Source of the DNA: Candidatus Coproplasma sp.
Lineage (GTDB): Bacteria > Bacillota > Clostridia > Christensenellales > Borkfalkiaceae
Assembly: GCA_051884115.1 (NCBI GenBank)
Contig: JBJEVA010000098.1
Span: 26,975 to 90,974, forward strand
Reading direction: 5' to 3'
Length of the DNA: 64,000 nucleotides
In this document: positions 1 to 64,000 of the stretch, piece after piece
Numbering within the stretch: position 1 is the stretch's first letter
Layout of the letters: each line of letters begins with the position of its first letter
Position numbers and translations under genes: made by a program
Notes under the pieces: generated by a model
What the model was told of the DNA's origin: nothing
The model's input: only the letters and a program-made list of their open reading frames with translations
Database searches by the model: none

Positions 1-500
1 GTGAGTCTTTTAAACTCGAACACGCGACAGCGCGAAACGATTGCAGGGGTCATCGAGGCGTAGGGATTTTCGGTTGTGGAACCGATAAAAATTATCGTAC
101 CCTTTTCTATTGCAGGCAAGAGTGAATCGGACTGCGTTTTGTTGAAACGGTGGCACTCGTCAAGCATTAGGTAGGTGCGCTTATTATAAAGCTTTAAGTT
201 GTTTTCCGCTTCCGTTACAGCGGACTTAACGTCGGCTACGCCTGCCTGAACGGCGTTCAACTTTATGAACTCGCCGTGGGTGGTTGAAGCAATGATATGC
301 GCAAGCGTGGTCTTGCCCGTACCGGGAGGACCGTAGAAGATGCAACTGCCCAACCTGTCCAAAGAAATTGCACGGCGCAAAAGAGAGCCTTCCGCAACGA
401 TGTGCTTCTGCCCGATAAAGTCGTTTAAGTTGTTGGCACGCATTCTTTCGGCAAGGGGTTTTGCCTTCTCTTCATTGCCGTTAAAGTCGAATAAATCCAT
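1..500 (-). CDS. rarA: Replication-associated recombination protein A (RarA/MgsA AAA+ ATPase), N-terminal part; the gene runs off the window start
   Basis: My own minus-strand translation from the ATG at 500-498 gives MDLFDFNGNEEKAKPLAERMRANNLNDFIGQKHIVAEGSLLRRAI..FYGPPGTGKTTLAHIIA..MLDECHRFNKTQSDSLLPAIEKGTIIFIGSTTENPY. It is open-ended, so it is absent from the ORF track. Confidence 0.8.
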   Translation of the reverse strand, partial: MDLFDFNGNEEKAKPLAERMRANNLNDFIGQKHIVAEGSLLRRAISLDRLGSCIFYGPPGTGKTTLAHIIASTTHGEFIKLNAVQAGVADVKSAVTEAENNLKLYNKRTYLMLDECHRFNKTQSDSLLPAIEKGTIIFIGSTTENPYASMTPAIVSRCRVFEFKRL

Positions 501-504
501 ATTA

Positions 505-1296
505 TTATTGCTTTATTAGTTTTTTAATCTGTGGCATCAAAGCCTTGGTCGTATTATAACCGCTTTCGTATGCTACGGGTAAATCCTTAATTCTATACTG
601 ACTCATCATGCCCATATCGGGTATTACCCATAGAGTTCTATCGTCGTCGGTTAGCTGTCTTTTCATACAGGTGGAGTTGTAGTCTATGATGTCATATACC
701 CTGATTATCATTCCAATCACGCTCTTAACCTTGGTTACAGGCTCTTTGGTGTTATCTAAAACGTCAACGGCAATTACTACGTCCGCACCCATTTCCTTAA
801 CCTGTTCGGTGGGTATTCTGCAAAGCACTCCGCCATCGACAAGCAACTTATCTTCGTACTCCACGGGTTGGAATACAAGGGGGATTGTGCTTGAAGCCCT
901 TACCGCCGTAGCCACTTCGCCTTTGTCCAATACAACAAGTTTGCCTGAGAGCAGGTCGGTTGCCACGCAACGGAAAGGAATGGCGAGTTCGTCAAACTGA
1001 ACGGCGCCTATTTTATCTAAGAGCATATCGTGCATCTTGTTGCCCTTTAACAGTGCGCCCTTGCTCAATCCGCCGAGGTCGAGCAAATCGAAGGGTTTGA
1101 TTTGTTGTACGGTTTCATACATATCTTCAACTTGCATTCCTGCCGAATAGCAAGCGCCTACCACCGCACCCATAGAACAACCCGTGATAAAGTCGGGCTT
1201 AATGCCCTCCTCTTCGAGCGCCTTTAAAACTCCTATATGCGCAACACCCCTCGAACCTCCGCTACCGAGGGCAAGACCTATCTTTTTTGCCTTCAT
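505..1296 (-). CDS. Patatin-like phospholipase (RssA-like)
   Basis: GLALGSGGSRGVAHIGVLKALEE, the GCSMGA nucleophile elbow and the DGG motif are present; SD GGAAGGA lies upstream. Confidence 0.85.
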   Translation of the reverse strand: MKAKKIGLALGSGGSRGVAHIGVLKALEEEGIKPDFITGCSMGAVVGACYSAGMQVEDMYETVQQIKPFDLLDLGGLSKGALLKGNKMHDMLLDKIGAVQFDELAIPFRCVATDLLSGKLVVLDKGEVATAVRASSTIPLVFQPVEYEDKLLVDGGVLCRIPTEQVKEMGADVVIAVDVLDNTKEPVTKVKSVIGMIIRVYDIIDYNSTCMKRQLTDDDRTLWVIPDMGMMSQYRIKDLPVAYESGYNTTKALMPQIKKLIKQ

Positions 1297-1328
1297 AAAA
1301 TTTCCTTCCGTTTAATAAAGTTTAATGT

Positions 1329-2297
1329 ATGGAACGTCTTAAAAAATTTAAATTAAAAAATTTTAAAAGAGTTGTGAGTTGTTTGATTTTAATATTTTTT
1401 GCCGTAACTATTTTTATTCGCCCGGACAGGTATATTACAGCCTGCTTTAACGGCATTTGCCTATGGGCGGAGTGCGTGCTACCCTCTCTTTTCCCCTTTA
1501 TGGTAATCTGCGCCCTGCTTTCTTCTTTAGGGGCAATCAACTTTGCGTCACGCCCCCTATTCAGGCTGTCTAAAAAACTTAAACTGCCTAAACTTGCTCT
1601 GCCGTTGTTTTTTATGAGCGCAATTGCAGGATACCCTGCCGGGAGTAGGCTTGTTGCAAGTTACTATAAGGACGGCTATATTACCCGTTCGGAGGCGAGG
1701 AAACTTGCGCCTCTATGCTCTGCATGCGGTCCTCTTTTTGCGTTGGGTACTATCGGCGTTAAGGCGTTCGGCGGGGGATATTATGGGGTTAAACTGCTTT
1801 CAGCCTCCCTTATTTCAATCCTTTCCACCTCACTGATTTATTGCCTATTTGCAAAGAGCCAAAAGGCGGAAGATGCGCCTATTATAAAAAGCGACAGGGG
1901 AAATCTGCTTGAAAACGCATTTTACGGCGGAGTGACCGCCTGCCTTACCGCCGGGGCTTTCATCTGCTTTTTCTACACCCTGTCTCAAATTATTTCCGAC
2001 TTTAATATTTTTATGCCGATTGAATTTATTTTATCCGCCGTTATAGGCGATTGTGCCAAGGGGCTTTGCCAAGGGCTTTGCGAGGCGACGGGCGGTTGCT
2101 TTGCCGTTGCCACGTCAGGTGGATTTTTCGCACTGCCGTGCGCCGGGTTTTTATGCGTATTCGGCGGAGCTTCGATTCTACTACAACAGCTGTGTTACCT
2201 GACTGAATGCGGTGTAAAGCCGTCGTTTTTTATAGCGTTTAAATTTGTTCAGGGCGTTGTTGCATTCGGGATACTTTGCCTCTTTTTATTATTTTAA
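1329..2297 (+). CDS. ylbJ: YlbJ-like sporulation integral membrane protein (nucleoside-recognition/Gate domain)
   Basis: The pattern W.E.VLPSLFPFMVI...AGYPAGSRL...PLFALG matches B. subtilis YlbJ. The protein is polytopic and lies near rsmD-coaD, as ylbH-ylbI-ylbJ do in Bacillus. Confidence 0.65.
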   Translation: MERLKKFKLKNFKRVVSCLILIFFAVTIFIRPDRYITACFNGICLWAECVLPSLFPFMVICALLSSLGAINFASRPLFRLSKKLKLPKLALPLFFMSAIAGYPAGSRLVASYYKDGYITRSEARKLAPLCSACGPLFALGTIGVKAFGGGYYGVKLLSASLISILSTSLIYCLFAKSQKAEDAPIIKSDRGNLLENAFYGGVTACLTAGAFICFFYTLSQIISDFNIFMPIEFILSAVIGDCAKGLCQGLCEATGGCFAVATSGGFFALPCAGFLCVFGGASILLQQLCYLTECGVKPSFFIAFKFVQGVVAFGILCLFLLF

Positions 2298-2324
2298 AGC
2301 TTTTACGCCCGCTTCTTCATTCTA

Positions 2325-3131
2325 TCAGTATGCGCCGAAAATTCTAAACGAGAGCGATTTTTCTTCAATCTCTTTAAGGGCGGTGGCAAGGCTTTTTCTA
2401 TCATCGCCGAGTTCTATTTCTATAAAGAACCTGAACTCCCCGAGCTTTTCTTTAATAGGTCGGCTCTCAATTTTTGTCATATTTATATTATGCTCTGCAA
2501 GGACGTTGAGCATAGAAATCAGCGCACCCGGTCTATGTAGGCAGGTAAAGCAGAAGAACAGCCTTTTTGCTCCGTATGCGGGCAGGGTGAACTTGCCTTT
2601 TACAATCTTAAAAAAGAAGGTGAAGTTCGTCTTCTCGTCCGATATCGTTTGAGCGGATAGCGTGAATCCCTCTCTTACTACGTGCGCCCCCACTATTCCT
2701 GCGTCGGACGGCGTTTTAATCATACTTAAGCTTTCCGACGTCGAAGAGGTTGCGTATTGGCATGCTGTGGGGAATTTTTCGGAGAGGTATTTTGCGCACT
2801 GCGCAAGAGCCTGAGGGTGGGAATATATGCGCTCTACCCCCTCGTAAGAAGCTCCGTTTAGGGTGATTATTCTGTGGTCAACCAAAACGGGGCATTGCGC
2901 AACGACCGTTACGTCCTTAAACTCTTCCAACAAATCGAGGTTTTGAGTGACGGCGCCGTTTAAGGAATTTTCGATAGGAACGACGGCTTCGTCTATCTCA
3001 CCTGCGGAGAGTGCGGAAAAAATTGCGCGGAAATTTTTGTAGGGCGTGAGAGTAAAACCTGCACACAGTTTCTTTGTTGCAAGCTCGCTGTAACTTCCCG
3101 ACGGTCCGAGATAACCTGCTGTCCTTTCCAT
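2325..3131 (-). CDS. pheA: Prephenate dehydratase with C-terminal ACT domain
   Basis: YLGPSGSYSE N-terminus, TKIESRP ACT motif, 268 aa. Confidence 0.85.
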   Translation of the reverse strand: MERTAGYLGPSGSYSELATKKLCAGFTLTPYKNFRAIFSALSAGEIDEAVVPIENSLNGAVTQNLDLLEEFKDVTVVAQCPVLVDHRIITLNGASYEGVERIYSHPQALAQCAKYLSEKFPTACQYATSSTSESLSMIKTPSDAGIVGAHVVREGFTLSAQTISDEKTNFTFFFKIVKGKFTLPAYGAKRLFFCFTCLHRPGALISMLNVLAEHNINMTKIESRPIKEKLGEFRFFIEIELGDDRKSLATALKEIEEKSLSFRIFGAY

Positions 3132-3168
3132 ACAATTTTCCGCCTTTAATTTCTTTTAAGCTGTTAGA

Positions 3169-4191
3169 TTAAACCTTATCGGCAATATCTAAGAGCAGTC
3201 TTTCTGTATCGCACCAACCGAGGCAGGGGTCGGTTATGGACTTGCCATAGACCTTGTCCTCGCTCTGATTGCCTTCTTCGATAAAGCTCTCTATCATAAA
3301 GCCCTTTACGTTGCGTTTGAAGTCGTTATCGTAGAGGCGGTTATTCATAACCTCTTCGCAGATTCTTATCTGCTGTTTAAATTTCTTACCGCTGTTGGAG
3401 TGGTTTGCGTCTATTATTATTGCAGGATTTTTCAAGCCCGACTTTGCGTAGCCGTCTATAACCTGCATTACCGTCTCGTAATGGAAGTTGGGGATATCGT
3501 TGCCGTAGGAATCGACTGCGCCCCTTAAAATGGCGTGGGTTAAGGGGTTGCCGTTCGTCTTCATCTGCCAGCCGTTGAGCATAAAGGTCTGTGCCGATTG
3601 TGCGGCATAGATAGAGTTTAACAGCACTAAAATAGAACCGCCCATAGGGTTCTTTACACCGACGGGTACGTCCATTCCGCTTGCCGTAAGCCTGTGGAGC
3701 TGGTTTTCCGAACTACGCGCGCCGACTGCTACGTAGGAGAGTAAGTCGTCTATATAGGCGTAGTTTGCAGGATAGAGCATCTCGTCTGCGGAGGAGAGTC
3801 CGCTCGCCTCCATTGCCTTAATGTTAAGCTCCCTTATAGTTAATATTCCCTTTAAAATGTCCTCCGACTTGGAAGGGTCGGGCTGAGAGAACATACCTTT
3901 ATAGCCTACGCCCTTTGTACGGGGTTTGTTGGTGTATATTCTTGGAACGATTACAAGCTTTTCCTTGACCTTTTCGTTGAGCTTGCCAAGGCGTTCTATA
4001 TAGTCTAAAACGGGTGCCTGAGCATGTGCGGAGCAAGGTCCTACTATTACTATGAGTTTATCGCTGTTGCCCGTTATAACGTCGGCAATAGCCTTATCAC
4101 GCTCTTCCTTAATTGCTTTAAGCTCCTTGGGGAGGGGCTTTTCCGCCTTAATTACTTCCGGTTCGGGAATTTTTACCTGTCTTTCAAACAT
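3169..4191 (-). CDS. aroF: 3-deoxy-7-phosphoheptulonate (DAHP) synthase, AroG/AroF-like class I
   Basis: IVGPCSAH, RIYTNKPRTKGVGYKGMFSQPDP, 340 aa; SD GGAGA; the start overlaps the coaD end by 8 nt. Confidence 0.85.
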   Translation of the reverse strand: MFERQVKIPEPEVIKAEKPLPKELKAIKEERDKAIADVITGNSDKLIVIVGPCSAHAQAPVLDYIERLGKLNEKVKEKLVIVPRIYTNKPRTKGVGYKGMFSQPDPSKSEDILKGILTIRELNIKAMEASGLSSADEMLYPANYAYIDDLLSYVAVGARSSENQLHRLTASGMDVPVGVKNPMGGSILVLLNSIYAAQSAQTFMLNGWQMKTNGNPLTHAILRGAVDSYGNDIPNFHYETVMQVIDGYAKSGLKNPAIIIDANHSNSGKKFKQQIRICEEVMNNRLYDNDFKRNVKGFMIESFIEEGNQSEDKVYGKSITDPCLGWCDTERLLLDIADKV

Positions 4192-4672
4192 CTTTTTTCT
4201 CCAAATATTTTTTTACAAGTTCATAAATTTGTTCAGGAACGTAGTCCTTGAATTGCTTTTTAAACGCAACCGAATTGCGTACAAGCGACGAACTGATATG
4301 AAGCTCGTCCTGTTCGGCAGGGATATAGATTGTTATCATATCCTTATCGAGCTTCCTGCTTGCAAAGGCGTTGCGGTTTTCGTACTCGAAGTCGATAGCG
4401 TCCCTTACGCCTCTTACGTAAAAGGGGGTGTTTTCGGCTTTTAATAAATCGACTGCCGTACCGTCGAAGGACACAACCTTTACTCTCTTTTCATTCTTAA
4501 AAAGCTCGTTTAACATCTCCAACCTCTCTTCGTGGGTAAAGAGCGTTGTTTTAGCCGTATTTATCATTAGAGCAACCGTTACGCCGTCGAAGATTTTTAA
4601 AGCTTTATTTACTACCGTCAGATGACCCAAAGTGGGTGGGTCGAACGTACCGGCAAAAACGCAAGTCTTCAT
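4184..4672 (-). CDS. coaD: Pantetheine-phosphate adenylyltransferase
   Basis: FAGTFDPPTLGHL nucleotidyltransferase motif, ISSSLVR, 162 aa. Confidence 0.9.
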   Translation of the reverse strand: MKTCVFAGTFDPPTLGHLTVVNKALKIFDGVTVALMINTAKTTLFTHEERLEMLNELFKNEKRVKVVSFDGTAVDLLKAENTPFYVRGVRDAIDFEYENRNAFASRKLDKDMITIYIPAEQDELHISSSLVRNSVAFKKQFKDYVPEQIYELVKKYLEKKDV

Positions 4673-4689
4673 TTTACACCTTTAATATT

Positions 4690-5226
4690 TTATTCCTTTT
4701 CAAAAAAGGTAAGATAGGCTTTGCCGTACTTACGCTCGTCAATTATTTTAAGTCCTTCTATTTCGCCTTCAAAGGAGCGGTCGCGTTCGTATATGGCGAC
4801 ACCGCCTTGAGCCAACAGCCCCCTTTCCGAAATAGCCTTTAACGAAGGCACGCCGAAGTCCATTGCATATGGAGGGTCGAGAAAAATTATATCGAATTTT
4901 TCGTTGCAACGCCTTAGATAATCGAGGAAGTCATAGCGCGTAACCACGCAACAAGCTTGCTCTTTAATGGCGGAAATATTTTTGCTGAGTACGGCTAAGC
5001 TTTCCTTAGAACGGTCGTTGAAATGTACCTTTTTAGCACCCCTCGAAACACATTCAAGCCCTAAGCTTCCGCTTCCGCAGAACAAATCGAGAACGGTTGC
5101 CCCTGCAATTCTGTCCGACAGAATATTGAAAAGGCTCTCTTTTGCCCTATCCGACGTGGGGCGTATGCCCTCCGCTTCAAATTCGGCAAGTTTTCTGCCA
5201 CGATGCTTACCCGAAATTATCCTCAC
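4690..5226 (-). CDS. rsmD: 16S rRNA (guanine966-N2)-methyltransferase RsmD
   Basis: MRIISGKHRGRKL, RPTSDRAKESLFN, LDLFCGSG, DPPY. Confidence 0.85.
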   Translation of the reverse strand: MRIISGKHRGRKLAEFEAEGIRPTSDRAKESLFNILSDRIAGATVLDLFCGSGSLGLECVSRGAKKVHFNDRSKESLAVLSKNISAIKEQACCVVTRYDFLDYLRRCNEKFDIIFLDPPYAMDFGVPSLKAISERGLLAQGGVAIYERDRSFEGEIEGLKIIDERKYGKAYLTFFEKE

Positions 5227-5900
5227 TTTTTGCGCCCCTTATCGTTCTTTCCGCCCTTCTTCTTTTCGCCGGGGATATCCACCACTCGGCTCCTTTTATC
5301 ATCGGGGTTGGTCTTAGCAAGCTGTTCTTGAATTTTTAACTGTTTAAGCTTGCCGAGATAATACCCTAAGGTGTGGAAAGCTACGGGGAAGAGTATTAAA
5401 ATATAGCTTAACGGCGCATATTTTTCACCCAGGAACGAGAAGGGGAAGTATGCCCAACCGCACAGATATTTTAAGCAAAATTCACACACGGTGTTGGGAT
5501 AAAGAAGCTCTACCGACTGAAAAACGATGAAGGGTATGCACATAATTAAACCTATTACTATGCCCTTCCAAACAGCGTATTCGCCCGTCTTATATATGAC
5601 CTTTTCGTCCTTTGAACCAAGCTCTCTCTTCCTTGCGTTCTCCACCGTTTTACGGTAGGCGATAGAGCCGTTTTCTCTGCCGAAGATTATTAAAGCTGAG
5701 CCGAGCATAACTTCTCCGCCAATCAGCGCTAAAAGCGAAATCGCCAAATCGTCATAGGCTGTGTTTACTATGACGGTTAAGCTTAACACCGCCATTAAAA
5801 TGAGTGAAAACGCCACCCCTTGCAACATATCCAAAATCTCTAAACCGAACTTTTTCCCTGCTGAATAGTTCTTTTCATCTACTAAAATTTCATCTTCCAA
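5223..5900 (-). CDS. Hypothetical polytopic membrane protein with a Lys-rich C-terminal tail
   Basis: 225-aa ORF with several hydrophobic spans. It has a TTG start with GGGGGA upstream and overlaps both neighbours (11 nt and 4 nt). No family was recognised. Confidence 0.5.
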   Translation of the reverse strand: MEDEILVDEKNYSAGKKFGLEILDMLQGVAFSLILMAVLSLTVIVNTAYDDLAISLLALIGGEVMLGSALIIFGRENGSIAYRKTVENARKRELGSKDEKVIYKTGEYAVWKGIVIGLIMCIPFIVFQSVELLYPNTVCEFCLKYLCGWAYFPFSFLGEKYAPLSYILILFPVAFHTLGYYLGKLKQLKIQEQLAKTNPDDKRSRVVDIPGEKKKGGKNDKGRKK

Positions 5901-6435
5901 AGACGGTCATCCCCCTTTCGCAAACATATATATCGAGAGGAACGTCCTTTTCCTCTTCAAAATTTTCTTCGGTGAATTGTAAATTATATCCCATACCTAC
6001 CTTTAACATATCGGTACGTTCGGCAAAATACCTGTCGTAATACCCACCGCCGTAGCCTAAGCGGTAGCCCCTTTTATTGACGGCAAGAAGGGGAGTTAAA
6101 CATATATCGAGCTTGCCCTCGTAGGCTTGTCCTTGGGGTTCTAAGATGCCGTAAGAATTTTTGACGAGGCAATTTTCGTCGCCAAAATAACTTACGGCAA
6201 CCATATCTTTGCCTTCAACCCTTGGCAGATACACCCTTTTCCCAGCCTTTAAAAGCCTGTCTATCAGTGCGTGTGTGTCCGCCTCCGAGCCGTAGCTGTA
6301 ATATACCAAAAAATCTTCTCTGTCGGCAAACGCCTGCAAGATTATATCTGCTATCGCTCCGTCGGCTACTTCCCTTACGGAGTGTTGGAAGTATTTACGT
6401 TTGATTTTGTATTTATATCTCAGCTCGTCTTTCAT
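5890..6435 (-). CDS. 5-formyltetrahydrofolate cyclo-ligase (MTHFS)
   Basis: YLPRV, GILEP and GYGGGYYDRY motifs. I moved the start to the ATG at 6435 (MKDELRY); the longer track ORF would run deep into alr. Confidence 0.8.
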   Translation of the reverse strand: MKDELRYKYKIKRKYFQHSVREVADGAIADIILQAFADREDFLVYYSYGSEADTHALIDRLLKAGKRVYLPRVEGKDMVAVSYFGDENCLVKNSYGILEPQGQAYEGKLDICLTPLLAVNKRGYRLGYGGGYYDRYFAERTDMLKVGMGYNLQFTEENFEEEKDVPLDIYVCERGMTVFGR

Positions 6436-7399
6436 ATATCCTTTGACTTCTTGCCGTGACCGAACACAGCACTTCGTAAGAAATTGTACCGCAACGGGCG
6501 GAATACTCCTCCGCATCGGTGAACACGGGCAGATAATCGCCCTTATTCGAACTTATGAATGCATCCATACACAGAGTTTTTTCACCAAGAGGTACGTTCC
6601 TGAAAAAACCGTCGGCATAGCCTAAACGGTAGGTATAGAGCGTTTGGTACTTTTTATCGGCTACGTTATAGCCTACGCCCTTCCCGAAAACCTTGGTTTG
6701 TTGGGCAAGACGGGCATAGACCTTTAACGCGGGAGTTAAACCTATTTTTTTAAACCCGAACGGCGTGTAGCCGTAGAGCATAAGTCCGCACCTAACTCCG
6801 TCGCAAAGGTACTCCTCCCCACGAAGTATTCCTCCGCTTGCACTTAAATGAGCTATTGCACCGGGGGCAAATTTTTTTACCGCCCTCTCCGCCTGTTTAA
6901 ATACGGAGAGCTGTTCTCTGCATATCTTTTCGTTATCTGCGCAATACAGGTGGGAATATACCCCGACTATACTCTCTTTTTCGACAACCGACAAAAGGTA
7001 ATTTAACTCGTCTATGTTACAGCCGTAGCGGTTCATACCCGTATTTACGGCTATTTGAAAAGGCAGTCCCCTGCATAGCTTTGCGCTTCTTTCGTCGGTT
7101 ACGGTAGCCTGTAAATTATAAAATTTAAGCTTTTGGATATCGTCTGTATCCAAGGGCGGTGCAAGCACTAATATAGGTTTGGTTATACCTGAAATTCTTA
7201 GTTCCGAAGCTTCGTCAACAATGGCAACGCAAAAGCCGTCCGCAACGTCTTCGAGCTCCTTAGCAACCTCGGTTGCGCCGTGGCCGTAGGCGTCTGCCTT
7301 TACCACCGCGTAAAAAAATTTACCGCCGATTAAGCTTTTTACTTTTAACGCGTTAGAGCGTATAGCCGAAAGATTTATAACCGAAAGCGTTTTTTGCAT
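6413..7399 (-). CDS. alr: Alanine racemase (compact, 328 aa)
   Basis: VVKADAYGHG PLP-lysine motif; the family pattern holds throughout. Confidence 0.85.
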   Translation of the reverse strand: MQKTLSVINLSAIRSNALKVKSLIGGKFFYAVVKADAYGHGATEVAKELEDVADGFCVAIVDEASELRISGITKPILVLAPPLDTDDIQKLKFYNLQATVTDERSAKLCRGLPFQIAVNTGMNRYGCNIDELNYLLSVVEKESIVGVYSHLYCADNEKICREQLSVFKQAERAVKKFAPGAIAHLSASGGILRGEEYLCDGVRCGLMLYGYTPFGFKKIGLTPALKVYARLAQQTKVFGKGVGYNVADKKYQTLYTYRLGYADGFFRNVPLGEKTLCMDAFISSNKGDYLPVFTDAEEYSARCGTISYEVLCSVTARSQRIYERRAEI

Positions 7400-7525
7400 A
7401 CGACATAATATGCTTACCTTTTAATTATGGTTACGCCGAGCATAATGCCACGTTAAAATCTTATACATATTTCATTGTACCACAAAGGAACGTAGTTTGC
7501 AATATTTTTAAACCTTTTTTAATGC

Positions 7526-7554
7526 TTTACAACTTACTTTTAAAGTGCTAAAAT
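7526..7554 (+). promoter_or_regulatory. Sigma-A-type promoter for the birA-like gene: TTTACA-N17-TGcTAAAAT, 6 nt before the ATG
   Basis: -35 TTTACA at 7526-7531 and extended -10 TGcTAAAAT at 7546-7554. No SD lies between the -10 box and the ATG at 7561. Confidence 0.45.
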
Positions 7555-7560
7555 CAAATT

Positions 7561-8283
7561 ATGAGTTTAAAAAGCGAAATATTGAAAAAGCTTGAAGAGA
7601 ACAGAGGCGCTTATCTTTCGGGGGAAAACCTTTCCGAGAGCTTTGGCGTTACCCGTCAAGCCGTATGGAAAGCCGTCAAAAAACTTACCGAAGAGGGGTA
7701 TATTATCAACTCCGTAACTAACAAGGGATATATGCTCGACGGCAAGTGCGACCTTTTATCCTCCGCCGTTATATCCGATAAGACGGGGGCGAAAGTTTTC
7801 TGCTTTGACGAAGTGGGTTCGACCAACACCGTAGCCTTTCAAAAATTATACGCCGAGGGCGAGTGTTTAGTTGTCGCAGAACGCCAGAGCATGGGAAGGA
7901 CTAAAAACGGGGAGAAATTTATCTCACCCACGCAAAAGGGAATCTATATGTCGGTTGCAAATCTTTGCAATCAACCCGTTGAACGGGCGGACGAACTTAG
8001 AGCAAGGTGTGCAGAGCTTGTTGCCCGAGTAATTTGCAATTACTGCGGTAATATGCCCGAGATACGCAATTTAGACGAGTTGTATTTAGACGGGAAAAAG
8101 GTGTGCGGAATATTGATTGAAGGCGAGATTAACCTTGCCACAAACAGAATAACAAAAGCTGTAATCGGCATAGGAATCTATACCGCAGAGGTTAGCGAGA
8201 GGTTTGGCTATATCGACTCGACAGAGCCGAGGAACGCTTTAATCTGCGATATCTATAAAGCCGTTAAAAATTTAATGAATTAA
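7561..8283 (+). CDS. birA: BirA-like biotin repressor / biotin-protein ligase homologue, short (240 aa) with degenerate catalytic motifs
   Basis: N-terminal wHTH (GVTRQAVWKAVKKLTEEGYII). The ligase-core remnant is SMGRTKNGEKFISPTQKGIYMSV in place of GRGRxGRxWxSP, and IRNLDELYLDGKKVCGILIE in place of KWPNDI. Confidence 0.7.
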   Translation: MSLKSEILKKLEENRGAYLSGENLSESFGVTRQAVWKAVKKLTEEGYIINSVTNKGYMLDGKCDLLSSAVISDKTGAKVFCFDEVGSTNTVAFQKLYAEGECLVVAERQSMGRTKNGEKFISPTQKGIYMSVANLCNQPVERADELRARCAELVARVICNYCGNMPEIRNLDELYLDGKKVCGILIEGEINLATNRITKAVIGIGIYTAEVSERFGYIDSTEPRNALICDIYKAVKNLMN

Positions 8284-8302
8284 ATATTTGTGAATATCAT
8301 AG

Positions 8303-8336
8303 CCCCCTGCCGTTGAGTAGCGACAGGGGGTTTTTA
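8303..8336 (+). terminator. Rho-independent terminator after the birA-like gene
   Basis: Stem CCCCCTG (8303-8309) / CAGGGGG (8324-8330) followed by TTTTT. Confidence 0.7.
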
Positions 8337-8345
8337 ACTTTATAT

Positions 8346-8993
8346 TTATTTATGCAGTCTTACAAAAGGTTTAAGGTAATTGACTAATAACGTTGCGCCG
8401 ACTATCTTTATTAGGTCGGGTATTATATAGGGATATACGCAATAGGTTAGGGCGATTTGAAGATTAGTCGTCGTTACGCTTCCCTTATAAATCATCATAA
8501 ACCAAAGAGTGCCGAAGAGGTAGCACACCGCTACTCCCACTACCATTGCAAGGGCAAGTATTATTAGCTGAACTATATGTAATGCCACCTTATCTTTTAC
8601 CTTTTCGCCGACAAGATGCATCTTATCGGAGGTTATACCCACAATAATCGCCGTGAAAATAAAGCCTATTACGTACCCTGCCGAAGCCGAGGCGATGAGC
8701 GCGTAAAAATTTTTAAACCCCGAAAAGACAGGCACTCCGCATATTCCGAGGAGTATGTAGGAAATTACGCATATAACTCCCCTCTTCCACCCTAAAAACC
8801 CTGCCGTCATACATACGCCCAAAGTCTGTAAGGTGATAGAAATTTCGGATATGGGAATTGCTATCCAGGAGCAGACTGCAATGACTACCGCAAACAATGC
8901 GATATAACATATATCTCTTACACCGAAGGGTGCGACTTTGCCTTTCTTATCTTTAATTTGACTACTTTCGTTTATGTTTTCGTTTTCTTCCAT
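8346..8993 (-). CDS. bioY: Biotin transporter BioY (ECF S-component)
   Basis: TLQTLGVCMTAGFLG and GVPVFSG motifs; polytopic. The start was chosen at ATG 8993 because the promoter geometry puts the transcription start site (TSS) there; ATG 8999 is the alternative. Confidence 0.85.
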   Translation of the reverse strand: MEENENINESSQIKDKKGKVAPFGVRDICYIALFAVVIAVCSWIAIPISEISITLQTLGVCMTAGFLGWKRGVICVISYILLGICGVPVFSGFKNFYALIASASAGYVIGFIFTAIIVGITSDKMHLVGEKVKDKVALHIVQLIILALAMVVGVAVCYLFGTLWFMMIYKGSVTTTNLQIALTYCVYPYIIPDLIKIVGATLLVNYLKPFVRLHK

Positions 8994-8999
8994 ACCCAT

Positions 9000-9028
9000 A
9001 TTATATTTTTGAATATTTTAATTGTCAA
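9000..9028 (-). promoter_or_regulatory. Consensus sigma-A promoter of bioY: TTGACA-N17-TATAAT
   Basis: On the minus strand, TTGACA lies at 9028-9023 and TATAAT at 9005-9000. The -10 abuts ATG 8999 and sits 6 nt before ATG 8993. Confidence 0.6.
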
Positions 9029-9055
9029 CCATTTTTAATAAATAGGTTTACAATT
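9020..9055. promoter_or_regulatory. BirA operator: inverted repeat AATTGTCAACC-N14-GGTTTACAATT
   Basis: The half-sites at 9020-9030 and 9045-9055 are reverse complements with one mismatch. They match the Firmicute BirA box form TTGTAAACC-N14/15-GGTTTACAA, and the repeat overlaps the bioY -35. Confidence 0.65.
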
Positions 9056-9178
9056 ATTTTTAATGCAGGTAAAAACATATACACTATTTCATTTAGATTG
9101 ACAAAAGTGAGCAAAAGTTTTAAAGTAATATCATATATATTTTAAAAGTAAAATTATATAGATTTTAACAGGCTCGCT

Positions 9179-10090
9179 ATGATTTACACCCTGACGTTTA
9201 ATCCGTCGCTGGATTATTACCTTAAAGTGAATAACCTTAAAACGGGTGCCGTAAACCGTACTTCCGCAGAAAGACTGACGGTGGGCGGAAAGGGTATTAA
9301 CGTTTCCCGTCAGCTTATGGAGCTGGGCGACGACACCGTTGCCTTGGGCTTTGTTGCAGGTTTTACGGGTGAAGAAATTAGGCACGAAATTGAGTCGTTG
9401 GGGCTTGCCCACGACTTGACGGAAGTTAGCGGAAGAAGCAGAATTAACGTTAAAATCAAAGCCATTGCAGAGACGGACATTAACGCTACGGGTGCGGAGA
9501 TTAGTTTAAACGACGTTAAAAAAATGACGGATAACCTAAGGCGTAAGCTGAAAGCAGGCGATTATCTTGTAATCAGCGGTAACGTTTCGGGTTTAGGCGA
9601 CGAGATTTATGCCGACGTCATTGATGCTTTAAGGGATATTGAAGGCGTAAATTTTGTGGTCGATGCCTGTGGCAATCTTTTGACGGAAACACTTAAATAC
9701 AAGCCGTTTTTAATCAAGCCCAATCTTTATGAGCTTTGCGAAGTATTCGGGCTTCCCATATCCGCCACCGACACAAAGGCAATTGCCGAACACGCGAGAA
9801 AACTGCAAAAGCACGGTGCAAGAAACGTAATAGTTTCGCTCGGTTCCGACGGCGCACTTATGGTAACGGAGACTAAACAGGCGTGCTACGTACGTGCGGC
9901 AAGGGGGCAACTTATTAACTCCGTAGGTGCAGGAGATTGCATGATTGCAGGTTTCTTACACGAATATATCAAGACAGGCAACTATTTTAAGGCGTTAAAC
10001 TTTGCCGTAGCCTCCGGCAGTGCGTGTGCCTTTACAGAGGACATTGCAACAAAAGAACAGATTGAATACGTTGAAAGCCTTATGCTTTAA
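9179..10090 (+). CDS. fruK: 1-phosphofructokinase / PfkB-family hexose-phosphate kinase
   Basis: MIYTLTFNPSLDY, GGKGINVS, GAGDCMIAGF. Confidence 0.8.
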   Translation: MIYTLTFNPSLDYYLKVNNLKTGAVNRTSAERLTVGGKGINVSRQLMELGDDTVALGFVAGFTGEEIRHEIESLGLAHDLTEVSGRSRINVKIKAIAETDINATGAEISLNDVKKMTDNLRRKLKAGDYLVISGNVSGLGDEIYADVIDALRDIEGVNFVVDACGNLLTETLKYKPFLIKPNLYELCEVFGLPISATDTKAIAEHARKLQKHGARNVIVSLGSDGALMVTETKQACYVRAARGQLINSVGAGDCMIAGFLHEYIKTGNYFKALNFAVASGSACAFTEDIATKEQIEYVESLML

Positions 10091-10096
10091 GAAAAC

Positions 10097-10130
10097 AGAC
10101 CTTCCTAAAATTTGGGAAGGTCTTTTAATT
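10097..10130. terminator. Hairpin terminator between the convergent fruK and spoVAEB genes
   Basis: Stem AGACCTTCC (10097-10105) / GGAAGGTCT (10115-10123) followed by a T-rich tail. Confidence 0.65.
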
Positions 10131-10134
10131 TTGA

Positions 10135-10524
10135 TTAGTTGCGCTTTGTATGTGCATTAAAGATTAGAGCCATTATAAACGAGAACACAACGGCGGATGT
10201 TATGCCTGCGCTTGCCACCGATAAGCTACCCGTTACCGCATAGAAGAAGCCCTTTTCCGCACCCTTTATAGCTCCGTTTGCTAAAAGATAGCCAAAGCCT
10301 GAGATTGGTACGGTTGCCCCTGCTCCTGCAAAATCGACAAGGGGTTGATACAAGCCGATTGCAGTTAACACTACCCCTGCAAGCATAAAATAGACGAGTA
10401 TTTTACCTGCGGTTAAATCGGTGTAATTTATGATGATTTGCGCAATAGTACATATCGTACCGCCCACGGCGAATGCCTTTATATACATTAAAAAAATATT
10501 AAGAACTTCCTGTCCCATAACCAC
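10135..10524 (-). CDS. spoVAE: Stage V sporulation protein AE (SpoVAEB-type)
   Basis: KAFAVGGTICTIAQ, AGAGATVPISGFGYLL, SAGITSAVVFSFIMALIF; resembles B. subtilis SpoVAEB. Confidence 0.8.
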   Translation of the reverse strand: MVMGQEVLNIFLMYIKAFAVGGTICTIAQIIINYTDLTAGKILVYFMLAGVVLTAIGLYQPLVDFAGAGATVPISGFGYLLANGAIKGAEKGFFYAVTGSLSVASAGITSAVVFSFIMALIFNAHTKRN

Positions 10525-10544
10525 TCCCTTTAATGCAACCGCCT

Positions 10545-11552
10545 TTATATACTCAGTTCGACGGCGTGAGATATACAGGGTATGGACTCACCCTGCCCCG
10601 ACGATACGGTAGATAATAGCGCACCCGTTGCCGAAAACAGTACCCTTTTATACTCCCTCTGCCTCATCTTGGTAAGAATGTAGGAGTTAAGCACCACAGC
10701 ACTGCACCCTGCTCCGCTACCGCCTTGAAATTCGTCCTCTATAACTTTATAAATTATCTCTCCGCAGTCAACGTGTTTTTCGGAGACGTCGAACCCCTTT
10801 TCCCAACACAAGTCCTTTAATATTCGGGAACCCAACGCGCCCAAGTCGCCTGATAAAATCAAGTCGTAATCGTCGGGGGAAGTCTGCGTATCGCGGAAAT
10901 GGCGCATAAGCGTATCGGCACAGGCGGGCGCCATTGCGGCCCCCATATTGTTTACGTCGGTCACTCCGTAATCGACTACCCTGCCCATTGTGCCGTTTAC
11001 TACCTTTATTCCGTCACCCTCGTTAGCTATAAGGCACGCGCCTGCGCCCGTTACCGTCCATTGCGACTGAGGGGGGCGGGTCGTACCCTGTTCAAGGGGG
11101 TAGCGGTACTGCCTTTCCGCACTTGCAAAGTGACTGCACGTTGCCGAAACAGCACGTTTGCAATAGCCTGCATCTACCATTACCGCCGAAAGCAGAATAC
11201 TCTCCGACATAGTCGAACAGGCGGAATATACTCCGAGAAAGGGTATATCGAAATCACGGGCGGCGAATGACGCCGAAATAATTTGGTTTAACAAATCCCC
11301 CGAAAAGAGGACGTTGACGTCCTTACGCTCTATGCCTGCGTTTTTAATAACGCCGTCTATAACGGTTGAAAGCATTTTGCACTCTGCCTTTTCAAAGGTG
11401 GCTTCGCCGAACATGTCGTCGTCTAAAGCCTTATCGACGTATGCGCCTACTACCCCCGCACACTCCTTGGGACCTGCAACCGAAAACGACGTGATTATTT
11501 TTGGAGCGTTGTTAAAAAACAGCGTTCTGCCCTCTAAAAGTTTACCCTTCAT
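10545..11552 (-). CDS. spoVAD: Stage V sporulation protein AD (thiolase-fold)
   Basis: 335 aa, AGPKE near the N-terminus, thiolase-like pattern, immediately upstream of spoVAE. Confidence 0.85.
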   Translation of the reverse strand: MKGKLLEGRTLFFNNAPKIITSFSVAGPKECAGVVGAYVDKALDDDMFGEATFEKAECKMLSTVIDGVIKNAGIERKDVNVLFSGDLLNQIISASFAARDFDIPFLGVYSACSTMSESILLSAVMVDAGYCKRAVSATCSHFASAERQYRYPLEQGTTRPPQSQWTVTGAGACLIANEGDGIKVVNGTMGRVVDYGVTDVNNMGAAMAPACADTLMRHFRDTQTSPDDYDLILSGDLGALGSRILKDLCWEKGFDVSEKHVDCGEIIYKVIEDEFQGGSGAGCSAVVLNSYILTKMRQREYKRVLFSATGALLSTVSSGQGESIPCISHAVELSI

Positions 11553-11558
11553 TAAACT

Positions 11559-11588
11559 TAGTTTTAATCAACCTTATGAGTTTTATGC
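11559..11588 (-). promoter_or_regulatory. Candidate forespore (sigma-G/F-like) promoter for spoVAD: GCATA-N18-AAAACTA
   Basis: On the minus strand, GCATA lies at 11588-11584 and AAAACTA at 11565-11559, 6 nt before the ATG. This is motif similarity only. Confidence 0.3.
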
Positions 11589-11610
11589 GGTAATTGCTAA
11601 GTTTTAACAA

Positions 11611-11645
11611 TGAAAAACGGGTTCAGCTTGTATAGCGAACCCGTT
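11611..11645 (-). terminator. Rho-independent terminator after clpC
   Basis: Minus strand AACGGGTTC-loop-GAACCCGTT followed by TTTTT. Confidence 0.7.
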
Positions 11646-11671
11646 ATTTTATTCAATTTAATTATATATGC

Positions 11672-14149
11672 TCAATAGCCCTTACGCTCCGAACGGAAAG
11701 AGAGAGCGCCGTCTTTGAGTTCGATTGTCACCGTTTCGCCGGGGAGGACGTGACCTGCCAAAATCTCGTCGGACAACCTGTCCTCTATACGCCTCTGCAC
11801 GGTTCTCTTTAAAGGTCTTGCACCGTACGTTTCGGAGTAGCCCTCTTCAATGAGCTTATCCATTGCCTCGGTTGTAATCTTTAAAGCAATATCTTTTTCT
11901 CCAAGGCGTTTCCTCAGCCCGTCCATGATTTTATAGCAGATTTGCCCTGCCTCTTCCTTTGTGAGCTTGCGGAAGATTATTACGTCGTCTAACCTGTTTA
12001 AAAATTCGGGGCGGAACTGTTCCTTTAACGCTTCGTTAATACTCTCCTTCATATCCTCGTAGCCGTCGTCGGAAGTGCCGAAGCCGAGGCTCGACATCCT
12101 TTTAATCTGGCTTGCGCCTACGTTGGAAGTGAGTATAATTATTGTGTTTTTGAAGTTTATTACCCTGCCCTTACTGTCCGAAAGCCTTCCGTCGTCGAGA
12201 ATTTGCAAGAGGATATTGAACACGTCGGGGTGTGCCTTTTCAACCTCGTCGAAAAGCACTACGGAATAGGGCTTACGCCTTACCTTTTCGGTGAGCTGAC
12301 CGCCTGCGTTATCGTCGTAACCGACGTAGCCCGGGGGTGCGCCTATGAGCTTTGACACCGAATGTTTTTCCATATACTCGGACATATCAAGGCGGATTAA
12401 GAGCTTTTCGTCGCCGAACATATTTTCGGCAAGCGCCTTTGCAAGGTCGGTTTTACCTACGCCCGTAGGTCCTACGAATATGAAAGAGCCTATGGGTTTG
12501 CCCGATTCTGCAAGCCCTGCCCTTGCCCTTCTTATAGCCCTTGCCACGGCGGAGACCGCCTCGTCCTGACCTATTATCCTTTTATGCAGATTTTCCTCCA
12601 AGTGCAAAAGCTTTTCGCTCTCCTGCTCGGTGAGCTTAACTACGGGAACACCCGTCCAACCGCTTACGACTTCAGCTATCTCGTTACTGCCGATTACAGG
12701 TGAAGTTTGACCGCCCTGCCACTCAGTGTTCATCGCCTCAATCTTTTCCTGCGTATCGTTGATTTCTGCTACGAGCTGTTTAGCCTTATCGTAGTCTTCG
12801 CCCCTCGCCGCCTTATTCTTTTCGCTAATGAGCATTTTAAGCTTTTCTTTAAGATTGTTTAGCTCTTCGGGGGCGTTGTAGCTGTTTAACCTTGCCCTTG
12901 ACGCCGCCTCATCGACTAAGTCTATTGCCTTGTCGGGGAGGAACCTGTCGGTAATATACCTGTCCGAAAGGGTTGCCGAAGCGAAGATTGCCTCATCGGA
13001 AATTACGACCTTGTGGTGCGCCTCGTACTTATCCCTAAGCCCCTTTAAAATTTCTATCGTATCCTGAACGGTGGGTTCTTCTACCTGTACGGGAGTAAAA
13101 CGCCTTTCTAATGCGGAGTCCTGTTCTATGTATTTGCGGTATTCGTCCAAGGTGGTTGCGCCCACCGTCTGCAATTCTCCCCTTGCGAGCATGGGTTTTA
13201 AGATGTTGGCGGCATCCATCTTACCCTCCGCAGACGCGCCTGCACCTACGATAAGATGTATTTCGTCGATAAATAAAATTACGTTGCCGTTAGATTTAAT
13301 CATAGCCACGGCGTTTTTCAATCTCTCTTCAAAATCGCCCCTGTACCTTGCGCCTGCAACCATACTTGCAAGGTCGAGAGAAAAGACCGTTTTACCCTTT
13401 AAAAGGTCGGGAACTTCGTTTTTAACTATTGCCTGTGCCAACCCCTCTACTACCGCCGATTTACCTACGCCCGGTTCGCCGATAAGCACGGGATTGTTTT
13501 TGGTTCTTCTCGAAAGCACTTGAATAATCTTATCAATCTCTTTCTTTCTGCCGATAACGGGGTCTATTTTGCCCTCTTTAGTCTTTTGCGTCAGGTCTGT
13601 GCCGTACTGTAAGACGGAGTCGTCTAACTTGCTCTCGAAGCCTTTGCGCTCCTCCCTGCTCTGCGAATGACCGATGCCTGACAATCCGTAATCGTCGTAA
13701 TCGTCGTCATCATCGTCTATTTCGCCTGAGGTGGCAAGTTCCACCTTGGCGGCAAGAGTAGGCATATTTACACCCAAAGCCTTGAATATGTACATTGCAA
13801 GGCAATCTGTAGTTTCCATTATAGCGTGGAGAAGGTGTTCTGTTCCCGCTATTCCGTCCGCATTGGTGTCAACGGCAAGGTCCTGAGCCCTTTCGAGCAT
13901 ATGCTTTGTGCGCGGTGTGAATCCGTCGATAGCACACTTTCTGTCTATTGCCTTTAATAAATAACGCTTAAACGCTTCCTCCGTAACTCCGCAGGAGCAT
14001 AATATCTTCTGCGCCGTACAGCCCTGAGTTAGTAGCATTGCGTAAATTATTTGCTCGCTACCTATGTAGGTAATTCCTAATTTGGAAATTAGCTCGTGCG
14101 TGTTGGCAAGCACTTTTTGCAGATTGCGCGATATTCTTGAAAACTCCAT
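11672..14149 (-). CDS. clpC: ATP-dependent Clp protease ATP-binding subunit ClpC
   Basis: 825 aa with two AAA+ modules ([18 protein letters not shown]), Clp_N repeats and a UVR-like middle domain. Confidence 0.92.
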
Positions 14150-14218
14150 ATTTTCCCCTGTTATTTAGCTTAGCCACCGCATATTACGGGGGCAATTTAT
14201 TTTTTTACGCAAAAACCT

Positions 14219-15241
14219 TTACGGTTTTACTATCATTTTTTTGACCTGTTCGGAGACGTACTGAGCTCGGTATGCGTCCCTCTCCTTGGAAAGAAGCGTT
14301 CTGCCTGCAATGGCGTTGAGATTGGTAGGCTTCATATTTAACAAAAGCTCGTCTATTGCCGATATATCTGCCGTATATACGTAGCCTAAGCATACGGCAA
14401 GCTTTAAGTCTGAACTTAGCTTTTCTAATTCGGAATGGGATAGAAGAACGCAATTACTAAGTACGCCGTAAGCCCTTAAACATTTATCCTTTATCGTAAG
14501 AGAGCAATCGCCCGTTTTTAGGCGTTGACGTTCGCTTGCCTCCATCTCGGTAATTTTGCCGACAACCGTTTCAACTAACGATAAAATCTTCTCTTCGGTA
14601 ACGCCTAAGGTTACTTCGTTGCTGACCTGAAAGACGTAGCCCTCCGCTTCGCTTCCCTCTCCGTAGGCACCCCTTACGGTTAGCCCTAAACGCCTTGCAC
14701 TTTTAATTACGTCTTTCATCATTCCGCCGAGCGACAGGGCGGGGAGAAAGAGCATAACCGAAGCCCTTAACCCCGTACCTAAATTTGTGGGGCAGGCGGT
14801 TAAATAACCGAGCTGTTCGTCGTATGCAAAGGGCAGAGAACGCGCCATCAGGCTGTCTTTTTGCGACATCGTTTGATACGCATGGCGGAGCGAAAGCCCA
14901 CCCTTTATGCACTGTTCCCTTAAATGGTCCTCTTCGTTAATCATTACCGACACGTCGCCGTCTGAATTTAATAGGACGGCTGAACGCGTAGGGGTTTGCA
15001 ATAATGCAGGACTTATCAGTCTGTTTTCGATAAGATTTACGCCCTCCGCTTCGGTGATTGCGTCCATATATTTAAGCGTAAACTCATCAACCTTGTTTAG
15101 TGCGGAAGAGACCGAGCGTATGATTTCCTTTGCCTGACTGTCGCTTTTTAGACGGGAAGGGAAGGGATATCCGTTTATATTTCGGGCAAGGCGCACGCGC
15201 GAGGATATTACTGTGCCGAGGGTGTAATCTACCATCTCCAC
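14219..15241 (-). CDS. mcsB: Protein arginine kinase McsB
   Basis: Guanido phosphotransferase pattern: RVRLARN, EEDHLR, CPTNLGTGLRAS. Confidence 0.9.
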   Translation of the reverse strand: MEMVDYTLGTVISSRVRLARNINGYPFPSRLKSDSQAKEIIRSVSSALNKVDEFTLKYMDAITEAEGVNLIENRLISPALLQTPTRSAVLLNSDGDVSVMINEEDHLREQCIKGGLSLRHAYQTMSQKDSLMARSLPFAYDEQLGYLTACPTNLGTGLRASVMLFLPALSLGGMMKDVIKSARRLGLTVRGAYGEGSEAEGYVFQVSNEVTLGVTEEKILSLVETVVGKITEMEASERQRLKTGDCSLTIKDKCLRAYGVLSNCVLLSHSELEKLSSDLKLAVCLGYVYTADISAIDELLLNMKPTNLNAIAGRTLLSKERDAYRAQYVSEQVKKMIVKP

Positions 15242-15717
15242 CCTCCTGTATTCTTCTTTTTTATGGCGTTCATCTGCTCGTTAATTTTATTAGCCGTAAT
15301 AAAGTCGCCCCTGCCGAGTGCGTTTTCCATTGCCTCCTGCAATTTTGCAAGTTTAATCCGCTCGTCGTGTTCGGCTGTATTTATTCCGCCTTCCTTACCG
15401 ATATGCTCGGTTTTATTTTGAATTTTTGCTATGTACGGAAGCAGTTCCTCGTGGAATACATCGTAACAGCTCGGACAGCCTAAAAGCCCACTGCGTTCAA
15501 AGTCGGCAAACCTCATTCCACACGAAGGGCAGACCTTTTCTTCTTTAAACTGCTCGTCAAAAAGCCCCGACGCTAAGCCGTTGGCAAAGCTTTGTTCAAA
15601 GCTTCCGAACATCTCGTCGGCGCACATTGCACAAAGATTGTATTCGCACGTTTTGCCGTTTATTACGGTGCTATGGTTGACCGTAGCCTGACGGCGTTTA
15701 CAGTTTTGACAGAGCAT
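15229..15717 (-). CDS. mcsA: McsA (Cys-rich zinc fingers plus UVR domain), activator of McsB
   Basis: CQNC..CAMC and CPSC..CPSCY motifs; overlaps mcsB by 13 nt. Confidence 0.8.
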   Translation of the reverse strand: MLCQNCKRRQATVNHSTVINGKTCEYNLCAMCADEMFGSFEQSFANGLASGLFDEQFKEEKVCPSCGMRFADFERSGLLGCPSCYDVFHEELLPYIAKIQNKTEHIGKEGGINTAEHDERIKLAKLQEAMENALGRGDFITANKINEQMNAIKKKNTGGWRW

Positions 15718-15840
15718 AAATTTTCCTTTTTTGTGGGTGCGTTCTTATCTCTCAGTGGTGCGACCACGGCGAAGTATCTTAATTACTTTAACGTTTAATT
15801 ATCTATTCACTAATCAATCGAAAAACAAACTTCGTATTAT

Positions 15841-15886
15841 GGGATTGCTACGGGGCGCCTATTCAGGCACCACCTCGCAATGACGA
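15841..15886. repeat. Dispersed short element, copy 1: GGGATTGCTACG-N21-CTCGCAATGACGA
   Basis: It shares both end motifs with the element at 59431-59477. It sits in the divergent intergenic region between mcsA and the NifU-like gene. Confidence 0.55.
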
Positions 15887-15974
15887 CCTACCACACCTAC
15901 AATATATTATAATGAAATTTTATAAACTGTAAACTGTTTTAGAAAATTATACACGAAAATATTGTTGTATTTTA

Positions 15975-16003
15975 TTGAATATTTTTTACGGCTGTGTTAT
16001 ACT
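15975..16003 (+). promoter_or_regulatory. Promoter of the NifU-like/GGGtGRT operon: TTGAAT-N17-TGtTATACT
   Basis: -35 at 15975-15980 and extended -10 at 15995-16003. It lies inside the track ORF's N-terminal extension. Confidence 0.5.
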
Positions 16004-16038
16004 TATGCGGTAAACAAAATATTTTTGGAGGATATGTG

Positions 16039-16764
16039 ATGCAATATTCAAAAGAAGTCCAGAACATGATTTGCGTTGCCAAGGGTGTTTCCGGTAAATT
16101 CGAACACGGCCCCGCCCCCATTCCCGAAGAAGGACAGTGGATTCAGGCAAAAGAAATCAAGGACATAAAAGGCTTTACGCACGGCATTGGCTGGTGCGCT
16201 CCCCAGCAGGGCGCGTGCAAGCTGACCTTAAACGTTAAGGACGGCATTATTCAGGAAGCACTCGTTGAAACTATCGGCTGTTCGGGTATGACCCACTCGG
16301 CGGCTATGGCTGCGGAAATTCTTCCCCACAAGACGATTTTGGAGGCACTTAATACCGACCTCGTCTGCGACGCCATCAACACCGCTATGAGAGAGTTGTT
16401 CTTACAGATAGTTTACGGCAGAACTCAGTCTGCTTTCTCTGACGACGGTCTTACCGTTGGTGCAGGTTTGGAAGATTTGGGCAAGGGTCTCCGTTCTCAG
16501 GTCGGCACTATGTACGGTACCGCGGCTAAGGGCGTTAGATATCTTGAAATGGCTGAAGGCTACGTTCTTGCTATTGCACTCGATAAGAACAACGAAGTTT
16601 GCGGTTATAAGTTCGTATCCCTCGGCAAGATGACCGACTTCATCAAGAAAGGTCTTACCCCCAACGAAGCTTACGAAAAGTCTATCGGCACTTACGGCAG
16701 ATATACCAAGGAGCAGGGTGCTGTTAAGCACATTGACCCCAGAACGGACAAGGAGGTTGACTAA
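16039..16764 (+). CDS. NifU/IscU-like N-terminal-domain protein with a C-terminal extension
   Basis: Three Cys residues sit in IscU-like positions (GACKLTL, GCSGMTHSAAMAAE, LVCDAI). The start was moved to the ATG at 16039, behind GGAGGA. Confidence 0.65.
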   Translation: MQYSKEVQNMICVAKGVSGKFEHGPAPIPEEGQWIQAKEIKDIKGFTHGIGWCAPQQGACKLTLNVKDGIIQEALVETIGCSGMTHSAAMAAEILPHKTILEALNTDLVCDAINTAMRELFLQIVYGRTQSAFSDDGLTVGAGLEDLGKGLRSQVGTMYGTAAKGVRYLEMAEGYVLAIALDKNNEVCGYKFVSLGKMTDFIKKGLTPNEAYEKSIGTYGRYTKEQGAVKHIDPRTDKEVD

Positions 16765-17765
16765 TGGCTACTTTTGAAGGATACGAGAGAAGAGAGGCTA
16801 AAATCCTCGGCGTGCTTAAAGAGTACGGCATTTCTTCCATAGACGAATGTAAAGACATCTGCCTTTCTAAAGGCGTTGACTGCGATAAAATAGTTAGAAG
16901 CACACAGCCTATCTGCTTTGAAAACGCTGTTTGGGCTTACACCGTAGGCGCCGCAATTGCTATCAAGAAGGGTTGCACAAAGGCTTCCGACGCGGCGGCC
17001 GCAATCGGTATCGGCTTACAGAGCTTCTGTATCCCCGGTTCCGTTGCTGAAAACAGAAAGGTTGGTTTAGGTCACGGTAACCTCGGCGCAATGCTCTTAT
17101 CCGACGAAACCGACTGCTTCTGCTTCCTTGCCGGTCACGAAAGCTTTGCCGCCGCAGAAGGCGCAATCAAAATCGCTGAAAACGCTAACAAGGTTAGAGG
17201 CAAGGCGCTTAGGGTTATTTTGAACGGTCTCGGCAAAGACGCCGCTTATATCATTTCGAGAATTAACGGCTTCACATACGTTAAGACGGAGTTCGACCCC
17301 TACACCGAAACGGTAACCGTTACCGACGAAGTTGCTTTCTCCGACGGCCCCAGAGCTAAGGTTAAGTGCTACGGCGCAGATAACGTCCCCGAAGGCGTTG
17401 CCATTATGAAGATGGAAAAGGTTTCCGTTTCCATTACGGGTAACTCCACCAACCCCACCCGTTTCCAGCACCCCGTTGCAGGTACCTACAAAAAATGGTG
17501 CGTAGAAAACGGCGTTAAGTACTTCTCGGTTGCTTCGGGCGGCGGTACAGGCAGAACGCTTCACCCCGACAATATGGCGGCAGGTCCTTCCAGCTACGGT
17601 ATGACCGATACGATGGGCAGAATGCACTCCGATGCACAGTTCGCAGGTTCCTCCTCCGTTCCCGCTCACGTAGAGATGATGGGTCTTATCGGTATGGGAA
17701 ATAACCCCATGGTCGGCGCAACCGTTGCAGTTGCTGTTGCAGTTCAGGAAGGTATGTCCAAGTAA
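16764..17765 (+). CDS. GGGtGRT family protein (function unknown)
   Basis: Contains the eponymous VASGGGTGRTLHPD motif; TAATG start/stop overlap with the upstream gene. Confidence 0.8.
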   Translation: MATFEGYERREAKILGVLKEYGISSIDECKDICLSKGVDCDKIVRSTQPICFENAVWAYTVGAAIAIKKGCTKASDAAAAIGIGLQSFCIPGSVAENRKVGLGHGNLGAMLLSDETDCFCFLAGHESFAAAEGAIKIAENANKVRGKALRVILNGLGKDAAYIISRINGFTYVKTEFDPYTETVTVTDEVAFSDGPRAKVKCYGADNVPEGVAIMKMEKVSVSITGNSTNPTRFQHPVAGTYKKWCVENGVKYFSVASGGGTGRTLHPDNMAAGPSSYGMTDTMGRMHSDAQFAGSSSVPAHVEMMGLIGMGNNPMVGATVAVAVAVQEGMSK

Positions 17766-17790
17766 TTTGATGCTAACCGAATAATTAAAG

Positions 17791-17825
17791 GCGACGGCAG
17801 ACTTGAACGTTTTCCGTCGCTTTTT
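17791..17825 (+). terminator. Rho-independent terminator after the GGGtGRT gene
   Basis: GCGACGG (17791-17797) / CCGTCGC (17814-17820) followed by TTTTT. Confidence 0.7.
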
Positions 17826-17868
17826 GGATACAATAAATTATTTTAAACAAGGAGAATTAACTTTTATT

Positions 17869-18273
17869 ATGAAAAATTTATCTACACGTTGGCAGAAGCT
17901 TATCGTTTGGCTTACGGGCTATCTTAGCATTATCGCATTCGTCATTGCAGGCGGATATATCCACCAAAAAACCGAAAGCGAGGACGTAAAGCGTTCTGCA
18001 AAAATTTCGCTGTTTGCAGTTGCCGTATTCACGGCATTTGAAATTCTTTTCAGCATTATCTCCTACTGCTATAATCTTGCAGATACATACAATTCCTGGG
18101 TAAGCTACGCACGCTACGTATTGGCAATTATAAAATCAGTTGCCTTCGTAACGCTGTTTATCGTAGATATGGTTGTAGGCTTCGGCAAACCTCATACGTC
18201 CGAACCCGTCGTTGAAAATGCCGAAACGGAGACTTCCGACAGCGAAAGCGAGATTATCGATATCAACAATTAA
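17869..18273 (+). CDS. Hypothetical membrane protein with an acidic C-terminal tail
   Basis: The start was moved to the ATG at 17869 (MKNLSTRW) behind AAGGAGA, because the track start at 17803 lies inside the upstream terminator. 3-4 hydrophobic spans. Confidence 0.5.
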   Translation: MKNLSTRWQKLIVWLTGYLSIIAFVIAGGYIHQKTESEDVKRSAKISLFAVAVFTAFEILFSIISYCYNLADTYNSWVSYARYVLAIIKSVAFVTLFIVDMVVGFGKPHTSEPVVENAETETSDSESEIIDINN

Positions 18274-18294
18274 ATTATTTAAATAAAAGTATGG

Positions 18295-18325
18295 GGCGAT
18301 GAGCTTAACGGCTTATCGCCTTTTT
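18295..18325 (+). terminator. Rho-independent terminator
   Basis: GGCGATGAGC / GCTTATCGCC followed by TTTTT. Confidence 0.6.
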
Positions 18326-18382
18326 ACATGCAAAACCGCTGACTATACTATTAGGTATTTGTTTTATTATTGTAATATACTC

Positions 18383-18411
18383 TTTACTTTTTGGATATAA
18401 AATGATATAAT
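18383..18411 (+). promoter_or_regulatory. Promoter of the DUF1294 gene: TTTACT-N17-TGaTATAAT, 6 nt before the ATG
   Basis: -35 at 18383-18388 and extended -10 at 18403-18411; ATG at 18418; no SD. Confidence 0.5.
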
Positions 18412-18417
18412 TTAAGT

Positions 18418-18699
18418 ATGATTTACTTATATATTTATTTGGGCGTAATTGTTGGTATGGGGCTTTTGGCGTTTATAGTATATGGCGTCGATAAAGGCAA
18501 GGCGATAAGAGGCGCCTGGCGAATTCCCGAGGCCACCCTTCTTCTCCTTTCGGCTTTGGGCGGTTGCCTGGGCGGTACGCTTGCGATGTGCGTATTTCGT
18601 CACAAGACAAGGCATTGGTACTTCTGGGCGGTAAATATCCTTGCCCTCGTAATCTATATTGCCTTGCTGGTATTTATCTTAATTAAATTTGTATTTTAA
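18418..18699 (+). CDS. DUF1294 family small membrane protein
   Basis: YGVDKGKAIRGAWRIPE...GG.LG...FRHKTRH pattern. Confidence 0.75.
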   Translation: MIYLYIYLGVIVGMGLLAFIVYGVDKGKAIRGAWRIPEATLLLLSALGGCLGGTLAMCVFRHKTRHWYFWAVNILALVIYIALLVFILIKFVF

Positions 18700-18706
18700 C
18701 AACAAA

Positions 18707-18734
18707 ACAGACCCCGTGAAATAACGAGGTCTGT
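18707..18734. terminator. Hairpin terminator between convergent genes
   Basis: ACAGACCCCG / CGAGGTCTGT with a T-rich tail. Confidence 0.55.
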
Positions 18735-18775
18735 TAATTTATTTGCAAATAATTTATTATTAAACTCTGTCGGCA

Positions 18776-19330
18776 CTATTCAGTTGGTTGACAGCCTACC
18801 TTATTGTTTCGTTTTGCCCTTTTATTGATGATTAAATTGATTAGCAGATACCCAGCACAGCTTAGCGCAATTGTTAAAATATAGCCGATTGAATCTATTC
18901 CTACGTCACCGAACGACGCCGTTCTTCCGCCCACAAAATATTGGTGGAGTTCGTCAAGACATGCGTATAAAAAGCAGATTGCACAGGCGCTTAAAGAGAT
19001 ATAAAGCGGAGCAAGCTTAAACGAGGGGGTTTTAAACCCGAACACCGAAGCCGAGAATAAAAAGCTTGTTACGCCGAGCATCATATACAAAAACACGTGA
19101 GCAAGTTTTCTTATATTCAACCCGAAAGCTATCGGCACCGTTGACGAGGTTTCCCCCGGAGGAACTTCCTTATCAAGAATATCTATCACCACGTCGGCAA
19201 CGCTGTCGCTTGTGCTTGAAGACTTTTCAAAGTTCTGCCCCGAAAAGCTAAATATAATCGCCATTACTGCAATCATAGCTATTGCCGAAAGCACTACTTT
19301 TATAATTTGTATTTTTTTAGAGTTTGTCAT
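18776..19330 (-). CDS. VanZ-like family membrane protein
   Basis: KLAHVFLYMMLG and DELHQYFVGGRTASFGDVGIDSIG motifs. Confidence 0.7.
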   Translation of the reverse strand: MTNSKKIQIIKVVLSAIAMIAVMAIIFSFSGQNFEKSSSTSDSVADVVIDILDKEVPPGETSSTVPIAFGLNIRKLAHVFLYMMLGVTSFLFSASVFGFKTPSFKLAPLYISLSACAICFLYACLDELHQYFVGGRTASFGDVGIDSIGYILTIALSCAGYLLINLIINKRAKRNNKVGCQPTE

Positions 19331-19493
19331 TTATTTGTTAGCCTTTCTGCTCTTAACACAACGATAAAATATATTTTTATATTATCACTTTTATTACTTT
19401 TCGTCAATATTTTACAATGCAATCAAGTTGTTAAGACGATATTTGCCTAAGCTATCATTAAGAATTTTAAGACTTCAATGCCTGAATAAATTT

Positions 19494-19519
19494 AAGGGCT
19501 GTTCGTTTGAACAGCCCTT
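19494..19519 (-). terminator. Terminator after bcp
   Basis: AAGGGCTGTTC / GAACAGCCCTT perfect stem. Confidence 0.6.
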
Positions 19520-19539
19520 ATTGGATATGTTATACTCAC

Positions 19540-19998
19540 TTAACCCTCTAACAGTTTTAAAATCTCGTCGGCGTTGGTGTCGGGCTTTACCTTAGGCATA
19601 ACTGCCTGAATATTCCCTTGTTCGTCAATTAAGAAAGTTGTTCTTACAACGCCGAAACTTACCTTGCCGTACAACTTTTTCTCCTGCCATACCCCGTAAT
19701 CTTTAATTGCCGAAAGCTCGGTATCGGACAACAGCACAAACGGCAAATTGTATTTTGTAGCAAAGTTTAAGTGTGAGTTAACGCTGTCCTTACTGATACC
19801 TATTACCACTGCGTTTTTGTCTTCGATTTGGCTATTTTTAAGCGCAAAGGCGCAAGCCTGTCTTGTACAGCCGGGCGTGTTGTCCTTGGGGTAAAAATAC
19901 AAAACCACTTTCTTGCCGAGAAAATCCGATAAGGAAACCATATCCCCGTTTTTATCAGGCAAAGTAAATAAAGGTGCTTTCATTCCTACTTCTAACAT
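19540..19998 (-). CDS. bcp: Thioredoxin-dependent thiol peroxidase (Bcp/peroxiredoxin Q)
   Basis: FYPKDNTPGCTRQAC. Confidence 0.88.
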   Translation of the reverse strand: MLEVGMKAPLFTLPDKNGDMVSLSDFLGKKVVLYFYPKDNTPGCTRQACAFALKNSQIEDKNAVVIGISKDSVNSHLNFATKYNLPFVLLSDTELSAIKDYGVWQEKKLYGKVSFGVVRTTFLIDEQGNIQAVMPKVKPDTNADEILKLLEG

Positions 19999-20083
19999 AA
20001 ATCTATTCTCCTTGTCTATTCTTTAATTTTATTGTAGCATCTTTTTTGCTATTAAGCAAGTGTTAAAATTTTGTATATACAAA

Positions 20084-20111
20084 AAGGGCTTACCCTTACG
20101 GGCAAGCCCTT
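20084..20111. terminator. Terminator after ppdK
   Basis: AAGGGCTTACC / GGCAAGCCCTT flanked by A/T runs. Confidence 0.65.
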
Positions 20112-20126
20112 TTTATTATAATTTAA

Positions 20127-22847
20127 TTATTTGTTCTTTTTGCCGAAAAGGTTTTTAATGCCCTTTCCGATACTTTCCACCACTTTATCTACTTTGTCTT
20201 CGATGCTGCGGGGGTTCTTTATATTAGCCTGTGCTGCCGCAAGCCTTGCGATGGGTACGCGGTAAGGTGAGCAGGAAACGTAGTCAAGACCAATCTTGTG
20301 GCAGAATTCGATAGACGAAGGGTCGCCACCGTGTTCACCGCAGATACCGCAGTGAAGTTCGGGTCTTTCGCTCTTACCGAGTTTAACAGCCATATCCATA
20401 AGCTTGCCTACGCCGATTGTATCGAGACGGGAGAACGGGTCGCTCTCGTAAATCTTGCTCGAATAGTAGGAAGGCAAGAATTTGCCTGCGTCGTCACGGG
20501 AGAAACCGAAGGTCATCTGCGTTAAGTCGTTAGTACCGAAGCAGAAGAATTCAGCCTCTTTTGCAATCTCGTCGGCGGTAAGTGCGGCACGGGGAATTTC
20601 TATCATAGTGCCGACTTCGTATTTAAGGTCTATACCGCTTGCCTTAATAACGGCGTCTGCGGTTTCAACAACCGTCTTTTTAACGTATGCAAGTTCCTTA
20701 ACTTCGCCAACAAGGGGAATCATAATTTCGGGAACTACCTTCCAGGAAGGATGACGCTTCTGAACGGCAATCGCAGCCTTAATAACCGCGTTAGTCTGCA
20801 TAACTGCGATTTCGGGATAGGTTACGGTTAAACGGCATCCGCGGTGACCCATCATAGGGTTGAACTCGTGTAAGTCGGAAATAATCTGTTTAATCTGTGC
20901 AACGCTCTTACCCTGTGCCTTTGCCAAAGCTTCGATATCAGCTTCGTCGGTAGGTACGAACTCGTGAAGAGGGGGGTCAAGGAAACGGATAGTTACGGGC
21001 TGTCCTTCCAAAGCCTCGATAAGACCTTCAAAGTCTGCCTGTTGCATGGGTTCAATCTTTGCAAGAGCTACTTCTCTCTCTTCCTTTGTATCGGAGCAAA
21101 TCATCTCTCTGAATGCGCCGATTCTGTCGGGGTCGAAGAACATATGCTCTGTACGGCAAAGACCGATGCCCTGTGCGCCGAATGCTGCCGCCTGCTTAGC
21201 ATCCTTGGGGGTATCTGCGTTGGTTCTTACACCCAAAGCCTTATACTTATCCGCAAGAGTCATTATTCTGCCGAAGTAACCGGAGTTAGGGTCTGCGGGA
21301 ACGGTGGGAATAAGGCAATCGTAGATATTACCGGTAGAGCCGTCCAAAGAGAGAACGTCGCCTTCCTTGAATACCTTGCCTGCAAGAGTGAACTGTTTGT
21401 TCTCCTCGTCCATCTTTATATCTCCGCAACCTGATACACAGCAAGTACCCATACCGCGTGCAACAACTGCAGCGTGAGACGTCTGACCGCCACGAACGGT
21501 TAAGATACCCTGAGAATACTTCATACCCTCGATATCTTCGGGGGAGGTTTCAAGACGAACTAAAACGACTTTCTTACCCTTCTTGCCTTCTTCAACTGCG
21601 TCTTCTGCGGTGAATACGATAGTACCTGCGGCCGCGCCGGGAGATGCGGCGATACCCTTACCTACTACGTTGTTCTTATCGGCTTCCTTTAAAGCCTTAG
21701 CGTCGAACTGAGGGTGAAGAAGCATATCGAGAGATTTTGCGTCAATCTGCATTAAAGCTTCTTTCTCGGTTATCATACCCTCGTCGATAAGGTCGCAAGC
21801 AATCTTGATAGCGGCCGCCGCGGTACGCTTACCGTTACGGGTCTGAAGCATATAGAGCTTACCCTTTTCGATGGTGAACTCCATATCCTGCATATCGCGA
21901 TAGTGGTTTTCCAAAGTCTTGCAGACTTCGAGGAACTGAGCATAAACGTCGGGAAGAACTTCTGCCATCTTGGAGATAGGCATAGGAGTACGAACGCCTG
22001 CAACGACGTCTTCGCCCTGAGCGTTCATTAAGAATTCGCCCATAAGTCCCTTTTCGCCTGTAGCGGGGTTACGGGTGAATGCAACGCCCGTTCCGCAATC
22101 GTCGCCCATGTTACCGAACGCCATCATCTGTACGTTTACTGCGGTACCCCAGCTGTAAGGGATATCGTGGTCCATTCTGTAAATATTTGCACGGGGGTTG
22201 TCCCATGAACGGAATACTGCCTTGATTGCTTCAAAGAGCTGTTCCTTGGGGTCGGAGGGGAAGTCCTTGCCGAGCTGTGCCTTATATTCTGCCTTGAACT
22301 GATTTGCAAGGGTCTTTAAGTCTTCTGCGGTAAGGTCAACGTCGTATTCAACGCCCTTCTCTGCCTTCATATTGTCGATGAGCTTTTCAAAATACTTCTT
22401 GCCGACCTCCATAACGACGTCGGAGAACATCTGAATAAATCTTCTGTAACAGTCCCAAGCCCAACGGGGATTGCCTGACTTTGTAGCTATAGTTTCAACA
22501 ACTTCTTCGTTAAGACCGAGGTTTAAGATGGTGTCCATCATGCCGGGCATCGAAGCTCTTGCGCCCGAACGAACGGATACAAGGAGAGGATTTTCCTTAT
22601 CGCCGAACTTCTTACCGCAAATCTGCTCCATCTTGTCGATATAGCTCATTATTTCGGCTTTGATATCGTCGTTGATTTTTCTGCCGTCCTCATAGTACTG
22701 TGTGCAGGCTTCGGTTGAAATAGTAAAGCCCTGCGGTACGGGTAAACCGATATTGGTCATTTCAGCAAGGTTTGCACCCTTGCCACCCAAAAGCTCCCTC
22801 ATCTTTGCATTACCTTCGGTGAAAAGGTAGCAATACTTTTTTGCCAT
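20127..22847 (-). CDS. ppdK: Pyruvate, phosphate dikinase
   Basis: 906 aa; GGKGANLAEM, GGQTSHAAVVARGMG phosphohistidine region, C-terminal PEP-utilising domain; SD AGGAGG. Confidence 0.95.
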   Translation of the reverse strand: MAKKYCYLFTEGNAKMRELLGGKGANLAEMTNIGLPVPQGFTISTEACTQYYEDGRKINDDIKAEIMSYIDKMEQICGKKFGDKENPLLVSVRSGARASMPGMMDTILNLGLNEEVVETIATKSGNPRWAWDCYRRFIQMFSDVVMEVGKKYFEKLIDNMKAEKGVEYDVDLTAEDLKTLANQFKAEYKAQLGKDFPSDPKEQLFEAIKAVFRSWDNPRANIYRMDHDIPYSWGTAVNVQMMAFGNMGDDCGTGVAFTRNPATGEKGLMGEFLMNAQGEDVVAGVRTPMPISKMAEVLPDVYAQFLEVCKTLENHYRDMQDMEFTIEKGKLYMLQTRNGKRTAAAAIKIACDLIDEGMITEKEALMQIDAKSLDMLLHPQFDAKALKEADKNNVVGKGIAASPGAAAGTIVFTAEDAVEEGKKGKKVVLVRLETSPEDIEGMKYSQGILTVRGGQTSHAAVVARGMGTCCVSGCGDIKMDEENKQFTLAGKVFKEGDVLSLDGSTGNIYDCLIPTVPADPNSGYFGRIMTLADKYKALGVRTNADTPKDAKQAAAFGAQGIGLCRTEHMFFDPDRIGAFREMICSDTKEEREVALAKIEPMQQADFEGLIEALEGQPVTIRFLDPPLHEFVPTDEADIEALAKAQGKSVAQIKQIISDLHEFNPMMGHRGCRLTVTYPEIAVMQTNAVIKAAIAVQKRHPSWKVVPEIMIPLVGEVKELAYVKKTVVETADAVIKASGIDLKYEVGTMIEIPRAALTADEIAKEAEFFCFGTNDLTQMTFGFSRDDAGKFLPSYYSSKIYESDPFSRLDTIGVGKLMDMAVKLGKSERPELHCGICGEHGGDPSSIEFCHKIGLDYVSCSPYRVPIARLAAAQANIKNPRSIEDKVDKVVESIGKGIKNLFGKKNK

Positions 22848-23056
22848 AAAAATCCTCCTGTCTATATGTAAATTTTTATTTTTTACTATTTTAAAGCAGA
22901 TTGCATAAAACTCAACTTTTAATTGAATTATGCATACCCTACTAACTTTTTTATTATAATATAGTTTTTAATATTTTTCAAGAGCTTAACGTGATTGTTT
23001 TTAAAATATGTTGAAATTTTTTTATTTTTTTCGTTAGAATGTAAAACCAAACAAAA

Positions 23057-23081
23057 ACGGCACCTATAAAAATGGCGCCGT
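23057..23081 (-). terminator. Terminator after recO
   Basis: Minus strand ACGGCGCC-loop-GGTGCCGT followed by TTTTG. Confidence 0.55.
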
Positions 23082-23087
23082 CTGCAT

Positions 23088-23807
23088 TTATATTAAATTT
23101 AAATACTCTGCAAGGCTTAAAAGCTTTATATCCGTCTTGCTTAAAATATATTCGTTTAAGAGTTTTAACGCACGTTTTTTGCCCTCGGAATCAAGGTTAT
23201 CTCCGCACGATTTTTTATCCGCACAGAGAACTTCGTAGGTAATACCGCTGACGCCTACTCCGTTCGAGCAGTCCCAACAGGTGAACTCGCCCTCTTCCAT
23301 ATTAAACTTTAACTTACCCCTGCCTATTAAGCTTTCACCGCAGACGGGGCAGAACTTATTTAATGCTAATTTATAACCGCCCCTTTCTAACGCAGAGAGC
23401 AGGAAGTTTATTAGACAAATACTCTCGTCCTGAGAACACATATCCCTCAGAGCGCAGATGCAGTCTGTAAATATCCCCTCGGTGTTTTCCCCTTCGGCGG
23501 TGAGTGCAATCGCCGTTTCGCATACGGCGCATGACGCATAAAATTTATTTACGTCACAGCGGAGTTCGTAAAAGCTTTCACATTCGCTTGCCTGCGTTAC
23601 GGTGTATCTTCCACCCCTCTCCGCCAAAATATATTCGGCAAAACAAAAGGGCTGGGAGGCAAATTTTAACTTTGCTCCCGCCTTTCTCACTCCCTTTATG
23701 CCTGCCGTTATTCTACCGCGTTCAGCAGTTAAAAGGGTTAATATCTTGTCGTTTTCAAGATAGTCGGTAGAGCGCAACATAAGGGCGTTAACTTTTATAT
23801 TATCCAC
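23088..23807 (-). CDS. recO: DNA repair protein RecO
   Basis: OB-fold N-terminus, CxxC..CxxC zinc motif, conserved position after era; GTG start behind GGAGGG. Confidence 0.85.
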   Translation of the reverse strand: MDNIKVNALMLRSTDYLENDKILTLLTAERGRITAGIKGVRKAGAKLKFASQPFCFAEYILAERGGRYTVTQASECESFYELRCDVNKFYASCAVCETAIALTAEGENTEGIFTDCICALRDMCSQDESICLINFLLSALERGGYKLALNKFCPVCGESLIGRGKLKFNMEEGEFTCWDCSNGVGVSGITYEVLCADKKSCGDNLDSEGKKRALKLLNEYILSKTDIKLLSLAEYLNLI

Positions 23808-23837
23808 TTTCTTACACCCTCCGTTGCATTCGTAAAT

Positions 23838-23942
23838 TTACTTTTTTTGTAGCTCTTTCCAGAGCATATAGTAGCTGACAGAACCCGTCTTTTCAAACAT
23901 CTTCCAGGCGAGTTCCGCGGTGTCTTTATCCCTGTTTCTCAT
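23838..23942 (-). CDS. yqzL: YqzL-like micro-protein (34 aa)
   Basis: My own translation gives MRNRDKDTAELAWKMFEKTGSVSYYMLWKELQKK. GGGGG lies upstream. It sits between era and recO exactly as yqzL does in Bacillus, and is below the ORF-track size cut-off. Confidence 0.6.
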   Translation of the reverse strand: MRNRDKDTAELAWKMFEKTGSVSYYMLWKELQKK

Positions 23943-24003
23943 ACCTTTACCCCCATACATATATGTTGGGCAAACGTGAGATATTTATGACTTACCGTTG
24001 AAT

Positions 24004-24891
24004 TTAATTCTTTTTTCCGTAGCCCATATCCTGCATAAGCGAAGGGCGGTCGCGCCAATCTTCCTTGACCTTTACGTAGGTTGTAAGGAATACCTTTGCT
24101 CCTAAAAACTTTTCCATATCGGCACGTGCAAAGGAGCTTACTTCCTTAATAGCCGAACCCTGTTTGCCAATAAGAATTGCCTTATGATTTGCCTTTTCGC
24201 ATACGATATCGAGGTTGATATCATACACTCCGTTGTCCTGTTTTTTGAATACGTTTACAACTATTGCTACTCCGTGGGGGATTTCCTTATCGAATTTTAA
24301 TAAAATCTTCTCCCTCATAATTTCGGATATCATAAACTTTTCGCTCTTATCCGAAACTATATCGTCCTCTATCACTTTTTCGCCTTCGGGGAGAAGGGCA
24401 ATTATGCCGTCTAAGAGTTTTTTAAGGTTTATGCCTTTACGCGCAGAGACGGGATATACGTCGCACTCCACCCCTGCCTCGTACAGCATTTTTATATCGG
24501 CGGGGATATTCTCCCTCGGCATAATGTCTATTTTCGTATAGGCGATAATCATAGGCACGCCTACGCTGTCGTAACGCTTTATAAGCTCGATATCCGACTG
24601 ATTTATTCCCTCGTGTCCGTCTAACACAAAGAGTATTGCGTCAACGCCCTTAGAGGTCGTTTCGGTGGTCTTTTCCATTACCTGCGACAGAGCGTTTTTC
24701 GCCTTATATATACCGGGGGTATCGACGAAAACTATCTGATAATCCTCCTCGGTTAAAATGCCCATTATGGCGTCGCGAGTTGTCTGCGGTTTGGGGGAAA
24801 CGATTGCCACCTTTTCGCCCACAAGCACGTTTACCAAAGTGCTTTTGCCTGCATTTGCCTTACCTATTAAAGCTACGTATCCCGATTTCAT
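24004..24891 (-). CDS. era: GTPase Era
   Basis: GKANAGKSTL, DTPG, TKID, C-terminal KH domain. Confidence 0.95.
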   Translation of the reverse strand: MKSGYVALIGKANAGKSTLVNVLVGEKVAIVSPKPQTTRDAIMGILTEEDYQIVFVDTPGIYKAKNALSQVMEKTTETTSKGVDAILFVLDGHEGINQSDIELIKRYDSVGVPMIIAYTKIDIMPRENIPADIKMLYEAGVECDVYPVSARKGINLKKLLDGIIALLPEGEKVIEDDIVSDKSEKFMISEIMREKILLKFDKEIPHGVAIVVNVFKKQDNGVYDINLDIVCEKANHKAILIGKQGSAIKEVSSFARADMEKFLGAKVFLTTYVKVKEDWRDRPSLMQDMGYGKKN

Positions 24892-25358
24892 CAGTCCCTC
24901 TTTAATCCTAATTTACTTAAAACTCTCTCTTCCTTTGTACGCATCTGCACCTTATCTTCGTCCGTCATATGGTCGTAGCCCAAAAGGTGGCAGACGCCGT
25001 GGGTGACGAGATAGTTAAGCTCCCTTTCAAACGAATGTCCGTACTCTTCCGCCTGCTCCTTGGCAACCTCTTGACAGACGACAATTGAACCTATAAATAG
25101 GTTTCCGTTTTCGTCTGTGTCGTAGGGGTGTTCGGCTTTTACGAGCTTCTTTTCCCTAATCCCGTCCAACGTGGGGAAGGACAGCACGTCCGTAGGGCGG
25201 TCGATTTTGCGGAACTCATCGTTAAGGCGCTGTATGCCCTCTTTGTCGGTTATAACCACTTCAAGGGAGAGAGGGCAGTCCGCCTCGTACTCGCCGTCGA
25301 AGGCAGAGCTTAATGCAGAAAAATCGTATTCGTCGCATGATATTATGAGGTCTTTCAT
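24891..25358 (-). CDS. ybeY: rRNA maturation RNase YbeY
   Basis: HGVCHLLGYDH zinc motif. Confidence 0.9.
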   Translation of the reverse strand: MKDLIISCDEYDFSALSSAFDGEYEADCPLSLEVVITDKEGIQRLNDEFRKIDRPTDVLSFPTLDGIREKKLVKAEHPYDTDENGNLFIGSIVVCQEVAKEQAEEYGHSFERELNYLVTHGVCHLLGYDHMTDEDKVQMRTKEERVLSKLGLKRD

Positions 25359-25391
25359 ATTTTTACACGTCCTGAATTTTACGCTGAATTG

Positions 25392-26849
25392 TTATTTAAC
25401 CTTGCCGATTTTGAGTTTAGGGTATGCGATTCTCGAATGATATACGCCCGAAAGAGACTGAGCTATCGTACGGCTGATTACCGTTAAATCGCGCATAGTT
25501 ATGTTGCAATTTACAAACTGGTCGAGGTTCATTCTCTCTTCGATAAGTCCGCCGACAAGCTTTTCTATATTAGCTGTAGAACGGTCCGTAAGCGAACGCG
25601 TAGCGGCTTCCGCGGCGTCGGCTATCATAAGTATTGCCGAAATTCTGTTGGTAGGTACGGGACCTGCATAGGAGAAGTTTGCGATAGGCACGTCGCCGTC
25701 GCTCATCTTAAGAGCCTTAGCATAGAAATACTTTATGGGCAGAGTACCGTGATGTTCAATCGCCGAATGTGCAATAAATTCGGGTAGGTGATATTTTTTT
25801 ATGAGCTTTGCGCCGTCCTTTGTATGCGCCCTTATTATGTCGGCGGAAAGCTCCGGCGTGAGTTCGTTATGAATGTTTTTATCCGATTGGTTTTCGGTAA
25901 ACATCTCGGGAGCTTTGAGCTTGCCCACGTCGTGATAGAGTGCCGCCGCCCTTGCGATTTCGCCGTCCTCCCCTATTGCCACCGCACACGCTTCGGCAAG
26001 CTGTGATACGACAACAGAATGGTTGTAGGTTCCGGGAGCTTCGTTTTTAAGCTTTTTCATTAAAGGTGCGTTGGGCGCAGTGATTTCACGCAGGCGGAAG
26101 GTGGTGAGTTCTGCAAACACAAACTCGAAGAAGGGCAGAAGCACCAAATATAAGATTGTGGAGAAACCCGCACCTAATGCACCGTAAGCAAGCAACATCC
26201 AATTGGGGGAGGTTGTGTTAAGCAGTATTTCCATAACGGCAATTATAAGTTCGATAGGCATAAGCAGTACGAACACCGTTAACACACTTTGAACCCTTGT
26301 TTTAACCTTATGCGAAATAAAGATTACGAGGGTACCTGCACAGAATGATATTAAAAGGCAGGAACAGTACTGCCAAATATCCTCCGCACCCGAAGTCGCG
26401 ATAATGACGTCAACGTTAATGTTTAAGTCCATTACGAAGATAATCAAGGCGTTGATTACGTTTAAGAAAACCGCTTCCTTTCTGCCTATGAGCGTTGCGC
26501 ACATTACCGCAAAGAAACCGAAGGGACGGGCGTTTGCGTTTAAATAATGCGTTATTAAAAAGCTGATTACTAACGATAAATCTAAGAGAATAAAAATCTC
26601 AAACTGCCTGGGAATTTTTGTTAAAATTTCCCTGCTTTCAAAATAAATATAGCCGAAAGTTATGGCGGACAGGAAGAGTACCGCCGCCACGGTAAACAGC
26701 GTTTTATCGTAATTTTTCGCAATATATGAGAATGCGTTGTCTTGATTTATAGACAGCATTCCGAACGCTATACCAAGCAATAATATTACGTTTAAAGCGA
26801 ACGTCAATATGCTTAACGCTATTTGTTTTTTAGTCAGTTTTATTTCCAC
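25392..26849 (-). CDS. pgpH: 7TM-HD phosphohydrolase (PgpH/YqfF-like, possible c-di-AMP phosphodiesterase), short form
   Basis: Seven hydrophobic spans followed by an HD domain (YNHSVVVSQLA, LYHDVGK). It sits between phoH and ybeY, as in Bacillus. Confidence 0.8.
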   Translation of the reverse strand: MEIKLTKKQIALSILTFALNVILLLGIAFGMLSINQDNAFSYIAKNYDKTLFTVAAVLFLSAITFGYIYFESREILTKIPRQFEIFILLDLSLVISFLITHYLNANARPFGFFAVMCATLIGRKEAVFLNVINALIIFVMDLNINVDVIIATSGAEDIWQYCSCLLISFCAGTLVIFISHKVKTRVQSVLTVFVLLMPIELIIAVMEILLNTTSPNWMLLAYGALGAGFSTILYLVLLPFFEFVFAELTTFRLREITAPNAPLMKKLKNEAPGTYNHSVVVSQLAEACAVAIGEDGEIARAAALYHDVGKLKAPEMFTENQSDKNIHNELTPELSADIIRAHTKDGAKLIKKYHLPEFIAHSAIEHHGTLPIKYFYAKALKMSDGDVPIANFSYAGPVPTNRISAILMIADAAEAATRSLTDRSTANIEKLVGGLIEERMNLDQFVNCNITMRDLTVISRTIAQSLSGVYHSRIAYPKLKIGKVK

Positions 26850-27813
26850 TGTTATCTCTCCCGACGTTCTGCTTGTCGTATGCGCGAACTATTCGCATTA
26901 CAAGACTGTTACGCACAACGTCTTTATCCGTAAGGTTGATTACTGAAATCCCCTCTACTTCCTTTAAAAGTCCCACCGCGTGAATAAGACCGCTCTTCTT
27001 GCCTTCGGGTAGGTCGATTTGGGTCGTATCGCCCGTTATTACCATTTTGCTACCGTCGCCTAAACGGGTTAGGAACATCTTCATCTGTTCCTTTGTGGTA
27101 TTTTGAGCTTCGTCCAAAATTATAAATGCGTTGGAGAGCGTTCTGCCCCTCATATACGCAAGGGGAGCAATCTCTATGGCTCCCTTTTCCATAAGCTTAC
27201 AATAGCTCTCAACTCCTAACATCTCCTGCAAGGCGTCGTATAAGGGGCGGAGATAGGGGTCAACTTTTGTCTGCAAATCGCCGGGGAGGAAGCCCAACTT
27301 TTCGCCTGCCTCCACAGCAGGACGGGTGAGTATAATCTTTTCAACCTGCTTTTGCTTGAAGGCTTGTACGGCAAGACAGACTGCAAGGTAGGTTTTGCCC
27401 GTACCTGCAGGACCTATGCCGAAGACTACCGTGTTCTTTTTAACGGCGTCAACGTATGCCTTTTGACCCACCGTCTTGCACTTTACGGGCTTACCGCGAA
27501 ACGTTACGCCCACAGTGCCTGAGGAGAGCTTGCATATATCCGAAGCTCTGCCGTCCTTTGCAAGCTCTACGCAGTAAGTCGCCCTGCCTGCATCGATTCT
27601 CTCACCGCTCTCGGCGAGAATTATTAAATTTTTGAAAACGTCCATTGCAAGATGCACGTTCTCGTCGTTGCCCTCTGCAATTATATGATTGCCCTCTACC
27701 CTGCATAAAACCTGCAATTCACGCGATACGGCGTTAAGATTTTCGTCAAACGAACCCAACACCTTAGAAAGACATTCAACACTGCTAACGGCAATTTTTC
27801 TTTCGACTTTCAA
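26830..27813 (-). CDS. phoH: PhoH-like ATPase (YqfE/PhoH)
   Basis: GPAGTGKTYLAV, ILDEAQN. Confidence 0.9.
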   Translation of the reverse strand: MKVERKIAVSSVECLSKVLGSFDENLNAVSRELQVLCRVEGNHIIAEGNDENVHLAMDVFKNLIILAESGERIDAGRATYCVELAKDGRASDICKLSSGTVGVTFRGKPVKCKTVGQKAYVDAVKKNTVVFGIGPAGTGKTYLAVCLAVQAFKQKQVEKIILTRPAVEAGEKLGFLPGDLQTKVDPYLRPLYDALQEMLGVESYCKLMEKGAIEIAPLAYMRGRTLSNAFIILDEAQNTTKEQMKMFLTRLGDGSKMVITGDTTQIDLPEGKKSGLIHAVGLLKEVEGISVINLTDKDVVRNSLVMRIVRAYDKQNVGRDNSGNKTD

Positions 27814-27826
27814 CAGCCACCTCTTG

Positions 27827-28720
27827 TTATTCCATATTTATACTATCTGTTACAAGATAGGAAAAGTTAACTATATACTCCACTCCGTTTTCCGTTTTAT
27901 TGACCGTGTAGCTCTTTTTAATTACACGCTCGGAATATATTGACGGAGCGGAGAGCGCGGAGAGAGTGTTTTGCTCGCTCTCGCAATCGTATATAAGCGA
28001 AATTTCGCTTTCCACTTCTATTTCGGCAAAGCCTACCGCAAGGCAATCTAATCTTTGTCCGCTTTGATTTACTTCAAAGCAATCGATTAGCGTATCGCCT
28101 ATTTTAACCTTATCACCCACCTCTTTCTGCGCTGTTCCGCAGACGGCGACAAGGCGATAAATTGTGCCTGTAACCGAAGACTTTAAGGGGGAATAAGATA
28201 CTCCGATATCTTGGTTTTGCGATGCGTGGACGTCGATTATTAGGTATGCGCCCTGCCGTTGCACGTGGCAGAACTCCACGCCGTCAAGGGCAAGCACCTG
28301 CGATTGAAGTAAAGCTTTATCCAAGGTTCGGCAGAGCGACCACTCCTTTACGCCACAGCTTTGGGCAAGCTCCATAATCTGCGGTGAAAGGTAATCGGCA
28401 TTGCCTGTTATTTTTATCTTAAAAACTATGCTCTGCGAAAAGAGGGTTGACGCTAAAAAAAGGAACGCACCGACAATTATTGCAAAGCGGTTTTTAACAA
28501 AAGCCGACAATCGCATTTTAAAGCTTTTACGCCTTATGACAGTATTATAACACGGGTGTGCGAAAATTGCAAAAACTTTTTCTATATATTCCCTTTTAAC
28601 ACCGAAACACAGCTTTGAACCCCTCTTTTTGACGGTAAATACGGGTATTTTGTGCATAGCAAGCTTTTTTAGAGCAACTTCGGGTTGTGCGGTTACTTCA
28701 AATACGACTATATTATTCAA
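27827..28720 (-). CDS. yqfD: Sporulation protein YqfD (short form)
   Basis: Single TM span after an N-terminal domain; located directly downstream of yqfC; overlapping reading frames. Confidence 0.65.
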   Translation of the reverse strand: MNNIVVFEVTAQPEVALKKLAMHKIPVFTVKKRGSKLCFGVKREYIEKVFAIFAHPCYNTVIRRKSFKMRLSAFVKNRFAIIVGAFLFLASTLFSQSIVFKIKITGNADYLSPQIMELAQSCGVKEWSLCRTLDKALLQSQVLALDGVEFCHVQRQGAYLIIDVHASQNQDIGVSYSPLKSSVTGTIYRLVAVCGTAQKEVGDKVKIGDTLIDCFEVNQSGQRLDCLAVGFAEIEVESEISLIYDCESEQNTLSALSAPSIYSERVIKKSYTVNKTENGVEYIVNFSYLVTDSINME

Positions 28721-28958
28721 TGCTTACCCCCGTTACGTTACCTTTTATGAAGAGGTCTTGAATAAAATATTTATCGATTGTAAGGGACTGACCCGTTAAC
28801 GTTACTCTTAATTTGCCAATCGAAATAATAATTTTTTCGGGGGTGTATTCCTCCACCCTTTTGACCGATTGCAGATAGCAACCGTACGAGGGGATTAGCG
28901 TAATCGCCTTGCCCGTATCCGCCCCTGCTTCCCTTAAAAGCTGTTCTAAAAGTTTCAT
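28713..28958 (-). CDS. yqfC: YabP/YqfC family sporulation protein
   Basis: 81 aa; the size, the beta-rich pattern and the synteny with yqfD-phoH fit the family. Confidence 0.65.
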   Translation of the reverse strand: MKLLEQLLREAGADTGKAITLIPSYGCYLQSVKRVEEYTPEKIIISIGKLRVTLTGQSLTIDKYFIQDLFIKGNVTGVSIE

Positions 28959-29023
28959 AAGATAGTTTATGCTTTTGGGGTAAGGAATATTAAATTATAT
29001 GGTAAAGGCATACTAAAACCGCA

Positions 29024-29053
29024 CGGCTTAATCGCCGTGCGGTCTTTGTTGTT
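29024..29053 (-). terminator. Rho-independent terminator after the 860-aa surface protein gene
   Basis: Minus strand ACCGCACGGC-GATTA-GCCGTGCGGT followed by TTTTAG. Confidence 0.7.
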
Positions 29054-29067
29054 GGTTGTGGGGTATA

Positions 29068-31650
29068 TTAGTAACCTAATACTAACGTTACGTTTCCTGC
29101 AATTTCTTTTGTGTCTGCATTTACTTCAGAGTCACCATGGAATTTTATATCACGTTTATTACTATCCTTACCCAACCAATTTATTTCTTTTACATAAATG
29201 TTATATGTTACTTTATCTGTAGTAATAGTAAGTACTTTGTCAGTTATAGTAAACGTTACATTACCTTCATAAATATCAATTGTTGATACTTTTGTAACAC
29301 CACCGACAACATTTCCGCTTACTTTTTCGCCCAATATTTGGACACTATCTTTTTCAATGAAAACCCTATTCGTATCGGTACCACCTCTATTAAGACTTAC
29401 AGTCATCGTAAACTTTGTTCTCGTATAGACGATTAAGTTGTCGGTGGTAAGTGAAGAAACTTCATTCCAACTGTTGTCGTACCACTTGCCGTCTATACTA
29501 TCGGAAACAGGAGCAGAAGGAGCTGAACCTGAAGTGTTGACGCTTGCGGTAAACGCGGTGCTAACCTTGCTGTGACCCCAGATGACATACAACGTAACAT
29601 TTTTATTTGCGATATCATTGCCATCACCAAATTCAAGTGCTTCACCATTTTTAGAAGCGAAGCCAAGGAATACATAGTTATCAGCTGAAGGTTTCAAAAG
29701 ACCTGCATTGAAGTCATCAAGGTCAACAACAACTGGGGTTATATTTCCTTTCTTAACCGTAGTTCCATAATAGCTAAACGCAACTTCGCTATAGACGTCT
29801 ATAACTTTTGCAACAGAATAGCTTACCGAATATGTCACGTGTGTATAGTTGTTTGCGTCAGTGTCCAATTTTGGTGTAAACACGCACTTATAGTTGATGC
29901 CGTTTTCATTTATGTCATACTTCGCAAAATCTACCGCAAGATTTGCCTCTATTGTTTCATCGATTGCAAACGTTGTCGTAGTTAAAACGGGATAGTACTT
30001 TGCAAGTATTTCATTGGCAACTTCTTCCGTAAGAGTGCTATCCGTTACACCATTTAAGTTAACAACTGCTTTTGCTCTTGCGTAATCCCAACCGCTTGAA
30101 ACGAGAGTGCCATCGCCGTTCTTACCTATTACATATCCTGTTGAACCGTTACGACGAACTTGACCCCAGTTCTCTACGCCAATTATTGTATGGTAGTAAA
30201 CGGTTATTCTGGTTTTATTGTTAGTAGATGATGTTGTACAACCGTAGAAAGGAACTGTCTTAGTGTCACCTGCCTCACCAAGCAATGTTACGCTTTGTGC
30301 AAGGAATACCGTGCTTTTAATATTGAAGTTATCGAGGAACGCCATTTCTCCTATAGTTTCGATATTTTCGGGAACTACTATGTTCTTTATTGAGGTTTCA
30401 GTAGTACCTGTTACAACCTCGCCATTTTCATTAAGTACATAATTCGCCAATGCCTTTTCACCAATTTCGGTTACGGGATAGCCATCTATTTCATTTTCAA
30501 GGACTAAGGTATTTGCTTCGTTGTTATAAGCGTATTTAGTATAGAAATCGTGGGTTAAGTCAACCGTCTTACCGCATACAACGAAGTGATATCCGCTTGC
30601 GTCGCTGTTAGCGGTTAACTGATAATATACGCCGTTTTCATCGGCAACTTTCTCTAAATCACCGCATCTGCTACAAATATGGTTTACATAGTTATGACCG
30701 AGAGCTTCGACCGTTTGTTGCGCAACGAGGATTTCGCCACACTCCGAACAGTGCTTTCCTTCGGTTAAGCCCGTTTTAGTACAGGTGGCTGAAACTGCAT
30801 CGTCAATCACTTCGGTGTGACCGAGAGCATTAACCGTTTGCTGTGCAACGAGAGTTTTACCGCAGACCGAGCAATGCGAACCTTGGGTTAAACCCTCCTC
30901 GGTACAGTTAGGCGCAACCGCTTCGTCCGTAACTACGGTATGAGGCAGAGCTTCGATTTTGCCGTCGCCTAACTTCCAAGCCTCGAGGTCGGAAATTTCG
31001 GTTTCGCCTACGCTATCCGCGAAAAATTTAGTACAACCCTCGTCGGTACATTTATAGTAGCTATTCCAACCGTCTGCCGAACAGGTTGCGCTTTGACCTT
31101 CAACCGCTTCAAGCGTATGCTTTTCGGCAAGTATTACGTTAGCGCTACCGTTAAGTTGGGTTGACGAAGGAAGCTCTACTATTACAAAGTAGGGATTAGA
31201 GAACATATTTTCATCTAAGCCGAGGTCGGTTACGTTTAGGGTGCTATCTCCGCTTGTAAGAGAACTATAGACAACGTTAGAAAGTCCGCTTTGGTTATTA
31301 CCCGTAAAGTACTCGCCCACGCCGAATTTATATCCGATATTGAAATCGGGAATAATTGAATTTTCGGTTGAAATAAGGTCGCCCAAGTCTATTACCGAGA
31401 GATAGAGAGTATAATTGCCATCGTTAGAAGCGATGCTTATCGTGCTTGATACATCGACTTCACGGCCAAACACGTTGATTTTGCTGTACGAAGCTTTTCC
31501 ATCAGCAAACGCGGTAAGACGATACGTACCGTTAAAGTCGCCGTGGTCGTTTGATTTTGTGCTGAACACAACGGCGCAAATGCCGAGGGCAACAGCCATA
31601 AGCGCTGTTACTACCGTTATAATAATTGATTTCTTTGCTTTGAATTTCAT
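29068..31650 (-). CDS. Large N-terminally anchored surface protein: Cys4 modules, BspA-type LRR segment, and a C-terminal module shared with the giant neighbour
   Basis: 860 aa. N-terminus MKFKAKKSIIITVVTALMAVALGICAVV. Contains 2x41-aa HT..D.AV...CT..GLT.G.HCS.CG modules and an LRR_5-like segment (VLENEIDGYPVTEIGEKALAN...VVPENIETIGEMAFLD). The stretch YVFLGFASKNGE..NVTLYVIWG resembles the Listeria-Bacteroides repeat. No LPXTG, SLH or cell-wall-binding repeats were seen. Confidence 0.7.
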   Translation of the reverse strand: MKFKAKKSIIITVVTALMAVALGICAVVFSTKSNDHGDFNGTYRLTAFADGKASYSKINVFGREVDVSSTISIASNDGNYTLYLSVIDLGDLISTENSIIPDFNIGYKFGVGEYFTGNNQSGLSNVVYSSLTSGDSTLNVTDLGLDENMFSNPYFVIVELPSSTQLNGSANVILAEKHTLEAVEGQSATCSADGWNSYYKCTDEGCTKFFADSVGETEISDLEAWKLGDGKIEALPHTVVTDEAVAPNCTEEGLTQGSHCSVCGKTLVAQQTVNALGHTEVIDDAVSATCTKTGLTEGKHCSECGEILVAQQTVEALGHNYVNHICSRCGDLEKVADENGVYYQLTANSDASGYHFVVCGKTVDLTHDFYTKYAYNNEANTLVLENEIDGYPVTEIGEKALANYVLNENGEVVTGTTETSIKNIVVPENIETIGEMAFLDNFNIKSTVFLAQSVTLLGEAGDTKTVPFYGCTTSSTNNKTRITVYYHTIIGVENWGQVRRNGSTGYVIGKNGDGTLVSSGWDYARAKAVVNLNGVTDSTLTEEVANEILAKYYPVLTTTTFAIDETIEANLAVDFAKYDINENGINYKCVFTPKLDTDANNYTHVTYSVSYSVAKVIDVYSEVAFSYYGTTVKKGNITPVVVDLDDFNAGLLKPSADNYVFLGFASKNGEALEFGDGNDIANKNVTLYVIWGHSKVSTAFTASVNTSGSAPSAPVSDSIDGKWYDNSWNEVSSLTTDNLIVYTRTKFTMTVSLNRGGTDTNRVFIEKDSVQILGEKVSGNVVGGVTKVSTIDIYEGNVTFTITDKVLTITTDKVTYNIYVKEINWLGKDSNKRDIKFHGDSEVNADTKEIAGNVTLVLGY
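30694..30939 (-). repeat. Two tandem 123-bp (41-aa) Cys-containing modules inside the 860-aa gene
   Basis: Period markers GTGACCGAGAGC / ATGACCGAGAGC / ATGAGGCAGAGC lie at 30817, 30694 and 30940, exactly 123 nt apart. Confidence 0.75.
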
Positions 31651-31694
31651 AATTGTTGCCTTATTTTTGTTTGTTTTTTTAACCTTTAATAATT

Positions 31695-31844
31695 TTAAAC
31701 GTTAATGTTGAAGTAGCCTTTTAAGCTGTTGACGTCGTAGATGTTATCGGTTGCGAAAGGACTGCTTACTTGAGTAATGACGTCCTTTTCGTCAAAACGA
31801 ATCGCCTCGATTTGGGGCATCTCGAATTTCTTTTTTGCCTTCAT
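31695..31844 (-). CDS. 49-aa micro-ORF between the two large surface genes
   Basis: My own translation gives MKAKKKFEMPQIEAIRFDEKDVITQVSSPFATDNIYDVNSLKGYFNINV. It has a strong SD (AAGGAGA, 4 nt spacer), is co-oriented with both neighbours, and has no Cys. Confidence 0.45.
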   Translation of the reverse strand: MKAKKKFEMPQIEAIRFDEKDVITQVSSPFATDNIYDVNSLKGYFNINV

Positions 31845-31887
31845 AATTCTCCTTATAAAATATCTTTGTTTTAATTTCTTATTTTGC

Positions 31888-31924
31888 GCCGTACGGCTTT
31901 TTTCTTAGCCGTACGGACTTTTTT
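31888..31924. other. Hairpin between the giant gene stop and the micro-ORF
   Basis: GCCGTACGGC (31888-31897) pairs with CCGTACGG (31909-31916) across an 11-nt loop. The T6 run at 31919-31924 follows on the plus strand only. Confidence 0.5.
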
Positions 31925-31930
31925 ATTTGA

Positions 31931-34900
31931 TTAGTAGCTAAACGTCAAGGTCATATTTCCGCTGACCGTCTGAACTCCTGTTATGCTTGAAGAGATAACG
32001 CGTTGTATTCCCTTATCGCTACCTGTTACTTCTGCATCGTTTACGAATACGGTATAGGTTATATTTCCCGTTACGATTGTAAGCTTATTGTTGTTAAGCG
32101 TAAACGTTGCTTCACCTTCGTATAACAAAATGCTCGTTACGTTAGCCGTTCCGCCGATAACGTTACCGTTAATTCTGTACGTCTTTTCGTTTGCACCGTT
32201 TTCTAAGATGTGAACGATATTAGTGTCGGTACCGCCTCTCTTCAATTTAATTTGAAGCGAATACGTAGCCTTTTCAGCCCAAACAACTTTATAAACTTCT
32301 TCACCGTTTTCTTCTACGATATTCCAACTTGCAAAGTTGTGCGTATATTCGGTAGGGGTATCGAGAACGAGTTCTTCACCCGTTACGGGAATGGTTACCT
32401 TTGTTGCAGTGTTTGCAGGTATCTTAGTGCCGTAGTAGGTAAATTCGTATTCGCTATAAACGTTTATAATCTTTGCCAACGAATAGCTTACCGAATAGGT
32501 TACGTGGGTATAACCGCCTACCGTGCTTAACTCGGGGGTGAACACGCACTTGTAGGTTATGCCGTTTTTGGTCATATCGAACTGTGCAAAATCTACCGAA
32601 AGATTTGCCTCAATCGCTGTGCTGAGAGCAAACGTGCTGTCGCTTACCAAAGGATAATACTTTGAAAGAATTGTATTTACAGCATCTTCGGAAAGAGTGC
32701 TACCCACTACGCCGTTTAATTCGACGGTTGCGCTTGCCGTTACGTAGTCCCAACCGCTTGAATGGGTTGAACCGCCGTTTTCACCGATATAGAAGTTGAA
32801 GTTAATAAACTTGGATACGTACCTGAAATGCCTCCAATCGTCTCCGCTGGTGGTTACGATATTGTGGTAATATACGTTAAGATAGGTTACTTCGTTGCCG
32901 TTTTTACCGTTAACGTCATCCTCGGTACCGAGTACGGAACAGCCGTAGAAGGGCATTGACCTACCGCTCTTAGCTTCGCCGTGGAAGGTTACGGAATCGG
33001 CAAGGAATACAGCAAGTTCCATACCGATATTATCGAGGAACGCCCTTTCGCCTACCGTTACGATATTTTGAGGAACTACTACCCTCTTTATAGCGTGACC
33101 GTCTGTATTTGCCAACGCCTCTTTCGCGATTGCCGTTACGGGATAACCGCCGATTTCATTTTCAAGTACCAAGGTTGCAGGGTTAGAACCGTCGCAATAT
33201 TTTGCGTTAAAGCCTGCCGACCTGCCTACTACGGTATAGCTCATAGTGTCGGAGCTGAACGAATATTTAACGCAATTTATTGTCACTTCGCTGTTAACAA
33301 ACGTTCCGTAAATATCTATTGTTCCTGCCTCTTCGATTATCTCGTTTTCGCCTACCGCAGTACCGTCTGCATAGGTTACGGCGCCAATCGTCTCTAACCC
33401 CTTAACTTCGGTAGGAACCTTATCGCCGACAAACGAAGACAACGTGTATAACTGTTCGCCTGAGTGAACGATTACGCTGACCGCCGTACGCCTTACCGCA
33501 TAAACGGTCATATCGCTATTCATTACAAAACTCGTTTCTCCTACCGTGTCGGCAACCGTTGAATAGAGAAGTCTGAACTCCTTTGTATCGTCGGTATATG
33601 CAGGGGAATTATTGTCGTAGAGATATACCGTCGAGCCGTGACGGACAAGGCGGGTTTGCTTAGTGCCGTCAAGATTTACAATGGTAAGCGTATGCTGATA
33701 GAGCATATTTGAATAGTTGTAGCTTGCATCGTAATTTGAATTATCGCTGTTGTAGTAGAGATTAAAGCAACCGAACTTTTCGTCGTAACCGCTCGCCTCG
33801 TTCTTTACGAAGTGAGAGTAGTCAACTGTTATTCCCTGTGCTGAAATTATCTCGTTTGCCTTGTCGTACATTGAAGGCGCGACAACCCCCGAAGTGAGCG
33901 TATTGCCCATTACGTATTCGGTCGTTGCCCCCTCTTCATAGTTAAGGGTTGCAGAGAATTTTACGTAGGACTGAATGGCACCGCTCGCCTTTACTCCGCT
34001 TATTCCGTTATCGTCTCTAAGCAGTGCGCAATAGAGCTTTGTAAGCACGTCGCCCGTTACTTTGCCTGCGTTGAGCGCAAAGCCGTAGTAATTATCGGAT
34101 ATGCCGAACTCATTTTCAAGGGGTGATATATCGCCGAAAGACGCCGTTTCGGTGCCGTTGATTACTACGCGAAGGGCCTCTACAAAGTCGTACATCGAAA
34201 TTTCCTGTTCCTCTTTATCGGAGGTTACGTTATAGAGATATACGTCCTGAGGAGTAGTAAGTCCCGAGCTTACGTTTAAGTCGCCTGCGGTTGATTTGAT
34301 AATACTCATTACCGTATCCCAACCGCTGATGTTGAGCCACCACTTTAATACGCAGTCGTTGTCTGCCTTTACGAGCATATGGTCCATAAAGTAGTCCATA
34401 GTCATAATTCTGTATTCGGGCGTCGTGGTGTTAAGTCCCTTTGCAAGCGTTAAATATCCGCCGTGGAAGGATATGCCCACCGTGCTTTCGGGTATGGTTA
34501 CTAAGCCAAGCGCACTCATCTTCTTGACGTGTAAAAGTCCTGAGAAGTAGAAGTCGTTATCCGCCATAGAAACCGTAAGCGTCGATACGTCTATGTTGAT
34601 TGTGAACATGCTTACGATATTAGCCGTAATAGAACCGCTTAACGTGAACTTTTCATATACGTTGCCGTTATCGTCGGTTGCAAACTTGACTAAATCGCTG
34701 ATTAAATCGGGGAGGAATTCTATACTTACGTATTCCCCTCTGTCAAACGAAGAGTAATCTCTTCTCGGCGTCTTTGCCGACGAGAGCGAAAGCCAAGTCT
34801 TTAACGACTCTACGCCGTCTTTATCGATAACCTTTGCCTGTGCATTGGTTGTCATCGAGTGGTCGTTATGGTTAATTACCGCTTTAATATTGCCCAAATC

Positions 34901-37900
34901 GCCTGAATAGGTTATGCCGAGCTGACCTAACAAATTGTTAAGGTCGATATCCGTAGTAACTACGCCGTCAACCTCTGTAGAGATAACAGCCTCGCTGAAG
35001 TTGAAGTTTATGAGCTTTTCAAGTAAGGAGGCAAGCGACGTAGTCTGTGCGTCGGTTGTGTTTTCAGCCGTTTCGGGGTTTATTACAACTTCGCCCTCGG
35101 TTGAAGTTTGAGAGTTAGAGCTGTCCGTACCCATAAGTCCGCCCAACATATCCATTACGTTGGTATTGTTTATTGCCGAAACAAGTACCTTAAAGGTATC
35201 GAATAAACTATCCTGTGTTGCATAAACCTTGAAGTCGGGAAGCTTAATATCCGCTACCTGATTTAAGTTTATGAAGAAACGTTGCTGTCCGCTTTGATAT
35301 TCTGTTATAACGTGGAGGTTGATTATTACACCGCCTGCGTTTATGTTCAAAAGACCTTCCGCAAGCTTTCCGTTAAACTCGTCTTTTTCACCCGTTATGT
35401 ATAGTTCTGCGTTGACATAGACGCCTGCAAGCTCTGTAATGTTGCAGTTATCGCCACTCAGCTCGAACACTACCGAATAGGTGTCTGAACCGAGAATGTT
35501 TTCTACAGAAATACAATCTAATGCTTCAAACAGATAATCGTAGGCAAGTTTAATAAATGCAGTGTCGCCGTCCTTTGAAGAGGACATTTTGATATTTTCA
35601 CCGTCGAACTCTGCTTGGAGTGCGGAGATAAGACTTCCGCCTACCGCATAGACTTTAACGTCTCCGCCGAGAGAGAATCTTTCACCGAACGCTCCGTCGT
35701 ATTCGAGCGAGAGATTTCCGTCAGTTCCTATTTTTACGTTTGCGCAATTATCCGAAAGATAGGAGAGTAAGAGCGAAGTTCCGTCGCAGGTTGCGGAGAA
35801 GTTATTTAAGAACTCTACCCAATCGTCCTTGGCAAGTACGCCGAACACGAGCGTTAGCAATTCGTCGGTTGAAATTAAGGTCGTTGAGTTGGCTACGTCG
35901 GTTACCGTTGCGTTATCGGTCGGCGTTGTGCTGTCGGGCTGAGCAGGCTCGGCGGAAATGGGTGCCATTCCGAGTGCGGAAGCCACTTTATTATATATTT
36001 CGATAAAGCCGTTCTTTACGCCGTCTATATCCGACTTATAGATATCTAAACCGATACCGTTGAGCGCAAGTCTTACCATAGGGGTATCGACTGCGTTTTT
36101 GTTGTAATAGAGCTTTAAGGTCGTTACGTCCGTACCCGTTTCGGATATTGACATTCCGAGGTCGAGCGCAACGTATTCTTCACCGCTCTTCCAGCTTATT
36201 TCGCCCTCGCCCCAGACGTAGATTAAAATACCGTCGAGCGAGAGATAGGAGCCGTGGCTACCGCCGTTTTGCGCCTCGTCAATCACAAAGGTTATCTTTT
36301 GACCGTCCTTGATTGCGTTTATCTGCGACATTGCCGAGTTAACCGTATTCAAGAGGTCTGAGAGTTCAAAGCAACCCGTCATTATATCGGCAGGCGTTTG
36401 AGTTGAAATATCCGTGGGATTGAGCGTTAACGCTAAGCCGAGCGAAGGGAGATTTGCCGAAAGAAGGTCGCCCTCTTCGTTTTGCGCAAGATGCTTATAT
36501 GTAAGCGTAAGCTCGCCCAACGCCATACCTGTATTTAAGCCTAATACGTTGAGTAAGTTATCGACGTCAACGCCGAGGTTGAGCGTATTAGAAGTTGTGC
36601 TAAGCTGAGGAATAAGCGCGTTGATATCTGCCGTTAAGAGATTGGAAAGTATGTTGGATACGGCTGAAACGCTTTCATTATTCTGCTCCGCCGAAGCATC
36701 GGACGCAAGAGTTTCAGTCTTGGGCGTTACGTACTCTATTAAAGTTTTAACGCCTGTAACGACCTCGTCTATATTACAGCCAACCTTTACGCAAACTTCC
36801 GTATTATTTATTCTATCGAGGAGCAACACTACCTTACCGCTATCCATCGAACTGCCCTGATAGCGGATAATTATGTGTGCCGAAATCCTTTCACTATTAT
36901 ATATAAACGACAGAGTTGCATCGAGCTGAACTGCCAGAGCCTTGGTACTGTCTGTTATGGAAGCCATTGCGTCGGCAAAGTCGAAGTAAGCGTTTGCCTC
37001 TACCTTTATTCCCTTTAACGCCTCTACGTTGAGCGCGTCGCCGTCGAAGGTTATTCCCAGAACAAGTTTGTTGGCTTCGAGTACTTTGTTGACGTCTGCA
37101 AGTACGTCTGCAAGGTTTAATGCGTTGTCTAAAGTTAACTCTTCGAGTTGTTCGTTGTAGGGGTTAAGCGTTACGCCTATACCGAAAGAAGGTACGGTTG
37201 CAGATAGTAAGTTTTCACCGTTGTGTTCGTATGTAAGCGATACGTTACCGATTGTCATTCCTGCGTTTACATTGAGAAGTTTTAACGCCTCATCGACGTT
37301 TACTTCGAGGTTGAGCAGGTTTTCGCCTGCGCTGATATCGGTTAAAATTGTGTTGATATCTGCGGTTAAGAGGTTTGCAAGAATTGCGTTAAGGTCGATT
37401 GCGTTGCCGTTCGCACTCTCCGTTGCCTCTGTACTTTCCGCCGAGCCGAAATAGCCGAGTAACGTATTTACGCCGTCGATTACTTCGTTTACGTTGCAAT
37501 AGAGCTTAACGTTCCTCTCCGCTCCGCAGAGTGAATCGAGAGAGAGTATTACTCTTCCGTATGTATTTGCATCGTAAACGTAATAAGCGGTAATTGTTGC
37601 CGTTATGTTTTCATAACTTACGGTTGCCGTTACTTGGGCGGTTATACCGCTATTGAGGTCCGCATAGACTGTTGCCGTTGCGCAAAGTCCGTCCATACCG
37701 AGGCTTGCACCGTCGAAGGTTAATGCAACTGCCAATTTCTTAGCTTCAATTATGCTGTTAACGTCTGCAAGTACGTCTGCAAGGTTTAATGCGTTTTCGC
37801 AAGTTAACTCTTCGAGTTGTTCGTTGTAGGGGTTAAGCATTACGCCTACGCCGAAAGAAGGTACGCTTACGGATAGAACGTTCTCGCCGTTGTGGTTGTA

Positions 37901-40798
37901 GCCGAGCGATACGTTACCGATTGTCATTCCTGCATTTACATTGAGAAGATTGAGAACTTCATCGACGTTAACGGTTATATTTGCAGATACGCTGTCCGCG
38001 TTGAGTTCGGGAATAAGCGCATTTAAATCTGCTGATAAAAGGTTTGCGATTATTGTGTTTAAATCTATTGCATTTGCAGTCGCAGTTCCCTCAGACGTCG
38101 CCACAGTCGCACTGTTGCCGAAGTACGTAAGTAACGTGTTTACACCGTCGATTACTTCGTTTACGTTGCAATAGAGCTTAACGTTCCTCTCCACTCCGCA
38201 GAGTGAATCGAGAGAGAGTATTACTGTTCCGTATGTATTCGCATCGTACAAGTAATAAGCGGTAATTGTTGCCGTTATATTTTCGTACTCTACGTTTGCC
38301 GTAACCTGTGCCGTTAAGCCGTTTTTAACGTTGAGGTAGGCGACGGCATTTGCTTTAAGAGAGGCAAGGTAGGGTATGCTTACCGCCGTGAAGTTTGCAC
38401 CGTCAAAGGTTATTCCTACGGCGATATAATTTGCATTTATAAATTTATTTAAATCTTCGAGTATTAAATCGAGGTCGAGGTATTCGTCTTTATCAGGCTC
38501 TGTAAGCTGACCTTCGTCGTCGGCTCCGCTTACGTTTAGCGCAAAGCCGATTGCAGGCAGGGTGACGGAGAGATTACCGCCGTTTGCACCGCCCCTTTTA
38601 TAGCTGAGTGCGCAAGAACCGAATTTTACGCCTGCGTCTATATTGAACATATCCAAAAGCGTATCGATGCTTACGGCAATCTTTATCTCTGCTCCGTCCG
38701 CGTACATTTCGGTCAAAAGCGAAGAGAAGTCGGCAGAGAGAACGCCTGAAATAATATCGGCAAGCCCTGCGGTGTTTAAACCCGTTTTAGCACTGCCCAT
38801 ATTGAGGAGCGACTGCACTCCTTCGGCAAGCTGTGCTATATCGCACTTAACCTTTAAATCTAACGCAGTGCCGTTAAAGCTGTTAAGGCTGAGGTATGCA
38901 TTGCCGTATTTGCCCGACTGAGCGTTAATCTCGTAGAACACGCTTAAAGATGCGGTTAAATCGTTTCCCTTATAGTTATAATAAACGGTGGCGTCTGCTC
39001 CGAGAGATATGCCGTCTAAATTTGCATATGCCGTAACTTCTGCCTTAACGTCTTTTAGCGCAGAAATGCAAACGCCGTCCGCCGTACCGTCTATAACGGC
39101 GCGAACCTTTATGACGTCGGAGGAAAGTAGCGAATGTACGTCTGCAATATAGTCGGCAAGGTTTGCCTCGTTTTGCATAGGCTGACGGGAGATTTCTTCC
39201 GCTGTGGTCGTCTTTAAGGCAAGGCTTAATGCCGAGCCGTTATCCTTCGATGAAAGCCCCTCCACCTTTACACCGCGGATAGCTATGGTATTTCCGCTTA
39301 TGCCGAATATCATATCGACCTTGAAGTCGATACCGAGACCCAATTTATCCTTTCCGCTTGCGTCGAGGGAATTATCTAATGTTATGACCGCCTGTTTCTC
39401 ACCGGAGGTGAGTACCATTGAGTTCATTATGGTTTCGAGCAATCCGTCGAGAGAAGAGTTGCCCTCTGCGGTGTTTTCCGAAGAAGCCCCTCCCTCTTCG
39501 GGGTTATTTGCATTTGCCGAAGAGATTGCGTTATTTATTTTATCAATCAAATCGCCGAACTCACCTACAGCAAGCTTAACCTCTGCCATGTTTGCGCCGA
39601 GAGCAAAGCTTTCTCCGTAATAACAAGAGAGTCCGTTTTGACCGTATTCAACGTAGAAGTCCTGATTTTCGAGGGTCTGCCCTAAGCTTAATTTTAAACG
39701 TATGCTGTTTGCAATATCGGCTAAATCGAGGGAGAGATAGATATAACCTACGTAGGTGTTTTTGCCGAGTTTTGCAGAAATTTCAAACTGCTGTCCGCCG
39801 TCCATTATCTGCGAGAAGCCGTTAGAGAGGATATTGGTTACGTCCATTACGAGTTCTTCGTCGGACGAACCGCCCTGATTGAGATTGTCGTCGCCTATAT
39901 ATTTAGAATAATAATCTTCATAGTAAGCGAAATGCTCTTCGTCAAAATGGTCTTCGCCGTAGTAATATACAACGTTAAATTTGGATACCGATTTTAAAAC
40001 GATACCCTTGTTTATATCCGAAACTTCGTCAACGGAACAGGAATTTATCTGCCAATTTTTATCGAAGTTTACGGTAATTTCTATGTTTTTGAAGTTGGGG
40101 AAGTCCGAAAGTCCGCCCCTCGTCTTCATACCGAACTGATAGTAGAAGGTCGAAGTGTTAGGGTTGAGAACAAAGGACAGAGTATATGTTCCGTCGCTTT
40201 CGCAAACAATCTCTTCGGAAGAAACTATCGTCTCCTCGTTTACAAGGTAATTGAAAAGCTCGGTAGGGAGAAGTCCGTAGGTGTAAAGATAGGAATGTTC
40301 TGTAAAGAGAGTGGGCGCGTCGGTACTCCATTTCGCCGTAGTGGGAACGGTGTCCGCACTCGGCGTCGCACTCGTACGGAAGTAAACAGAACCCTCCTTT
40401 GTTCCGTCCTCCTTTTGGTCAAAAACGGTACAAGTCTGCGTACCGCCCTTTACCATAGACGAGAAGGTTAAGTCGGTTGTGATTAAAACTCCGTCCTTAT
40501 AGTCACGCCAAGTATTCGTACTCTGGTTTGCTATTGCCGCCGACGTTATACCCCTCGATTCCGTATGGTACTGCGTCTGGCTGTCGAATTTAGCTACTAT
40601 ATAAGCGAGGTTTTCCGCACAGGTATAAGCCGTAGGAAGACTGCCGTCCGTGGGAGGAGTCTGCCTTGCGGTGTATGCGTTTTCCGGAGCAGTCATATCG
40701 ACCGATTTGGGCATACAGCCCGCAACGCCCGTTGCCGTGCTTCCGATAAACAATGCGGATATTATCGCTGTTATTGTTTTCTTAAAAACTGATTTCAT
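31931..40798 (-). CDS. Giant (2,955 aa) predicted lipoprotein with ~223-aa tandem modules and an LRR-containing C-terminal module
   Basis: Single uninterrupted ORF. The start was moved to the ATG at 40798 (MKSVFKKTITAIISALFIGSTATGVAGC), which gives a signal peptide with a VAGC lipobox. No catalytic or known anchoring domain was recognised. Confidence 0.75.
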   Translation of the reverse strand: MKSVFKKTITAIISALFIGSTATGVAGCMPKSVDMTAPENAYTARQTPPTDGSLPTAYTCAENLAYIVAKFDSQTQYHTESRGITSAAIANQSTNTWRDYKDGVLITTDLTFSSMVKGGTQTCTVFDQKEDGTKEGSVYFRTSATPSADTVPTTAKWSTDAPTLFTEHSYLYTYGLLPTELFNYLVNEETIVSSEEIVCESDGTYTLSFVLNPNTSTFYYQFGMKTRGGLSDFPNFKNIEITVNFDKNWQINSCSVDEVSDINKGIVLKSVSKFNVVYYYGEDHFDEEHFAYYEDYYSKYIGDDNLNQGGSSDEELVMDVTNILSNGFSQIMDGGQQFEISAKLGKNTYVGYIYLSLDLADIANSIRLKLSLGQTLENQDFYVEYGQNGLSCYYGESFALGANMAEVKLAVGEFGDLIDKINNAISSANANNPEEGGASSENTAEGNSSLDGLLETIMNSMVLTSGEKQAVITLDNSLDASGKDKLGLGIDFKVDMIFGISGNTIAIRGVKVEGLSSKDNGSALSLALKTTTAEEISRQPMQNEANLADYIADVHSLLSSDVIKVRAVIDGTADGVCISALKDVKAEVTAYANLDGISLGADATVYYNYKGNDLTASLSVFYEINAQSGKYGNAYLSLNSFNGTALDLKVKCDIAQLAEGVQSLLNMGSAKTGLNTAGLADIISGVLSADFSSLLTEMYADGAEIKIAVSIDTLLDMFNIDAGVKFGSCALSYKRGGANGGNLSVTLPAIGFALNVSGADDEGQLTEPDKDEYLDLDLILEDLNKFINANYIAVGITFDGANFTAVSIPYLASLKANAVAYLNVKNGLTAQVTANVEYENITATITAYYLYDANTYGTVILSLDSLCGVERNVKLYCNVNEVIDGVNTLLTYFGNSATVATSEGTATANAIDLNTIIANLLSADLNALIPELNADSVSANITVNVDEVLNLLNVNAGMTIGNVSLGYNHNGENVLSVSVPSFGVGVMLNPYNEQLEELTCENALNLADVLADVNSIIEAKKLAVALTFDGASLGMDGLCATATVYADLNSGITAQVTATVSYENITATITAYYVYDANTYGRVILSLDSLCGAERNVKLYCNVNEVIDGVNTLLGYFGSAESTEATESANGNAIDLNAILANLLTADINTILTDISAGENLLNLEVNVDEALKLLNVNAGMTIGNVSLTYEHNGENLLSATVPSFGIGVTLNPYNEQLEELTLDNALNLADVLADVNKVLEANKLVLGITFDGDALNVEALKGIKVEANAYFDFADAMASITDSTKALAVQLDATLSFIYNSERISAHIIIRYQGSSMDSGKVVLLLDRINNTEVCVKVGCNIDEVVTGVKTLIEYVTPKTETLASDASAEQNNESVSAVSNILSNLLTADINALIPQLSTTSNTLNLGVDVDNLLNVLGLNTGMALGELTLTYKHLAQNEEGDLLSANLPSLGLALTLNPTDISTQTPADIMTGCFELSDLLNTVNSAMSQINAIKDGQKITFVIDEAQNGGSHGSYLSLDGILIYVWGEGEISWKSGEEYVALDLGMSISETGTDVTTLKLYYNKNAVDTPMVRLALNGIGLDIYKSDIDGVKNGFIEIYNKVASALGMAPISAEPAQPDSTTPTDNATVTDVANSTTLISTDELLTLVFGVLAKDDWVEFLNNFSATCDGTSLLLSYLSDNCANVKIGTDGNLSLEYDGAFGERFSLGGDVKVYAVGGSLISALQAEFDGENIKMSSSKDGDTAFIKLAYDYLFEALDCISVENILGSDTYSVVFELSGDNCNITELAGVYVNAELYITGEKDEFNGKLAEGLLNINAGGVIINLHVITEYQSGQQRFFINLNQVADIKLPDFKVYATQDSLFDTFKVLVSAINNTNVMDMLGGLMGTDSSNSQTSTEGEVVINPETAENTTDAQTTSLASLLEKLINFNFSEAVISTEVDGVVTTDIDLNNLLGQLGITYSGDLGNIKAVINHNDHSMTTNAQAKVIDKDGVESLKTWLSLSSAKTPRRDYSSFDRGEYVSIEFLPDLISDLVKFATDDNGNVYEKFTLSGSITANIVSMFTINIDVSTLTVSMADNDFYFSGLLHVKKMSALGLVTIPESTVGISFHGGYLTLAKGLNTTTPEYRIMTMDYFMDHMLVKADNDCVLKWWLNISGWDTVMSIIKSTAGDLNVSSGLTTPQDVYLYNVTSDKEEQEISMYDFVEALRVVINGTETASFGDISPLENEFGISDNYYGFALNAGKVTGDVLTKLYCALLRDDNGISGVKASGAIQSYVKFSATLNYEEGATTEYVMGNTLTSGVVAPSMYDKANEIISAQGITVDYSHFVKNEASGYDEKFGCFNLYYNSDNSNYDASYNYSNMLYQHTLTIVNLDGTKQTRLVRHGSTVYLYDNNSPAYTDDTKEFRLLYSTVADTVGETSFVMNSDMTVYAVRRTAVSVIVHSGEQLYTLSSFVGDKVPTEVKGLETIGAVTYADGTAVGENEIIEEAGTIDIYGTFVNSEVTINCVKYSFSSDTMSYTVVGRSAGFNAKYCDGSNPATLVLENEIGGYPVTAIAKEALANTDGHAIKRVVVPQNIVTVGERAFLDNIGMELAVFLADSVTFHGEAKSGRSMPFYGCSVLGTEDDVNGKNGNEVTYLNVYYHNIVTTSGDDWRHFRYVSKFINFNFYIGENGGSTHSSGWDYVTASATVELNGVVGSTLSEDAVNTILSKYYPLVSDSTFALSTAIEANLSVDFAQFDMTKNGITYKCVFTPELSTVGGYTHVTYSVSYSLAKIINVYSEYEFTYYGTKIPANTATKVTIPVTGEELVLDTPTEYTHNFASWNIVEENGEEVYKVVWAEKATYSLQIKLKRGGTDTNIVHILENGANEKTYRINGNVIGGTANVTSILLYEGEATFTLNNNKLTIVTGNITYTVFVNDAEVTGSDKGIQRVISSSITGVQTVSGNMTLTFSY
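35700..39170 (-). repeat. Array of at least 5 tandem ~223-250-aa protein modules inside the giant gene (approximate limits)
   Basis: Module starts recur with the pattern (A)LNLADVLADVN / ANLADYIADVH / LDLILEDLNKF / FELSDLLNTVN near 39165, 38480, 37795, 37125 and 36375. Confidence 0.7.
37092..38432 (-). repeat. Two adjacent, highly similar DNA copies (period 669-672 bp) within the module array
   Basis: ACGTCTGCAAGTACGTCTGCAAGGTTTAATGCGTT occurs at 37092 and 37761. A run of over 100 nt, near-identical, begins TACTTCGTTTACGTTGCAATAGAGCTTAACGTTCCTCTCC at 37481 and 38153. Confidence 0.8.
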
Positions 40799-41144
40799 AT
40801 TTTTTTCTCTTATTTGCTCACTGATAGAAATCCTTAACGCGTCATAGACCACGTTAGAGACATTTTTGACTGTTTAACGCTTAAAACCTACGATTTTAAA
40901 TAATCAGACGGTAAAATAAACTAATTCATACCCCTATTTTAAGCGGTTCAGTAAAAAAGTACAAATTTAACATTATCTATTATAACGCCAAATTTCTAAG
41001 AAGTCAACGAAATTAAAAATATTGTCATAAAATATTATTACTATTTATGTATTTATTTTACAAAAAACGATAGAAAACAACAAAAAAGACTCTTAACTAT
41101 ATTATATAATAAATTCAAAAACAAACGGAGAGTCAATTTGTCAT

Positions 41145-41876
41145 ATGACAGACTATATTTACCTTTGCGGTGCAAGCGGAGGTGCGGGGGTGACAACCTG
41201 TGCATTCCGCATAGGACTTGCCCTTGCAAGAAAGGGCGAGCGCACACTTGTTGTTGACGGCGACAGCGACTGCGCCTCCGGACTTTCGATAGCGCAAATA
41301 CCCGATTTTAACTTCTATACCCTTGCCGACGCAAGGTCGGGTGCGTGCCGAGTTAAGCAGGCGGTAATCCCCCACCCCCTTTCACCCAACCTCTACTTCC
41401 TCCCAACTCTTGAATGTTACGACGCGAAATTTATCGAAGAGTGCATTAAGCACTGCGGACAGCTCTTCGACAGGGTTATTTGCGACAATACCGCGATAGG
41501 CGTTTGCGGGCGCGCCGTGGTGGTCTGCGACCCTTACCGCACGTCCTTAGAGAGGACAAAAAAAACCGCATCCCTTTTAAAGGACGGCGGTTTGAAAAAC
41601 ACGGGTTTAATTGTAAACAAAGTTAACGGCGGTCTGGTGTTCGACGGAGCCATTTTGACTCCGCAGGAATTTTCATCCGTGACGAGGTGTTCTCTATGGG
41701 GAGTTATCCCCGAGGATTTAACCCTACCCTTGGGCAGAGCTAAAAAGCAGACCGTTAAAGCTTTTTCCATGACGGCTGACTTTATTATCGGAAACAGTCA
41801 AAAGACCTTTGGAGTATTAAAGCCCTACCTCGGATTGAAGGGAATGATTAAACGCAAAATGAGGGATTGGATATGA
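41145..41876 (+). CDS. MinD/ParA-fold protein with both P-loop lysines replaced and a C-terminal amphipathic helix
   Basis: It aligns with MinD along its length (VVDGD, NLYFLPT, IVNKV, WGVIPED), but ASGGAGVTT replaces GKGGVGKTT. The C-terminus is GLKGMIKRKMRDWI. Confidence 0.7.
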   Translation: MTDYIYLCGASGGAGVTTCAFRIGLALARKGERTLVVDGDSDCASGLSIAQIPDFNFYTLADARSGACRVKQAVIPHPLSPNLYFLPTLECYDAKFIEECIKHCGQLFDRVICDNTAIGVCGRAVVVCDPYRTSLERTKKTASLLKDGGLKNTGLIVNKVNGGLVFDGAILTPQEFSSVTRCSLWGVIPEDLTLPLGRAKKQTVKAFSMTADFIIGNSQKTFGVLKPYLGLKGMIKRKMRDWI

Positions 41877-42058
41877 TTTTACAGCAAATGACCGACAGCG
41901 AAAAGGAGCTGTTTATTGAAGATTTGAAAAGCGTATGCTCTGAATACTTCGAGGGCGACGGCAAGTACTCTGTTGACGTAGTATCCTTAGAAAAAGGGCT
42001 TTCCGTATGCGTAGTGTTCGACGCCGTAAGGGTTAGGAATTTCCGCAAACCAACTTAG
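41873..42058 (+). CDS. Short MinE-like ORF (61 aa), C-terminal topological-specificity-like region only
   Basis: ATGA overlap with the upstream stop, with GAGG 8 nt upstream. ELFIEDLKSVCSEYFEGDGKYSVDVV...VVFDAVRVRNFRK resembles the MinE C-terminal half. The similarity is weak. Confidence 0.4.
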   Translation: MILQQMTDSEKELFIEDLKSVCSEYFEGDGKYSVDVVSLEKGLSVCVVFDAVRVRNFRKPT

Positions 42059-42094
42059 TTCAATTAACCGTAAATGGTCTAGTCTTAACACAAA

Positions 42095-43405
42095 TTAACC
42101 GTAAATGGTCTGCACCGCTAAGGCAAGCTGTTCGTCGTTATAGGTTACGTTCCATTCGGCGGAAAGGAGATTACAGCCCATAGCCTTTGAAAGTCCCGTT
42201 CCGTGAATACAAGTATCGCCGTCCGGCCAATATATTGTTGCTGTTGTGAGTTTTAACACGTCGCCATAGACGGGGCGGACATAGGCGGACTGCATAATCC
42301 CCTTACCGTAAGTACGTCCGTTTTTAGCCTGCGTACCCGACTTTTTTAAATAGGCTTGCGAAAAATCGGAGATATAGACGTCGGAATAGTCTATTATCCC
42401 GTTGCATAAAAGTACCCCGAGCAACGCCTCCGAAGCGCTCGCCGTGCCGTTATCCGCCAAAACGCTGAGTTTTGCGAAAAGAGGGAACTGCCTCTCTTCG
42501 CTTACGTTTCTCCCGATAGAAGTTGCTTGCGTACTGCCGTTTTTATATTTTGCATACATAGCAAAAGGCAGTGGATTTGACAATTGCCCCGTATATATGG
42601 CCGAGATATCGCACATAACGTCAACGTATCCTCCGCCGTTTCCCCTTAAGTCGAGAATGAGAGAAGTACAGGAATTTGCGTTAAACTGCTCCATTAAAAG
42701 CCCCATTTCAGAAGAGGCGTTTCCGTAAAACTGACTGAGTTTTAAATATGCAACGCCTTCGGGAAGATAGGATATTCCGCCCTCCGAGCTTACTACCGAA
42801 GGAGTTGAGCCGTTATAGGTTATCGAGTAATCGGTATCGCAGGTAGCCATTGCGCAATAGCTTGCCTTATAACTATCTTTGGCAATCTCTTTATCGCCTT
42901 TATCGGTATGAAAAGTAATGTTCTCCCCCTCTTGTACCGACCCTATCAAAGAAGAGAATTCGGAATATGAATTGAGTTCGTAATAAACTCCGTTAACCGT
43001 AAGTCCGCTTACAAATTCACCTGCTTTCAGCCCTGCTAAGTCTGCGGGAGAATTATAAACTATCTTCTCCAAAAGCACTCCGCTCTTACCCTCAGGGTGA
43101 TTGTCCTCCTCGGATACGTATGAGCCGGAAAAACCGAAGCCGATTTTATTCCCGGCATCCGAAGCAACTATTTTTGCATACTCTTCCTTGGTGTAAAAAG
43201 CCGAATACTTATCAAGGTATTCATTTACGAAATCCTTTACCGAACCGTTGAATTTATAGCCTTCCGGCAAGTCCTCGTAATAGTGCTTTTTAATAATATT
43301 CAACACCCAATTATAAGAGGACTTTTCCTTGTTACATCCGCTTACAAGCAAAACAGGCGTGATTAAAAATACAGAGAGAACGATTAAAAATTTTTTTATT
43401 TTCAA
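42095..43405 (-). CDS. S41 family C-terminal processing peptidase, predicted lipoprotein, with a PDZ-like segment
   Basis: LLVSGC lipobox, LILDLRGNGGGYVD, GTASASEAL; TTG start behind GGAG. Confidence 0.8.
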   Translation of the reverse strand: MKIKKFLIVLSVFLITPVLLVSGCNKEKSSYNWVLNIIKKHYYEDLPEGYKFNGSVKDFVNEYLDKYSAFYTKEEYAKIVASDAGNKIGFGFSGSYVSEEDNHPEGKSGVLLEKIVYNSPADLAGLKAGEFVSGLTVNGVYYELNSYSEFSSLIGSVQEGENITFHTDKGDKEIAKDSYKASYCAMATCDTDYSITYNGSTPSVVSSEGGISYLPEGVAYLKLSQFYGNASSEMGLLMEQFNANSCTSLILDLRGNGGGYVDVMCDISAIYTGQLSNPLPFAMYAKYKNGSTQATSIGRNVSEERQFPLFAKLSVLADNGTASASEALLGVLLCNGIIDYSDVYISDFSQAYLKKSGTQAKNGRTYGKGIMQSAYVRPVYGDVLKLTTATIYWPDGDTCIHGTGLSKAMGCNLLSAEWNVTYNDEQLALAVQTIYG

Positions 43406-43449
43406 AATTGAAACTCCGTTAAAGTATGTTTAAGCTTTAAAAGCCAAAG

Positions 43450-43812
43450 TTAAATTTTTTCCGAATTACTGCGCATATATGCCCGATATAACGCAATAAA
43501 CGTGACCGCATCGGAAAACTTTTTTACGTCTAATCCGCAACTCTTTTTGATTTTATTGATGCGGTAAATTAGAGTGTTGCGGTGCATATAAAGCTTTGCA
43601 GAGGCAAGGCTTACGTTCAAATTGCTCTCAAATAGCGTAAAACAGCTTTTAACCGTATCGGCATCGGAAAAAATTTTTATTAGCTCCTTTTTAACGTCGG
43701 CGTCTCCCTCCCCGAACCCCTTTAAAATAATTTCGGGATTGGTGGCGCAAACGTATTCTAAAACGTTAGATAAAAGCTTACCGCCGACCTCGACGCCTTT
43801 ACTCTTTGCCAT
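43450..43812 (-). CDS. Small PucR-type C-terminal HTH protein
   Basis: SLASAKLYMHRNTLIYRINKIKKSCGLDV. The start is uncertain: ATG 43812, or 43848 in the track. Confidence 0.6.
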   Translation of the reverse strand: MAKSKGVEVGGKLLSNVLEYVCATNPEIILKGFGEGDADVKKELIKIFSDADTVKSCFTLFESNLNVSLASAKLYMHRNTLIYRINKIKKSCGLDVKKFSDAVTFIALYRAYMRSNSEKI

Positions 43813-44037
43813 AGTTGTGCTACCGCCTGTAAATAAATATACGCACATTATACATTAAACAGGAGATTTTTTCAACCTTTTTTACTCAAATTAAATATAT
43901 ACGGGTAAAATGCTTATGCGTTAAGCATACAATTTGAAATGTAATTTTTTACAAATCATACCCGTTTAATAGAGTTATCTAAGCCAAAATAAGAGAGGAA
44001 TTTGTTGCCAAAATATTTATATTGTAATAAATTACCC

Positions 44038-44066
44038 TTGACATATGTTTTGGCGGGTATTATAAT
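44038..44066 (+). promoter_or_regulatory. Consensus sigma-A promoter: TTGACA-N17-TATAAT
   Basis: TTGACA at 44038-44043 and TATAAT at 44061-44066, followed by a ~85-nt leader and a GGAGG SD before the ATG at 44156. Confidence 0.65.
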
Positions 44067-44155
44067 AATAGTACTTATATATAAATGTAAGTAGGCAGTT
44101 TAATACTGACAATGTACGCCTGTCACGGCGTCAAAATAGAACCGCATGGAGGTTT

Positions 44156-46228
44156 ATGATGGAAGAAAATGAAAACGTTTTTCCCGAAGAAGATTTAGCT
44201 CTTTCCGATGGAGAAGACTCTGCTGAAGAACAGCAGGAACAAGAACAGGAAGAACAACCTGTAAAGGCAAAATCCGCCGTAGAGCGTCCTAAAAAGGCGT
44301 TTACGGTTGTAACTTACGTCTTTGCGCTTATCTGTCTTTTGGCAGGTCTCTTTGCCCCCGTATTCAACGTACAAGGTGCGACGAGCGTCCTCGATAAGAT
44401 GCTGTTCAGATATTTGCCTGCAATGGTAAACGGTGTTGTGTATCCTTTTACAAAGACCACCCTTATCACCGATGCCGGTTGGTTCTACACAAAGTTTTAC
44501 TCCGGCGCAGTAGTTTCGGCTTGCGGTTTGGTTTATACCTTAACCTGCGTTCTTGCACTCGTTATGCTTATTCCCGTATGCGCTTGCAAGAGAGAGAACG
44601 GTAAGGATTATATCTGTGCCGTCGTTACGGAAATTATCTCTGTTGTAGTATCTGCAGGATTCGTAACCATTGCTCTCCTCTACTACTGCACTTTAAACAA
44701 CAAGGCTATCCCTTACAATATGTTTATTGCTTGGGTAGGCGTTGCAATCGTTATGGCTATTCAAGCTATTAAGACCAAGGGTTATATGGGCGTATTCAAG
44801 CTCTTCTCTTTCCTTGTTTCCTTAATCATCTTGTTGGCAATGATAGACGTAACGGTATTTATCTCTGCATTAACTTCTCCCTTATCTAAGTTCTCCGAGC
44901 TTATTACTAAGTCCGAAGAAGTTTGCTTTATTGCCGGTGAAAGCTGTGGCTTTACTGCATTATATTATATCGCTCACCTCAAAGCAAACATCTCCGTTTT
45001 ATTCGGAAACGGTGCAATGGAAACGGCTATTAACGTAATTTACATCTGCCTTGGCGCACTTGTGGTTATTAACGTCGTTCTCGAATCGATTGCCCTTGGA
45101 CTTGGTAAGGTCAAGAAAGACGACGGTTCGCCCTGCAAAAATCTCGGCGGTTCTATCGTTAACCTTATAAGATATATACTCGCTATCCTTTTAGCGGTTA
45201 CTCTTATCGTTCTCTGCACTGTATCCGAAAATTCTCACCCCGGCTTATACCTCTACGTATTGCTTTTATTGCTTGTCATTATGCTTGTACTCGTCATTGT
45301 CAAGATGGCAGTTGCAAACTCCAAGGAAAAGAAGTACGAAGCTGAGCAACAAGCTGAGGACGACGAAGACGAAGATAGCGACGAAGACGAAGTTTACCTC
45401 AACGAATCCGATGAAGCTGAAACAGAAAATTACAGCACTGAACAGTCCATCGAAGAACCTGCAGAAGAAGTTGCCGAAGCTCCCGTTGAAGAGGCTACGG
45501 AAGAAGTTGCTGAAACTCCCGTTGCAGGTGTTGCTGAAGAACCTGTAGTTGAAGAACCTGTTGAAGAGGTTGCCGAAGCTCCTGTAGTTGAAGAACCTGT
45601 TGAAGAAGTAGCGGAAGCTCCTGTTGTGGAAGAACCCGTTGAAGAAGTTGTTGAGGCTCCTGTTGTGGAAGAACCCGTTGCAGAAGTTGTTGAAGCTCCT
45701 GTTGTAGAAGAACCCGTTGAAGAGGTTGCCGAAGCTCCTGCCGAAGAACAGTTACAGATTCCTATGGAAGAACAGCCTGAGGAAACGGCTCAACCTGAAG
45801 CACCTGTAAGTTCTTATGCTCAACAGCCCTATGTATATAATCCTTATACAGAGCAACCCACCACAGACTACTCAACGTATAATCCTTTTGTAGCACCTGT
45901 AGAAGAGCCTGCTCCTACCCCCGTGGAAGAGCCTGCTCCCACTCCTGAAGTTTCGGCTTATGCTAATACAGAGGCTGTTGAAGAAGCTCAGCCCGAAACT
46001 GAAGTTTGCGACAAGTTCTTAGCTACCCTTTCTGAGGATGAGAAGAATGAGTTCAACGAAGTATTCGTAGCTAAGTCAAAGGGCAAGATTGGCAATATTC
46101 CCGAATACAAGGTTGGCGAAGACAACTCCGACTTCTTCCCTGCGGTATTCGTATATATCAACAGAATACGTAACATCTGTTCGGACGAATTGCTCGCAAA
46201 GATTTACAACCAGCTTTACAAAAACTAA
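44156..46228 (+). CDS. Polytopic membrane protein with an acidic N-terminus and a long Glu/Pro/Val tandem-repeat cytoplasmic or extracellular region
   Basis: 690 aa with ~8-9 hydrophobic spans, then (VVEEPVEEVAEAP)n, a Pro-rich stretch and a ~90-aa C-terminal domain. No family was recognised. Confidence 0.6.
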   Translation: MMEENENVFPEEDLALSDGEDSAEEQQEQEQEEQPVKAKSAVERPKKAFTVVTYVFALICLLAGLFAPVFNVQGATSVLDKMLFRYLPAMVNGVVYPFTKTTLITDAGWFYTKFYSGAVVSACGLVYTLTCVLALVMLIPVCACKRENGKDYICAVVTEIISVVVSAGFVTIALLYYCTLNNKAIPYNMFIAWVGVAIVMAIQAIKTKGYMGVFKLFSFLVSLIILLAMIDVTVFISALTSPLSKFSELITKSEEVCFIAGESCGFTALYYIAHLKANISVLFGNGAMETAINVIYICLGALVVINVVLESIALGLGKVKKDDGSPCKNLGGSIVNLIRYILAILLAVTLIVLCTVSENSHPGLYLYVLLLLLVIMLVLVIVKMAVANSKEKKYEAEQQAEDDEDEDSDEDEVYLNESDEAETENYSTEQSIEEPAEEVAEAPVEEATEEVAETPVAGVAEEPVVEEPVEEVAEAPVVEEPVEEVAEAPVVEEPVEEVVEAPVVEEPVAEVVEAPVVEEPVEEVAEAPAEEQLQIPMEEQPEETAQPEAPVSSYAQQPYVYNPYTEQPTTDYSTYNPFVAPVEEPAPTPVEEPAPTPEVSAYANTEAVEEAQPETEVCDKFLATLSEDEKNEFNEVFVAKSKGKIGNIPEYKVGEDNSDFFPAVFVYINRIRNICSDELLAKIYNQLYKN
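45449..45750 (+). repeat. In-frame 39-bp tandem repeat (5 regular units at 45542-45736 plus degenerate flanking copies)
   Basis: Units CCTGTAGTTGAAGAACCTGTTGAAGAGGTTGCCGAAGCT and variants begin at 45542, 45581, 45620, 45659 and 45698. Confidence 0.85.
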
Positions 46229-46240
46229 TCAATAAAGCCT

Positions 46241-46275
46241 AAAGGCGACGGTTTAACCGTCGCCTTTATTTTTTA
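46241..46275 (+). terminator. Rho-independent terminator
   Basis: AAAGGCGACGG / CCGTCGCCTTT followed by ATTTTTTAT. Confidence 0.75.
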
Positions 46276-46410
46276 TGCGGTTTATTAAACTTTGCGGTGA
46301 AAAATATAATCGGTTGTAAAATTAACGCTACGGTATTAAAAAATAATTTACAACGTTTGTATAAAACCTTTATTTAGAAAAGCTGTTTACGCTCTGCCTT
46401 ATTTACATAC

Positions 46411-46441
46411 AAAAAAAGCAAGCTCTTTTGCTTGCTTTTTT
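46411..46441. terminator. Bidirectional-looking hairpin terminator downstream of the sigma operon
   Basis: AAAAAAAGCAAGC-TCTT-TTGCTTGCTTTTTT. Confidence 0.6.
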
Positions 46442-46487
46442 CATACGCTCTTATTTATCCTTATATTATGGCGGTGTGATTATCCTT

Positions 46488-46850
46488 TTAGTTACGTTTG
46501 ATTACTACCGTAACGTTACCGCCGTTTATTGTTACCCTTCCTTCCGAAACAGAGTTTACAATATAAAGCCCTCTACCGCTTTCCGCTAAGACGTCCGGAA
46601 GTGCCGTAACTTTTATTACTCCGTTCGGTGCAGACGCACATACGGTAATCGTTACTCCGTCTTCATCTATCTCTCCGCTAAATATTGCAGTCCCTGAACA
46701 GTGGCGCAACACGTTTGTAATTAACTCGCAAGATACAAGACGGGAATAGAAAACGGCGTCTTCATCGACGTTTCTGTCAATCATATAATTGACAAAGCGG
46801 TGGAGTTCTGTATTCATTTCATCGATAGCGCTGACTTCAAATTTAATCAT
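46488..46850 (-). CDS. Small GHKL (HATPase_c_2) anti-sigma-factor-like kinase, 120 aa
   Basis: N-box CELITNVLRH retained; ESGRGLYIVNSV G-box-like; 8-nt overlap with the sigma gene stop. Confidence 0.65.
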   Translation of the reverse strand: MIKFEVSAIDEMNTELHRFVNYMIDRNVDEDAVFYSRLVSCELITNVLRHCSGTAIFSGEIDEDGVTITVCASAPNGVIKVTALPDVLAESGRGLYIVNSVSEGRVTINGGNVTVVIKRN

Positions 46851-47571
46851 CTTGCAACGCTTCCCTCAATTTTTTTGTTATCCTGCGTTCCATTCTTGAA
46901 ATGAACATCTGGCTGACGCCCATCTCCTTGCCCGTTTCTGCCTGCGATTTATTTTCAAGGTATCTAAGCTTAACAAGCAACTTCTCTTCCGGGGTGAGTT
47001 TTTCCACCTCCGCCTTGACTGATTCGTTACTTATAAACCTTTCAAAAGTACTGTCGTCGTCCGCAATGACGTCGTATAGGGGCATATCGTTATCTTCCCC
47101 CCTTACCGTCGTATCGAGGCTGACGGGAGTTTTATATTCCATAGCCTCCAAAATATCCTCTTCGCTTTCGTGTAAAATCGCAGAGAGTTGCTTTACCGTA
47201 GGTTTTACGCCGTTTTCTCTATAATAGTCGTTTACTGCCGATTTAACGCTTACTCTAAGCGTATTCAGCTTTCTCGGCACGCGCACCGAACGGGAATAGT
47301 CACGAAAATAATTACATATAAAACCCGTTATGGTAGGGGTTACGTACGTAGTAAACATATTCCCCTTATCGGGGTCGAATTTGTCAACGCCCTTAATCAA
47401 CGCTTCGGAGGCAATCTGTAAAAGGTCGTCGTATTCGACGCCCCTACCCGTAAACTTTTTTGCCAGAATTTCGGCAACGTACATATAGTTTTCAATAAGC
47501 TTATTCCTCAACTTTATATCGCCCGTTTTGCGATATTCGCGGAACAGCTCCATTGCTTCCTCGTTGGTCAT
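46843..47571 (-). CDS. Group-3 sigma-70 family factor (SigB/F/G-like)
   Basis: Region 2 (YDDLLQIASEALIKGVDKFDPDKGNMFTTYVTPTITG), RVPRKL, region 4 HTH (SQAETGKEMGVSQMFISRMERR). Confidence 0.85.
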   Translation of the reverse strand: MTNEEAMELFREYRKTGDIKLRNKLIENYMYVAEILAKKFTGRGVEYDDLLQIASEALIKGVDKFDPDKGNMFTTYVTPTITGFICNYFRDYSRSVRVPRKLNTLRVSVKSAVNDYYRENGVKPTVKQLSAILHESEEDILEAMEYKTPVSLDTTVRGEDNDMPLYDVIADDDSTFERFISNESVKAEVEKLTPEEKLLVKLRYLENKSQAETGKEMGVSQMFISRMERRITKKLREALQDD

Positions 47572-47915
47572 AATTTTAACTTAAATCCGCTTATTTTTCC
47601 TTCGTTCTTTATGATATCGCAAGTTGCCACAAGTGCCGAAATGAGCGACAGTGAAAAGCCGTTGTCGCAGTCTGCGGGCATACCGCCGAAGCCTTCAATC
47701 AATGCGGTAACACCGCCGTCGCACCCGAGCGCAACCTTAACGCTCTCGTAACCGCAATCCTTTAAGACAAGACAGCTTTCCGTTACGCATACCTTCATAT
47801 CCTCTAAGCAATCAATATCGACGTCTGCCGTAGAGCATACGGCGCCCACCACAAGGCGGAGAGCCGTCATATATTCACTGTCTGAAAGATTAAATTCAAC
47901 CGTAAAAGTTTTCAT
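47568..47915 (-). CDS. Degenerate SpoIIAB/RsbW-like protein (115 aa) lacking the N-box Asn/His
   Basis: ALRLVVGAVCSTADVDIDCLEDMKVCVTESCLVLKDCGY aligns with SpoIIAB [38 protein letters not shown], but Asn becomes Val and His becomes Asp. ATGA overlap with the sigma gene. Confidence 0.5.
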   Translation of the reverse strand: MKTFTVEFNLSDSEYMTALRLVVGAVCSTADVDIDCLEDMKVCVTESCLVLKDCGYESVKVALGCDGGVTALIEGFGGMPADCDNGFSLSLISALVATCDIIKNEGKISGFKLKL

Positions 47916-48220
47916 TATTCAATCTCCATCAACTTATCCAACGCACAGATTTCAAAGAGTTTTCTTATGCGGGGGCGGACGTTAATAAGCTTCAAATTAT
48001 TGCCTTCTGCCTTTAAATTTTTAAAGAGTTTTACAAAGGTTCCGAGCGTAGTGCTGTCTATAAATTCCAATGCGCTACAATCGAAAACCACGTCCTTTTT
48101 ATCGTTATGATACATTGCGCTAACCTCGGCATAGAAGTCGTCGCTCGTTGCGCTGTCTATTTCGCCCGTTAAGGCAATAGTTAGTTTTTCGTCTGCGGAA
48201 AGCAAATTGACTTGTTGCAT
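47915..48220 (-). CDS. STAS-domain anti-sigma-factor antagonist (RsbV/SpoIIAA-like)
   Basis: FIDSTTLGTFV with the conserved phosphorylatable Ser. The start was moved to the ATG at 48220 behind AGGAGA. Confidence 0.8.
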   Translation of the reverse strand: MQQVNLLSADEKLTIALTGEIDSATSDDFYAEVSAMYHNDKKDVVFDCSALEFIDSTTLGTFVKLFKNLKAEGNNLKLINVRPRIRKLFEICALDKLMEIE

Positions 48221-48542
48221 TATCTTTCTCCTGAATAATCTTTCAATAATATTTATAAACACGTACGGGGCTGTTAAAACTTAAATTTTAACGCATACCT
48301 ACATTTTAGTTTAAACCTTAGCTTTTGTCAATACCGTTAAAATAATCTTATACGATTAAATATTTACAGCCGATGATATTGCGTTTTACATACTTATTTT
48401 TTTAACACACAAATTATTTAAAAACACGTTTAAGTTATAGACGAATTATGTTAAGACGGTTAGCAATTTTTGTTATTATATGTATATTTATTAAATAATA
48501 TATGAATATTTATGCAGAATGAGCATTGCCATTTTAAATTTA

Positions 48543-48572
48543 TTGACAAGCAACCGTAAAAACTGCTATAAT
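48543..48572 (+). promoter_or_regulatory. Sigma-A promoter of citrate synthase: TTGACA-N18-TATAAT
   Basis: TTGACA at 48543-48548 and TATAAT at 48567-48572. Confidence 0.6.
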
Positions 48573-48586
48573 GACTTTAATACTCA

Positions 48587-49978
48587 TTGGAAGTGATATC
48601 TTTGGATTTTAATGAAATTAACCTTATAGTTAAATATTCCCACACCCTTTCCCGTTTAGCGGAAGACCTGTTAAAAACGGATATAATAGAACCCGAACTC
48701 TACGCAAAGTACGACGTTAAGAGGGGTTTAAGAGATAAGAACGGCAAGGGCGTCCTTTGCGGTCTTACAGAGATAAGCGAAGTTACCGGCTGGGAGACCA
48801 TTGACGGCGTTAGAACGCCCGTTAAAGGTTCTTTACGCTATCGCGGATACGACGTTAAGGACCTTATTGCAAACTGCGAGGCGGAGAACCGTTTCGGCTT
48901 TGAAGAGGCGGTTTATCTTCTTTTGTTCGGAAAACTGCCTAATAAGTCAGAGTTGGACGGATTTACTTCTATGCTCTCCGAATTCCGCTCTCTGCCCAGA
49001 AACTTCGTAAGGGACGTCATTATGAAATCGCCCTGTAAGGATATGATGAATATGCTTGCAAGGTGCGTACTCAACCTTTACAGCTATGACCCCGACCCCG
49101 ATAACGTTATGGTAAGCAACGTTTTAAGGCAGAGCTTACAGCTCATCGCTCAGCTCCCCCTTATCGCGGCGTATTCGCACAGGGTTTACAAATACTATAA
49201 CACCAACGACGGCTCTATGTATATTCATAAGCCCGTTGCAACCTATTCCACCGCACAGAACATTCTGCACATTCTGCGCAAGGACAATAAGTTTTCCGAC
49301 CTCGAAGCAAAGGTTTTGGATATCTGCCTTATACTACACGCTGACCATGGCGGTGGTAACGCCTCTACCTTTACCACCCACCTCTCGACTTCTACGGGAA
49401 CGGACACATATTCGTCTGTTGCGGCTTCGCTCGGTTCGCTTAAAGGTCCCCTTCACGGCGGTGCTAACATAAAGGTTTGCCAGATGTTTGAAAACATTAA
49501 GGAAAACCTTGCCGACAATTCGGTTGAAGCCGTTACCGATTACGTTTCTAAAATTATCAACAAGGAAGCGTTTGACAGAACGGGACTCGTGTATGGTATG
49601 GGACATGCCGTCTATACCATTTCCGACCCCAGAATGGAAGTTTTGAAGGAATATGCGGGAAGATTAGCCGTCGAAAAGGGCAGAGAAGAAGAATTCCAGC
49701 TCTACAACACGGTTGCAGACGTTGCAGGAAGACTGCTTGCTGAGAAGAAAAATCTTTCTAAACCCATTTCCCCCAACGTCGATTTCTATTCGGGTTTTGT
49801 ATATTCTATGCTTAATCTTCCCCAGAGCCTTTACACGCCTTTGTTTGCAATCGCGAGAATTGCAGGTTGGTCGGCACACAGAATCGAAGAGCTTACCAAC
49901 GGCGGTAAGATTATCCGTCCTGCTTATCAATGCGTACAGGACAAGCGCGATTACGTTAAAATCGCAGACAGAAAGTAA
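48587..49978 (+). CDS. gltA: Citrate synthase (GltA family)
   Basis: YDVKRGLRD, LILHADHGGGNAST, GMGHAVY, RIAGWSAH. There is no in-frame ATG near the N-terminus, so the start is TTG 48587, GTG 48593 or TTG 48602. Confidence 0.85.
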   Translation: MEVISLDFNEINLIVKYSHTLSRLAEDLLKTDIIEPELYAKYDVKRGLRDKNGKGVLCGLTEISEVTGWETIDGVRTPVKGSLRYRGYDVKDLIANCEAENRFGFEEAVYLLLFGKLPNKSELDGFTSMLSEFRSLPRNFVRDVIMKSPCKDMMNMLARCVLNLYSYDPDPDNVMVSNVLRQSLQLIAQLPLIAAYSHRVYKYYNTNDGSMYIHKPVATYSTAQNILHILRKDNKFSDLEAKVLDICLILHADHGGGNASTFTTHLSTSTGTDTYSSVAASLGSLKGPLHGGANIKVCQMFENIKENLADNSVEAVTDYVSKIINKEAFDRTGLVYGMGHAVYTISDPRMEVLKEYAGRLAVEKGREEEFQLYNTVADVAGRLLAEKKNLSKPISPNVDFYSGFVYSMLNLPQSLYTPLFAIARIAGWSAHRIEELTNGGKIIRPAYQCVQDKRDYVKIADRK

Positions 49979-49995
49979 GTATAAAATAAAATTCA

Positions 49996-50028
49996 CGGTC
50001 GGGCTTATAAAGTCCGACCGCTTTTTTT
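49996..50028 (+). terminator. Rho-independent terminator after citrate synthase
   Basis: CGGTCGGGC / GTCCGACCG followed by CTTTTTTT. Confidence 0.75.
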
Positions 50029-50059
50029 ATTGAATATTTTGTTTTATGAAATATGTAAA

Positions 50060-50683
50060 TTATTCTTCGTCTTGCTCTTCTTCAACCTCTTGTGTATCTT
50101 CAGAGCGTTGAACTACAGAAGAGATGACTTCTATAACCTTATCCAAACCGTTTCCGTTTTTAGAAGAGAACGCAATTATATCGCCTTTACCGCATCCGTA
50201 TGCCGTATAAATTACCTTAATCGCCTTTTCAATCTGAGCGCGAGAGAGCTTATCCGACTTGTTTGCAACTATGGTAAAGGGTATGATTTTGGCATACAGG
50301 AAGTTGAGCATCATCTTATCGTCTTGCGTGGGTTCGTGGCGGATATCGCAGAGCGCGATGACGTGGCTTACTCCGCCCGTCGCGAAGAACTCGTCTAAGA
50401 GTTTTGCCCATTTAAGCTTTTCAGCTTTACTTACCTTTGCATAGCCGTACCCCGGCAAATCTGCAAGGACGAAAGCGCCGAAGTCGAAGTAATTTATAAG
50501 ACGGGTGCGCCCGGGGTCGCCCGAAACCTTTGCAAGTTTTTTCTGCCCTGCCAAGGCGTTTATAAACGAACTCTTGCCGACGTTTGACTTTCCGCTTACG
50601 GCAATAATGGGTTTATCCGTATGCACGAATTGGCTTGACGACGCCGAACTTGTTATGAATTTAACGTTTGGATATGTGTGCAT
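50060..50683 (-). CDS. engB: Ribosome biogenesis GTPase YsxC/EngB
   Basis: GKSNVGKSSFINAL, DLPGYGYA, NKSDK; follows lon, as in Bacillus. Confidence 0.9.
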   Translation of the reverse strand: MHTYPNVKFITSSASSSQFVHTDKPIIAVSGKSNVGKSSFINALAGQKKLAKVSGDPGRTRLINYFDFGAFVLADLPGYGYAKVSKAEKLKWAKLLDEFFATGGVSHVIALCDIRHEPTQDDKMMLNFLYAKIIPFTIVANKSDKLSRAQIEKAIKVIYTAYGCGKGDIIAFSSKNGNGLDKVIEVISSVVQRSEDTQEVEEEQDEE

Positions 50684-50723
50684 ATTTCAAATTACCCCCA
50701 TACTATGCCTTAACTAATTGTAT

Positions 50724-53042
50724 TTAAATGCCTACGATAGCGTTTTGGAAAACTTCTTTAACGTTGGTTACGGGAATGAAACGGACGTTCTCCTTTACGA
50801 CGTCGGGTACTTCTTCCAAGTCCTTTATATTATCTTTGGGAATTATAACTTCCTTAACGCCTATACGGTATGCGGCGAGAGATTTTTCCTTTAAACCGCC
50901 AATAGGCAGAACCCTGCCCCTTAACGTTATTTCACCCGTCATTGCAATATCGTGGCGGACGGGCTTTTGCGTAAACGCCGAGAGAATTGCCGTAGCCATC
51001 GTTATGCCAGCACTCGGTCCGTCCTTGGGCGTTGCGCCTTCGGGTACGTGAACGTGTATATCCGTATTTTCAAACTGCTCTTGCTCTAATCCGTAGCTTT
51101 GGGCGTTAGAGCGAATGAAGCTGATTGCAGTCCTTGCACTCTCCTTCATAACGTCGCCGAGCTTTCCCGTCAAGAGAATATCGCCCTTACCGTGCATTGC
51201 CGAAACTTCTATGGTTAAGGTTGTACCGCCCACAGCCGTCCAGGCAAGTCCGCACGCCGAACCTACTTCATCGTCTTTAAGCATTTCGTCGCCCTTTTCA
51301 AACTTAGGAGAGCCGAGAAGTTCTTTTACGGTATTTTCGTCAACTGTCCTTTCAAAGTCCTTGGACTGTGCCTTTTTAACGGCTATTTTACGGCAGACGG
51401 CGTCTATCTGTCTTTCAAGCTCTCTGACGCCTGCTTCCCTTGTAAAGCCCTGCTCTATGCAATCTATCGCCTGAGCGGTAAAGGTTATATTATGCTCGTC
51501 CAAGCCGTTTGCGGTAAGCTTTTTGGGAATAAGATAGCGTTTGGCAATCTCCCTCTTCTCCTCGGACGTATAGCCGGAAATTTCAATAATTTCCATTCTG
51601 TCCCTTAAGGCTACAGGAATGGTTGAAAGGTCGTTAGCCGTCGTTATGAAGAGTACCTTAGATAAGTCGTAGGGTACTTCTAAATACCTATCGCGGAAGG
51701 TTGCGTTTTGGGCGGGGTCCAACGCCTCTAAAAGTGCGCTCGACGGGTCGCCCTTAAACCTATCGGATGAGAGCTTATCCACCTCGTCTAAAAGGAATAC
51801 GGGGTTAATGGAACCCGAATTTTTAATGGCTGTAATTATTCTGCCCGGCATTGCGCCAACGTAAGTCTTTCTGTGACCGCGGATTTCCGATTCGTCGCTG
51901 ACACCGCCAAGGCTCATTCTGACAAAATTCCTGTTTAACGCCCTTGCAACAGATGAAGCAATCGAAGTTTTGCCGACTCCGGGGGGACCCACTAAACATA
52001 AGATAGGTGCGTTCATTCCGCCCGTAAGCTTTAACACGGCAAGGTATTCGGTAATTCTCTCTTTAATCTTTTCAAGTCCGTAGTGGTCGGCATTGAGGAC
52101 GGCAACGGCGTCTTCGAGTTTCTCCGTATCCTCGGTCTGCTTGCTCCACTCTAAGTCTAAAATCCAATCTAAATAGTTGCGTATAACGTTATAATCGGGT
52201 GAAGAGGTCTGCATTCTCGACATTCTCGAAAATTCTTTTAACGCCTTCTTCTCAACCTCTTCGGGCAAGCCCTTGTTCTTTATACGCTCTTCAAGCTCGT
52301 CGAGTTCGTTTTCGTCGTCGCCGAGTTCTGTATGAATGGCTTTGAGCTGTTCCCTTAAATAGAAGTCCTTTTGCCCCTTTTCTATACTGTTTTTAACCGA
52401 TGCGTTTATCTTCTTTTCTAAACGGGAAATTTCCAACTCCTCGTTTAAACAACGGCAAAGTAAATCGTATTTTTGAACGAGCTTAGGCTGTTCTAAGATG
52501 CTCTGCTTTCTTGCCACGGGGATTCTTAAACCATTGACGGCGTTATACAAAAACGCCTCCTTATCCTCGCTTCCGCGTAAAACTTCGGTTGCATCGTCGC
52601 TGAAAGTGCGGTTTACGGCACTGTCTATTATGGACAAAGTGGTATATTTTGCCGTGCGGAAGTACGCCTCCTCCAATTCAGGTTCGGAAGATTCGGTCAC
52701 AAGTTTGGTAGCCTGAGCATACATACAGCCGTCTTTTAGCTCTACTTCTTCAAGCTTTACGGCATATTCGCCCCTGCAAGTTATTCTTACTTTATTGCCG
52801 GGAAGATTTGTAACCCTTGAAACGGAGATTACAACGCCGACAGAGTAAATATTATCCGGCTCTACAACGTCCTTATCCTCGTCCTTTTGAGCGACGGCTA
52901 TTAAAGTCTTACCCGTATTCAACGCACTCTTTATTGCCGAGAGCGTAACGAGCCTGCCTGCATCGAACGAAAACGTTACCTTGGGCAGTGCAATCCTGCC
53001 CCTGAGAACGGCTACGGGGAGATAGATGTTATCTTCTGACAT
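50724..53042 (-). CDS. lon: Endopeptidase La (Lon protease)
   Basis: 772 aa; GPPGVGKTS, PKDGPSAGITMATA catalytic Ser region. Confidence 0.95.
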   Translation of the reverse strand: MSEDNIYLPVAVLRGRIALPKVTFSFDAGRLVTLSAIKSALNTGKTLIAVAQKDEDKDVVEPDNIYSVGVVISVSRVTNLPGNKVRITCRGEYAVKLEEVELKDGCMYAQATKLVTESSEPELEEAYFRTAKYTTLSIIDSAVNRTFSDDATEVLRGSEDKEAFLYNAVNGLRIPVARKQSILEQPKLVQKYDLLCRCLNEELEISRLEKKINASVKNSIEKGQKDFYLREQLKAIHTELGDDENELDELEERIKNKGLPEEVEKKALKEFSRMSRMQTSSPDYNVIRNYLDWILDLEWSKQTEDTEKLEDAVAVLNADHYGLEKIKERITEYLAVLKLTGGMNAPILCLVGPPGVGKTSIASSVARALNRNFVRMSLGGVSDESEIRGHRKTYVGAMPGRIITAIKNSGSINPVFLLDEVDKLSSDRFKGDPSSALLEALDPAQNATFRDRYLEVPYDLSKVLFITTANDLSTIPVALRDRMEIIEISGYTSEEKREIAKRYLIPKKLTANGLDEHNITFTAQAIDCIEQGFTREAGVRELERQIDAVCRKIAVKKAQSKDFERTVDENTVKELLGSPKFEKGDEMLKDDEVGSACGLAWTAVGGTTLTIEVSAMHGKGDILLTGKLGDVMKESARTAISFIRSNAQSYGLEQEQFENTDIHVHVPEGATPKDGPSAGITMATAILSAFTQKPVRHDIAMTGEITLRGRVLPIGGLKEKSLAAYRIGVKEVIIPKDNIKDLEEVPDVVKENVRFIPVTNVKEVFQNAIVGI

Positions 53043-53152
53043 ATAAATTTACCTCTTTATTAACGCAAAAGGGGAAGCACAACCGCCTCCCCCGATTTAT
53101 TTAATAAACCGTTTTTTTAACCGTAAAACGCTACGGCTACATAATTTTTAAT

Positions 53153-54385
53153 TTAAGCCGATTTTTTATAGATTAGGGTGGGTTGAGCCTTGTCTTTTAT
53201 GCAATCACCCGTAACTATTACCTCTTTAATGTTTTCGTCCGAAGGGATTTTATACATAACCGAAGTCATAACGTTTTCTATAATGGTACGCAAACCCCTT
53301 GCGCCCGTCTTTAAGTTTATGGCGGTACGGGCGATTTCCCTTACTGCCTCTTCCTCTACGGTAAGTTTTACTCCGTCAAGCGCAATCAGCTTTTGATACT
53401 GCTTTATAATGGCGTTTTTAGGTTGGGTTAAAATATTTACGAGTGCATCTTCGTCTAAGGGATGAAGTGCAACTACTATGGGGATTCTGCCTACAAATTC
53501 AGGAATAAGACCGAACTTTGTTAAGTCCTGGGGCTTAACTTCTGCAAGGGCCTTATAGGTATCGGTGTCCGCCTCCCTTATCTCTCCGCCGAAGCCGAGC
53601 GAAGTCGTATCCTGTCTTGCCTGAACTATCTTATCAAGACCTACGAACGCACCTCCGCAGATGAAGAGAATGTTGGTCGTGTCTATGCGCAGGCACTCCT
53701 GCTGGGGGTGCTTTCTTCCGCCCTGAGGGGGAACGTTGGCAACGGTACTTTCAATTATCTTTAATAGAGCCTGCTGAACGCCCTCGCCCGATACGTCACG
53801 GGTGATGGATACGTTTTCGCTCTTTCGTGCGATTTTATCTATTTCGTCGATATAGATTATTCCGCGCTGAGCTTTTGCGATGTCGTAGTCTGCGTTTTGA
53901 ATGAGCTTTAACAAGATATTTTCGACGTCCTCGCCTACGTATCCAGCCTCAGTGAGAGTGGTTGCGTCCGAAGTGGCGAAGGGGACGTTTAAAATTTTAG
54001 CAAGCGTTCTTGCAAGCAAGGTTTTACCGCAACCCGTAGGACCTAATAACAAAATGTTGCTCTTATCTATTTCTACGTCGGCAAGCTCGCCATCGTCTTT
54101 GCCAAGACTGTTAATCCGCTTATAATGGTTATAGACGGCTACGGACAACACCCTTTTCGCCTCGTCCTGACCGACTATATATTTATCAAGTTCGGCTTTG
54201 ATTTCGGAAGGTTTTTTAAGGGGAACCGCCTCTGTTACCCCGCTCTTTTCGCTTTCGCTGAGCATATCTTTGCATATATCGACGCACTCGTCGCAGATAT
54301 ACGCACCGTTCTGACCTGCTATGAGTTTTTTAACCAACTCCTCAGGCTTACCGCAGAACGAACAGAATTTTTGACTGTCTTTCAT
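53153..54385 (-). CDS. clpX: ATP-dependent Clp protease ATP-binding subunit ClpX
   Basis: CSFCGK..CDEC zinc finger, [11 protein letters not shown]. The start was moved to the ATG at 54385 behind GGAG. Confidence 0.95.
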
Positions 54386-54450
54386 TTTTACTCCGTATTT
54401 TTTTGTCACGTCTAAATTATTGCCAACTTATTGATATTTAATCAGCGAAC

Positions 54451-55050
54451 TTATCTTTTAAAGAAAACCTTATCGATAAGCCCGTACTCTTTTGCCTCTT
54501 CTGCGGAGAGGTAGTTATCCCTGTCCGTATCGCGTTCAATCTGCTCGATAGGCTTTCCGCTGTTTGCAGATAGTATGGCATTGAGCTTTCTTCTCGTCTT
54601 TAATATATGCTCTGCGGCAATCTTTATATCGCTTGCCTGACCCTGCGCTCCGCCCAAGGGCTGGTGAATCATAATCTCGCTGTTGGGGAGTGCAAAACGC
54701 TTGCCCTTAGCACCGCTCGACAAAAGGAAGGCGCCCATAGAAGCCGCCATACCTATACAGATTGTAGATACGTCGCACTTAATATAATTCATAGTATCGT
54801 AGATGGCAAGACCGGCAGAAACCGAACCGCCGGGGCTGTTTATATAAAGATTTATATCCTTGGAAGAATCCTTTGCCTCAAGATAGATAAGCTGAGCGAC
54901 AACCGTATTTGCAACCGCATCGTCGATTTCACCGCTTAAAAATATTATTCTGTCTTCAAGCAATCTTGAATAGATATCGTAGGAACGCTCTCCGCGAGAG
55001 GTCTGCTCTACGATATAAGGTATAAGCGCACTGTTTTTTTCGTTGTTCAT
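54451..55050 (-). CDS. clpP: ATP-dependent Clp protease proteolytic subunit ClpP
   Basis: [28 protein letters not shown]. The start was moved to the ATG at 55050 behind AGGAG. Confidence 0.95.
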
Positions 55051-55095
55051 TTTATTACACGCTCCTGTTTTGGGAAATTTGCCGTAAGAAATTAT

Positions 55096-55116
55096 ATGGC
55101 GGCACTCAGCCGCCAT
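55096..55116 (-). terminator. Hairpin between tig and clpP (possible partial terminator)
   Basis: ATGGCGGC-loop-GCCGCCAT; only a moderately T-rich tail on the minus strand. Confidence 0.35.
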
Positions 55117-55137
55117 ACTTAAAACCTCTTTATCAGA

Positions 55138-56430
55138 TTATGCTACGAGGTTGTTGTTTGCAGAAAGGAACTCGAACAGCTTGGTTATTACCAAATCGTT
55201 TGCGATATATTCAAGCTGTCTTGCATCCATATTCTTTTTGTATTCCTCTACGGGCTTTTCTACGGATGTAGCCTGTTCTGCAATCTTGGCGTCTATCTCT
55301 TCCTGAGATACGGTGAGATTTTCTTCCTTTATAATCTTTTCAATTACGAGCTGAGAAAGTACCCTTGAGTGAGCCTGACCTGTGAACTGCGCTCTGAACT
55401 GTTCCATCGTCTGACCCATATACTGGATATAATCTTCAAGCTTCAAGCCCTGATACATAAGCCTGTATGAGAAGTCCTGAACGATAGAATCGATTTCGCT
55501 TTCAATCATAGCCTGGGGAATTTCACATTCGCAGGTTTCGCAGATTGCCTTAACTATGCTGTTTTCAGTCTGGTCACGGCTGTCGTTTTTCGCCTTGTTT
55601 TCAAGACGGGTACGAACCTTTGCCATATACTCTTCAATAGTTTCGCATCCGCCGTGTTTTTTAACGTATTCGTTGGTCATTTCGGGGAGCTTCTTGCCCT
55701 TGATTGAGTTGAGTTTGATGTGGAAGGACGCGTCCTTATCCCTTAAATTGTCTGCCTGATAGTCTGCGGGGAAGTGAACGGTTATATCCTTTTCTTCGCC
55801 GATTGCAAGCCCTGCAACCTGGTCTTCAAAACCGGGAATGAAGGCACCGCTACCTAATTCAAGGTCGTAGCCCTCTGCCGTACCGCCTGCAAAAGCTTCG
55901 CCGTCGCAATAGCCTTTGAAGTCAATATTAACGGTGTCGCCCATAGCGCAGGGTCTGTCGGTTACGTCAACGTCGGTAGCCTCTCTTAAAAGGATTTTGT
56001 CAGCTTCTTTTTTTACGTCCTCGTCGGTTACAGTATATTCGTACTTCTTGATTTCAAGTCCTTTATAAGAACCGATTTTAACGTCGGGCTTAACGGGAAC
56101 GATTGCGGAAAGAACTACTTTATCGTCATTGAGTTCGTTAACCGAAACGTCGGGATTGCCGACTGAAGTAAAGCTCTCCTTTTCCTTTTCAATGATGGTG
56201 GGATAGTTTTCTGAGAAGAGGTTATTCAATGCTTCGTCAAAGAAAACTGCTTTGCCGTAATAGTTTTCTAATACGGGCTTGGGTACCTTACCCTTTCTGA
56301 AACCGGGTACGGAGTACTTACCTCTCGTCTTTGCGTATGCGACGTCGATAGCCTTCTTCCATTCTTCACCCGTAAAAGTAATCGTAAGCTTTACTGTGCT
56401 TTTTTCTGATGCCTCAAAAGTGTAGTTCAT
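55138..56430 (-). CDS. tig: Trigger factor
   Basis: 430 aa; GFRKGKVP ribosome-binding motif and an FKBP-like middle domain. Confidence 0.92.
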   Translation of the reverse strand: MNYTFEASEKSTVKLTITFTGEEWKKAIDVAYAKTRGKYSVPGFRKGKVPKPVLENYYGKAVFFDEALNNLFSENYPTIIEKEKESFTSVGNPDVSVNELNDDKVVLSAIVPVKPDVKIGSYKGLEIKKYEYTVTDEDVKKEADKILLREATDVDVTDRPCAMGDTVNIDFKGYCDGEAFAGGTAEGYDLELGSGAFIPGFEDQVAGLAIGEEKDITVHFPADYQADNLRDKDASFHIKLNSIKGKKLPEMTNEYVKKHGGCETIEEYMAKVRTRLENKAKNDSRDQTENSIVKAICETCECEIPQAMIESEIDSIVQDFSYRLMYQGLKLEDYIQYMGQTMEQFRAQFTGQAHSRVLSQLVIEKIIKEENLTVSQEEIDAKIAEQATSVEKPVEEYKKNMDARQLEYIANDLVITKLFEFLSANNNLVA

Positions 56431-56586
56431 ATAATTTCTCCTGATTTTATGCCGTTTATTTTTGATACGAATTATATTTTAACATAATTGTTTTATTTTG
56501 AAAAGCGATTTACCGCCCGTTATCAATTTACTTTTTAAAATTTTCGGGTTATAATCTTATAAAATAAACTAAAGGAGGGAGAATAA

Positions 56587-58266
56587 ATGCCACAAGACGC
56601 TTTCACGCTTAGATACGTTGCCCAAGAGCTTAATTGTGCTTTGACGGGCGGAAAGATTTCTAAAATCAACCAACCCGAAAAAGACGTACTCTCCCTTTTA
56701 ATATACACGCGTTCAGGCACGGTTAAACTTAATTGTGACCTTTCTGCAAAATATTGCCGTTTAAGCTTGGGTGAAAAATTAGAATTTCCTAACCCCGAAG
56801 TTGCGCCTAACTTCTGCATGCTTTTAAGAAAACACCTGCAAAACGCAGAGATTTTACGCGTTGCGCAAGCCGATAAAGAGAGGGTTGTATATTTCGATTT
56901 GCGCTGTTTTTCCGAATTCGATACGACGGATATGCGCCTTTATTTTGAAATAATGGGCAAATACTCCAACGCCATTTTGGTAAAGGACGGCGTGATTGTA
57001 GGGGCTATGAAGACCGCCTCCTTAGAGACGGGGGCAAGGCGTGTGACTTTGAGCGGAGCAAAATATTTACCCCCTGCCAAACAGGACAAGATTGCACAAG
57101 ACGACTTACTATCGATTAAAGAAGCGTTTGAATTTATCGAGGGCGACAAGGCTAAGTTTATAGCCGACAGAATTTCGGGCGTGGCATATACCACCGCCTG
57201 CGATATAGAAGAGTTATACGGGAAAGACGTTTCCGCAGAGCAGGTTTATTCCTACTTAAACGACGAAAATTACACCCCCTGCATCGCATTACGCGACGGA
57301 GAGATTTACGACTTTAAGGCAAGGCTCACGCAGAACGGCTCTAAACGCAAAACACTGTTAGAGGCGCAGAGCGAGTTTTACGATTACGCCATAGGCAAGA
57401 AGAAATACCAAGACGCTAAAAGACGGTTAAATTCGGCGTTGTCTTCGGCAATAAAAAAGGCGGAAAAAAGGCTTTCCGCCATACGCGACAAGCTTTCCGA
57501 ATGTGACAAAGCAGAGGACGTTAAATTATGCGGAGAACTAATTACCGCCAACATATATGCCGTTCAACGGGGTATGGACAGCTTTGAAGCAATAAATTAT
57601 TACGACGAAAACTGCGGTAAAATCAAGATTGCGTTAGACCGCCGTCTTACCCCCTCGCAGAACGCGCAGAAGTATTATAAAAAGTACGCAAAGTTAAAGC
57701 GAACAGAACAAAATCTATCCTCACAGATAAAGGAAGAGAGCGAAAAGTTAGACTATCTTTTAACCATTTCATCAAACATAGAGTGTGCGGAGAGCTTGGT
57801 CGATTTAAAGGAAACCGAGGACGAGCTTATCTCCCTCTCGCTCATTCCGCCAAGGCCCAAGGTTAAAGGGCAGAAGAAAAACGTTGAAACGGGAAACAAT
57901 TTCAGGAGGTACGTATTCGACGGCTTTACGGTGCTTTGCGGAAGAAACAACGTACAGAACGACAATATGACAAAAGGGCTTTCGCCAGAGGATATATGGC
58001 TACATGCAAAGACTTTCCACTCCGCACACGTGGGAATTATTTGCGACGGAAAAAAGCCGACTGAGCTTGCGATTAAGCTCTCTGCGGAGGTGTGCGCCTA
58101 CTACTCAGACGCACGGCAAAACGGCAAAGTACCTATCGATTTTACGCAAAAGAAAAACGTTAGAAAACCCAAAGGAGCCAACACGGGTTTCTTTGAATAC
58201 ACAAATTTTAAAACTTTATTAGTTGCGCCCAATGCGCATACGGAGGAAAAACTTGATGAGCAATAA
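56587..58266 (+). CDS. rqcH: NFACT-family ribosome quality control protein RqcH (FbpA-like)
   Basis: N-terminal NFACT-N (KISKINQPEKDVL), coiled-coil middle region, C-terminal NFACT-R (WLHAKTFHSAHV); SD GGAGGGAG. Confidence 0.8.
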   Translation: MPQDAFTLRYVAQELNCALTGGKISKINQPEKDVLSLLIYTRSGTVKLNCDLSAKYCRLSLGEKLEFPNPEVAPNFCMLLRKHLQNAEILRVAQADKERVVYFDLRCFSEFDTTDMRLYFEIMGKYSNAILVKDGVIVGAMKTASLETGARRVTLSGAKYLPPAKQDKIAQDDLLSIKEAFEFIEGDKAKFIADRISGVAYTTACDIEELYGKDVSAEQVYSYLNDENYTPCIALRDGEIYDFKARLTQNGSKRKTLLEAQSEFYDYAIGKKKYQDAKRRLNSALSSAIKKAEKRLSAIRDKLSECDKAEDVKLCGELITANIYAVQRGMDSFEAINYYDENCGKIKIALDRRLTPSQNAQKYYKKYAKLKRTEQNLSSQIKEESEKLDYLLTISSNIECAESLVDLKETEDELISLSLIPPRPKVKGQKKNVETGNNFRRYVFDGFTVLCGRNNVQNDNMTKGLSPEDIWLHAKTFHSAHVGIICDGKKPTELAIKLSAEVCAYYSDARQNGKVPIDFTQKKNVRKPKGANTGFFEYTNFKTLLVAPNAHTEEKLDEQ

Positions 58267-58597
58267 CAGCGATAAAGAAAACAAAACTCAGGAAGAAGAG
58301 CAAGAAAATAAAAAGAATTACAACCTCTTTTACATTTCGTTAGGCTGTTTCGGCGCGGGCTTAATACTGCTTGTTTTAACCATTGTGTTTACGTTTGTAT
58401 TGAAGAACGGTATTGCCATTTACTTCCTTGTGTCGAGTATGATTTGCGAACTTGCTTCCATATCCTTTCTTAACGGGCAAAAGCAGAAATTCGGAAGAGA
58501 GAAGCGTGAGTCTGTCTTTGTCATTTTAAGCTACGTAGTAATGGGCGTTGCGCTGATAATCTTCTTGACGGGAATGAGTGCAAATATCATTGCGTAA
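58256..58597 (+). CDS. Small hypothetical membrane protein
   Basis: The start was moved to the ATG at 58256 behind GGAGGA, overlapping the rqcH stop. Two to three hydrophobic spans. Confidence 0.45.
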   Translation: MSNNSDKENKTQEEEQENKKNYNLFYISLGCFGAGLILLVLTIVFTFVLKNGIAIYFLVSSMICELASISFLNGQKQKFGREKRESVFVILSYVVMGVALIIFLTGMSANIIA

Positions 58598-58643
58598 CAT
58601 ACAAAACGCATAACAAGGCACCGTTTGCGACATACTCTTTTAT

Positions 58644-59018
58644 ATGGAAGAACTATGCCGTGCCGTGTCCGAAACACTTATAAAAACAGGCGGAAACGGT
58701 TATAAAATTTTTTATGAAGACGAGCTTATAGAAGCCCTGCCGGAAGATTTTAAAAACAGAGAAACGCTTGAAGCTGTTTTAAAAAAGCTTGACGCGGAGG
58801 GGTTTATAGACGTTAAGTATGCAAGGGGCGAAGCCTTCTGTATTGCCGTTATCAAGGAGTACGAGATAGAGGAAGCCTGCGAAGAAGTTGTTCCTCAAAC
58901 GGCAACGTGCAAGCTTGACGTTAAAGATAAGAAGTTTTATATAATTTCCGCGCTCTCTGCCTTTGTCGGCGGTTTAATAGGCGGTTGCGTTGTGGCGCTT
59001 GCCGTGGCGGTGAGCTGA
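58644..59018 (+). CDS. Hypothetical protein: N-terminal winged-helix-like domain plus a C-terminal TM anchor
   Basis: LKKLDAEGFIDVKYARGEAFCIAV wing-like segment; C-terminal IISALSAFVGGLIGGCVVALAVAV. Confidence 0.4.
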   Translation: MEELCRAVSETLIKTGGNGYKIFYEDELIEALPEDFKNRETLEAVLKKLDAEGFIDVKYARGEAFCIAVIKEYEIEEACEEVVPQTATCKLDVKDKKFYIISALSAFVGGLIGGCVVALAVAVS

Positions 59019-59380
59019 TGCTTAGCCGTAGGGAAAACGAAGTGATGAGCGCGGTATATTGCCTATGCGACGGTACGGACGGTTGCTTTATCTCTCCCCT
59101 CGACATTATGAGCATACTCCCCTCGGGAAGGAGATATACGCAGGAGAGAATTGAGGACGCGCTCAACGAGCTTAAACAGGACGGCTACCTCGATTTGATT
59201 TCTTCCGAACGCAAGGGCGAAAAGATGTACGTAATCTCGCTTAAGGAGAGCGGTCTTGCCTATAAAAGGACTATACGGCAGAAAAGGCAGGATATGCTTT
59301 ACCGTATTTTAACGGCTTTCGTGGGCGCCTTTGCTACGTTTATATTCGGACTTTTGTTAAAGGTTATTTTTAAATCTTAA
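59018..59380 (+). CDS. Hypothetical protein with the same architecture (winged-helix-like plus C-terminal TM anchor)
   Basis: TGATG overlap with the upstream stop; RENEVMSAVY...LNELKQDGYLDLISSERKGEKMYVISL; C-terminal ILTAFVGAFATFIFGLLLKVIF. Confidence 0.45.
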   Translation: MLSRRENEVMSAVYCLCDGTDGCFISPLDIMSILPSGRRYTQERIEDALNELKQDGYLDLISSERKGEKMYVISLKESGLAYKRTIRQKRQDMLYRILTAFVGAFATFIFGLLLKVIFKS

Positions 59381-59386
59381 ATGAAA

Positions 59387-59415
59387 ACACGGACGTTTGA
59401 CGTCCGTGTTTTTTT
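59387..59415 (+). terminator. Rho-independent terminator
   Basis: ACACGGACGT-TTG-ACGTCCGTGT followed by TTTTTT. Confidence 0.85.
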
Positions 59416-59430
59416 ATCACTTAAGACTTT

Positions 59431-59477
59431 GGGATTGCCACGTCACCCCTTACGGGGTTCCTCGCAATGACGAGGAA
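59431..59477. repeat. Dispersed short element, copy 2: GGGATTGCCACG-N18-CTCGCAATGACGA with internal hairpins
   Basis: Internal hairpins are CCCC-TTAC-GGGG and TTCCTCG-CAATGA-CGAGGAA. It shares both terminal motifs with 15841-15886. Confidence 0.55.
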
Positions 59478-59557
59478 ACCAAATTTCTAATACTCCCCAC
59501 CTTATTCGGGCAAGTCCCTCTGCGGAGATACAAGCAAGAGCAGGAGCCTGCGGTTTT

Positions 59558-59701
59558 GCCGACGGGAGTTTACAAAAGTAGTAAATGACTGAAGGTTGCC
59601 ACAGTGCAATCACCCAAGCAGGTCACTCTGGAAAGATGCGAGTAGTTCAAGGCGTGTGAGTACCGCCGACAGGAGCTTACTCAATTCGTAAGTGACTGAG
59701 G
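59558..59701. repeat. Two ~38-nt direct repeats (59558-59595 and 59665-59701), each with a 5-6-bp hairpin
   Basis: GCCGACGGGAGTTTACAAAAGTAGTAAATGACTGAAGG versus GCCGACAGGAGCTTACTCAATTCGTAAGTGACTGAGG. Confidence 0.6.
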
Positions 59702-59748
59702 CGGAACGGAACACAACGCAGAAATACGATGCATATTTACAGAGAAAC

Positions 59749-61122
59749 TTATTTTTCGCAGAAGGCTACCATCGCCTTATACATTGAGTACAGGTCCGCC
59801 TTTGAAATTATTTCGTAGGGGGCGTGCATGGAGAGTACGGGGACGCCCATATCGCAGGTGTCTATACCGAGGTTTGCGATATACATTGCAACCGTTCCGC
59901 CTCCGCCTATATCTATCTTGCCGAGTTCACCCGTCTGCCAAATTACGCCTGCCTTATCGAAGGCGTCGCGAAGATAGCCGACCATTTCCGCAGACGCGTC
60001 GTTGGTATTGCCCTTGCCCCTTGAACCGTGGTACTTTGTAAGCGACGCTCCGCAGTTGATATAGGACGCGTTGTTCTTTTCATATACGTCTGCATATGCA
60101 GGGTCGTAACCTGCCGTAACGTCCGCCGAAACGCACTTGGAGCGGTAGCGTACGAGAACGGGGTCTGCGCCTAACGCCTTGGATACGCAGTCAATTAAAT
60201 CGAGAATAACTCGCGACTGCATACCCGTAACGCCCTGACTTCCCGTCTCCTCCTTATCGGCAAATACGGCGATAATCGTATCTTCCGACTTGCAGTCGAA
60301 AAGTGCAGTCATCTCGGGATATGCGCACACCTTATCGTCGTGACCGTACGCAGAGATTAAAGAACGGTCAAGCCCTACGTCTCTGGGTTTGCCAGCAGGT
60401 ACGAAGCATAGTTCGCTCGTCTGGAAATCTATTTCGCGTATGCCGTACTTATTGTACAGAAGTTTAAGGGCGCCTGCCTTAACAGACTTTTCCGTATCGT
60501 CCTCTTCTCCCTTTTCGGGAATGGTAGTTAAAATCGCGTTAAGGTTTTCAGCCGATATTGCAGTACCGAGGGGCTTTGCGCTCTGTTCCTGTGCAAGGTG
60601 GGGAAGTAAGTCCGTAATGTAGAATATGGGGTCGCCCTCGTCTTCGCCTATGCAGATATCAACCCTCTTTCCTTCGGGAAGAACGGCTACGCCGTGCAGT
60701 GCAAGGGGAATAGTGGGCCACTGATACTTTTTAATTCCGCCGTAGTAGTGCGTCTTTAAAAAGGATATTCCGCCTGCTTCAAACACGGGATTGGGTTTTA
60801 AATCGAGACGGGGGCTATCGACGTGAGCCGCCATAATCTTAACGCCGTACTCTTCGATATTACGGGAACCAACCCTTATTATAAATATGTTTTTATCTCT
60901 GTTTATAAAGTAGAGCTTATCGCCCGCCTTGATTTTATCCCCGAACATATAGGGCTTATATCCCTTGCTTTCGGCAATTTTTTTAGCGGTAGCGGTTGCG
61001 CCCCTTTCAGTCTTTGAAGTAAAGAGAAACTCCTTATATTCTTCGGCATAGTCGAAGATTCTTTTAAGTTCCTTTTCGTCAGCTTCCTCATAGTAATTTT
61101 TGCGTTTGTATTCGTAATCCAT
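59749..61122 (-). CDS. M18 family aminopeptidase (aminopeptidase 1-like)
   Basis: 457 aa; AAHVDSPRLDLKP; HDDKVCAY; MHAPYE near the C-terminus; SD AAGGAGA. Confidence 0.8.
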   Translation of the reverse strand: MDYEYKRKNYYEEADEKELKRIFDYAEEYKEFLFTSKTERGATATAKKIAESKGYKPYMFGDKIKAGDKLYFINRDKNIFIIRVGSRNIEEYGVKIMAAHVDSPRLDLKPNPVFEAGGISFLKTHYYGGIKKYQWPTIPLALHGVAVLPEGKRVDICIGEDEGDPIFYITDLLPHLAQEQSAKPLGTAISAENLNAILTTIPEKGEEDDTEKSVKAGALKLLYNKYGIREIDFQTSELCFVPAGKPRDVGLDRSLISAYGHDDKVCAYPEMTALFDCKSEDTIIAVFADKEETGSQGVTGMQSRVILDLIDCVSKALGADPVLVRYRSKCVSADVTAGYDPAYADVYEKNNASYINCGASLTKYHGSRGKGNTNDASAEMVGYLRDAFDKAGVIWQTGELGKIDIGGGGTVAMYIANLGIDTCDMGVPVLSMHAPYEIISKADLYSMYKAMVAFCEK

Positions 61123-61245
61123 ATCTTAAATCTCCTTTATCACTTTACCACGGAATATTATAACACAACAAAGTTTTTTGTCAACAGGGGTTTTGCAACT
61201 AATGCGCAATTATTTTTTGATATTACTTTTAGTTTTACCTGATAT

Positions 61246-61321
61246 AAAAATTGGTATAATTATTTTGCCGATAAATTTCGTTTTAACTATTTACTAATTA
61301 TAAAAAATGGTATATAATTAT
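61246..61321 (+). promoter_or_regulatory. Duplicated extended -10 promoter motif (AAAAATTGGTATAATTAT / AAAAAATGGTATATAATTAT) upstream of the Gx transporter gene
   Basis: TGgTATAAT lies at 61252-61260. The second copy is TGgTATATAAT at 61308-61318, 7 nt before the ATG at 61326. Confidence 0.45.
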
Positions 61322-61325
61322 AGGT

Positions 61326-61874
61326 ATGAAAAGTCAAGATGGGGTAAAACGTATTAACGCAAAAAAAATTGCAACTCTCGGCGTGCTGACTGCGCTGAGC
61401 CTTATAGCGTTTTTACTCGAAAACTTGTTCCCCCCTCTCTTTATTCCGGGGGCTAAGCTTGGGCTCGCCAACGCGTTTACCTTAATCGCACTAATTATAT
61501 ATACACCCATCGAAGCCTTTATAATCGTAGCTGTGCGAACTTTGCTCGGCGCACTGTTTGCAGGCAATATCTCTGCCGTAATGTACAGCTTTACGGGCGG
61601 TATGCTGTCTATGGCGGTGAGTTCGGTTTTAGTATATACTCTTCACCCCCGCATTTCGCTTTTAAGTATAAGCGTTGCAGGGGCGGTTGTTCATAACCTT
61701 ACGCAAAACGCAGTCTTTGTGCTCGTTTCCGCAACCCCGCTTGCGTTTTCCTATGCGCCTTACCTTGCTTTAATAGGCATAGCTTCGGGTGCGTTTATAG
61801 GGGCGGTAGTTACCTTTACCGTTAAGCGTATTCCAGATACGGCTTACGTTAGGCTATTGGGCGTAAATGCTTAG
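61326..61874 (+). CDS. Gx transporter family protein (Hpre_diP_synt_I-like membrane protein)
   Basis: LENLFPPLFIPGAKLGLANAFTLIALIIY pattern; 5 hydrophobic spans. Confidence 0.75.
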   Translation: MKSQDGVKRINAKKIATLGVLTALSLIAFLLENLFPPLFIPGAKLGLANAFTLIALIIYTPIEAFIIVAVRTLLGALFAGNISAVMYSFTGGMLSMAVSSVLVYTLHPRISLLSISVAGAVVHNLTQNAVFVLVSATPLAFSYAPYLALIGIASGAFIGAVVTFTVKRIPDTAYVRLLGVNA

Positions 61875-61950
61875 CTTTGGTTTTATTTTAGAAAAATTAA
61901 CTTGTTTTTAATTTTAAATTAAAATATAAAAATGATACAGGAGGACGACA

Positions 61951-63438
61951 TTGAAAGCAATTAAAGGCAAACCCTTTTTTGCAGGCATACACGTTAAAGA
62001 TATGAAGTATCTTGCGTGCGATAAGGCAACGGAAATTATGCCGAAACCTACAGAAGCGTATATTTCGCTTTCGCAAAGTTTGGGCAGACCTGCCGAACCC
62101 TGCGTTGAAAAAGGGCAGAAAGTTAAGGAGGGTGAGATTATCGCCAAGGCGAGCGGTCCCATATCCTCCGACGTATTTGCAAGTATCAGCGGTGAAGTAA
62201 CGGATATTAAACCGTTAGTCGGCGCAAACGGCGGTACGGAGACCTATATTGTGATAAAAGGGGACGACAGCGACGAAAAGGCTTACTTCCCTCCCTTATC
62301 CGACCCCGACGAAGAGGCAATCAAAAAGAGAATTAAAGATTGCGGTATCGTAGGACTTGGCGGTGCCGGTTTCCCCACGGCGGTCAAGGTTTTACCTAAA
62401 ACTTCCGTCGATACCCTCGTTTTAAACGGCGCAGAGTGCGAACCCTACCTCACCTGCGACCACAGGCTTATGCTTGAACACACAGACGAGATTGTAAGGG
62501 GCGCACGGCTAATTGCCAAAGCTCTTACCGTAAGTAAAATTTACATCGGTATCGAAGCTAATAAGCCCGACTGCATTTCGGCTTTTGAAAAGTACGAGGA
62601 TATTCAGCCCGTAATTTTGAAAAAGCAGTACCCTATGGGAAGCGAAAAGCACTTAATCTACGTATGCACAGGCAGAAAGGTGGGCATTGGTAAACTGCCT
62701 GCCGACAGCGGTGTCGTCGTTCAGAACGTGGCTACCGCCTTTGCCGTGTGCGAAGCCGTTGAAAAGGGCAAGCCCCTTTACGAGAGAATTTTAACAGTTT
62801 CGGGCGGTGCCGTTAAAGAACCTAAAAACCTTTGGGTAAGGGTCGGAACCCCCGTTAAAGCCATTGTAGATTACTGCGGAGGAGAGTCCGTTGAGCCTAC
62901 TAAGGTCGTTCAGGGCGGTCCGATGACGGGCGTTGCGCTTGCAACCTACGACGTATATACCCATAAGACGACCTCGGGCGTACTTTTAATGACGGATAAG
63001 GAAGCCGGTGCGGTGGAACCTACCCCCTGCCTTAACTGCGGTAAGTGCGCCGACATATGCCCTATGCATCTAATGCCTATGCAGACGGCGTTCTACGCTT
63101 CCGCAGGGGATTACGACTCGGCGTCTAAATACGGCAACACCCTCTCCTGCATAGAGTGCGGTGCGTGCGAATACACCTGCCCTGCTAAACGCCCCTTAAT
63201 TCAGGCAATCAGAAAGACCAAGGCAGAGATGAGAGCTAAGCAGACGAAGAGTGCGCCTGCGCCTATCGTTAAACCTGCCGATATGAAGGGCAAGAGCGCG
63301 CCTTCCGTTACACCCGAACAAAAACCCACGGGTGAGTACGTCGATAAGAGCGACGCAAGCAAACAAATTATCAAAGAGGCGTCTCCTACTGAAAATAAGG
63401 AGCCGACAGCTACGGAGAATAAGGAGGAAAAGAAATGA
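61951..63438 (+). CDS. rnfC: Rnf electron transport complex subunit C
   Basis: GLGGAGFPT, two CxxCxxCxxxCP ferredoxin motifs (CLNCGKCADICP, CIECGACEYTCP); TTG start behind AGGAGGA; Lys/Pro/Glu-rich C-terminal tail. Confidence 0.9.
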   Translation: MKAIKGKPFFAGIHVKDMKYLACDKATEIMPKPTEAYISLSQSLGRPAEPCVEKGQKVKEGEIIAKASGPISSDVFASISGEVTDIKPLVGANGGTETYIVIKGDDSDEKAYFPPLSDPDEEAIKKRIKDCGIVGLGGAGFPTAVKVLPKTSVDTLVLNGAECEPYLTCDHRLMLEHTDEIVRGARLIAKALTVSKIYIGIEANKPDCISAFEKYEDIQPVILKKQYPMGSEKHLIYVCTGRKVGIGKLPADSGVVVQNVATAFAVCEAVEKGKPLYERILTVSGGAVKEPKNLWVRVGTPVKAIVDYCGGESVEPTKVVQGGPMTGVALATYDVYTHKTTSGVLLMTDKEAGAVEPTPCLNCGKCADICPMHLMPMQTAFYASAGDYDSASKYGNTLSCIECGACEYTCPAKRPLIQAIRKTKAEMRAKQTKSAPAPIVKPADMKGKSAPSVTPEQKPTGEYVDKSDASKQIIKEASPTENKEPTATENKEEKK

Positions 63439-64000
63439 ATAACAAAATAGTTATTTCCACCCCTCCCCACGTTAAATCGGCAAGAACGACTAAGGGAATA
63501 ATGCTTGACGTTATTATTTCCTTACTCCCTGCAACAATTATGGGAATTGTGTTCTTCCATTGGGACGCGGTAATTTTGGTAGCCTCCTGCATACTTTCTG
63601 CAGTGGCAACAGAGTTTGTGTATTACTTTATAGCTAACGGCGGTTTTGCAAACAAGTGCAAAGAAAGCGGACAAGTCTGCAAAAAATGGTTAAAGCAGTT
63701 TGACTTAACTTCCATCGTTACGGGACTTATACTTGCCTTAATCCTTCCCCCGACGGCTACTTGGTACCACGCGTTGTTCGGTTCGGTGTTCGCTATCTCC
63801 ATTGTTAAAATGGTGTTCGGCGGTACGGGCAAAAACCTTGTTAACCCCGCGGCCGCAGGCAGAGTATTTATTTTGATAAGCTTCCAGGTAGTTACCTACA
63901 CGGCTTGCAAAATTGCGCCTATCAGCCCCGACAGCGTTATATCTACGGGTGCAACCCATCTTTCGGGCTATCTGCTCAGCGGAAACGGAGCTACTCACCT
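63435..64000 (+). CDS. rnfD: Rnf complex subunit D (NqrB/RnfD family), N-terminal part; the gene runs off the window end
   Basis: My own translation from the ATG at 63435 (ATGA overlap with the rnfC stop) gives MNNKIVISTPPHVKSARTTKGIMLDVIISLLPA...FGGTGKNLVNPAAAGRVF. Confidence 0.85.
   Translation, partial: MNNKIVISTPPHVKSARTTKGIMLDVIISLLPATIMGIVFFHWDAVILVASCILSAVATEFVYYFIANGGFANKCKESGQVCKKWLKQFDLTSIVTGLILALILPPTATWYHALFGSVFAISIVKMVFGGTGKNLVNPAAAGRVFILISFQVVTYTACKIAPISPDSVISTGATHLSGYLLSGNGATH

What the first reader, a model, noticed from the sequence alone, without database searches (positions are those of the whole stretch)
29068..40852. Accessory island: 2,955-aa lipoprotein, a 49-aa micro-ORF and an 860-aa paralogue in one co-oriented unit, with no recognisable wall anchor or catalytic domain
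What the sequence shows: three co-directional minus-strand ORFs lie between housekeeping blocks. They are bounded by a 290-bp AT-rich upstream region (40853-41144) and a clean terminator (29024-29053). The first protein has a signal peptide with a VAGC lipobox. It continues with an N-terminal domain I cannot place, at least 5 tandem ~223-aa modules, and a ~900-aa beta-rich central region. It ends with a BspA-type LRR segment and a C-terminal module. The third protein has an uncleaved-looking N-terminal anchor, Cys4 modules and the same LRR/C-terminal module. What is inferred: neither protein carries LPXTG, SLH, choline-binding/CWB2 or S-layer motifs, so they would be held by a lipid anchor and a TM anchor respectively. 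That is unusual for multi-thousand-residue Firmicute surface proteins. The amphipathic, strand-rich pattern of the modules could equally fit a fibre/adhesin stalk or an elongated groove-type protein; I cannot tell which from sequence. This is the best candidate in the window for an undescribed surface system.
Basis: partly seen in the sequence, partly recalled or inferred. Interest (0 to 1): 0.8.

Follow-up and report, generated by a model that had tools for sequence, protein, structure and literature searches.

The report
Giant membrane-anchored surface stalk protein family
A 2,955-residue lipoprotein of an uncultured gut Clostridium belongs to a large, unnamed family of membrane-tethered giants built from an undescribed ~220-residue repeat, and it is most likely a stalk that carries a leucine-rich-repeat binding head through the cell wall: a new family, but a familiar kind of job.

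Summary
All three minus-strand ORFs are real: A (2,955 aa, 31931-40798), a 49-aa micro-ORF (31695-31844) and B (860 aa, 29068-31650). The source is a Candidatus Coproplasma MAG. A is not an accessory island. In 44 of 51 species-level genomes it sits at the same chromosomal site (MinD/ParA-like | giant | yabP-yqfD), behind a conserved sigma-A-type promoter. A deep profile search finds 1,126 cluster representatives, 1,200-6,215 aa long, none with a name or a Pfam domain. All start with a lipobox or a TM anchor. A conserved N-domain follows, then a variable number of ~220-aa modules and a variable tail of beta-grasp/Flg_new repeats, a BspA-type LRR and a C-module. AF2 models (pLDDT 73-80) show helix plus beta-meander units. 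Their best Foldseek matches are LprG/LolA-type half-barrels (TM 0.3-0.44), not AsmA/VPS13 grooves. The micro-ORF is a genuine gene under purifying selection. It always precedes a B-type gene, and the pair is optional. My best reading (about 0.55) is an inverted-polarity fibrillar adhesin, with a membrane anchor, a wall-spanning stalk and a distal LRR head. It is a new variant of a known kind. Binding targets, the micro-protein's role and any lipid binding remain untested.

The parts
40979..41007 (-). Sigma-A-type promoter of the giant gene (TTGACT-17-TATAAT)
   Evidence: Matches 11 of 12 consensus positions. An equivalent TTGACA-17-TATAAT lies upstream of the orthologue in L001, L002, L006 and L008. 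It is a consensus match conserved across loci. Its activity was not tested.
31931..40798 (-). Gene A: 2,955-aa giant lipoprotein (MGN0805135.1), 315 kDa mature, pI 4.25
   Evidence: Member of a family with 1,126 cluster representatives.
40715..40798 (-). Signal peptide with lipobox VAGC (Cys28)
   Evidence: Read directly from the sequence. The lipobox is conserved in the close family. In the wider family, 105 of 182 members have a lipobox and the rest have an N-terminal TM helix.
39950..40627 (-). N1: membrane-proximal conserved domain (A residues ~58-283)
   Evidence: Present in 183 of 185 family members. The motif PxDGSxP...N..Y is invariant. AF2 pLDDT is about 90. It is a candidate for the region behind the LprG Foldseek match, although the matched query residues are not reported.
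39200..39847 (-). N2: probable divergent module (A residues ~318-533)
   Evidence: It has the same order of secondary-structure elements as the modules. hhalign against the modules gives 37-49% probability, colinear over 139 columns.
34763..39199 (-). Array of homologous ~220-aa modules (A residues ~534-2012: five tandem modules plus the more divergent module C1)
   Evidence: Self-BLAST. hhalign probability 97-100% among M1, M2 and M3, for M3 vs M5 and for M1-M3 vs C1; M1/M2 vs M5 72-88%, M5 vs C1 not detected. DSSP of the AF2 models shows a helix, 6 strands, 2-3 helices, 2 strands, a helix and 3 strands per unit. Copy number varies among orthologues.
33929..34720 (-). C2: conserved single-copy domain at the distal end of the stalk (A residues ~2027-2290)
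   Evidence: Present once in 143 of 185 members. Not related to the modules by sequence. pLDDT is about 80-90.
33215..33877 (-). Beta-grasp (ubiquitin-like / InlB B-repeat-like) segment (A residues ~2308-2528)
   Evidence: Foldseek matches di-ubiquitin-like folds and the InlB B-repeat with probability 0.97-0.98. Assignment of those matches to this segment is my inference from the DSSP string. Present in 81 of 185 members.
32300..33211 (-). BspA-type LRR plus a following Flg_new-like segment (A residues 2530-2833), shared with B
   Evidence: Profile against PDB sequences hits 4gt6 (8e-7), 4fs7 and TpLRR 6mlx. 46% identical to B residues 369-670. Present in 94 of 185 members.
31934..32272 (-). 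C-terminal module (A residues 2843-2955), shared with B
   Evidence: 32% identical to B residues 744-860. Found in only 24 of 185 members. No LPXTG-like signal.
31889..31916 (-). GC-rich hairpin after the stop codon of A, with no U-tract on the coding strand
   Evidence: In loci that lack B, the equivalent hairpin is followed by a T-run. In loci that have B, it is not. Read-through into the micro-ORF and B is therefore plausible.
31695..31844 (-). Micro-ORF C: 49-aa conserved small protein (MGN0805134.1) with an AAGGAG Shine-Dalgarno sequence
   Evidence: Copies that are 47-65% identical lie directly 5' of B-type genes in L008, L009 and L010. The family has 7 clusters. pN is 0.19-0.33 while synonymous sites are saturated, and dN/dS is 0.14-0.23 where it can be computed.
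29068..31650 (-). Gene B: 860-aa paralogue (MGN0805133.1). N-terminal hydrophobic signal or anchor, N-domain (31120-31539), three Cys4 repeats (30658-31119), LRR head (29641-30546), C-module (29071-29421)
29018..29043 (-). Intrinsic terminator closing the unit (10-bp stem with 8 GC pairs, then TTTTA on the coding strand)
   Evidence: The same hairpin follows B in L008 and L010.

Best explanation
A is a giant cell-surface protein tethered to the membrane at its N-terminus. It has the logic of a fibrillar adhesin with inverted polarity.

Proposed mechanism:
1. Sec export and lipidation at Cys28 fix the N-terminus in the outer leaflet of the cytoplasmic membrane. This is predicted and conserved, not demonstrated.
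2. A conserved base (N1, N2) sits next to the membrane.
3. At least 6-7 homologous ~220-aa alpha/beta modules plus C2 form a semi-rigid stalk tens of nanometres long. The stalk would cross the peptidoglycan. This is inferred.
4. The distal tail (beta-grasp/Flg_new-like repeats, a BspA-type LRR and a C-module) acts as the ligand-binding head. This is inferred from what such domains do elsewhere.

A is transcribed from its own strong vegetative-type promoter. It is a vertically inherited core gene of Coproplasma/Borkfalkia-type gut Clostridia.

B shows the same head on a short Cys4-repeat stalk. It arrived as an optional two-gene cassette with the 49-aa protein C. The cassette is probably expressed by read-through of the hairpin after A, which lacks a U-tract. 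The role of C is unknown. My guess is a cytoplasmic helper or a translational-coupling partner for B.
For: Anchor:
- The lipobox is conserved in close members.
- Across 182 full-length members the N-terminus is always a lipobox (105) or a TM helix.
- No C-terminal sorting signal or wall-binding domain is present.

Conserved base, variable tail:
- N1 is in 183 of 185 members and C2 in 143. The LRR is in 94, the beta-grasp segment in 81 and the C-module in 24.
- Distant members carry Flg_new in the tail and no enzyme or toxin domains.

Stalk behaviour:
- The modules are homologous tandem units.
- Syntenic orthologues of 2,177, 2,450, 2,691 and 2,955 aa have 4, 5, 6 and at least 7 modules. The family reaches 6,215 aa with up to 17 matched stretches.
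- pTM of 0.46 and 0.60 for 1,200-aa models suggests defined packing between modules.

Head:
- The LRR matches BspA-type LRR_5 surface proteins.
- Foldseek gives an InlB B-repeat/beta-grasp match.
- The same head is reused on B.

Other support:
- Extracellular-type composition, with pI 4.25 and high Thr/Ser/Asn content.
- Conserved sigma-A-type promoter.
- PMC8286594 notes that about half of fibrillar-adhesin-like proteins have no known anchor. It also notes that some Firmicute proteins without a sortase motif carry adhesive domains at the C-terminus.
- Repeat-number variation in stalks is the hallmark of Periscope proteins (PMC9704523).
Against: - No binding, localisation or expression data exist. 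All hosts are uncultured MAGs.
- The module fold is not one of the known rod-forming stalk domains. I could not inspect the model coordinates, so an elongated shape is inferred and not seen.
- The best structural neighbours of parts of the models are lipid-binding half-barrels (LprG, LolA). These are not typical stalk material.
- The most conserved part is the membrane-proximal N1 domain. That could mean the key function lies at the membrane and not at the tip.
- The LRR segment is short, and half of the family lacks it.
- The repeats are diverged (at most 79% DNA identity). This differs from the near-identical repeats of true Periscope proteins.
Confidence: 0.55

Rival explanations
1. Lipid or lipoglycan relay. 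The N1 domain and the modules are LolA/LprG-type half-barrels with hydrophobic cavities. Chained together, they would pass acylated molecules (glycolipids, lipoteichoic-acid anchors, lipoproteins, host lipids) between the membrane and the cell surface, or a bound partner cell.
For: - The top Foldseek matches of model 1 are M. tuberculosis LprG (probability 1.0, TM 0.40-0.44, about 245 columns). Other hits are SAOUHSC_02783 (probability 0.9) and, weakly, ApoB100, LBP and LptD.
- Model 2 matches P. aeruginosa LolA with probability 0.90.
- The count of about 11 strands and 3-4 helices per unit equals the LolA count.
- LprG binds acyl chains in a hydrophobic pocket (PMC4214796).
- The membrane-proximal N1 domain is the most conserved part.
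Against: - TM-scores are below 0.5, and there is no sequence-level relationship to the LolA or LppX_LprAFG families.
- No transporter partner is conserved next to the gene, unlike LprG-Rv1410.
- LolA-like folds in Firmicutes can have roles unrelated to lipids. One example is GerS, which activates an amidase (10.1101/2025.01.13.632879).
- The organism appears monoderm and spore-forming, so there is no second membrane to supply.
- The variable LRR/Flg_new tails fit adhesion better.
Confidence: 0.12
2. Envelope scaffold or S-layer-like coat. A is an abundant structural protein that organises or covers the wall. The LRR/Flg_new tail would mediate self-association or wall-polymer binding rather than adhesion to foreign targets.
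For: - One copy sits at a fixed site in at least 44 species-level genomes.
- It has a near-consensus conserved promoter with a ~180-nt leader.
- The pI is acidic.
- It is the only such gene in the window.
Against: - No SLH, CWB2 or other S-layer anchoring modules are present.
- 315 kDa with variable module number is atypical for lattice-forming proteins.
- The distal domains are variable, whereas a lattice needs conserved contacts.
Confidence: 0.15
3. Sporulation-associated protein (forespore or spore surface), suggested by its position immediately upstream of yabP-yqfD.
For: A is adjacent to yabP-yqfD in all syntenic loci.
Against: - A terminator and a separate promoter-like element of sporulation-sigma type lie between the unit and yabP.
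- A's own promoter is sigma-A-type.
- Distant family members lie elsewhere, next to unrelated genes.
Confidence: 0.03
4. Polymorphic toxin or effector-delivery protein, with a conserved trafficking region, repeats and a variable C-terminal effector. The micro-ORF would be an immunity or helper protein.
For: The C-terminal region is variable on a conserved N-terminal scaffold. A small conserved ORF lies next to B.
Against: - No toxin, nuclease, peptidase or pre-toxin domains appear in any member scanned.
- There are no PADLOC or PHROG hits.
- The micro-ORF lies upstream of B, not after a toxin tip, and is absent where only A is present.
- The tails are LRR/Flg_new repeats.
Confidence: 0.02

Closest known systems
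Fibrillar adhesins / Periscope proteins of Gram-positive bacteria (e.g. SasG, Aap, Rib/Alpha C, SraP; PMC8286594, PMC9704523)
   Same: Very long single-chain surface proteins. A tandem-repeat stalk projects a binding domain. Repeat number differs between orthologues. There is no catalytic domain.
   Different: - Polarity is inverted: an N-terminal lipid or TM anchor and a C-terminal head, instead of a C-terminal LPXTG anchor and an N-terminal head.
- The stalk unit is an undescribed ~220-aa alpha/beta module, not an Ig-like, Rib, G5-E or SHIRT domain.
- The repeats are diverged (at most 79% DNA identity), so rapid expansion and contraction by recombination is unlikely.
BspA-type LRR (Pfam LRR_5) and Listeria-Bacteroides repeat (Flg_new) surface proteins, internalin-like
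   Same: The tail contains an LRR_5-type segment (profile E = 8e-7 to PDB 4gt6). It also contains beta-grasp/B-repeat-like units, as in InlB. These are typical binding modules of gut anaerobes.
   Different: Only a short LRR stretch is present. About 85% of the protein (base plus stalk) has no counterpart in those proteins. The Pfam LRR_5 and Flg_new models do not reach their cut-offs on A itself.
LolA / LolB / LprG-LppX lipid-carrier half-barrels
   Same: Best structural neighbours of parts of the AF2 models. Similar count of strands and helices. LprG is also an N-terminally lipidated envelope protein.
   Different: TM-scores are only 0.3-0.44 and there is no sequence relationship. Those proteins are single ~200-aa domains, often with a transporter partner. 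Here up to a dozen units are chained, with no conserved partner. Lipid binding is untested.
Bridge-like lipid-transfer proteins with repeating beta-groove (AsmA/TamB/YhdP, VPS13/ATG2)
   Same: Giant, beta-rich, repetitive and membrane-anchored at one end.
   Different: No Foldseek match appears in the 50 hits listed per PDB search. No AsmA, DUF490 or Chorein Pfam signal is found. Each unit contains 3-4 helices. The far end carries adhesin-type repeats and not a second membrane-binding element.
GerS of Clostridioides difficile (LolA-like lipoprotein, 10.1101/2025.01.13.632879)
   Same: A Firmicute lipoprotein with a LolA-like fold and no sequence similarity to LolA.
   Different: GerS is small, has a single domain and acts as an allosteric activator of an amidase. 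It is used here only as a caution that a LolA-like fold does not imply lipid transport.

Membership tests
Bacterial lipoproteins (Lgt/Lsp substrates) | Positively charged n-region, hydrophobic h-region and a lipobox [LVI][ASTVI][GAS]C within the first ~15-35 residues | tested here: met
   MKSVFKKTITAIISALFIGSTATGVAGC, with Cys at position 28. The Cys is conserved at the equivalent position in nearly all close homologues.
Bacterial lipoproteins (Lgt/Lsp substrates) | Actual diacylglyceryl modification and signal peptidase II cleavage | not testable with these tools
   Needs globomycin sensitivity, mass spectrometry or lgt/lsp genetics. The organism is uncultured.
Fibrillar adhesins (Monzon et al., PMC8286594) | Cell-surface anchoring | tested here: met
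   A predicted N-terminal lipid or TM anchor occurs throughout the family. None of the usual wall anchors is present.
Fibrillar adhesins (Monzon et al., PMC8286594) | Stalk made of tandem repeated domains forming an elongated rod | tested here: inconclusive
   Tandem homologous modules with variable copy number are shown. The rod shape could not be checked because no model coordinates were available. The module is not a known stalk domain.
Fibrillar adhesins (Monzon et al., PMC8286594) | Adhesive domain at the end distal from the anchor | tested here: inconclusive
   LRR_5-type and beta-grasp/Flg_new-like domains lie at the distal C-terminus. Binding activity is untested.
Sortase-anchored (LPXTG) surface proteins | C-terminal LPXTG-like motif followed by a hydrophobic stretch and a charged tail | tested here: not met
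   No such motif occurs in the last 120 residues of A or B. There is no Gram_pos_anchor hit.
S-layer / CWB2 / choline-binding wall-associated proteins | SLH, CWB2 or choline-binding repeats | tested here: not met
   No Pfam or NCBIfam hits at E <= 1.
BspA-type LRR proteins (Pfam LRR_5) | LRR_5 repeats recognised by the family model | tested here: inconclusive
   Pfam LRR_5 gives only E = 0.0099 (16 bits against a cut-off of 27.7) on B and is not reported on A. The family profile does hit PDB LRR_5 proteins 4gt6 (8e-7), 4fs7 (1.5e-5) and TpLRR (8e-4).
LolA / LppX-LprAFG lipid-carrier superfamily | Unclosed beta-barrel of ~11 antiparallel strands with helices lining or plugging the cavity | tested here: inconclusive
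   Foldseek gives probability 1.0 to LprG but TM 0.40-0.44 and rmsd of about 10 A. LolA gives probability 0.90 and TM 0.32. The secondary-structure count is compatible.
LolA / LppX-LprAFG lipid-carrier superfamily | Sequence membership (Pfam LolA, LppX_LprAFG and related models) | tested here: not met
   No hit at E <= 1. The family profile finds no LolA or LprG sequence in PDB at E <= 10.
LolA / LppX-LprAFG lipid-carrier superfamily | Open hydrophobic cavity that binds acyl chains | not testable with these tools
This needs cavity analysis and lipid-binding assays.
Bridge-like lipid-transfer proteins (AsmA-like / VPS13-like repeating beta-groove) | Repeating beta-groove units forming one continuous hydrophobic groove, plus family signatures (AsmA, DUF490/TamB, Chorein_N) | tested here: not met
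   No such Pfam hits. No AsmA, TamB, VPS13 or ATG2 structures appear in the 50 hits listed for either PDB Foldseek search. Each unit contains several helices.

The most novel reading that the evidence does not exclude
The chain of about ten LolA/LprG-like half-barrels is a wall-spanning hydrophobic relay in a monoderm bacterium. The lipid-anchored N1 domain would pick up acylated molecules at the membrane. The modules would hand them along the stalk. The LRR head would dock the far end onto a partner (host mucus, a host cell or another bacterium). This would be a Gram-positive, extracellular counterpart of bridge-like lipid transport, evolved from a different fold.
Probability: 0.08. Interest if true: 0.9.

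Novelty: new variant of a known kind. Interest (0 to 1): 0.5.

Why it matters
This defines a large protein family with no annotation at all. It has 1,126 cluster representatives at 50% identity, members up to 6,215 aa, and no Pfam, NCBIfam or PDB relatives for about 85% of each protein. The family appears to be a core surface feature of Coproplasma/Borkfalkia/Christensenellales-type gut Clostridia, none of which has been cultured.

It supplies a new ~220-aa repeat module and two new conserved domains (N1 and C2) that deserve family models. It documents a way to display a giant adhesin-like protein on a Firmicute without sortase, SLH or CWB2, using an N-terminal lipid or TM anchor with the head at the C-terminus. 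That speaks to the roughly half of fibrillar-adhesin-like proteins with no known anchor noted in PMC8286594.

It also flags a conserved 49-aa protein of unknown role coupled to a short paralogue. If the LolA/LprG resemblance reflects real lipid binding, the significance would be much greater.

Tried and rejected
1. Curated libraries. Pfam, NCBIfam, PHROGs and PADLOC scans of A, B and C gave nothing above cut-off.
2. PDB sequence searches. The single-sequence search of A found nothing. The family-profile search found only the LRR.
3. Rfam and tRNA scans of the window found nothing.
4. Assembly artefact. Rejected because TRF finds no near-identical tandem DNA, the best module pair is 79% identical, and independent assemblies carry full-length homologues. 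One related assembly (L008) does have an N-gap inside its module array.
5. Mobile or accessory island. Rejected on GC content, synteny and the absence of plasmid or phage matches.
6. Conserved operon partners. None was found. Distant members sit in unrelated contexts. The MinD/ParA-like neighbour belongs to a generally syntenic region, with no specific functional assignment.
7. Micro-ORF as a RiPP or lasso precursor. The FxxPxI motif loosely recalls the YxxPxL leader motif. There is no suitable core peptide and no maturase nearby, so I rejected this.
8. The 1,821-aa protein next to the B-like gene in L009 is unrelated to A and B.
9. The BFVD viral fold search added nothing beyond local LRR and beta-grasp hits.
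10. Literature searches for Coproplasma, giant proteins in Christensenellales and tandem LolA-like surface proteins found no description of this family.

Full report
OBSERVATION. The ORF scan lists three co-directional minus-strand ORFs at the stated coordinates: 31931-40852 (from an upstream GTG), 31695-31844 and 29068-31650. Translation shows that the first has an in-frame ATG at 40798. This gives MKSVFKKTITAIISALFIGSTATGVAGC..., a classical signal peptide with a lipobox and Cys28. That 2,955-aa form, the 49-aa ORF and the 860-aa ORF are exactly the NCBI proteins MGN0805135.1, MGN0805134.1 and MGN0805133.1. All three are named 'hypothetical protein' and come from a Candidatus Coproplasma sp. 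MAG on a 120.6-kb contig. Coproplasma is an uncultured Clostridia genus.

Self-comparison confirms tandem ~223-aa repeats between residues ~534 and ~1524. B residues 369-670 and 744-860 are paralogous to A residues 2530-2833 (46% identity) and 2843-2955 (32%). Pfam and NCBIfam give no hit above cut-off for any of the three. The only sub-threshold hint is LRR_5/HupY-type LRR in B. No LPXTG-like C-terminus exists. PHROGs and PADLOC are empty.

NOT AN ARTEFACT, NOT AN ISLAND. The best DNA repeat between modules is 79% identical over 614 nt, and TRF finds nothing. Repeat collapse or expansion in this assembly is therefore unlikely. Full-length relatives occur in many independent assemblies.

GC content across A (0.44-0.465) is like the flanks. 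The flanks are the conserved Firmicute yabP-yqfD-phoH-(7TM-HD)-ybeY-era-recO-PPDK cluster on one side. A divergent MinD/ParA-like ATPase and an S41 peptidase lie on the other side.

In three related genomes the giant gene lies at exactly this position (L001, L002, L006). A scan of one genome per GTDB species found 51 species-level genomes with the gene. All are uncultured Clostridia labelled Coproplasma, Borkfalkia/Borkfalkiaceae or Christensenella(ceae). In 44 of them the same MinD/ParA-like gene (36-58% identical) lies divergently just upstream. Four of the seven exceptions simply lack upstream sequence. Nothing similar is on any plasmid or phage record. A is therefore a vertically inherited core gene of this lineage, not accessory DNA. 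More distant family members (24-27% identity, or the 5,000-6,000-aa giants) lie in other contexts, with no partner shared across the family.

THE FAMILY. The word-indexed search with A residues 1-1550 found 67 clusters of 1,800-2,700-aa proteins. I then made a trimmed profile of the N-terminal 735 residues (alignment A3). Searched exhaustively against 1.84 billion representatives, it found 1,126 proteins at E <= 1e-3 and 407 at E <= 1e-30. Lengths run from 1,200 to 6,215 aa. The N-domain always starts within ~30-130 residues of the N-terminus, and there are up to 17 matched stretches per protein. None carries a source name other than 'hypothetical'. None has a Pfam domain apart from Flg_new (Listeria-Bacteroides repeat) in some tails.

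Of 182 full-length members, 105 have a lipobox and the others an N-terminal TM helix. An HMM survey of 185 members shows a conserved base and stalk. N1 is in 183, N2 in 145, modules occur in 1-12 detectable copies, and C2 is in 143 as a single copy. The tail is variable: the beta-grasp segment is in 81, the LRR in 94 and the C-module in 24. Among syntenic orthologues, lengths of 2,177, 2,450, 2,691 and 2,955 aa correspond to 4, 5, 6 and at least 7 modules.

ANATOMY OF A. Profile-profile comparison of family sub-alignments shows that the module array extends beyond the tandem repeats. M1, M2 and M3 match each other and M3 matches M5 at hhalign probability 98-100%. M1 and M2 match M5 less strongly (72-88%), and M5 against C1 gives no signal. 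N2 (318-533) is a marginal, colinear match at 37-49%. N1, C2 and the beta-grasp segment are distinct.

Two AF2 models were built on family alignments. The first covers residues 29-1228 (pLDDT 72.8, pTM 0.46, N1 about 90, modules about 80). The second covers residues 1441-2640 (pLDDT 79.9, pTM 0.60). DSSP shows each unit as a helix, about 6 antiparallel strands, 2-3 helices, 2 strands, a helix and 3 strands.

Foldseek against PDB gave the following. For model 1, the top hits are M. tuberculosis LprG (probability 1.0, TM 0.40-0.44 on the target, about 245 columns) and S. aureus SAOUHSC_02783 (probability 0.9). Only low-probability hits go to ApoB100, LBP and LptD. For model 2, the hits are P. 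aeruginosa LolA (probability 0.90, TM 0.32), di-ubiquitin-like/ISG15 folds and the InlB B-repeat (probability 0.97-0.98). No AsmA, TamB, VPS13 or ATG2 structure appeared in the 50 hits listed per search. The tool does not report which query residues matched, and I had no access to coordinates. I therefore treat 'LolA/LprG-like half-barrel' as a tentative fold assignment and could not examine cavities or overall shape.

At sequence-profile level, only the LRR region has PDB relatives: the BspA-type LRR_5 proteins 4gt6 (8e-7), 4fs7 and TpLRR. Mature A is 315 kDa with pI 4.25. It is rich in Thr, Ser, Asn and Asp and has no further TM segment.

TRANSCRIPTION UNIT. A near-consensus TTGACT-17-TATAAT lies at 41007-40979, about 180 nt upstream of the ATG. 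An equivalent TTGACA-17-TATAAT is present upstream of the orthologues in L001, L002, L006 and L008.

A GC-rich hairpin follows the stop codon of A (31889-31916) but has no U-tract on the coding strand. In genomes that lack B, the equivalent hairpin is followed by a T-run and is a canonical terminator. In the three genomes that have the micro-ORF and B, it is not. There the hairpin after B (window 29018-29043) carries the T-run instead.

Between that terminator and yabP, all loci share AATATT-14 nt-GCATAAACTA. To my knowledge this resembles a sigma-E-type sporulation promoter. That is a lead and not a test. It argues that yabP-yqfD is regulated separately.

B AND THE MICRO-ORF. B's three ~41-aa Cys4 repeats occur in more than 2,000 extracellular Clostridial proteins alongside dockerin, cohesin, SLH, LRR_5 and Big_2 domains. 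Proteins similar to B over most of its length are few and are Coproplasma-type.

Their contexts are informative:
- L010 has giant, then a 48-aa ORF, then B-like, then yabP.
- L008 has the same arrangement, with the micro-ORF unannotated.
- L009 has a 49-aa ORF and then B-like at an unrelated locus.

The micro-ORFs are 47-65% identical and share M-x-KK-x-F-x-x-P-x-IEVI-x-FD-x-KDVIT-x-S...SI-D/E-SIK-x-FFN-IKV. They form a family of only 7 clusters. They have a perfect AAGGAG Shine-Dalgarno sequence. Non-synonymous divergence is 0.19-0.33 against saturated synonymous sites, with dN/dS of 0.14-0.23 where computable. The micro-ORF is thus a real gene linked to B, not to A. It has no signal peptide, TM segment or Cys, and its role is unexplained.

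The N-terminal Cys of B is not conserved in B-type proteins. Their N-termini look like Sec signal peptides or signal anchors. B is therefore not a lipoprotein, and 'uncleaved anchor' cannot be decided.

INTERPRETATION. Shown:
- a conserved N-terminal membrane-anchor signal;
- a conserved membrane-proximal domain;
- a homologous tandem module array with variable copy number;
- a variable distal tail made of domains that elsewhere act as binding modules;
- no enzymatic or toxin domains;
- a conserved vegetative-type promoter;
- vertical inheritance.

Inferred: the modules form a semi-rigid stalk long enough to cross the wall. With ten units of roughly 4-5 nm each this would be tens of nanometres, which is my estimate. 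The LRR/beta-grasp tail would be an adhesive head.

This is the fibrillar-adhesin logic (PMC8286594, PMC9704523) with inverted polarity and a new stalk module. B displays the same head on a short stalk. I put this reading at about 0.55.

The main rivals are an envelope scaffold or S-layer-like role (0.15) and a lipid or lipoglycan relay built from LolA/LprG-like units (0.12). The relay is the most novel reading the data do not exclude. It is weakened by the modest TM-scores, by the lack of any partner transporter, and by the example of GerS. GerS is a LolA-like Firmicute lipoprotein with a non-lipid function (10.1101/2025.01.13.632879). Sporulation, toxin-delivery and artefact readings are unlikely, for the reasons given under the rival explanations.

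NOVELTY AND SCORE. No literature describes this family. It is a new, large, lineage-specific family with undescribed domains and an unusual anchoring polarity. Its most probable function is of a known kind. I rate it 'new variant of a known kind' with interest 0.5.

Noticed in passing
window ~28965-29000 (minus strand); also L002 17400-17446, L006 16575-16616, L008 12960-13047, L010 8060-8098: Between the terminator of the A/B unit and yabP, every locus shares AATATT-14 nt-GCATAAACTA. From my own knowledge this resembles a sigma-E-type sporulation promoter. It suggests that yabP-yqfD is regulated separately from the giant gene.
   Followed up: partly
window 31889-31916 and 29018-29043; L002, L006, L008, L010 equivalents: The hairpin after the giant gene has a T-run only in genomes that lack the micro-ORF and B cassette. 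Where the cassette is present, the T-run sits on the near-identical hairpin after B. It looks as if the cassette was inserted between the giant gene and its terminator, or as if the terminator was duplicated and the first copy decayed.
   Followed up: partly
L008 3880-3980: The orthologous giant gene appears split into 830-aa and 1,912-aa ORFs. The break is a 100-N scaffold gap inside the module array, so these repeats do break some short-read assemblies.
   Followed up: yes
window 41145-41876 (+) and 41867-42058 (+): An orphan MinD/ParA-like ATPase (best NCBIfam hit MinD, far below cut-off) is followed by an overlapping 63-aa ORF. The ATPase is conserved divergently upstream of the giant gene in 44 of 51 species genomes, and the small ORF follows it in every locus where called genes were listed (L001, L002, L006, L007, L008). 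I saw no evidence for a functional link beyond regional synteny.
   Followed up: partly
window 30658-31119 (B residues 178-331): A ~41-aa Cys4 repeat (H-x10-C-x3-G-x5-C-x2-CG...) recurs in more than 2,000 Clostridial extracellular proteins with dockerin, cohesin, SLH, LRR_5 and Big_2 domains. It is only weakly touched by Pfam EGF_LMN_ATRN, so it appears to be a widespread repeat without a model of its own.
   Followed up: partly
L062 5061-7807 and L063 4869-7742: The two largest family members examined (5,345 and 6,215 aa) both lie directly downstream of a cluster made of a TM1266-like gene, a ~340-aa protein, a BPD_transp_1 permease and an ABC ATPase. This could be shared ancestry of two related genomes or a functional link.
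   Followed up: no
L009 4861-9145 and 12874-18339: At the unrelated locus, the micro-ORF plus B-like pair lies downstream of a MarR gene and two ABC-exporter genes. It lies upstream of an unrelated 1,821-aa Ser/Thr-rich protein that has no Pfam domain and no obvious signal peptide.
   Followed up: partly
L002 3174-4548 and L006 2936-4310: A cluster of a STAS-domain gene, a 115-aa gene and a sigma-70-family gene (spoIIAA-spoIIAB-sigF-like) lies a few kb upstream in related genomes. This is consistent with the lineage forming spores.
   Followed up: no
window 44156-46228 (+): A 690-aa ORF has only weak Pfam hits to transmembrane regions and no NCBIfam hit. It is another uncharacterised membrane protein near the locus.
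   Followed up: no

Follow-up and report, generated by a model that had tools for sequence, protein, structure and literature searches.

The minD- and minE-like genes

Positions 41145 to 42058 of the window (the whole 64,000-nucleotide stretch of DNA that was analysed) hold a translationally coupled, vertically inherited pair of genes, derived from minD and minE, that is characteristic of the Borkfalkiaceae. The loss of the catalytic P-loop lysine (Lys16) of the MinD-like protein, together with a deletion in switch II and an altered switch I, is fixed in at least 127 species, the family as a whole; the sub-lineage of the window alone has in addition lost the signature lysine (Lys11) and has an extremely truncated MinE-like protein. 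The features of the locus are as follows:

40853..41144: AT-rich intergenic region between the divergent genes, with GGAGAG as the ribosome-binding site of the MinD-like gene
41145..41876, plus strand: MinD-derived gene with a degenerate ATPase site (ORF of 243 aa)
41166..41198, plus strand: degenerate deviant Walker A, residues 8-18, CGASGGAGVTT against canonical SGKGGVGKTT (from the sequence and the family alignment)
41256..41264, plus strand: switch I Asp-Gly-Asp, residues 38-40 (D38-G39-D40 invariant in family alignment A1)
41472..41510, plus strand: Walker B strand and truncated switch II, residues 110-122, RVICDNTAIGVCG (D114 invariant; 9-residue deletion)
41832..41873, plus strand: cationic helix at the C-terminus, residues 230-243, GLKGMIKRKMRDWI, where MinD has its membrane-targeting sequence (from alignment and helix prediction)
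41873..42058, plus strand: MinE-derived gene (ORF of 61 aa), corresponding approximately to E. coli MinE residues 29-88

The window comes from a MAG of Candidatus Coproplasma (Borkfalkiaceae, order Christensenellales). Both open reading frames and their overlap are seen in the sequence as the initial annotation gave them, the ATG of the small ORF being shared with the TGA of the MinD-like gene in an ATGA overlap. Shine-Dalgarno-like sequences lie 5' of both starts, GGAGAG (41127-41132) for the MinD-like gene and GAGGGA (41861-41866) for the MinE-like gene. A consensus scan of the intergenic region gave a sigma-70-like site (11/12) for the giant gene on the minus strand and no plus-strand site between the start of that gene at 40852 and the MinD-like ATG, the only plus-strand match being one of 9/12 at 40866-40894, about 250 nt upstream of the ATG.

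At least 127 species of the Borkfalkiaceae, a family of uncultured gut Clostridia, carry the pair in conserved synteny. The small ORF lies directly downstream of the MinD-like gene in 79/79 related loci, this count being of the loci with sufficient downstream sequence, and the 4-nt ATGA overlap is nearly always present; the pair is thus not a chance arrangement. The degenerate MinD type was found in Borkfalkiaceae-labelled MAGs only, with one copy per locus. The MinD-like proteins are nearly uniform in length (242-243 aa) and have 38 invariant columns among 29 diverse sequences, and in the lysine-less sub-lineage dN/dS is 0.12 for the MinD-like gene (against an 86%-identical relative) and 0.10 for the MinE-like gene; both genes are under purifying selection.

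The large protein is a MinD homologue

The top match of the 243-aa protein is NCBIfam TIGR01968 (MinD), at 63.8 bits and an E value of 1.5e-17, in agreement with its initial assignment to the MinD family. This score does not reach the curated equivalog cutoff of 212.9 bits; other members of the MinD-like family score 78-109 bits against the same model, and a canonical MinD that is the partner of a related MinE-like family (A4, see below) scores 248 bits, above the cutoff. When the MinD-like family profile was compared with the PDB sequences, Aquifex and E. coli MinD were matched at E values of 1e-28 to 1e-24, and MinD chains overall at 4e-28 to 1e-14, followed by FleN at 3e-10. The AF2 model of the protein (pLDDT 87.8) is a single ATPase-fold domain, for which Foldseek ranks 1-12 are all MinD chains (TM-scores 0.71-0.81), with FlhG and FleN the next-best structural matches. 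The large protein is therefore MinD-derived with a MinD fold, and is closer to MinD than to ParA, FlhG or ArsA by both profile and fold. It had been described as aligning with MinD over its whole length, which is true of residues 1-195 in the HMM alignments, but the last 50 residues align by structure only, and internal deletions, including the one of nine residues at switch II, had been overlooked.

The C-terminal segment was initially read as a retained amphipathic membrane-targeting helix, and its position, predicted structure and conservation agree with this. The C-terminal tails of a canonical clostridial MinD (L081) and of E. coli MinD both align with GLKGMIKRKMRDWI; the AF2 model has a helix at H231-242 with a charge of +4, and G230, G233, R237 and R240 are invariant, with K236 kept in at least 90%. 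The hydrophobic moment of 0.46-0.60 could not be told apart from that of shuffled segments, in a test that discriminates poorly at such short lengths.

The ATPase site

The Walker A motif of the window protein reads ASGGAGVTT where canonical MinD has GKGGVGKTT, and both P-loop lysines are missing, as had been noticed at the outset. Position 16 is K or R in 0/80 species loci and in 0/118 database homologues, and is A, V or T instead throughout the family (Val in the window). Position 11 is K or R in 76/80 loci, and its change from Lys to Ser is confined to the small sub-lineage of the window. The canonical LNNxD that follows the switch I aspartates has become CAxGL in the MinD-like family, and an exact 9-residue deletion relative to canonical MinD ("PAGIxxGFH") removes the switch II "PAG" in 80/80 loci; at the site of this deletion the AF2 model has just a short turn between E110-114 and E123-128. 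The residues G12, G13, G15, T17/T18, D38, D40 and the Walker B D114 are invariant across the family, which suggests that the phosphate/Mg site is still under selection, so that nucleotide binding and some switching may persist. The earlier deduction that the two lysine substitutions should abolish dimerisation and hydrolysis is therefore unsafe, given these invariant active-site residues and a lysine-less TadZ that is reported to be active (see below). Among the papers listed by a literature search for a described pseudo-ATPase MinD, none used the term "pseudo-ATPase".

The MinE-like protein

Direct family scans with the 61-aa protein gave no Pfam or NCBIfam match, and Pfam MinE (PF03776) is matched at sub-threshold scores by 4/42 members of its family (best E 0.0036). 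An exhaustive HMMER search with this family recovered a second tier of 75-87-aa proteins (alignment A4), and hhalign joins the small-protein family (alignment A3) to A4 with 99.6% probability and an E value of 7.7e-25. Of the A4 members, 27/51 match Pfam MinE in a consistent register (best E 4.6e-6), one of them, with 26.0 bits, above the gathering score of 25; the homology of the 61-aa protein to MinE is thus supported transitively. In all of the A4 loci that were fetched (7/7) the MinE-like gene directly follows a canonical MinD gene, overlapping it or about 10 nt away from it, and these MinDs keep both GKGGVGKTT and DxPAG.

A single E. coli MinE sequence, confirmed as MinE by Pfam at 86.5 bits, is matched weakly by both A3 and A4 in hhalign (E 0.23 and 0.013, respectively) in the expected register. 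The AF2 model of the 61-aa protein (pLDDT 86.6) is alpha-beta-beta, with H8-22, E26-38 and E43-53 at the position expected of MinE alpha1-beta2-beta3. Foldseek with this model gave no significant PDB match (best E 0.43), with MinE absent among the best 50 matches, and the profiles of the small-protein families found no MinE among the PDB sequences, only chance-level matches.

In the Pfam and hhalign register, residue 1 of the window protein corresponds approximately to E. coli MinE residue 29. The MinE N-terminal membrane-targeting sequence (E. coli residues 2-12) and the MinD-contact, ATPase-activating segment (E. coli residues ~13-26) are both absent from it; in most family members the contact segment is a mere stub, "ILSLDRDDM", and the 61-aa protein of the window sub-lineage is the shortest in the family. 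By its sequence relationships the small protein is a MinE derivative that probably consists of the topological-specificity domain only. The initial reading of this ORF as the C-terminal part of MinE is borne out through the A4 family, and its presence in all 79 loci speaks for its conservation.

Comparison with known systems

The window pair shares with bacterial MinD/MinE (that of E. coli and clostridial ones such as that of C. difficile, PMC4905992) the fold, the placement of minE directly after minD, a basic helix at the C-terminus of MinD, the Walker B Asp together with D38 and D40 and, by AF2 prediction, the alpha-beta-beta dimerisation domain of MinE. It differs from them in the family-wide absence of Lys16 (and of Lys11 in the window), the deleted "PAG" and changed switch I, in a MinE-like protein without the membrane-targeting sequence and MinD-contact segment, in the lack of an adjacent minC, and in a score far under the MinD equivalog cutoff. 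The A4 proteins (75-87 aa, from other Clostridia) are clear homologues of the small protein, occupy the same place after a minD-type gene, have the EYF(E/D) and R-I/V-K-x-F motifs in common with it and, like it, lack a MinE-type N-terminal membrane-targeting sequence. Unlike it, they keep an "R-L-x-x-L-I-x-x-D-R" that aligns with the contact region of E. coli MinE, and their MinD partners are fully canonical, unlike the MinD-like protein of the window. The A4 family is unnamed and has no precomputed Pfam domain.

TadZ/CpaE of the Tad pilus loci is a natural superfamily member without the canonical Walker A lysines, and works as a localisation factor, not as an oscillator. An additional receiver-like domain at the N-terminus and a place in tad loci set TadZ apart from the window protein, a lone 243-aa ATPase-fold domain. 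No Tad pilus family was found in the 38 Pfam-scanned window ORFs, which include all those next to the pair, TIGR03815 matches only residues 7-48 of the MinD-like protein, and the family profile retrieved no TadZ from the PDB at E 1e-5 or better. The TadZ of Eubacterium rectale, which belongs to the ParA/MinD superfamily and lacks both lysines, is reported to have ATPase activity, reportedly by way of a compensating Lys (as cited in PMC10482377), and a ParA/MinD review describes members that carry the key lysines elsewhere in the sequence (PMC11407121). Other positioning ATPases of the ParA/MinD type are McdA (carboxysome positioning), in which the key lysines are atypically placed, and FlhG/FleN, of which FlhG has a MinD-like membrane-targeting sequence; unlike the window pair, these are active ATPases with different partners and no MinE-type partner gene.

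Possible function of the pair

With the ATP-hydrolysing site of MinD dismantled, the pair probably no longer works as a classical oscillator. We lean, with some reserve, towards a static module in which a hydrolysis-dead and probably constitutively membrane-bound MinD-like adaptor acts with a dimeric MinE-domain partner. In the Borkfalkiaceae ancestor the P-loop Lys16 would have been replaced by a small residue, switch I altered, and nine residues that include the switch II "PAG" gamma-phosphate sensor deleted; the P-loop glycines and threonines, Asp38/Asp40 and the Walker B Asp have stayed, as have the MinD fold and the cationic C-terminal helix. On the MinE side the N-terminal membrane-targeting sequence may have been shed in parallel, along with the greater part of the MinD-contact segment (in the window, the whole segment), leaving what would be an alpha-beta-beta dimerisation (topological-specificity) domain; the window lineage would be the extreme, with Lys11 also gone and the MinE-like protein at its shortest (61 aa). 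The present-day MinD-like protein would not cycle through ATP hydrolysis, although nucleotide is perhaps kept as a structural ligand, and would stay on the membrane at all times, held by its basic C-terminal helix and joined stoichiometrically to the dimeric MinE-domain protein, so that the pair would be a static membrane-associated adaptor or positional marker and not a reaction-diffusion oscillator. The homology, the lost motifs, the conservation across the family, the purifying selection and the coupling of the genes are seen in the sequences; that hydrolysis is lost, that membrane is bound, that a complex forms and that the pair has any role in division is what we infer. To our knowledge the canonical MinE topological-specificity domain does not bind MinD, so such a complex would need a new or residual interface.

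Static membrane binding is plausible by analogy with B. subtilis MinD-K16A, a substitution of the same class at the P-loop Lys as in the window family, which is a monomer unable to bind ATP, with negligible ATPase activity, but stays membrane-associated (KD 1.36 uM against 7.17 uM for the wild type) with slower release (PMC13246001). MinD-K16A is non-functional for division, whereas the Borkfalkiaceae family is under purifying selection and adds the switch II deletion and a co-evolved MinE-like partner. Against static membrane binding, the hydrophobic-moment statistics did not show the C-terminal helix to be amphipathic, and the helix might use its invariant basic residues for a different partner. 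Of the initial proposal of a static scaffold rather than an oscillator, the part that sets the oscillator aside is supported, an oscillator being unlikely, and the scaffold is plausible in the light of MinD-K16A.

It is rather doubtful that the pair is instead a specialised paralogue, co-opted for a non-division role such as sporulation- or envelope-linked positioning while a canonical minCDE persists elsewhere in the genome. It lies among genes related to sporulation (yqfD, spoVAD, an S41 peptidase and a sigma/anti-sigma cluster), and has conserved synteny with two genes, that of the S41 peptidase and a PucR-HTH gene. No minC is adjacent, as the initial annotation had it, among the neighbouring ORFs scanned against Pfam, and neither minC nor mreB was found among the 38 ORFs of the 64-kb window so scanned, which would also suit a paralogue. 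However, the conserved neighbours are separate transcription units, convergent or divergent to the pair, the degenerate type has one copy per locus and was found in Borkfalkiaceae-labelled MAGs only, and the genomes are small (1.4-1.7 Mb; PMC8035907). Relatives outside the Borkfalkiaceae, moreover, have one canonical MinD and MinE-like pair, which fits orthologous descent.

We consider it unlikely that the MinD-like protein is still an ATP-dependent switch, capable of ATP binding, sandwich dimerisation and slow hydrolysis, in which another residue or the partner protein takes the role of the lysine, as reported for TadZ. The invariant P-loop glycines and threonines, D38, D40 and Walker B Asp, the K or R at position 11 in 76 of the 80 species, the TadZ precedent (as cited in PMC10482377) and the displaced lysines of other ParA/MinD members (PMC11407121) would all agree with such a switch. 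Against it, no invariant core Lys or Arg peculiar to the family was found, canonical clostridial MinDs having basic or equivalent residues to match R33, R69, K71 and K159; every member has lost the switch II "PAG", the window lineage lacks Lys11 as well, and the MinE partner is without the segment that activates the MinD ATPase.

The initial annotation also tied the pair to the giant lipoprotein gene (2973 aa in the window), from which it is indeed transcribed divergently, and a giant homologue lies upstream in 29 of the clustered loci. A functional partnership, for example in positioning the secretion or anchoring of the lipoprotein, is nevertheless highly improbable and was rejected on synteny: many related loci are without the giant gene and have yqfC/yqfD directly upstream with the pair unchanged, so the giant gene is not an obligate partner, and it is of very variable size (579 to 3225 aa). 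Least credible of all is that the genes are decaying Min relics en route to loss, as the lost catalytic residues, deletions and N-terminal truncation in small, reduced genomes might suggest, since this is refuted by the dN/dS of about 0.1 in both genes, the invariant columns, the near-uniform lengths, and the intact frames and 4-nt overlap in nearly all 79 loci.

Implications

MinD and MinE are the textbook self-organising ATP-driven oscillator, which is defined by the P-loop lysine and switch II of MinD and by the activating helix of MinE. A whole family of at least 127 species has stripped those parts from both partners and yet keeps the coupled genes under strong purifying selection, a natural experiment in which the MinD fold and the MinE dimerisation domain would have a selectable function without the hydrolysis cycle. 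The Borkfalkiaceae pairs are ready-made sequences for testing a "K16A-like" MinD and a domain-only MinE together, and the A4 proteins are an unannotated divergent MinE-like family (75-87 aa) that lies beside canonical MinD in other Clostridia and is missed by current genome annotation. We suggest, tentatively and as something that may well prove otherwise, that the degenerate pair is the sole Min-type system left in the Borkfalkiaceae and works without ATP turnover, with a lysine-less MinD held constitutively on the membrane and complexed with a dimerisation-domain MinE. If this were true, the MinE topological-specificity domain would have a MinD-linked function of its own, and evolution would be able to turn a Min oscillator into a static positional scaffold.

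The gene pair and its conservation

The MinD-like gene and the small MinE-like gene that follows it are flanked as follows.

The pair and its flanking genes
31931-40852 (-), lipoprotein gene, 2973 aa, divergent from the pair
41145-41876 (+), MinD-like ORF, 243 aa, purine-rich ribosome-binding site before its start
41873-42058 (+), MinE-like ORF, 61 aa, start/stop overlap ATGA, purine-rich ribosome-binding site before its start
42095-43405 (-), S41 peptidase gene, convergent with the pair

In each of the 79 loci where the sequence extends far enough, a small ORF directly follows the MinD-like gene, and the two overlap by 4 nt in almost every case. In comparison with the close relative L086, which is 86% identical and has the same Ser11/Val16 P-loop and the same 61-aa partner, the MinD-like gene has a dN/dS of 0.12 and the MinE-like gene one of 0.10, values that rule out pseudogene decay; both genes are evidently functional.

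A MinD-derived large protein

The 243-aa protein (N-terminus MTDYIYLCGASGGAGVTT) is, by profile and predicted fold, MinD-derived, as the initial annotation had proposed. Its Pfam match is the generic CbiA/ParA-type domain alone, and its top NCBIfam match is TIGR01968, the bacterial MinD equivalog, at 63.8 bits versus a cutoff of 212.9. A profile of 29 diverse homologues searched against PDB sequences matches Aquifex MinD (E 3.9e-28), E. coli MinD (E 1.3e-24), Pseudomonas MinD and three archaeal MinDs, followed by FleN, ArsA and Soj. AlphaFold2 models the protein with confidence (pLDDT 87.8, pTM 0.85), and the model's best 12 Foldseek matches in the PDB are MinD chains (TM-scores 0.71-0.81), with FlhG and FleN next. 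At the deviant Walker A site of MinD/ParA proteins, canonically GKGGVGKTT, the protein reads ASGGAGVTT; the reported absence of both P-loop lysines is thus borne out. No such pseudo-ATPase MinD was found in the literature searched.

The degeneracy of the MinD-like protein is, from its alignments, a family trait and no accident of the window genome. A database search gave 190 homologues, nearly all 242-243 aa long. When one genome was scanned for each GTDB species, 127 species had relatives, and 80 loci were retrieved. All 80 come from MAGs of Clostridia; where a label finer than class is given, it is Coproplasma, Borkfalkiaceae, Christensenellaceae or "uncultured Christensenella". Position 16, where canonical MinD has the P-loop lysine, is occupied by A, V, T, S, G, C or L; none of 118 homologues and none of the 80 loci has K or R there. 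Position 11, the signature lysine that is a hallmark of ParA/MinD ATPases, remains K or R in 76 of the 80 species loci; Ser or Gly at this site is confined to the window's immediate relatives and a few more. Arginine at this position, unusual among ParA/MinD ATPases, is present in about half of the aligned database homologues (K 56, R 54) and in 13 of the 80 species loci. Switch I has CAxGL where canonical MinDs have LNNxD in the alignment, with D38-G-D40 invariant. In switch II all 80 loci have an exact nine-residue deletion immediately after the invariant Walker B Asp; the missing stretch, "PAGIxxGFH", includes the gamma-phosphate sensor and the start of the next helix, and in the AlphaFold2 model strands 110-114 and 123-128 are joined by just a short turn. 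Also invariant among the aligned homologues are G12, G13, G15, D38, D40, D114, the NKVNGGL motif, IPED and, in the C-terminal tail, G230, G233, R237 and R240, while T17/T18 are mostly kept.

The small protein and its relatives

The 61-aa protein has no direct Pfam or NCBIfam match. Its homologues in the family loci are usually 66-72 aa long and start "...ILSLDRDDMSDFERELFLKD..."; the shortest copies, of 61 aa, are those of the window and its two closest relatives, L086 and L087. Pfam MinE is matched by more members than any other Pfam family, yet by only 4 of 42 and below threshold. Searched exhaustively with HMMER, 1.84 billion representatives yielded 77 matches, 16 from the protein's own family and then a second tier of 75-87 aa. 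Profile-profile comparison joins the small-protein family to this second tier with 99.6% probability (E 7.7e-25). Among the second-tier proteins, 27 of 51 match Pfam MinE at E <=1 (best E 4.6e-6), one of them (P0305) at 26.0 bits against a gathering score of 25, and any other Pfam family is matched by at most two of the 51.

The second tier is a coherent MinE-like family of other Clostridia (typical sequence MKKKKNEIIRLQSLIENDR...EYFD...RIKNF), and the members that the homologue search listed are called "hypothetical" or left nameless, with no precomputed Pfam domain. In seven of seven retrieved loci the gene immediately follows a MinD gene, with an overlap or a gap of about 10 nt, and no minC is adjacent in these seven loci. 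The MinD partner is canonical (GKGGVGKTT, DxPAG) in all five loci translated (L083 was left out, and so was L085, where the called gene gave a translation with a stop codon); one partner passes the MinD equivalog cutoff with 248 bits, and two others score 189 and 199. In two of the loci mreB precedes the MinD gene.

The register was set against an E. coli MinE sequence that matches Pfam MinE with 86.5 bits over residues 14-82.

Start of each protein in E. coli MinE numbering
Second-tier family: residue ~13; contact region kept, N-terminal MinE membrane-targeting sequence seemingly gone
Typical Borkfalkiaceae copy: residue ~19-20; contact-region stub left
Window copy: residue ~29; topological-specificity domain only

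The AlphaFold2 model of the window protein (pLDDT 86.6) has a helix at 8-22 and strands at 26-38 and 43-53, in this register the alpha1-beta2-beta3 order of the MinE dimerisation domain. Neither Foldseek with this model (among the matches listed) nor the PDB sequence searches recovered MinE, so the homology rests on the profile chain and the gene context. On these grounds the 61-aa protein is evidently MinE-derived, in agreement with its initial description as MinE-like.

The neighbourhood

The pair is followed in related loci by the S41 peptidase, a PucR-type HTH protein, a large membrane protein and a sigma-factor cluster. Upstream lies either the giant lipoprotein gene (29 of the loci clustered) or, directly, yqfC/yqfD; this makes the giant gene an optional insertion and no partner of the pair, and the proposed tie between them finds no support. 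Its homologues in related loci encode 579-3225 aa and are absent from many species, and it is apparently a variable, insertion-like surface gene. The predicted lipoprotein carries long internal repeats. The adjoining 860-aa ORF (29068-31650, -) has no Pfam match at E <=0.001.

An exact 19-bp direct repeat, AATTAACCGTAAATGGTCT, occurs at 42062-42080 and 42093-42111. Copy 1 is inside the 36-bp spacer after the MinE-like gene and copy 2 is the 3' end of the S41 gene (last five codons and stop), which makes the repeat a small gene-end duplication. The 690-aa multi-pass membrane protein (44156-46228, +), with a long acidic tandem-repeat segment (EEPVEEVAEAPVV...), has no informative Pfam match and is kept downstream of the pair in 65 related loci.

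Conserved sigma-factor cluster, 46488-48262
46488-46850 (-), HATPase_c_2 anti-sigma-like protein, 120 aa
46843-47571 (-), sigma-70-type factor
47568-47915 (-), 115-aa protein, family unassigned
47915-48262 (-), STAS-domain protein

Its order is unusual, with the sigma factor before the anti-sigma-like gene, whereas in classical spoIIA the sigma factor is last. A Pfam scan of 38 window ORFs shows ordinary chromosomal functions, among them yqfD-phoH-7TM-HD-ybeY-era-recO, spoVAD, mcsB, tig-clpP-clpX and citrate synthase, and neither mreB nor minC.

Predicted function

In MinD, Lys16 contacts the beta and gamma phosphates, Lys11 crosses the sandwich dimer and switch II senses the gamma phosphate; MinE residues ~13-26 bind the MinD dimer interface and set off hydrolysis. 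B. subtilis MinD-K16A loses ATP binding, is monomeric and has negligible ATPase activity, and it still associates with the membrane, with a KD below that of wild type (1.36 versus 7.17 uM) and slow release (PMC13246001). Given this precedent, the loss of Lys16 and switch II and the retention of the basic C-terminal helix, constitutive membrane binding without hydrolysis is the simplest reading. The MinD-like protein would be permanently membrane-bound, its hydrolysis cycle probably absent; in keeping with this, its MinE partner has lost the activating segment. Complete absence of nucleotide binding is somewhat less likely than not. The invariant phosphate- and Mg-binding residues speak for some remaining ligand binding. 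As reported for TadZ, superfamily members without the lysines can stay active (PMC10482377, PMC11407121); alignment of the MinD-like family with canonical MinDs revealed no compensating family-specific conserved basic residue. The odds are about even that the MinD-like protein acts as a static adaptor at the membrane, paired with a dimeric MinE-domain protein, and the static-module function suggested by the initial annotation is plausible but unproven.

Coproplasma corresponds to GTDB genus UBA11940 (Christensenellales, Borkfalkiaceae), with genomes of 1.4-1.7 Mb (PMC8035907). The pair may be a specialised paralogue beside a canonical minCDE elsewhere in the genome, or it may be the sole, remodelled Min system. 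It should be reframed as a family-wide, deeply conserved remodelling of MinDE, the switch II deletion included.

Follow-up and report, generated by a model that had tools for sequence, protein, structure and literature searches.

A conserved sigmaB-like partner-switching operon of gut Clostridia encodes a predicted kinase-dead anti-sigma factor and a second small GHKL protein, a candidate STAS kinase without a G1 box

In the textbook Bacillus view of partner switching, a single GHKL protein both sequesters the sigma factor and phosphorylates its antagonist. In the 64-kb stretch of Candidatus Coproplasma sp. DNA analysed here (the window), a sigma gene is flanked by two GHKL genes, and the question is how these two tasks are shared between their products. 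At 115 and 120 aa, both domains fall short of the size of the RsbW, SpoIIAB and UsfX proteins compared here (136-160 aa). A first-pass annotation had proposed a division of labour, with a pseudokinase that sequesters sigma and a separate kinase that phosphorylates the antagonist. Our preferred reading, with a probability of roughly 0.45, is a sigmaB-type partner-switching operon in which the 115-aa protein would be the anti-sigma factor and the 120-aa protein most likely the STAS kinase.

ORF analysis of the window placed the four genes on the minus strand in the order STAS protein (101 aa), 115-aa GHKL protein, sigma factor (242 aa) and 120-aa GHKL protein, with overlaps between successive genes of 1, 4 (115-aa gene and sigma gene) and 8 nt (Table 1). 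This agrees with the order and overlaps first reported, and the motifs quoted at the time were also seen again, the translations containing FIDSTTLG, VTESCLVLKDCGY, CELITNVLRH, AESGRGLYIV and SVRVPRKL. The STAS ORF (47915-48262, minus strand) opens with GTG and has an internal ATG at 48220, from which the 101-aa protein is read. This ATG is the correct start, because AGGAG lies 8 nt upstream and the N-terminus MQQV is found in 82 of 83 orthologous loci.

Table 1 Features of the operon and its flanks (positions in the window).
Feature	Position	Strand	Details
SigmaA-type promoter-like site	48303..48331	-	TTGACA-17-TAAAAT; ~98 nt upstream of the STAS start codon; 11/12 consensus positions
SigmaB-type promoter-like motif	48254..48280	-	GTTTTA-N14-GTTTATA; single match in the 64-kb window
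STAS-domain anti-sigma-factor antagonist	47915..48220	-	101 aa; RsbV/SpoIIAA-like; Ser56 in DSTTLG
115-aa GHKL-fold protein	47568..47915	-	Lid-less; predicted kinase-dead anti-sigma (UsfX/RsbW1-like)
Group-3 sigma factor	46843..47571	-	242 aa; SigB/SigF/SigG family; sigmaB-like
120-aa GHKL-fold protein	46488..46850	-	Short lid; N-box and G2, no G1; candidate STAS kinase or non-catalytic modulator
Terminator-like hairpin and U tract	46412..46441	-	47 nt past the stop of the 120-aa gene; -14.5 kcal/mol

The same gene order was found in 77 of 82 fetched loci from Coproplasma- and Christensenellaceae-labelled MAGs, the remaining five being broken by contig ends, and in all 15 intact loci of a sister clade; the arrangement is therefore far beyond chance. 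Almost all related loci keep overlaps of 1, 4 or 8 nt. A gene for the 115-aa protein is present in 214 species genomes, and the module-bearing MAGs carry the labels Candidatus Coproplasma, Christensenellaceae/'Christensenella sp.' and Ca. Scatosoma. Median dN/dS values of 0.15, 0.26, 0.15 and 0.36 for the STAS, 115-aa, sigma and 120-aa genes, respectively, point to purifying selection on all four, with the highest value for the 120-aa gene. No further sigma, STAS or GHKL gene was found in the window or within 10 kb on either side in 80 loci, and a scan of the larger window ORFs turned up no PP2C phosphatase.

Two promoter-like sites precede the operon. The sigmaA-type site has counterparts of the form TTGACA-N16-18-TAnAAT at a similar distance in 45 of 79 related loci. 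The sigmaB-type motif is found in 73 of the 79 in the family form GTTTyr-N14-GkTTATA (that is, GTTT-N16-GKTTAWA), and its spacer is 14 nt long in 68 of these 73. In the last 80 nt before the operon, 65 sites were observed compared with 0.4 in shuffles, and the operon-upstream site accounts for 62 of the 75 matches in 1.14 Mb of related loci. The motif has the features expected of a sigmaB-type promoter (GTTT -35, GGGTAT-like -10, spacer of 12-17 nt). It fits the C. difficile sigmaB consensus WGWTT-N13-17-(G/T)GGTWA (PMC7494833) and resembles the mycobacterial SigF consensus GGWWT-N16-17-GGGTAY, from a system in which the usfX-sigF operon is autoregulated (PMC7693655). It is probably the operon's autoregulatory promoter and would be used by the operon's own sigma factor. 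When further copies were sought as regulon candidates, the window contained no second site and the rest of the 1.14 Mb gave background matches only. An operator palindrome and a sigmaA -10 box were first considered as explanations of the conserved GTTTATAAAT...TATAC sequence, and both were dropped on account of its fixed 14-nt spacing to the upstream GTTT. At the other end of the operon, the terminator-like hairpin has a z-score of -4.2 against shuffles by RNA folding; a consensus terminator scan missed it because its A and U tracts pair.

The sigma factor scores above the cutoffs for regions 2, 3 and 4 (PF04542, PF04539 and PF04545). Its best model is that of the SigB/F/G subfamily (TIGR02980, 199.9 bits, under the cutoff of 234.35), and it scores almost evenly on the SigF, SigG and SigB equivalog models (144, 137 and 132 bits). 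It reaches the threshold of neither the sporulation SigF equivalog (TIGR02885, 144.2 bits versus 321.45) nor the SigB equivalog (TIGR02941, 131.9 bits versus 315). The protein has 38% identity (160 bits) to the rsbVW-linked sigma factor of Alkalithermobacter (L003), with which it has the residues TPTITG, VRVPRK and SQMFISRME in common, compared with 30% identity (110 bits) to SigF from a related MAG (L136). The latter genome has a canonical spoIIAA-spoIIAB-sigF operon, the members of which are clear-cut: its 147-aa SpoIIAB scores 187.7 bits on TIGR01925 (cutoff 135) and its SigF scores 260 on the SigF model versus 127 on the SigB model. The first-pass annotation had advised against equating the module with spoIIA, and we come to the same view. 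Because its promoter is of the sigmaB type, its sigma factor is closer to that of L003 than to L136 SigF and a true spoIIA operon is present in a related MAG, the module is, as judged from sequence comparison, sigmaB-like and not spoIIA.

It is very unlikely that the module is instead the lineage's own, highly diverged spoIIA, with the sigma factor as forespore SigF and SpoIIAB split into two genes. The organism does carry sporulation genes, as had been claimed: SpoVAD (above its HMM cutoff), SpoVAC/EB, YqfD and a YlbJ-like protein are all encoded inside the window. However, spoVAD is preceded by a plausible forespore-type promoter (GCATA-N18-AAAACTA), which is unlike the GTTT-type motif of the operon with its autoregulatory look. 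The best PDB sequence match of the sigma factor is G. stearothermophilus sigmaF (118.5 bits, the next being 8x6g_H with 109 bits) and the SigF model is marginally ahead of the SigB model, a preference that is slight beside the clear-cut scores of the L136 proteins. No genome was matched to both spoIIA and the module when SpoVAD neighbourhoods, SpoIIAB homologues and their contigs were compared with an incomplete list of module-bearing MAGs, from which the nearest SpoVAD neighbours of L136 are also absent; this would suit a diverged spoIIA. On the other hand, public data hold ~8000 canonical SpoIIAB sequences at E <= 1e-20, the best 120 of which are 72-100% identical to that of L136. Most of these 120 stem from metagenome contigs, and those looked up include contigs from mouse- and rabbit-gut samples. 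A literature search on Coproplasma and sporulation yielded nothing useful.

The STAS protein scores above the cutoffs of PF01740 (66.8 bits versus 22.6) and of the antagonist family TIGR00377 (69.6 bits versus 53.45), and below the SpoIIAA equivalog threshold (TIGR02886, 61.1 bits versus 114.75). Residues C48, D55, S56, T57 and C92 do not vary among 83 orthologues, and D55, S56 and T57 are invariant in the sister clade too. The phosphorylatable-Ser motif D-S-(S/T)-x-L-G is present within the FIDSTTLG stretch, and Ser56 is the predicted phosphosite.

For the 115-aa protein, structure prediction (AF2, pLDDT 94) yields a Bergerat (GHKL) fold of the RsbW/SpoIIAB type. The best Foldseek matches of the model are UsfX, RsbW and SpoIIAB (8IH8, 6M36/7, 1TID and 1L0O; TM 0.72-0.83), and the family profile matches the N-terminal regions of UsfX and RsbW in the PDB, UsfX (8JZT, 8IH8) being the best. 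Each of the 228 homologues retrieved in a protein search is ~115 aa long. Curated HMM thresholds are not reached by this protein (PF13581, 19.7 bits versus 27.4; RsbW model NF003144, 22.8 versus 145; SpoIIAB equivalog TIGR01925, 15.9 versus 135). Loss of the N-box residues and weak G-boxes had been claimed for it, and profile alignment to RsbW and SpoIIAB with hhalign upheld this without recovering any of the ATP-binding motifs. The N-box Asn position is I, V or F in 79 of 83 orthologues and N in none; the Asp of the G1 box (DxGxG) is replaced by an invariant Gly75; ~19 residues of the ATP lid are deleted; and G2 (GxG) is lost, reading (N/E)FS. Arg20 and Glu46 are retained, the former being invariant across orthologues. 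Since the N-box Asn, G1 Asp, ATP lid and G2 are absent and Arg20 is kept, the 115-aa protein looks like a kinase-dead anti-sigma factor of the UsfX/RsbW1 type, a class with which it also has in common a degenerate-motif RsbW fold and a gene directly upstream of that for sigma. It would accordingly be expected to bind the sigma factor.

The 120-aa protein is likewise predicted to adopt a GHKL fold (AF2, pLDDT 86), with RsbW, SpoIIAB and UsfX as the best Foldseek matches (TM ~0.7-0.76), a 96% hhalign probability against RsbW/SpoIIAB and a weak HATPase_c_2 match (21.7 bits versus a cutoff of 27.4). Profile-profile comparison of the 115-aa and 120-aa families gave a probability of 2.4%. By this measure they are too diverged to be called recent duplicates, and their kinship rests on the predicted fold and on alignment to RsbW/SpoIIAB. 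The first-pass annotation had assigned to the 120-aa protein an N-box (ELITNVLRH) and a GRGL G-box. Both are present: E42, N46, H50, G92, R93 and G94 are invariant in 75 orthologues, and E42, N46 and H50 together with the E-x-G-R-G-L loop of G2 remain so down to ~33% identity. The ORF is thus real, conserved in relatives and GHKL-folded.

The G1 box, by contrast, had been overlooked. Neither the adenine-binding Asp nor the glycines of DxGxG are present in any of the 75 orthologues; position 72, where the Asp is expected, is A in 51, S in 20 and T in 2 of them, and the residue beside it is E or D in just 44. Across the wider ~120-aa subfamily, S, G, N, A, T or Y stands in place of the Asp, and more distant relatives retain DxGxG(F/I). 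The ~120-aa proteins without G1 form ~80 clusters at 50% identity (E <= 1e-10). Because the box is absent in every member, the claim of a separate kinase becomes a hypothesis rather than a reading of motifs; kinase activity of the 120-aa protein is a plausible prediction. A more far-reaching proposal, which we put forward tentatively and consider doubtful, is that these G1-less proteins are active Ser kinases that bind nucleotide without the universal adenine-binding Asp of GHKL proteins, possibly by using a different nucleotide or by binding it only when docked on the 115-aa partner. If this is true, the anti-sigma and kinase functions of RsbW would be cleanly split between two miniaturised proteins of one operon.

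Could the 120-aa protein also work as an anti-sigma factor, either against the same sigma factor as another layer of control or against a different one? Its fold is common to RsbW, SpoIIAB and UsfX, its gene directly follows that of sigma with translational coupling, and the pairwise-distance correlation between the two proteins is 0.63. However, the Arg20 position, invariant in the 115-aa protein and in RsbW, SpoIIAB and UsfX, varies across the 120-aa family, and comparison of its profile with PDB sequences returned nothing meaningful, including no N-terminal similarity to known anti-sigma factors. In M. smegmatis, moreover, just one of three RsbW paralogues binds SigF (PMC7693655). We consider this role improbable. 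With the Arg20 equivalent not conserved, the canonical STAS docking site may also be absent from the 120-aa protein.

A serious rival, possible rather than probable in our estimate, is that the 120-aa protein has a non-catalytic, RsbW3-like role. It would then be a further pseudokinase, with the 115-aa anti-sigma factor as its binding partner. The two might form an obligate heterodimer, a subfunctionalised version of the homodimer of RsbW/SpoIIAB; alternatively, the 120-aa protein might be an antagonist or a booster whose synthesis is induced along with that of sigma. Any phosphorylation of the STAS protein would fall to a kinase encoded elsewhere. There is a precedent in M. smegmatis, where RsbW3, a member of the SigF regulon, is a paralogue that lacks kinase activity and binds RsbW1 (PMC7693655). 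In favour of this rival, the G1 box is missing throughout the subfamily and the 120-aa gene has the top dN/dS of the four, yet an N-box and G2 that stay invariant to such low identity are hard to explain without phosphate or Mg binding. A non-catalytic role would also deprive the operon of a means of inactivating the STAS protein that it encodes, although Ser56 is invariant. The strongest pairwise-distance correlation in the operon is that of the 115-aa and 120-aa proteins (r 0.75, partial 0.45), compared with 0.48 for the 120-aa and STAS proteins. As weak evidence, these values suit a kinase-substrate pair no better than a complex of the two GHKL proteins. Since the 115-aa and 120-aa proteins are the two fastest-evolving of the four, the mirror-tree signal is confounded by rate differences, and we set it aside as an arbiter between the kinase and complex models.

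We retain the 120-aa protein as candidate STAS kinase and propose the following switch. The operon would be transcribed from the sigmaA-type and sigmaB-type promoters, the latter through its own sigma factor, which would provide positive autoregulation. The 115-aa protein, going by its predicted fold and motif states, would hold sigma and phosphorylate nothing. As in other members of its family, the STAS protein with unphosphorylated Ser56 would bind the 115-aa protein and so free sigma. The 120-aa protein, as the sole component of the operon with invariant Mg/phosphate-binding motifs (the N-box and G2 residues given above), would supply the missing activity by phosphorylating Ser56 and resetting the switch, like RsbW2 in M. 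smegmatis; lacking the G1 Asp, it must, if active, recognise nucleotide in an unconventional manner. The activating input would come from a PP2C-type phosphatase encoded elsewhere. The division of labour proposed in the first-pass annotation thus gains an experimental precedent, since in M. smegmatis UsfX/RsbW1 is an anti-sigma factor without kinase activity and RsbW2 is the dedicated kinase of RsfB (PMC7693655), but with G1 absent its kinase half stands as the leading hypothesis only.

That the anti-sigma and kinase tasks can be separated is already known from mycobacteria, and the operon would be a compact, self-contained Firmicute case of this separation, conserved in more than 200 species of abundant, uncultured gut Clostridia. 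It should be useful for asking which GHKL motifs serve sigma binding and which serve catalysis, and whether ATP can still be used by a GHKL protein in which the G1 Asp is missing. For a lineage without genetics, it also points to a probable stress regulon of sigmaB-like type and to the promoter motif of that regulon.

Among known systems, the sigB operon of B. subtilis also encodes two small GHKL paralogues, RsbT and RsbW, Ser kinases with different partners. Both are intact kinases with STAS substrates of their own (RsbS/RsbR and RsbV, respectively), whereas the present operon has a single STAS protein, and the motif set is incomplete in both of its GHKL proteins. The spoIIAA-spoIIAB-sigF operon has the same families in the same first three positions, and differs from the module, which has a fourth gene, a sigmaB-type promoter and scores far below the SpoIIAB (15.9 versus 135 bits) and SigF (144 versus 321 bits) thresholds. 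Closer is rsbV-rsbW-sigB of Bacillus, Clostridioides difficile and L003, which likewise combines STAS, GHKL and sigma genes with a sigmaB-type promoter directly upstream and an antagonist with a DST-type Ser motif, the L003 sigma factor being the one that has 38% identity and signature residues in common with ours. In that operon, however, canonical RsbW (L003, 6M36) combines sigma binding and phosphorylation of RsbV in one protein of ~145-160 aa whose N, G1 and G2 boxes are intact, and no GHKL gene follows sigB; the module proteins also fall far short of the NCBIfam RsbW and SigB equivalog thresholds. The mycobacterial SigF system likewise has a kinase-dead, degenerate anti-sigma gene directly upstream of the sigma gene, and its product UsfX is the top sequence and fold match of the 115-aa protein. 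It also has further GHKL paralogues with other functions, STAS antagonists (RsfA and RsfB) with a regulatory Ser and an autoregulated operon with a GTTT/GGGTAT-type promoter (PMC7693655); in our case autoregulation is predicted. The differences are that the mycobacterial GHKL proteins are 138-148 aa long rather than 115-120 aa, that the proven kinase RsbW2 has N, G1 and G2 boxes (PMC7693655) whereas the candidate kinase here has no G1, that the operon encodes a single STAS protein, and that all four parts lie in one translationally coupled Firmicute operon, whereas the mycobacterial genes for the kinase and the antagonists lie at separate loci.

Four closely spaced ORFs occupy 46488-48220 of the window on the minus strand, and their junctions overlap by 1, 4 and 8 nt; the gene order, the overlaps and all the motifs quoted in the first-pass annotation were found in these ORFs. 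Searches against Pfam and NCBIfam identified the first product as a STAS protein (PF01740, 66.8 bits; TIGR00377, 69.6 bits, cutoff 53.45) and matched Sigma70 regions 2, 3 and 4 in the third, for which the best NCBIfam model was the SigB/F/G subfamily at 199.9 bits, under its cutoff of 234.35. The 115-aa and 120-aa proteins gave weak, sub-threshold matches to HATPase_c_2 in Pfam (19.7 and 21.7 bits versus 27.4). A hairpin and a U tract lie 3' of the last gene, and the first is preceded, ~98 nt upstream, by a sigmaA-type site (TTGACA-17-TAAAAT). Of the larger ORFs in the window that were scanned, none codes for a PP2C phosphatase. A plus-strand gene (44156-46228) that converges on the operon encodes a 690-aa multi-pass membrane protein that has no family match and contains an extended acidic repeat region of PVVEEPVEEVAEA type; two relatives (L001, L002) have a similar large membrane protein at this position, and others a ~700-aa large gene without family match. 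Elsewhere on the minus strand, a 2973-aa ORF (31931-40852) has no Pfam match and the adjoining 860-aa ORF (29068-31650) none in Pfam or NCBIfam. A GGGtGRT-family protein (PF14057, 640 bits), of unknown function, is encoded at 16764-17765.

Coordinates of the module, its upstream motif and the spoIIA operon of a related gut MAG (locus L136)
Feature	Position	Strand	Remarks
Bipartite motif GTTT(t/c)(a/g)-N14-G(T/G)TTATA	48254-48280	-	sigmaB-type promoter-like; directly upstream of STAS gene
STAS protein, 101 aa	47915-48220	-	ATG start at 48220, AGGAG 8 nt upstream
115-aa protein	47568-47915	-	ORF
Sigma factor, 242 aa	46843-47571	-	ORF
120-aa protein	46488-46850	-	ORF
Canonical spoIIAA-spoIIAB-sigF operon (102, 147, 243 aa)	L136 8887-10354		rabbit-gut MAG CANQWX01, ~2 kb from spoVAD-spoVAC

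Protein searches returned 228 homologues of the 115-aa protein, nearly all of 114-117 aa, and 168 of the 120-aa protein. When one genome was scanned for each GTDB species, a relative of the 115-aa protein was detected in 214 of them. The MAGs that supplied the 80 fetched loci are all of uncultured Clostridia and bear the labels Candidatus Coproplasma, Christensenellaceae or 'Christensenella sp.'. The order STAS-115-sigma-120 was kept in 77/82 fetched loci, the remaining five ending at a contig edge, with gene overlaps of 1, 4 or 8 nt nearly throughout, and a sister clade (Ca. Scatosoma and MAGs from ruminant and rabbit gut) had the identical order in 15/15 intact loci. The STAS and sigma genes each had a median dN/dS of 0.15; the medians of the 115-aa and 120-aa genes were 0.26 and 0.36. 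Taken together, order, overlaps and dN/dS show that the downstream 120-aa ORF is a real, conserved gene. On one metagenome contig (L207, 1845-2936) gene calling merged the sigma and 120-aa genes into one product of 363 aa (Sigma70_r2/r3 plus HATPase_c_2), probably through a frameshift or assembly error, although it may instead be a natural fusion.

Confident AlphaFold2 models of the 115-aa and 120-aa proteins (pLDDT 94 and 86) both had as best Foldseek matches B. subtilis RsbW (6M36/6M37), M. tuberculosis UsfX (8IH8, 8JZT) and SpoIIAB (1TID, 1TH8, 1L0O), at TM ~0.7-0.83. Motif states were read by hhalign of both families against RsbW and SpoIIAB sequences from the PDB alignments and the canonical 145-aa RsbW of the Alkalithermobacter rsbV-rsbW-sigma locus (L003), with columns counted across 75-83 species. 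In the 115-aa protein the N-box Asn is replaced by I/V/F and is never N, the G1 Asp is an invariant Gly, the ATP lid is short of ~19 residues and G2 reads (N/E)FS. The suggestion that the protein in the canonical position has lost its kinase motifs therefore holds on profile alignment. Glu46 is retained and the equivalent of Arg20, which in SpoIIAB is required for binding of sigma and antagonist, is invariant; in the PDB search the family profile matched the N-terminal regions of UsfX and RsbW. The best-supported reading is a predicted kinase-dead anti-sigma.

The 120-aa protein does retain the N-box and the GRGL G-box named in the first-pass annotation: N-box residues E42, N46 and H50 and the G2 loop E-x-G-R-G-L are invariant. 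The G1 Asp, which that annotation did not mention, is replaced by A/S/T in 75/75 orthologues. When its profile was run against 1.84 billion representative proteins, the 120-aa protein fell into a wider set of ~117-125 aa (roughly 80 clusters at E <= 1e-10). At the G1 Asp position the ~120-aa subfamily has S, G, N, A, T or Y. In more distant relatives an ordinary DxGxG(F/I) box stands before the same short lid and ESGRGL, so the family descends from a short-lid ancestor of kinase type and has lost G1, with N and G2 held fixed. One distant relative lies, with a divergent STAS gene, after a sigma gene in Nocardioides sp. Root1257 (L107, 2989-4794), and the order 'sigma, then GHKL' may thus extend to Actinobacteria. 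We regard the 120-aa protein as a candidate kinase, at a probability of about 0.45-0.5. A non-catalytic partner, RsbW3-like or in a heterodimer, is somewhat unlikely and nonetheless a serious rival, because the G1 box is missing, the mycobacterial kinase RsbW2 keeps all three boxes and we know of no active GHKL enzyme without that Asp; distance-matrix correlations (0.75 for 115-120 versus 0.48 for 120-STAS) mildly favour it. That the protein is a second anti-sigma appears improbable; the Arg20 equivalent is not conserved in its family.

The motif upstream of the STAS gene was found in 73/79 loci (same position in L006-L085), with a 14-nt spacer in 68/73; 65 sites fell in the last 80 nt versus 0.4 in shuffles. 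The operon site accounted for 62/75 matches across 1.14 Mb of related loci and was the single site in the 64-kb window. The motif agrees with WGWTT-N13-17-(G/T)GGTWA, the sigmaB consensus of C. difficile (PMC7494833), and resembles GGWWT-N16-17-GGGTAY, the consensus of mycobacterial SigF; the mycobacterial usfX-sigF operon is autoregulated (PMC7693655). The window sigma is 38% identical (160 bits) to the rsbVW-linked L003 sigma, which scores higher on SigB than on SigF, versus only 30% (110 bits) to the bona fide SigF of L136. TPTI.G, VR(V/I)PR(K/R) and SQMxISRME are common to the window sigma and that of L003, in place of the SigF residues VPMIAGEI, IKVSRA and SQVQVSR; the scores of the window sigma on the SigF, SigG and SigB models are flat (144, 137, 132).

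As the first-pass annotation stated, the organism carries sporulation genes, with SpoVAD, SpoVAC/EB, YqfD and a YlbJ-like protein in the window. L136, located via a SpoVAD 72% identical to that of the window, has a SpoIIAB of 187.7 bits (equivalog threshold 135) and a sigma scoring 260 on SigF versus 127 on SigB. Those of the inspected mouse-gut and related metagenome contigs that have sufficient flank show the canonical operon beside comEC. The window's organism probably has a separate spoIIA operon besides the module; a comparison of SpoIIAB-homologue contigs with an incomplete list of module-bearing MAGs found no genome with both. The promoter, the sigma identities and the L136 operon uphold the caution against equating the module with spoIIA, and that it is a diverged spoIIA operon is very improbable. 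In the window, spoVAD and then a spoVAC/EB-family gene (10135-11552, minus strand) lie directly downstream of mcsA-mcsB-clpC, and before spoVAD a possible promoter, GCATA-N18-AAAACTA (11559-11588, minus strand), which we take to be forespore-type, differs from the GTTT-type motif ahead of the sigma operon.

In the STAS protein, Cys48 and Cys92 do not vary across 83 orthologues and the sister clade; in the 115-aa protein Cys43 is conserved in 83/83 and Cys27 and Cys99 in 76/83. Since M. tuberculosis RsfA is disulfide-controlled (PMC7693655), a thiol or redox input is conceivable in these anaerobes.

The module is best read as a sigmaB-like partner switch in which four roles are filled: the kinase-dead 115-aa protein would act as anti-sigma, the STAS protein as antagonist under control at invariant Ser56, the 120-aa protein would provide the activity missing from the anti-sigma, and the operon would be positively autoregulated. 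If the G1-less protein is an active kinase, the module gains interest. The M. smegmatis SigF system separates the anti-sigma and kinase roles in the same manner: RsbW1 (UsfX-like) binds SigF but is inactive as a kinase, the antagonist RsfB is phosphorylated by RsbW2, which does not bind SigF, and RsbW3 binds RsbW1 (PMC7693655). The proposed division of labour thus has a precedent and a kinase-dead anti-sigma by motif, but RsbW2 retains N, G1 and G2 (PMC7693655), and the missing G1 of the 120-aa protein is the weak point of the kinase reading. While the logic of separated functions is already known, the compact, translationally coupled four-gene operon in Firmicutes, the position of a GHKL gene behind sigma, the reduced size of both GHKL proteins and the way in which their motif losses complement each other, among them a conserved family that lacks G1, are new.
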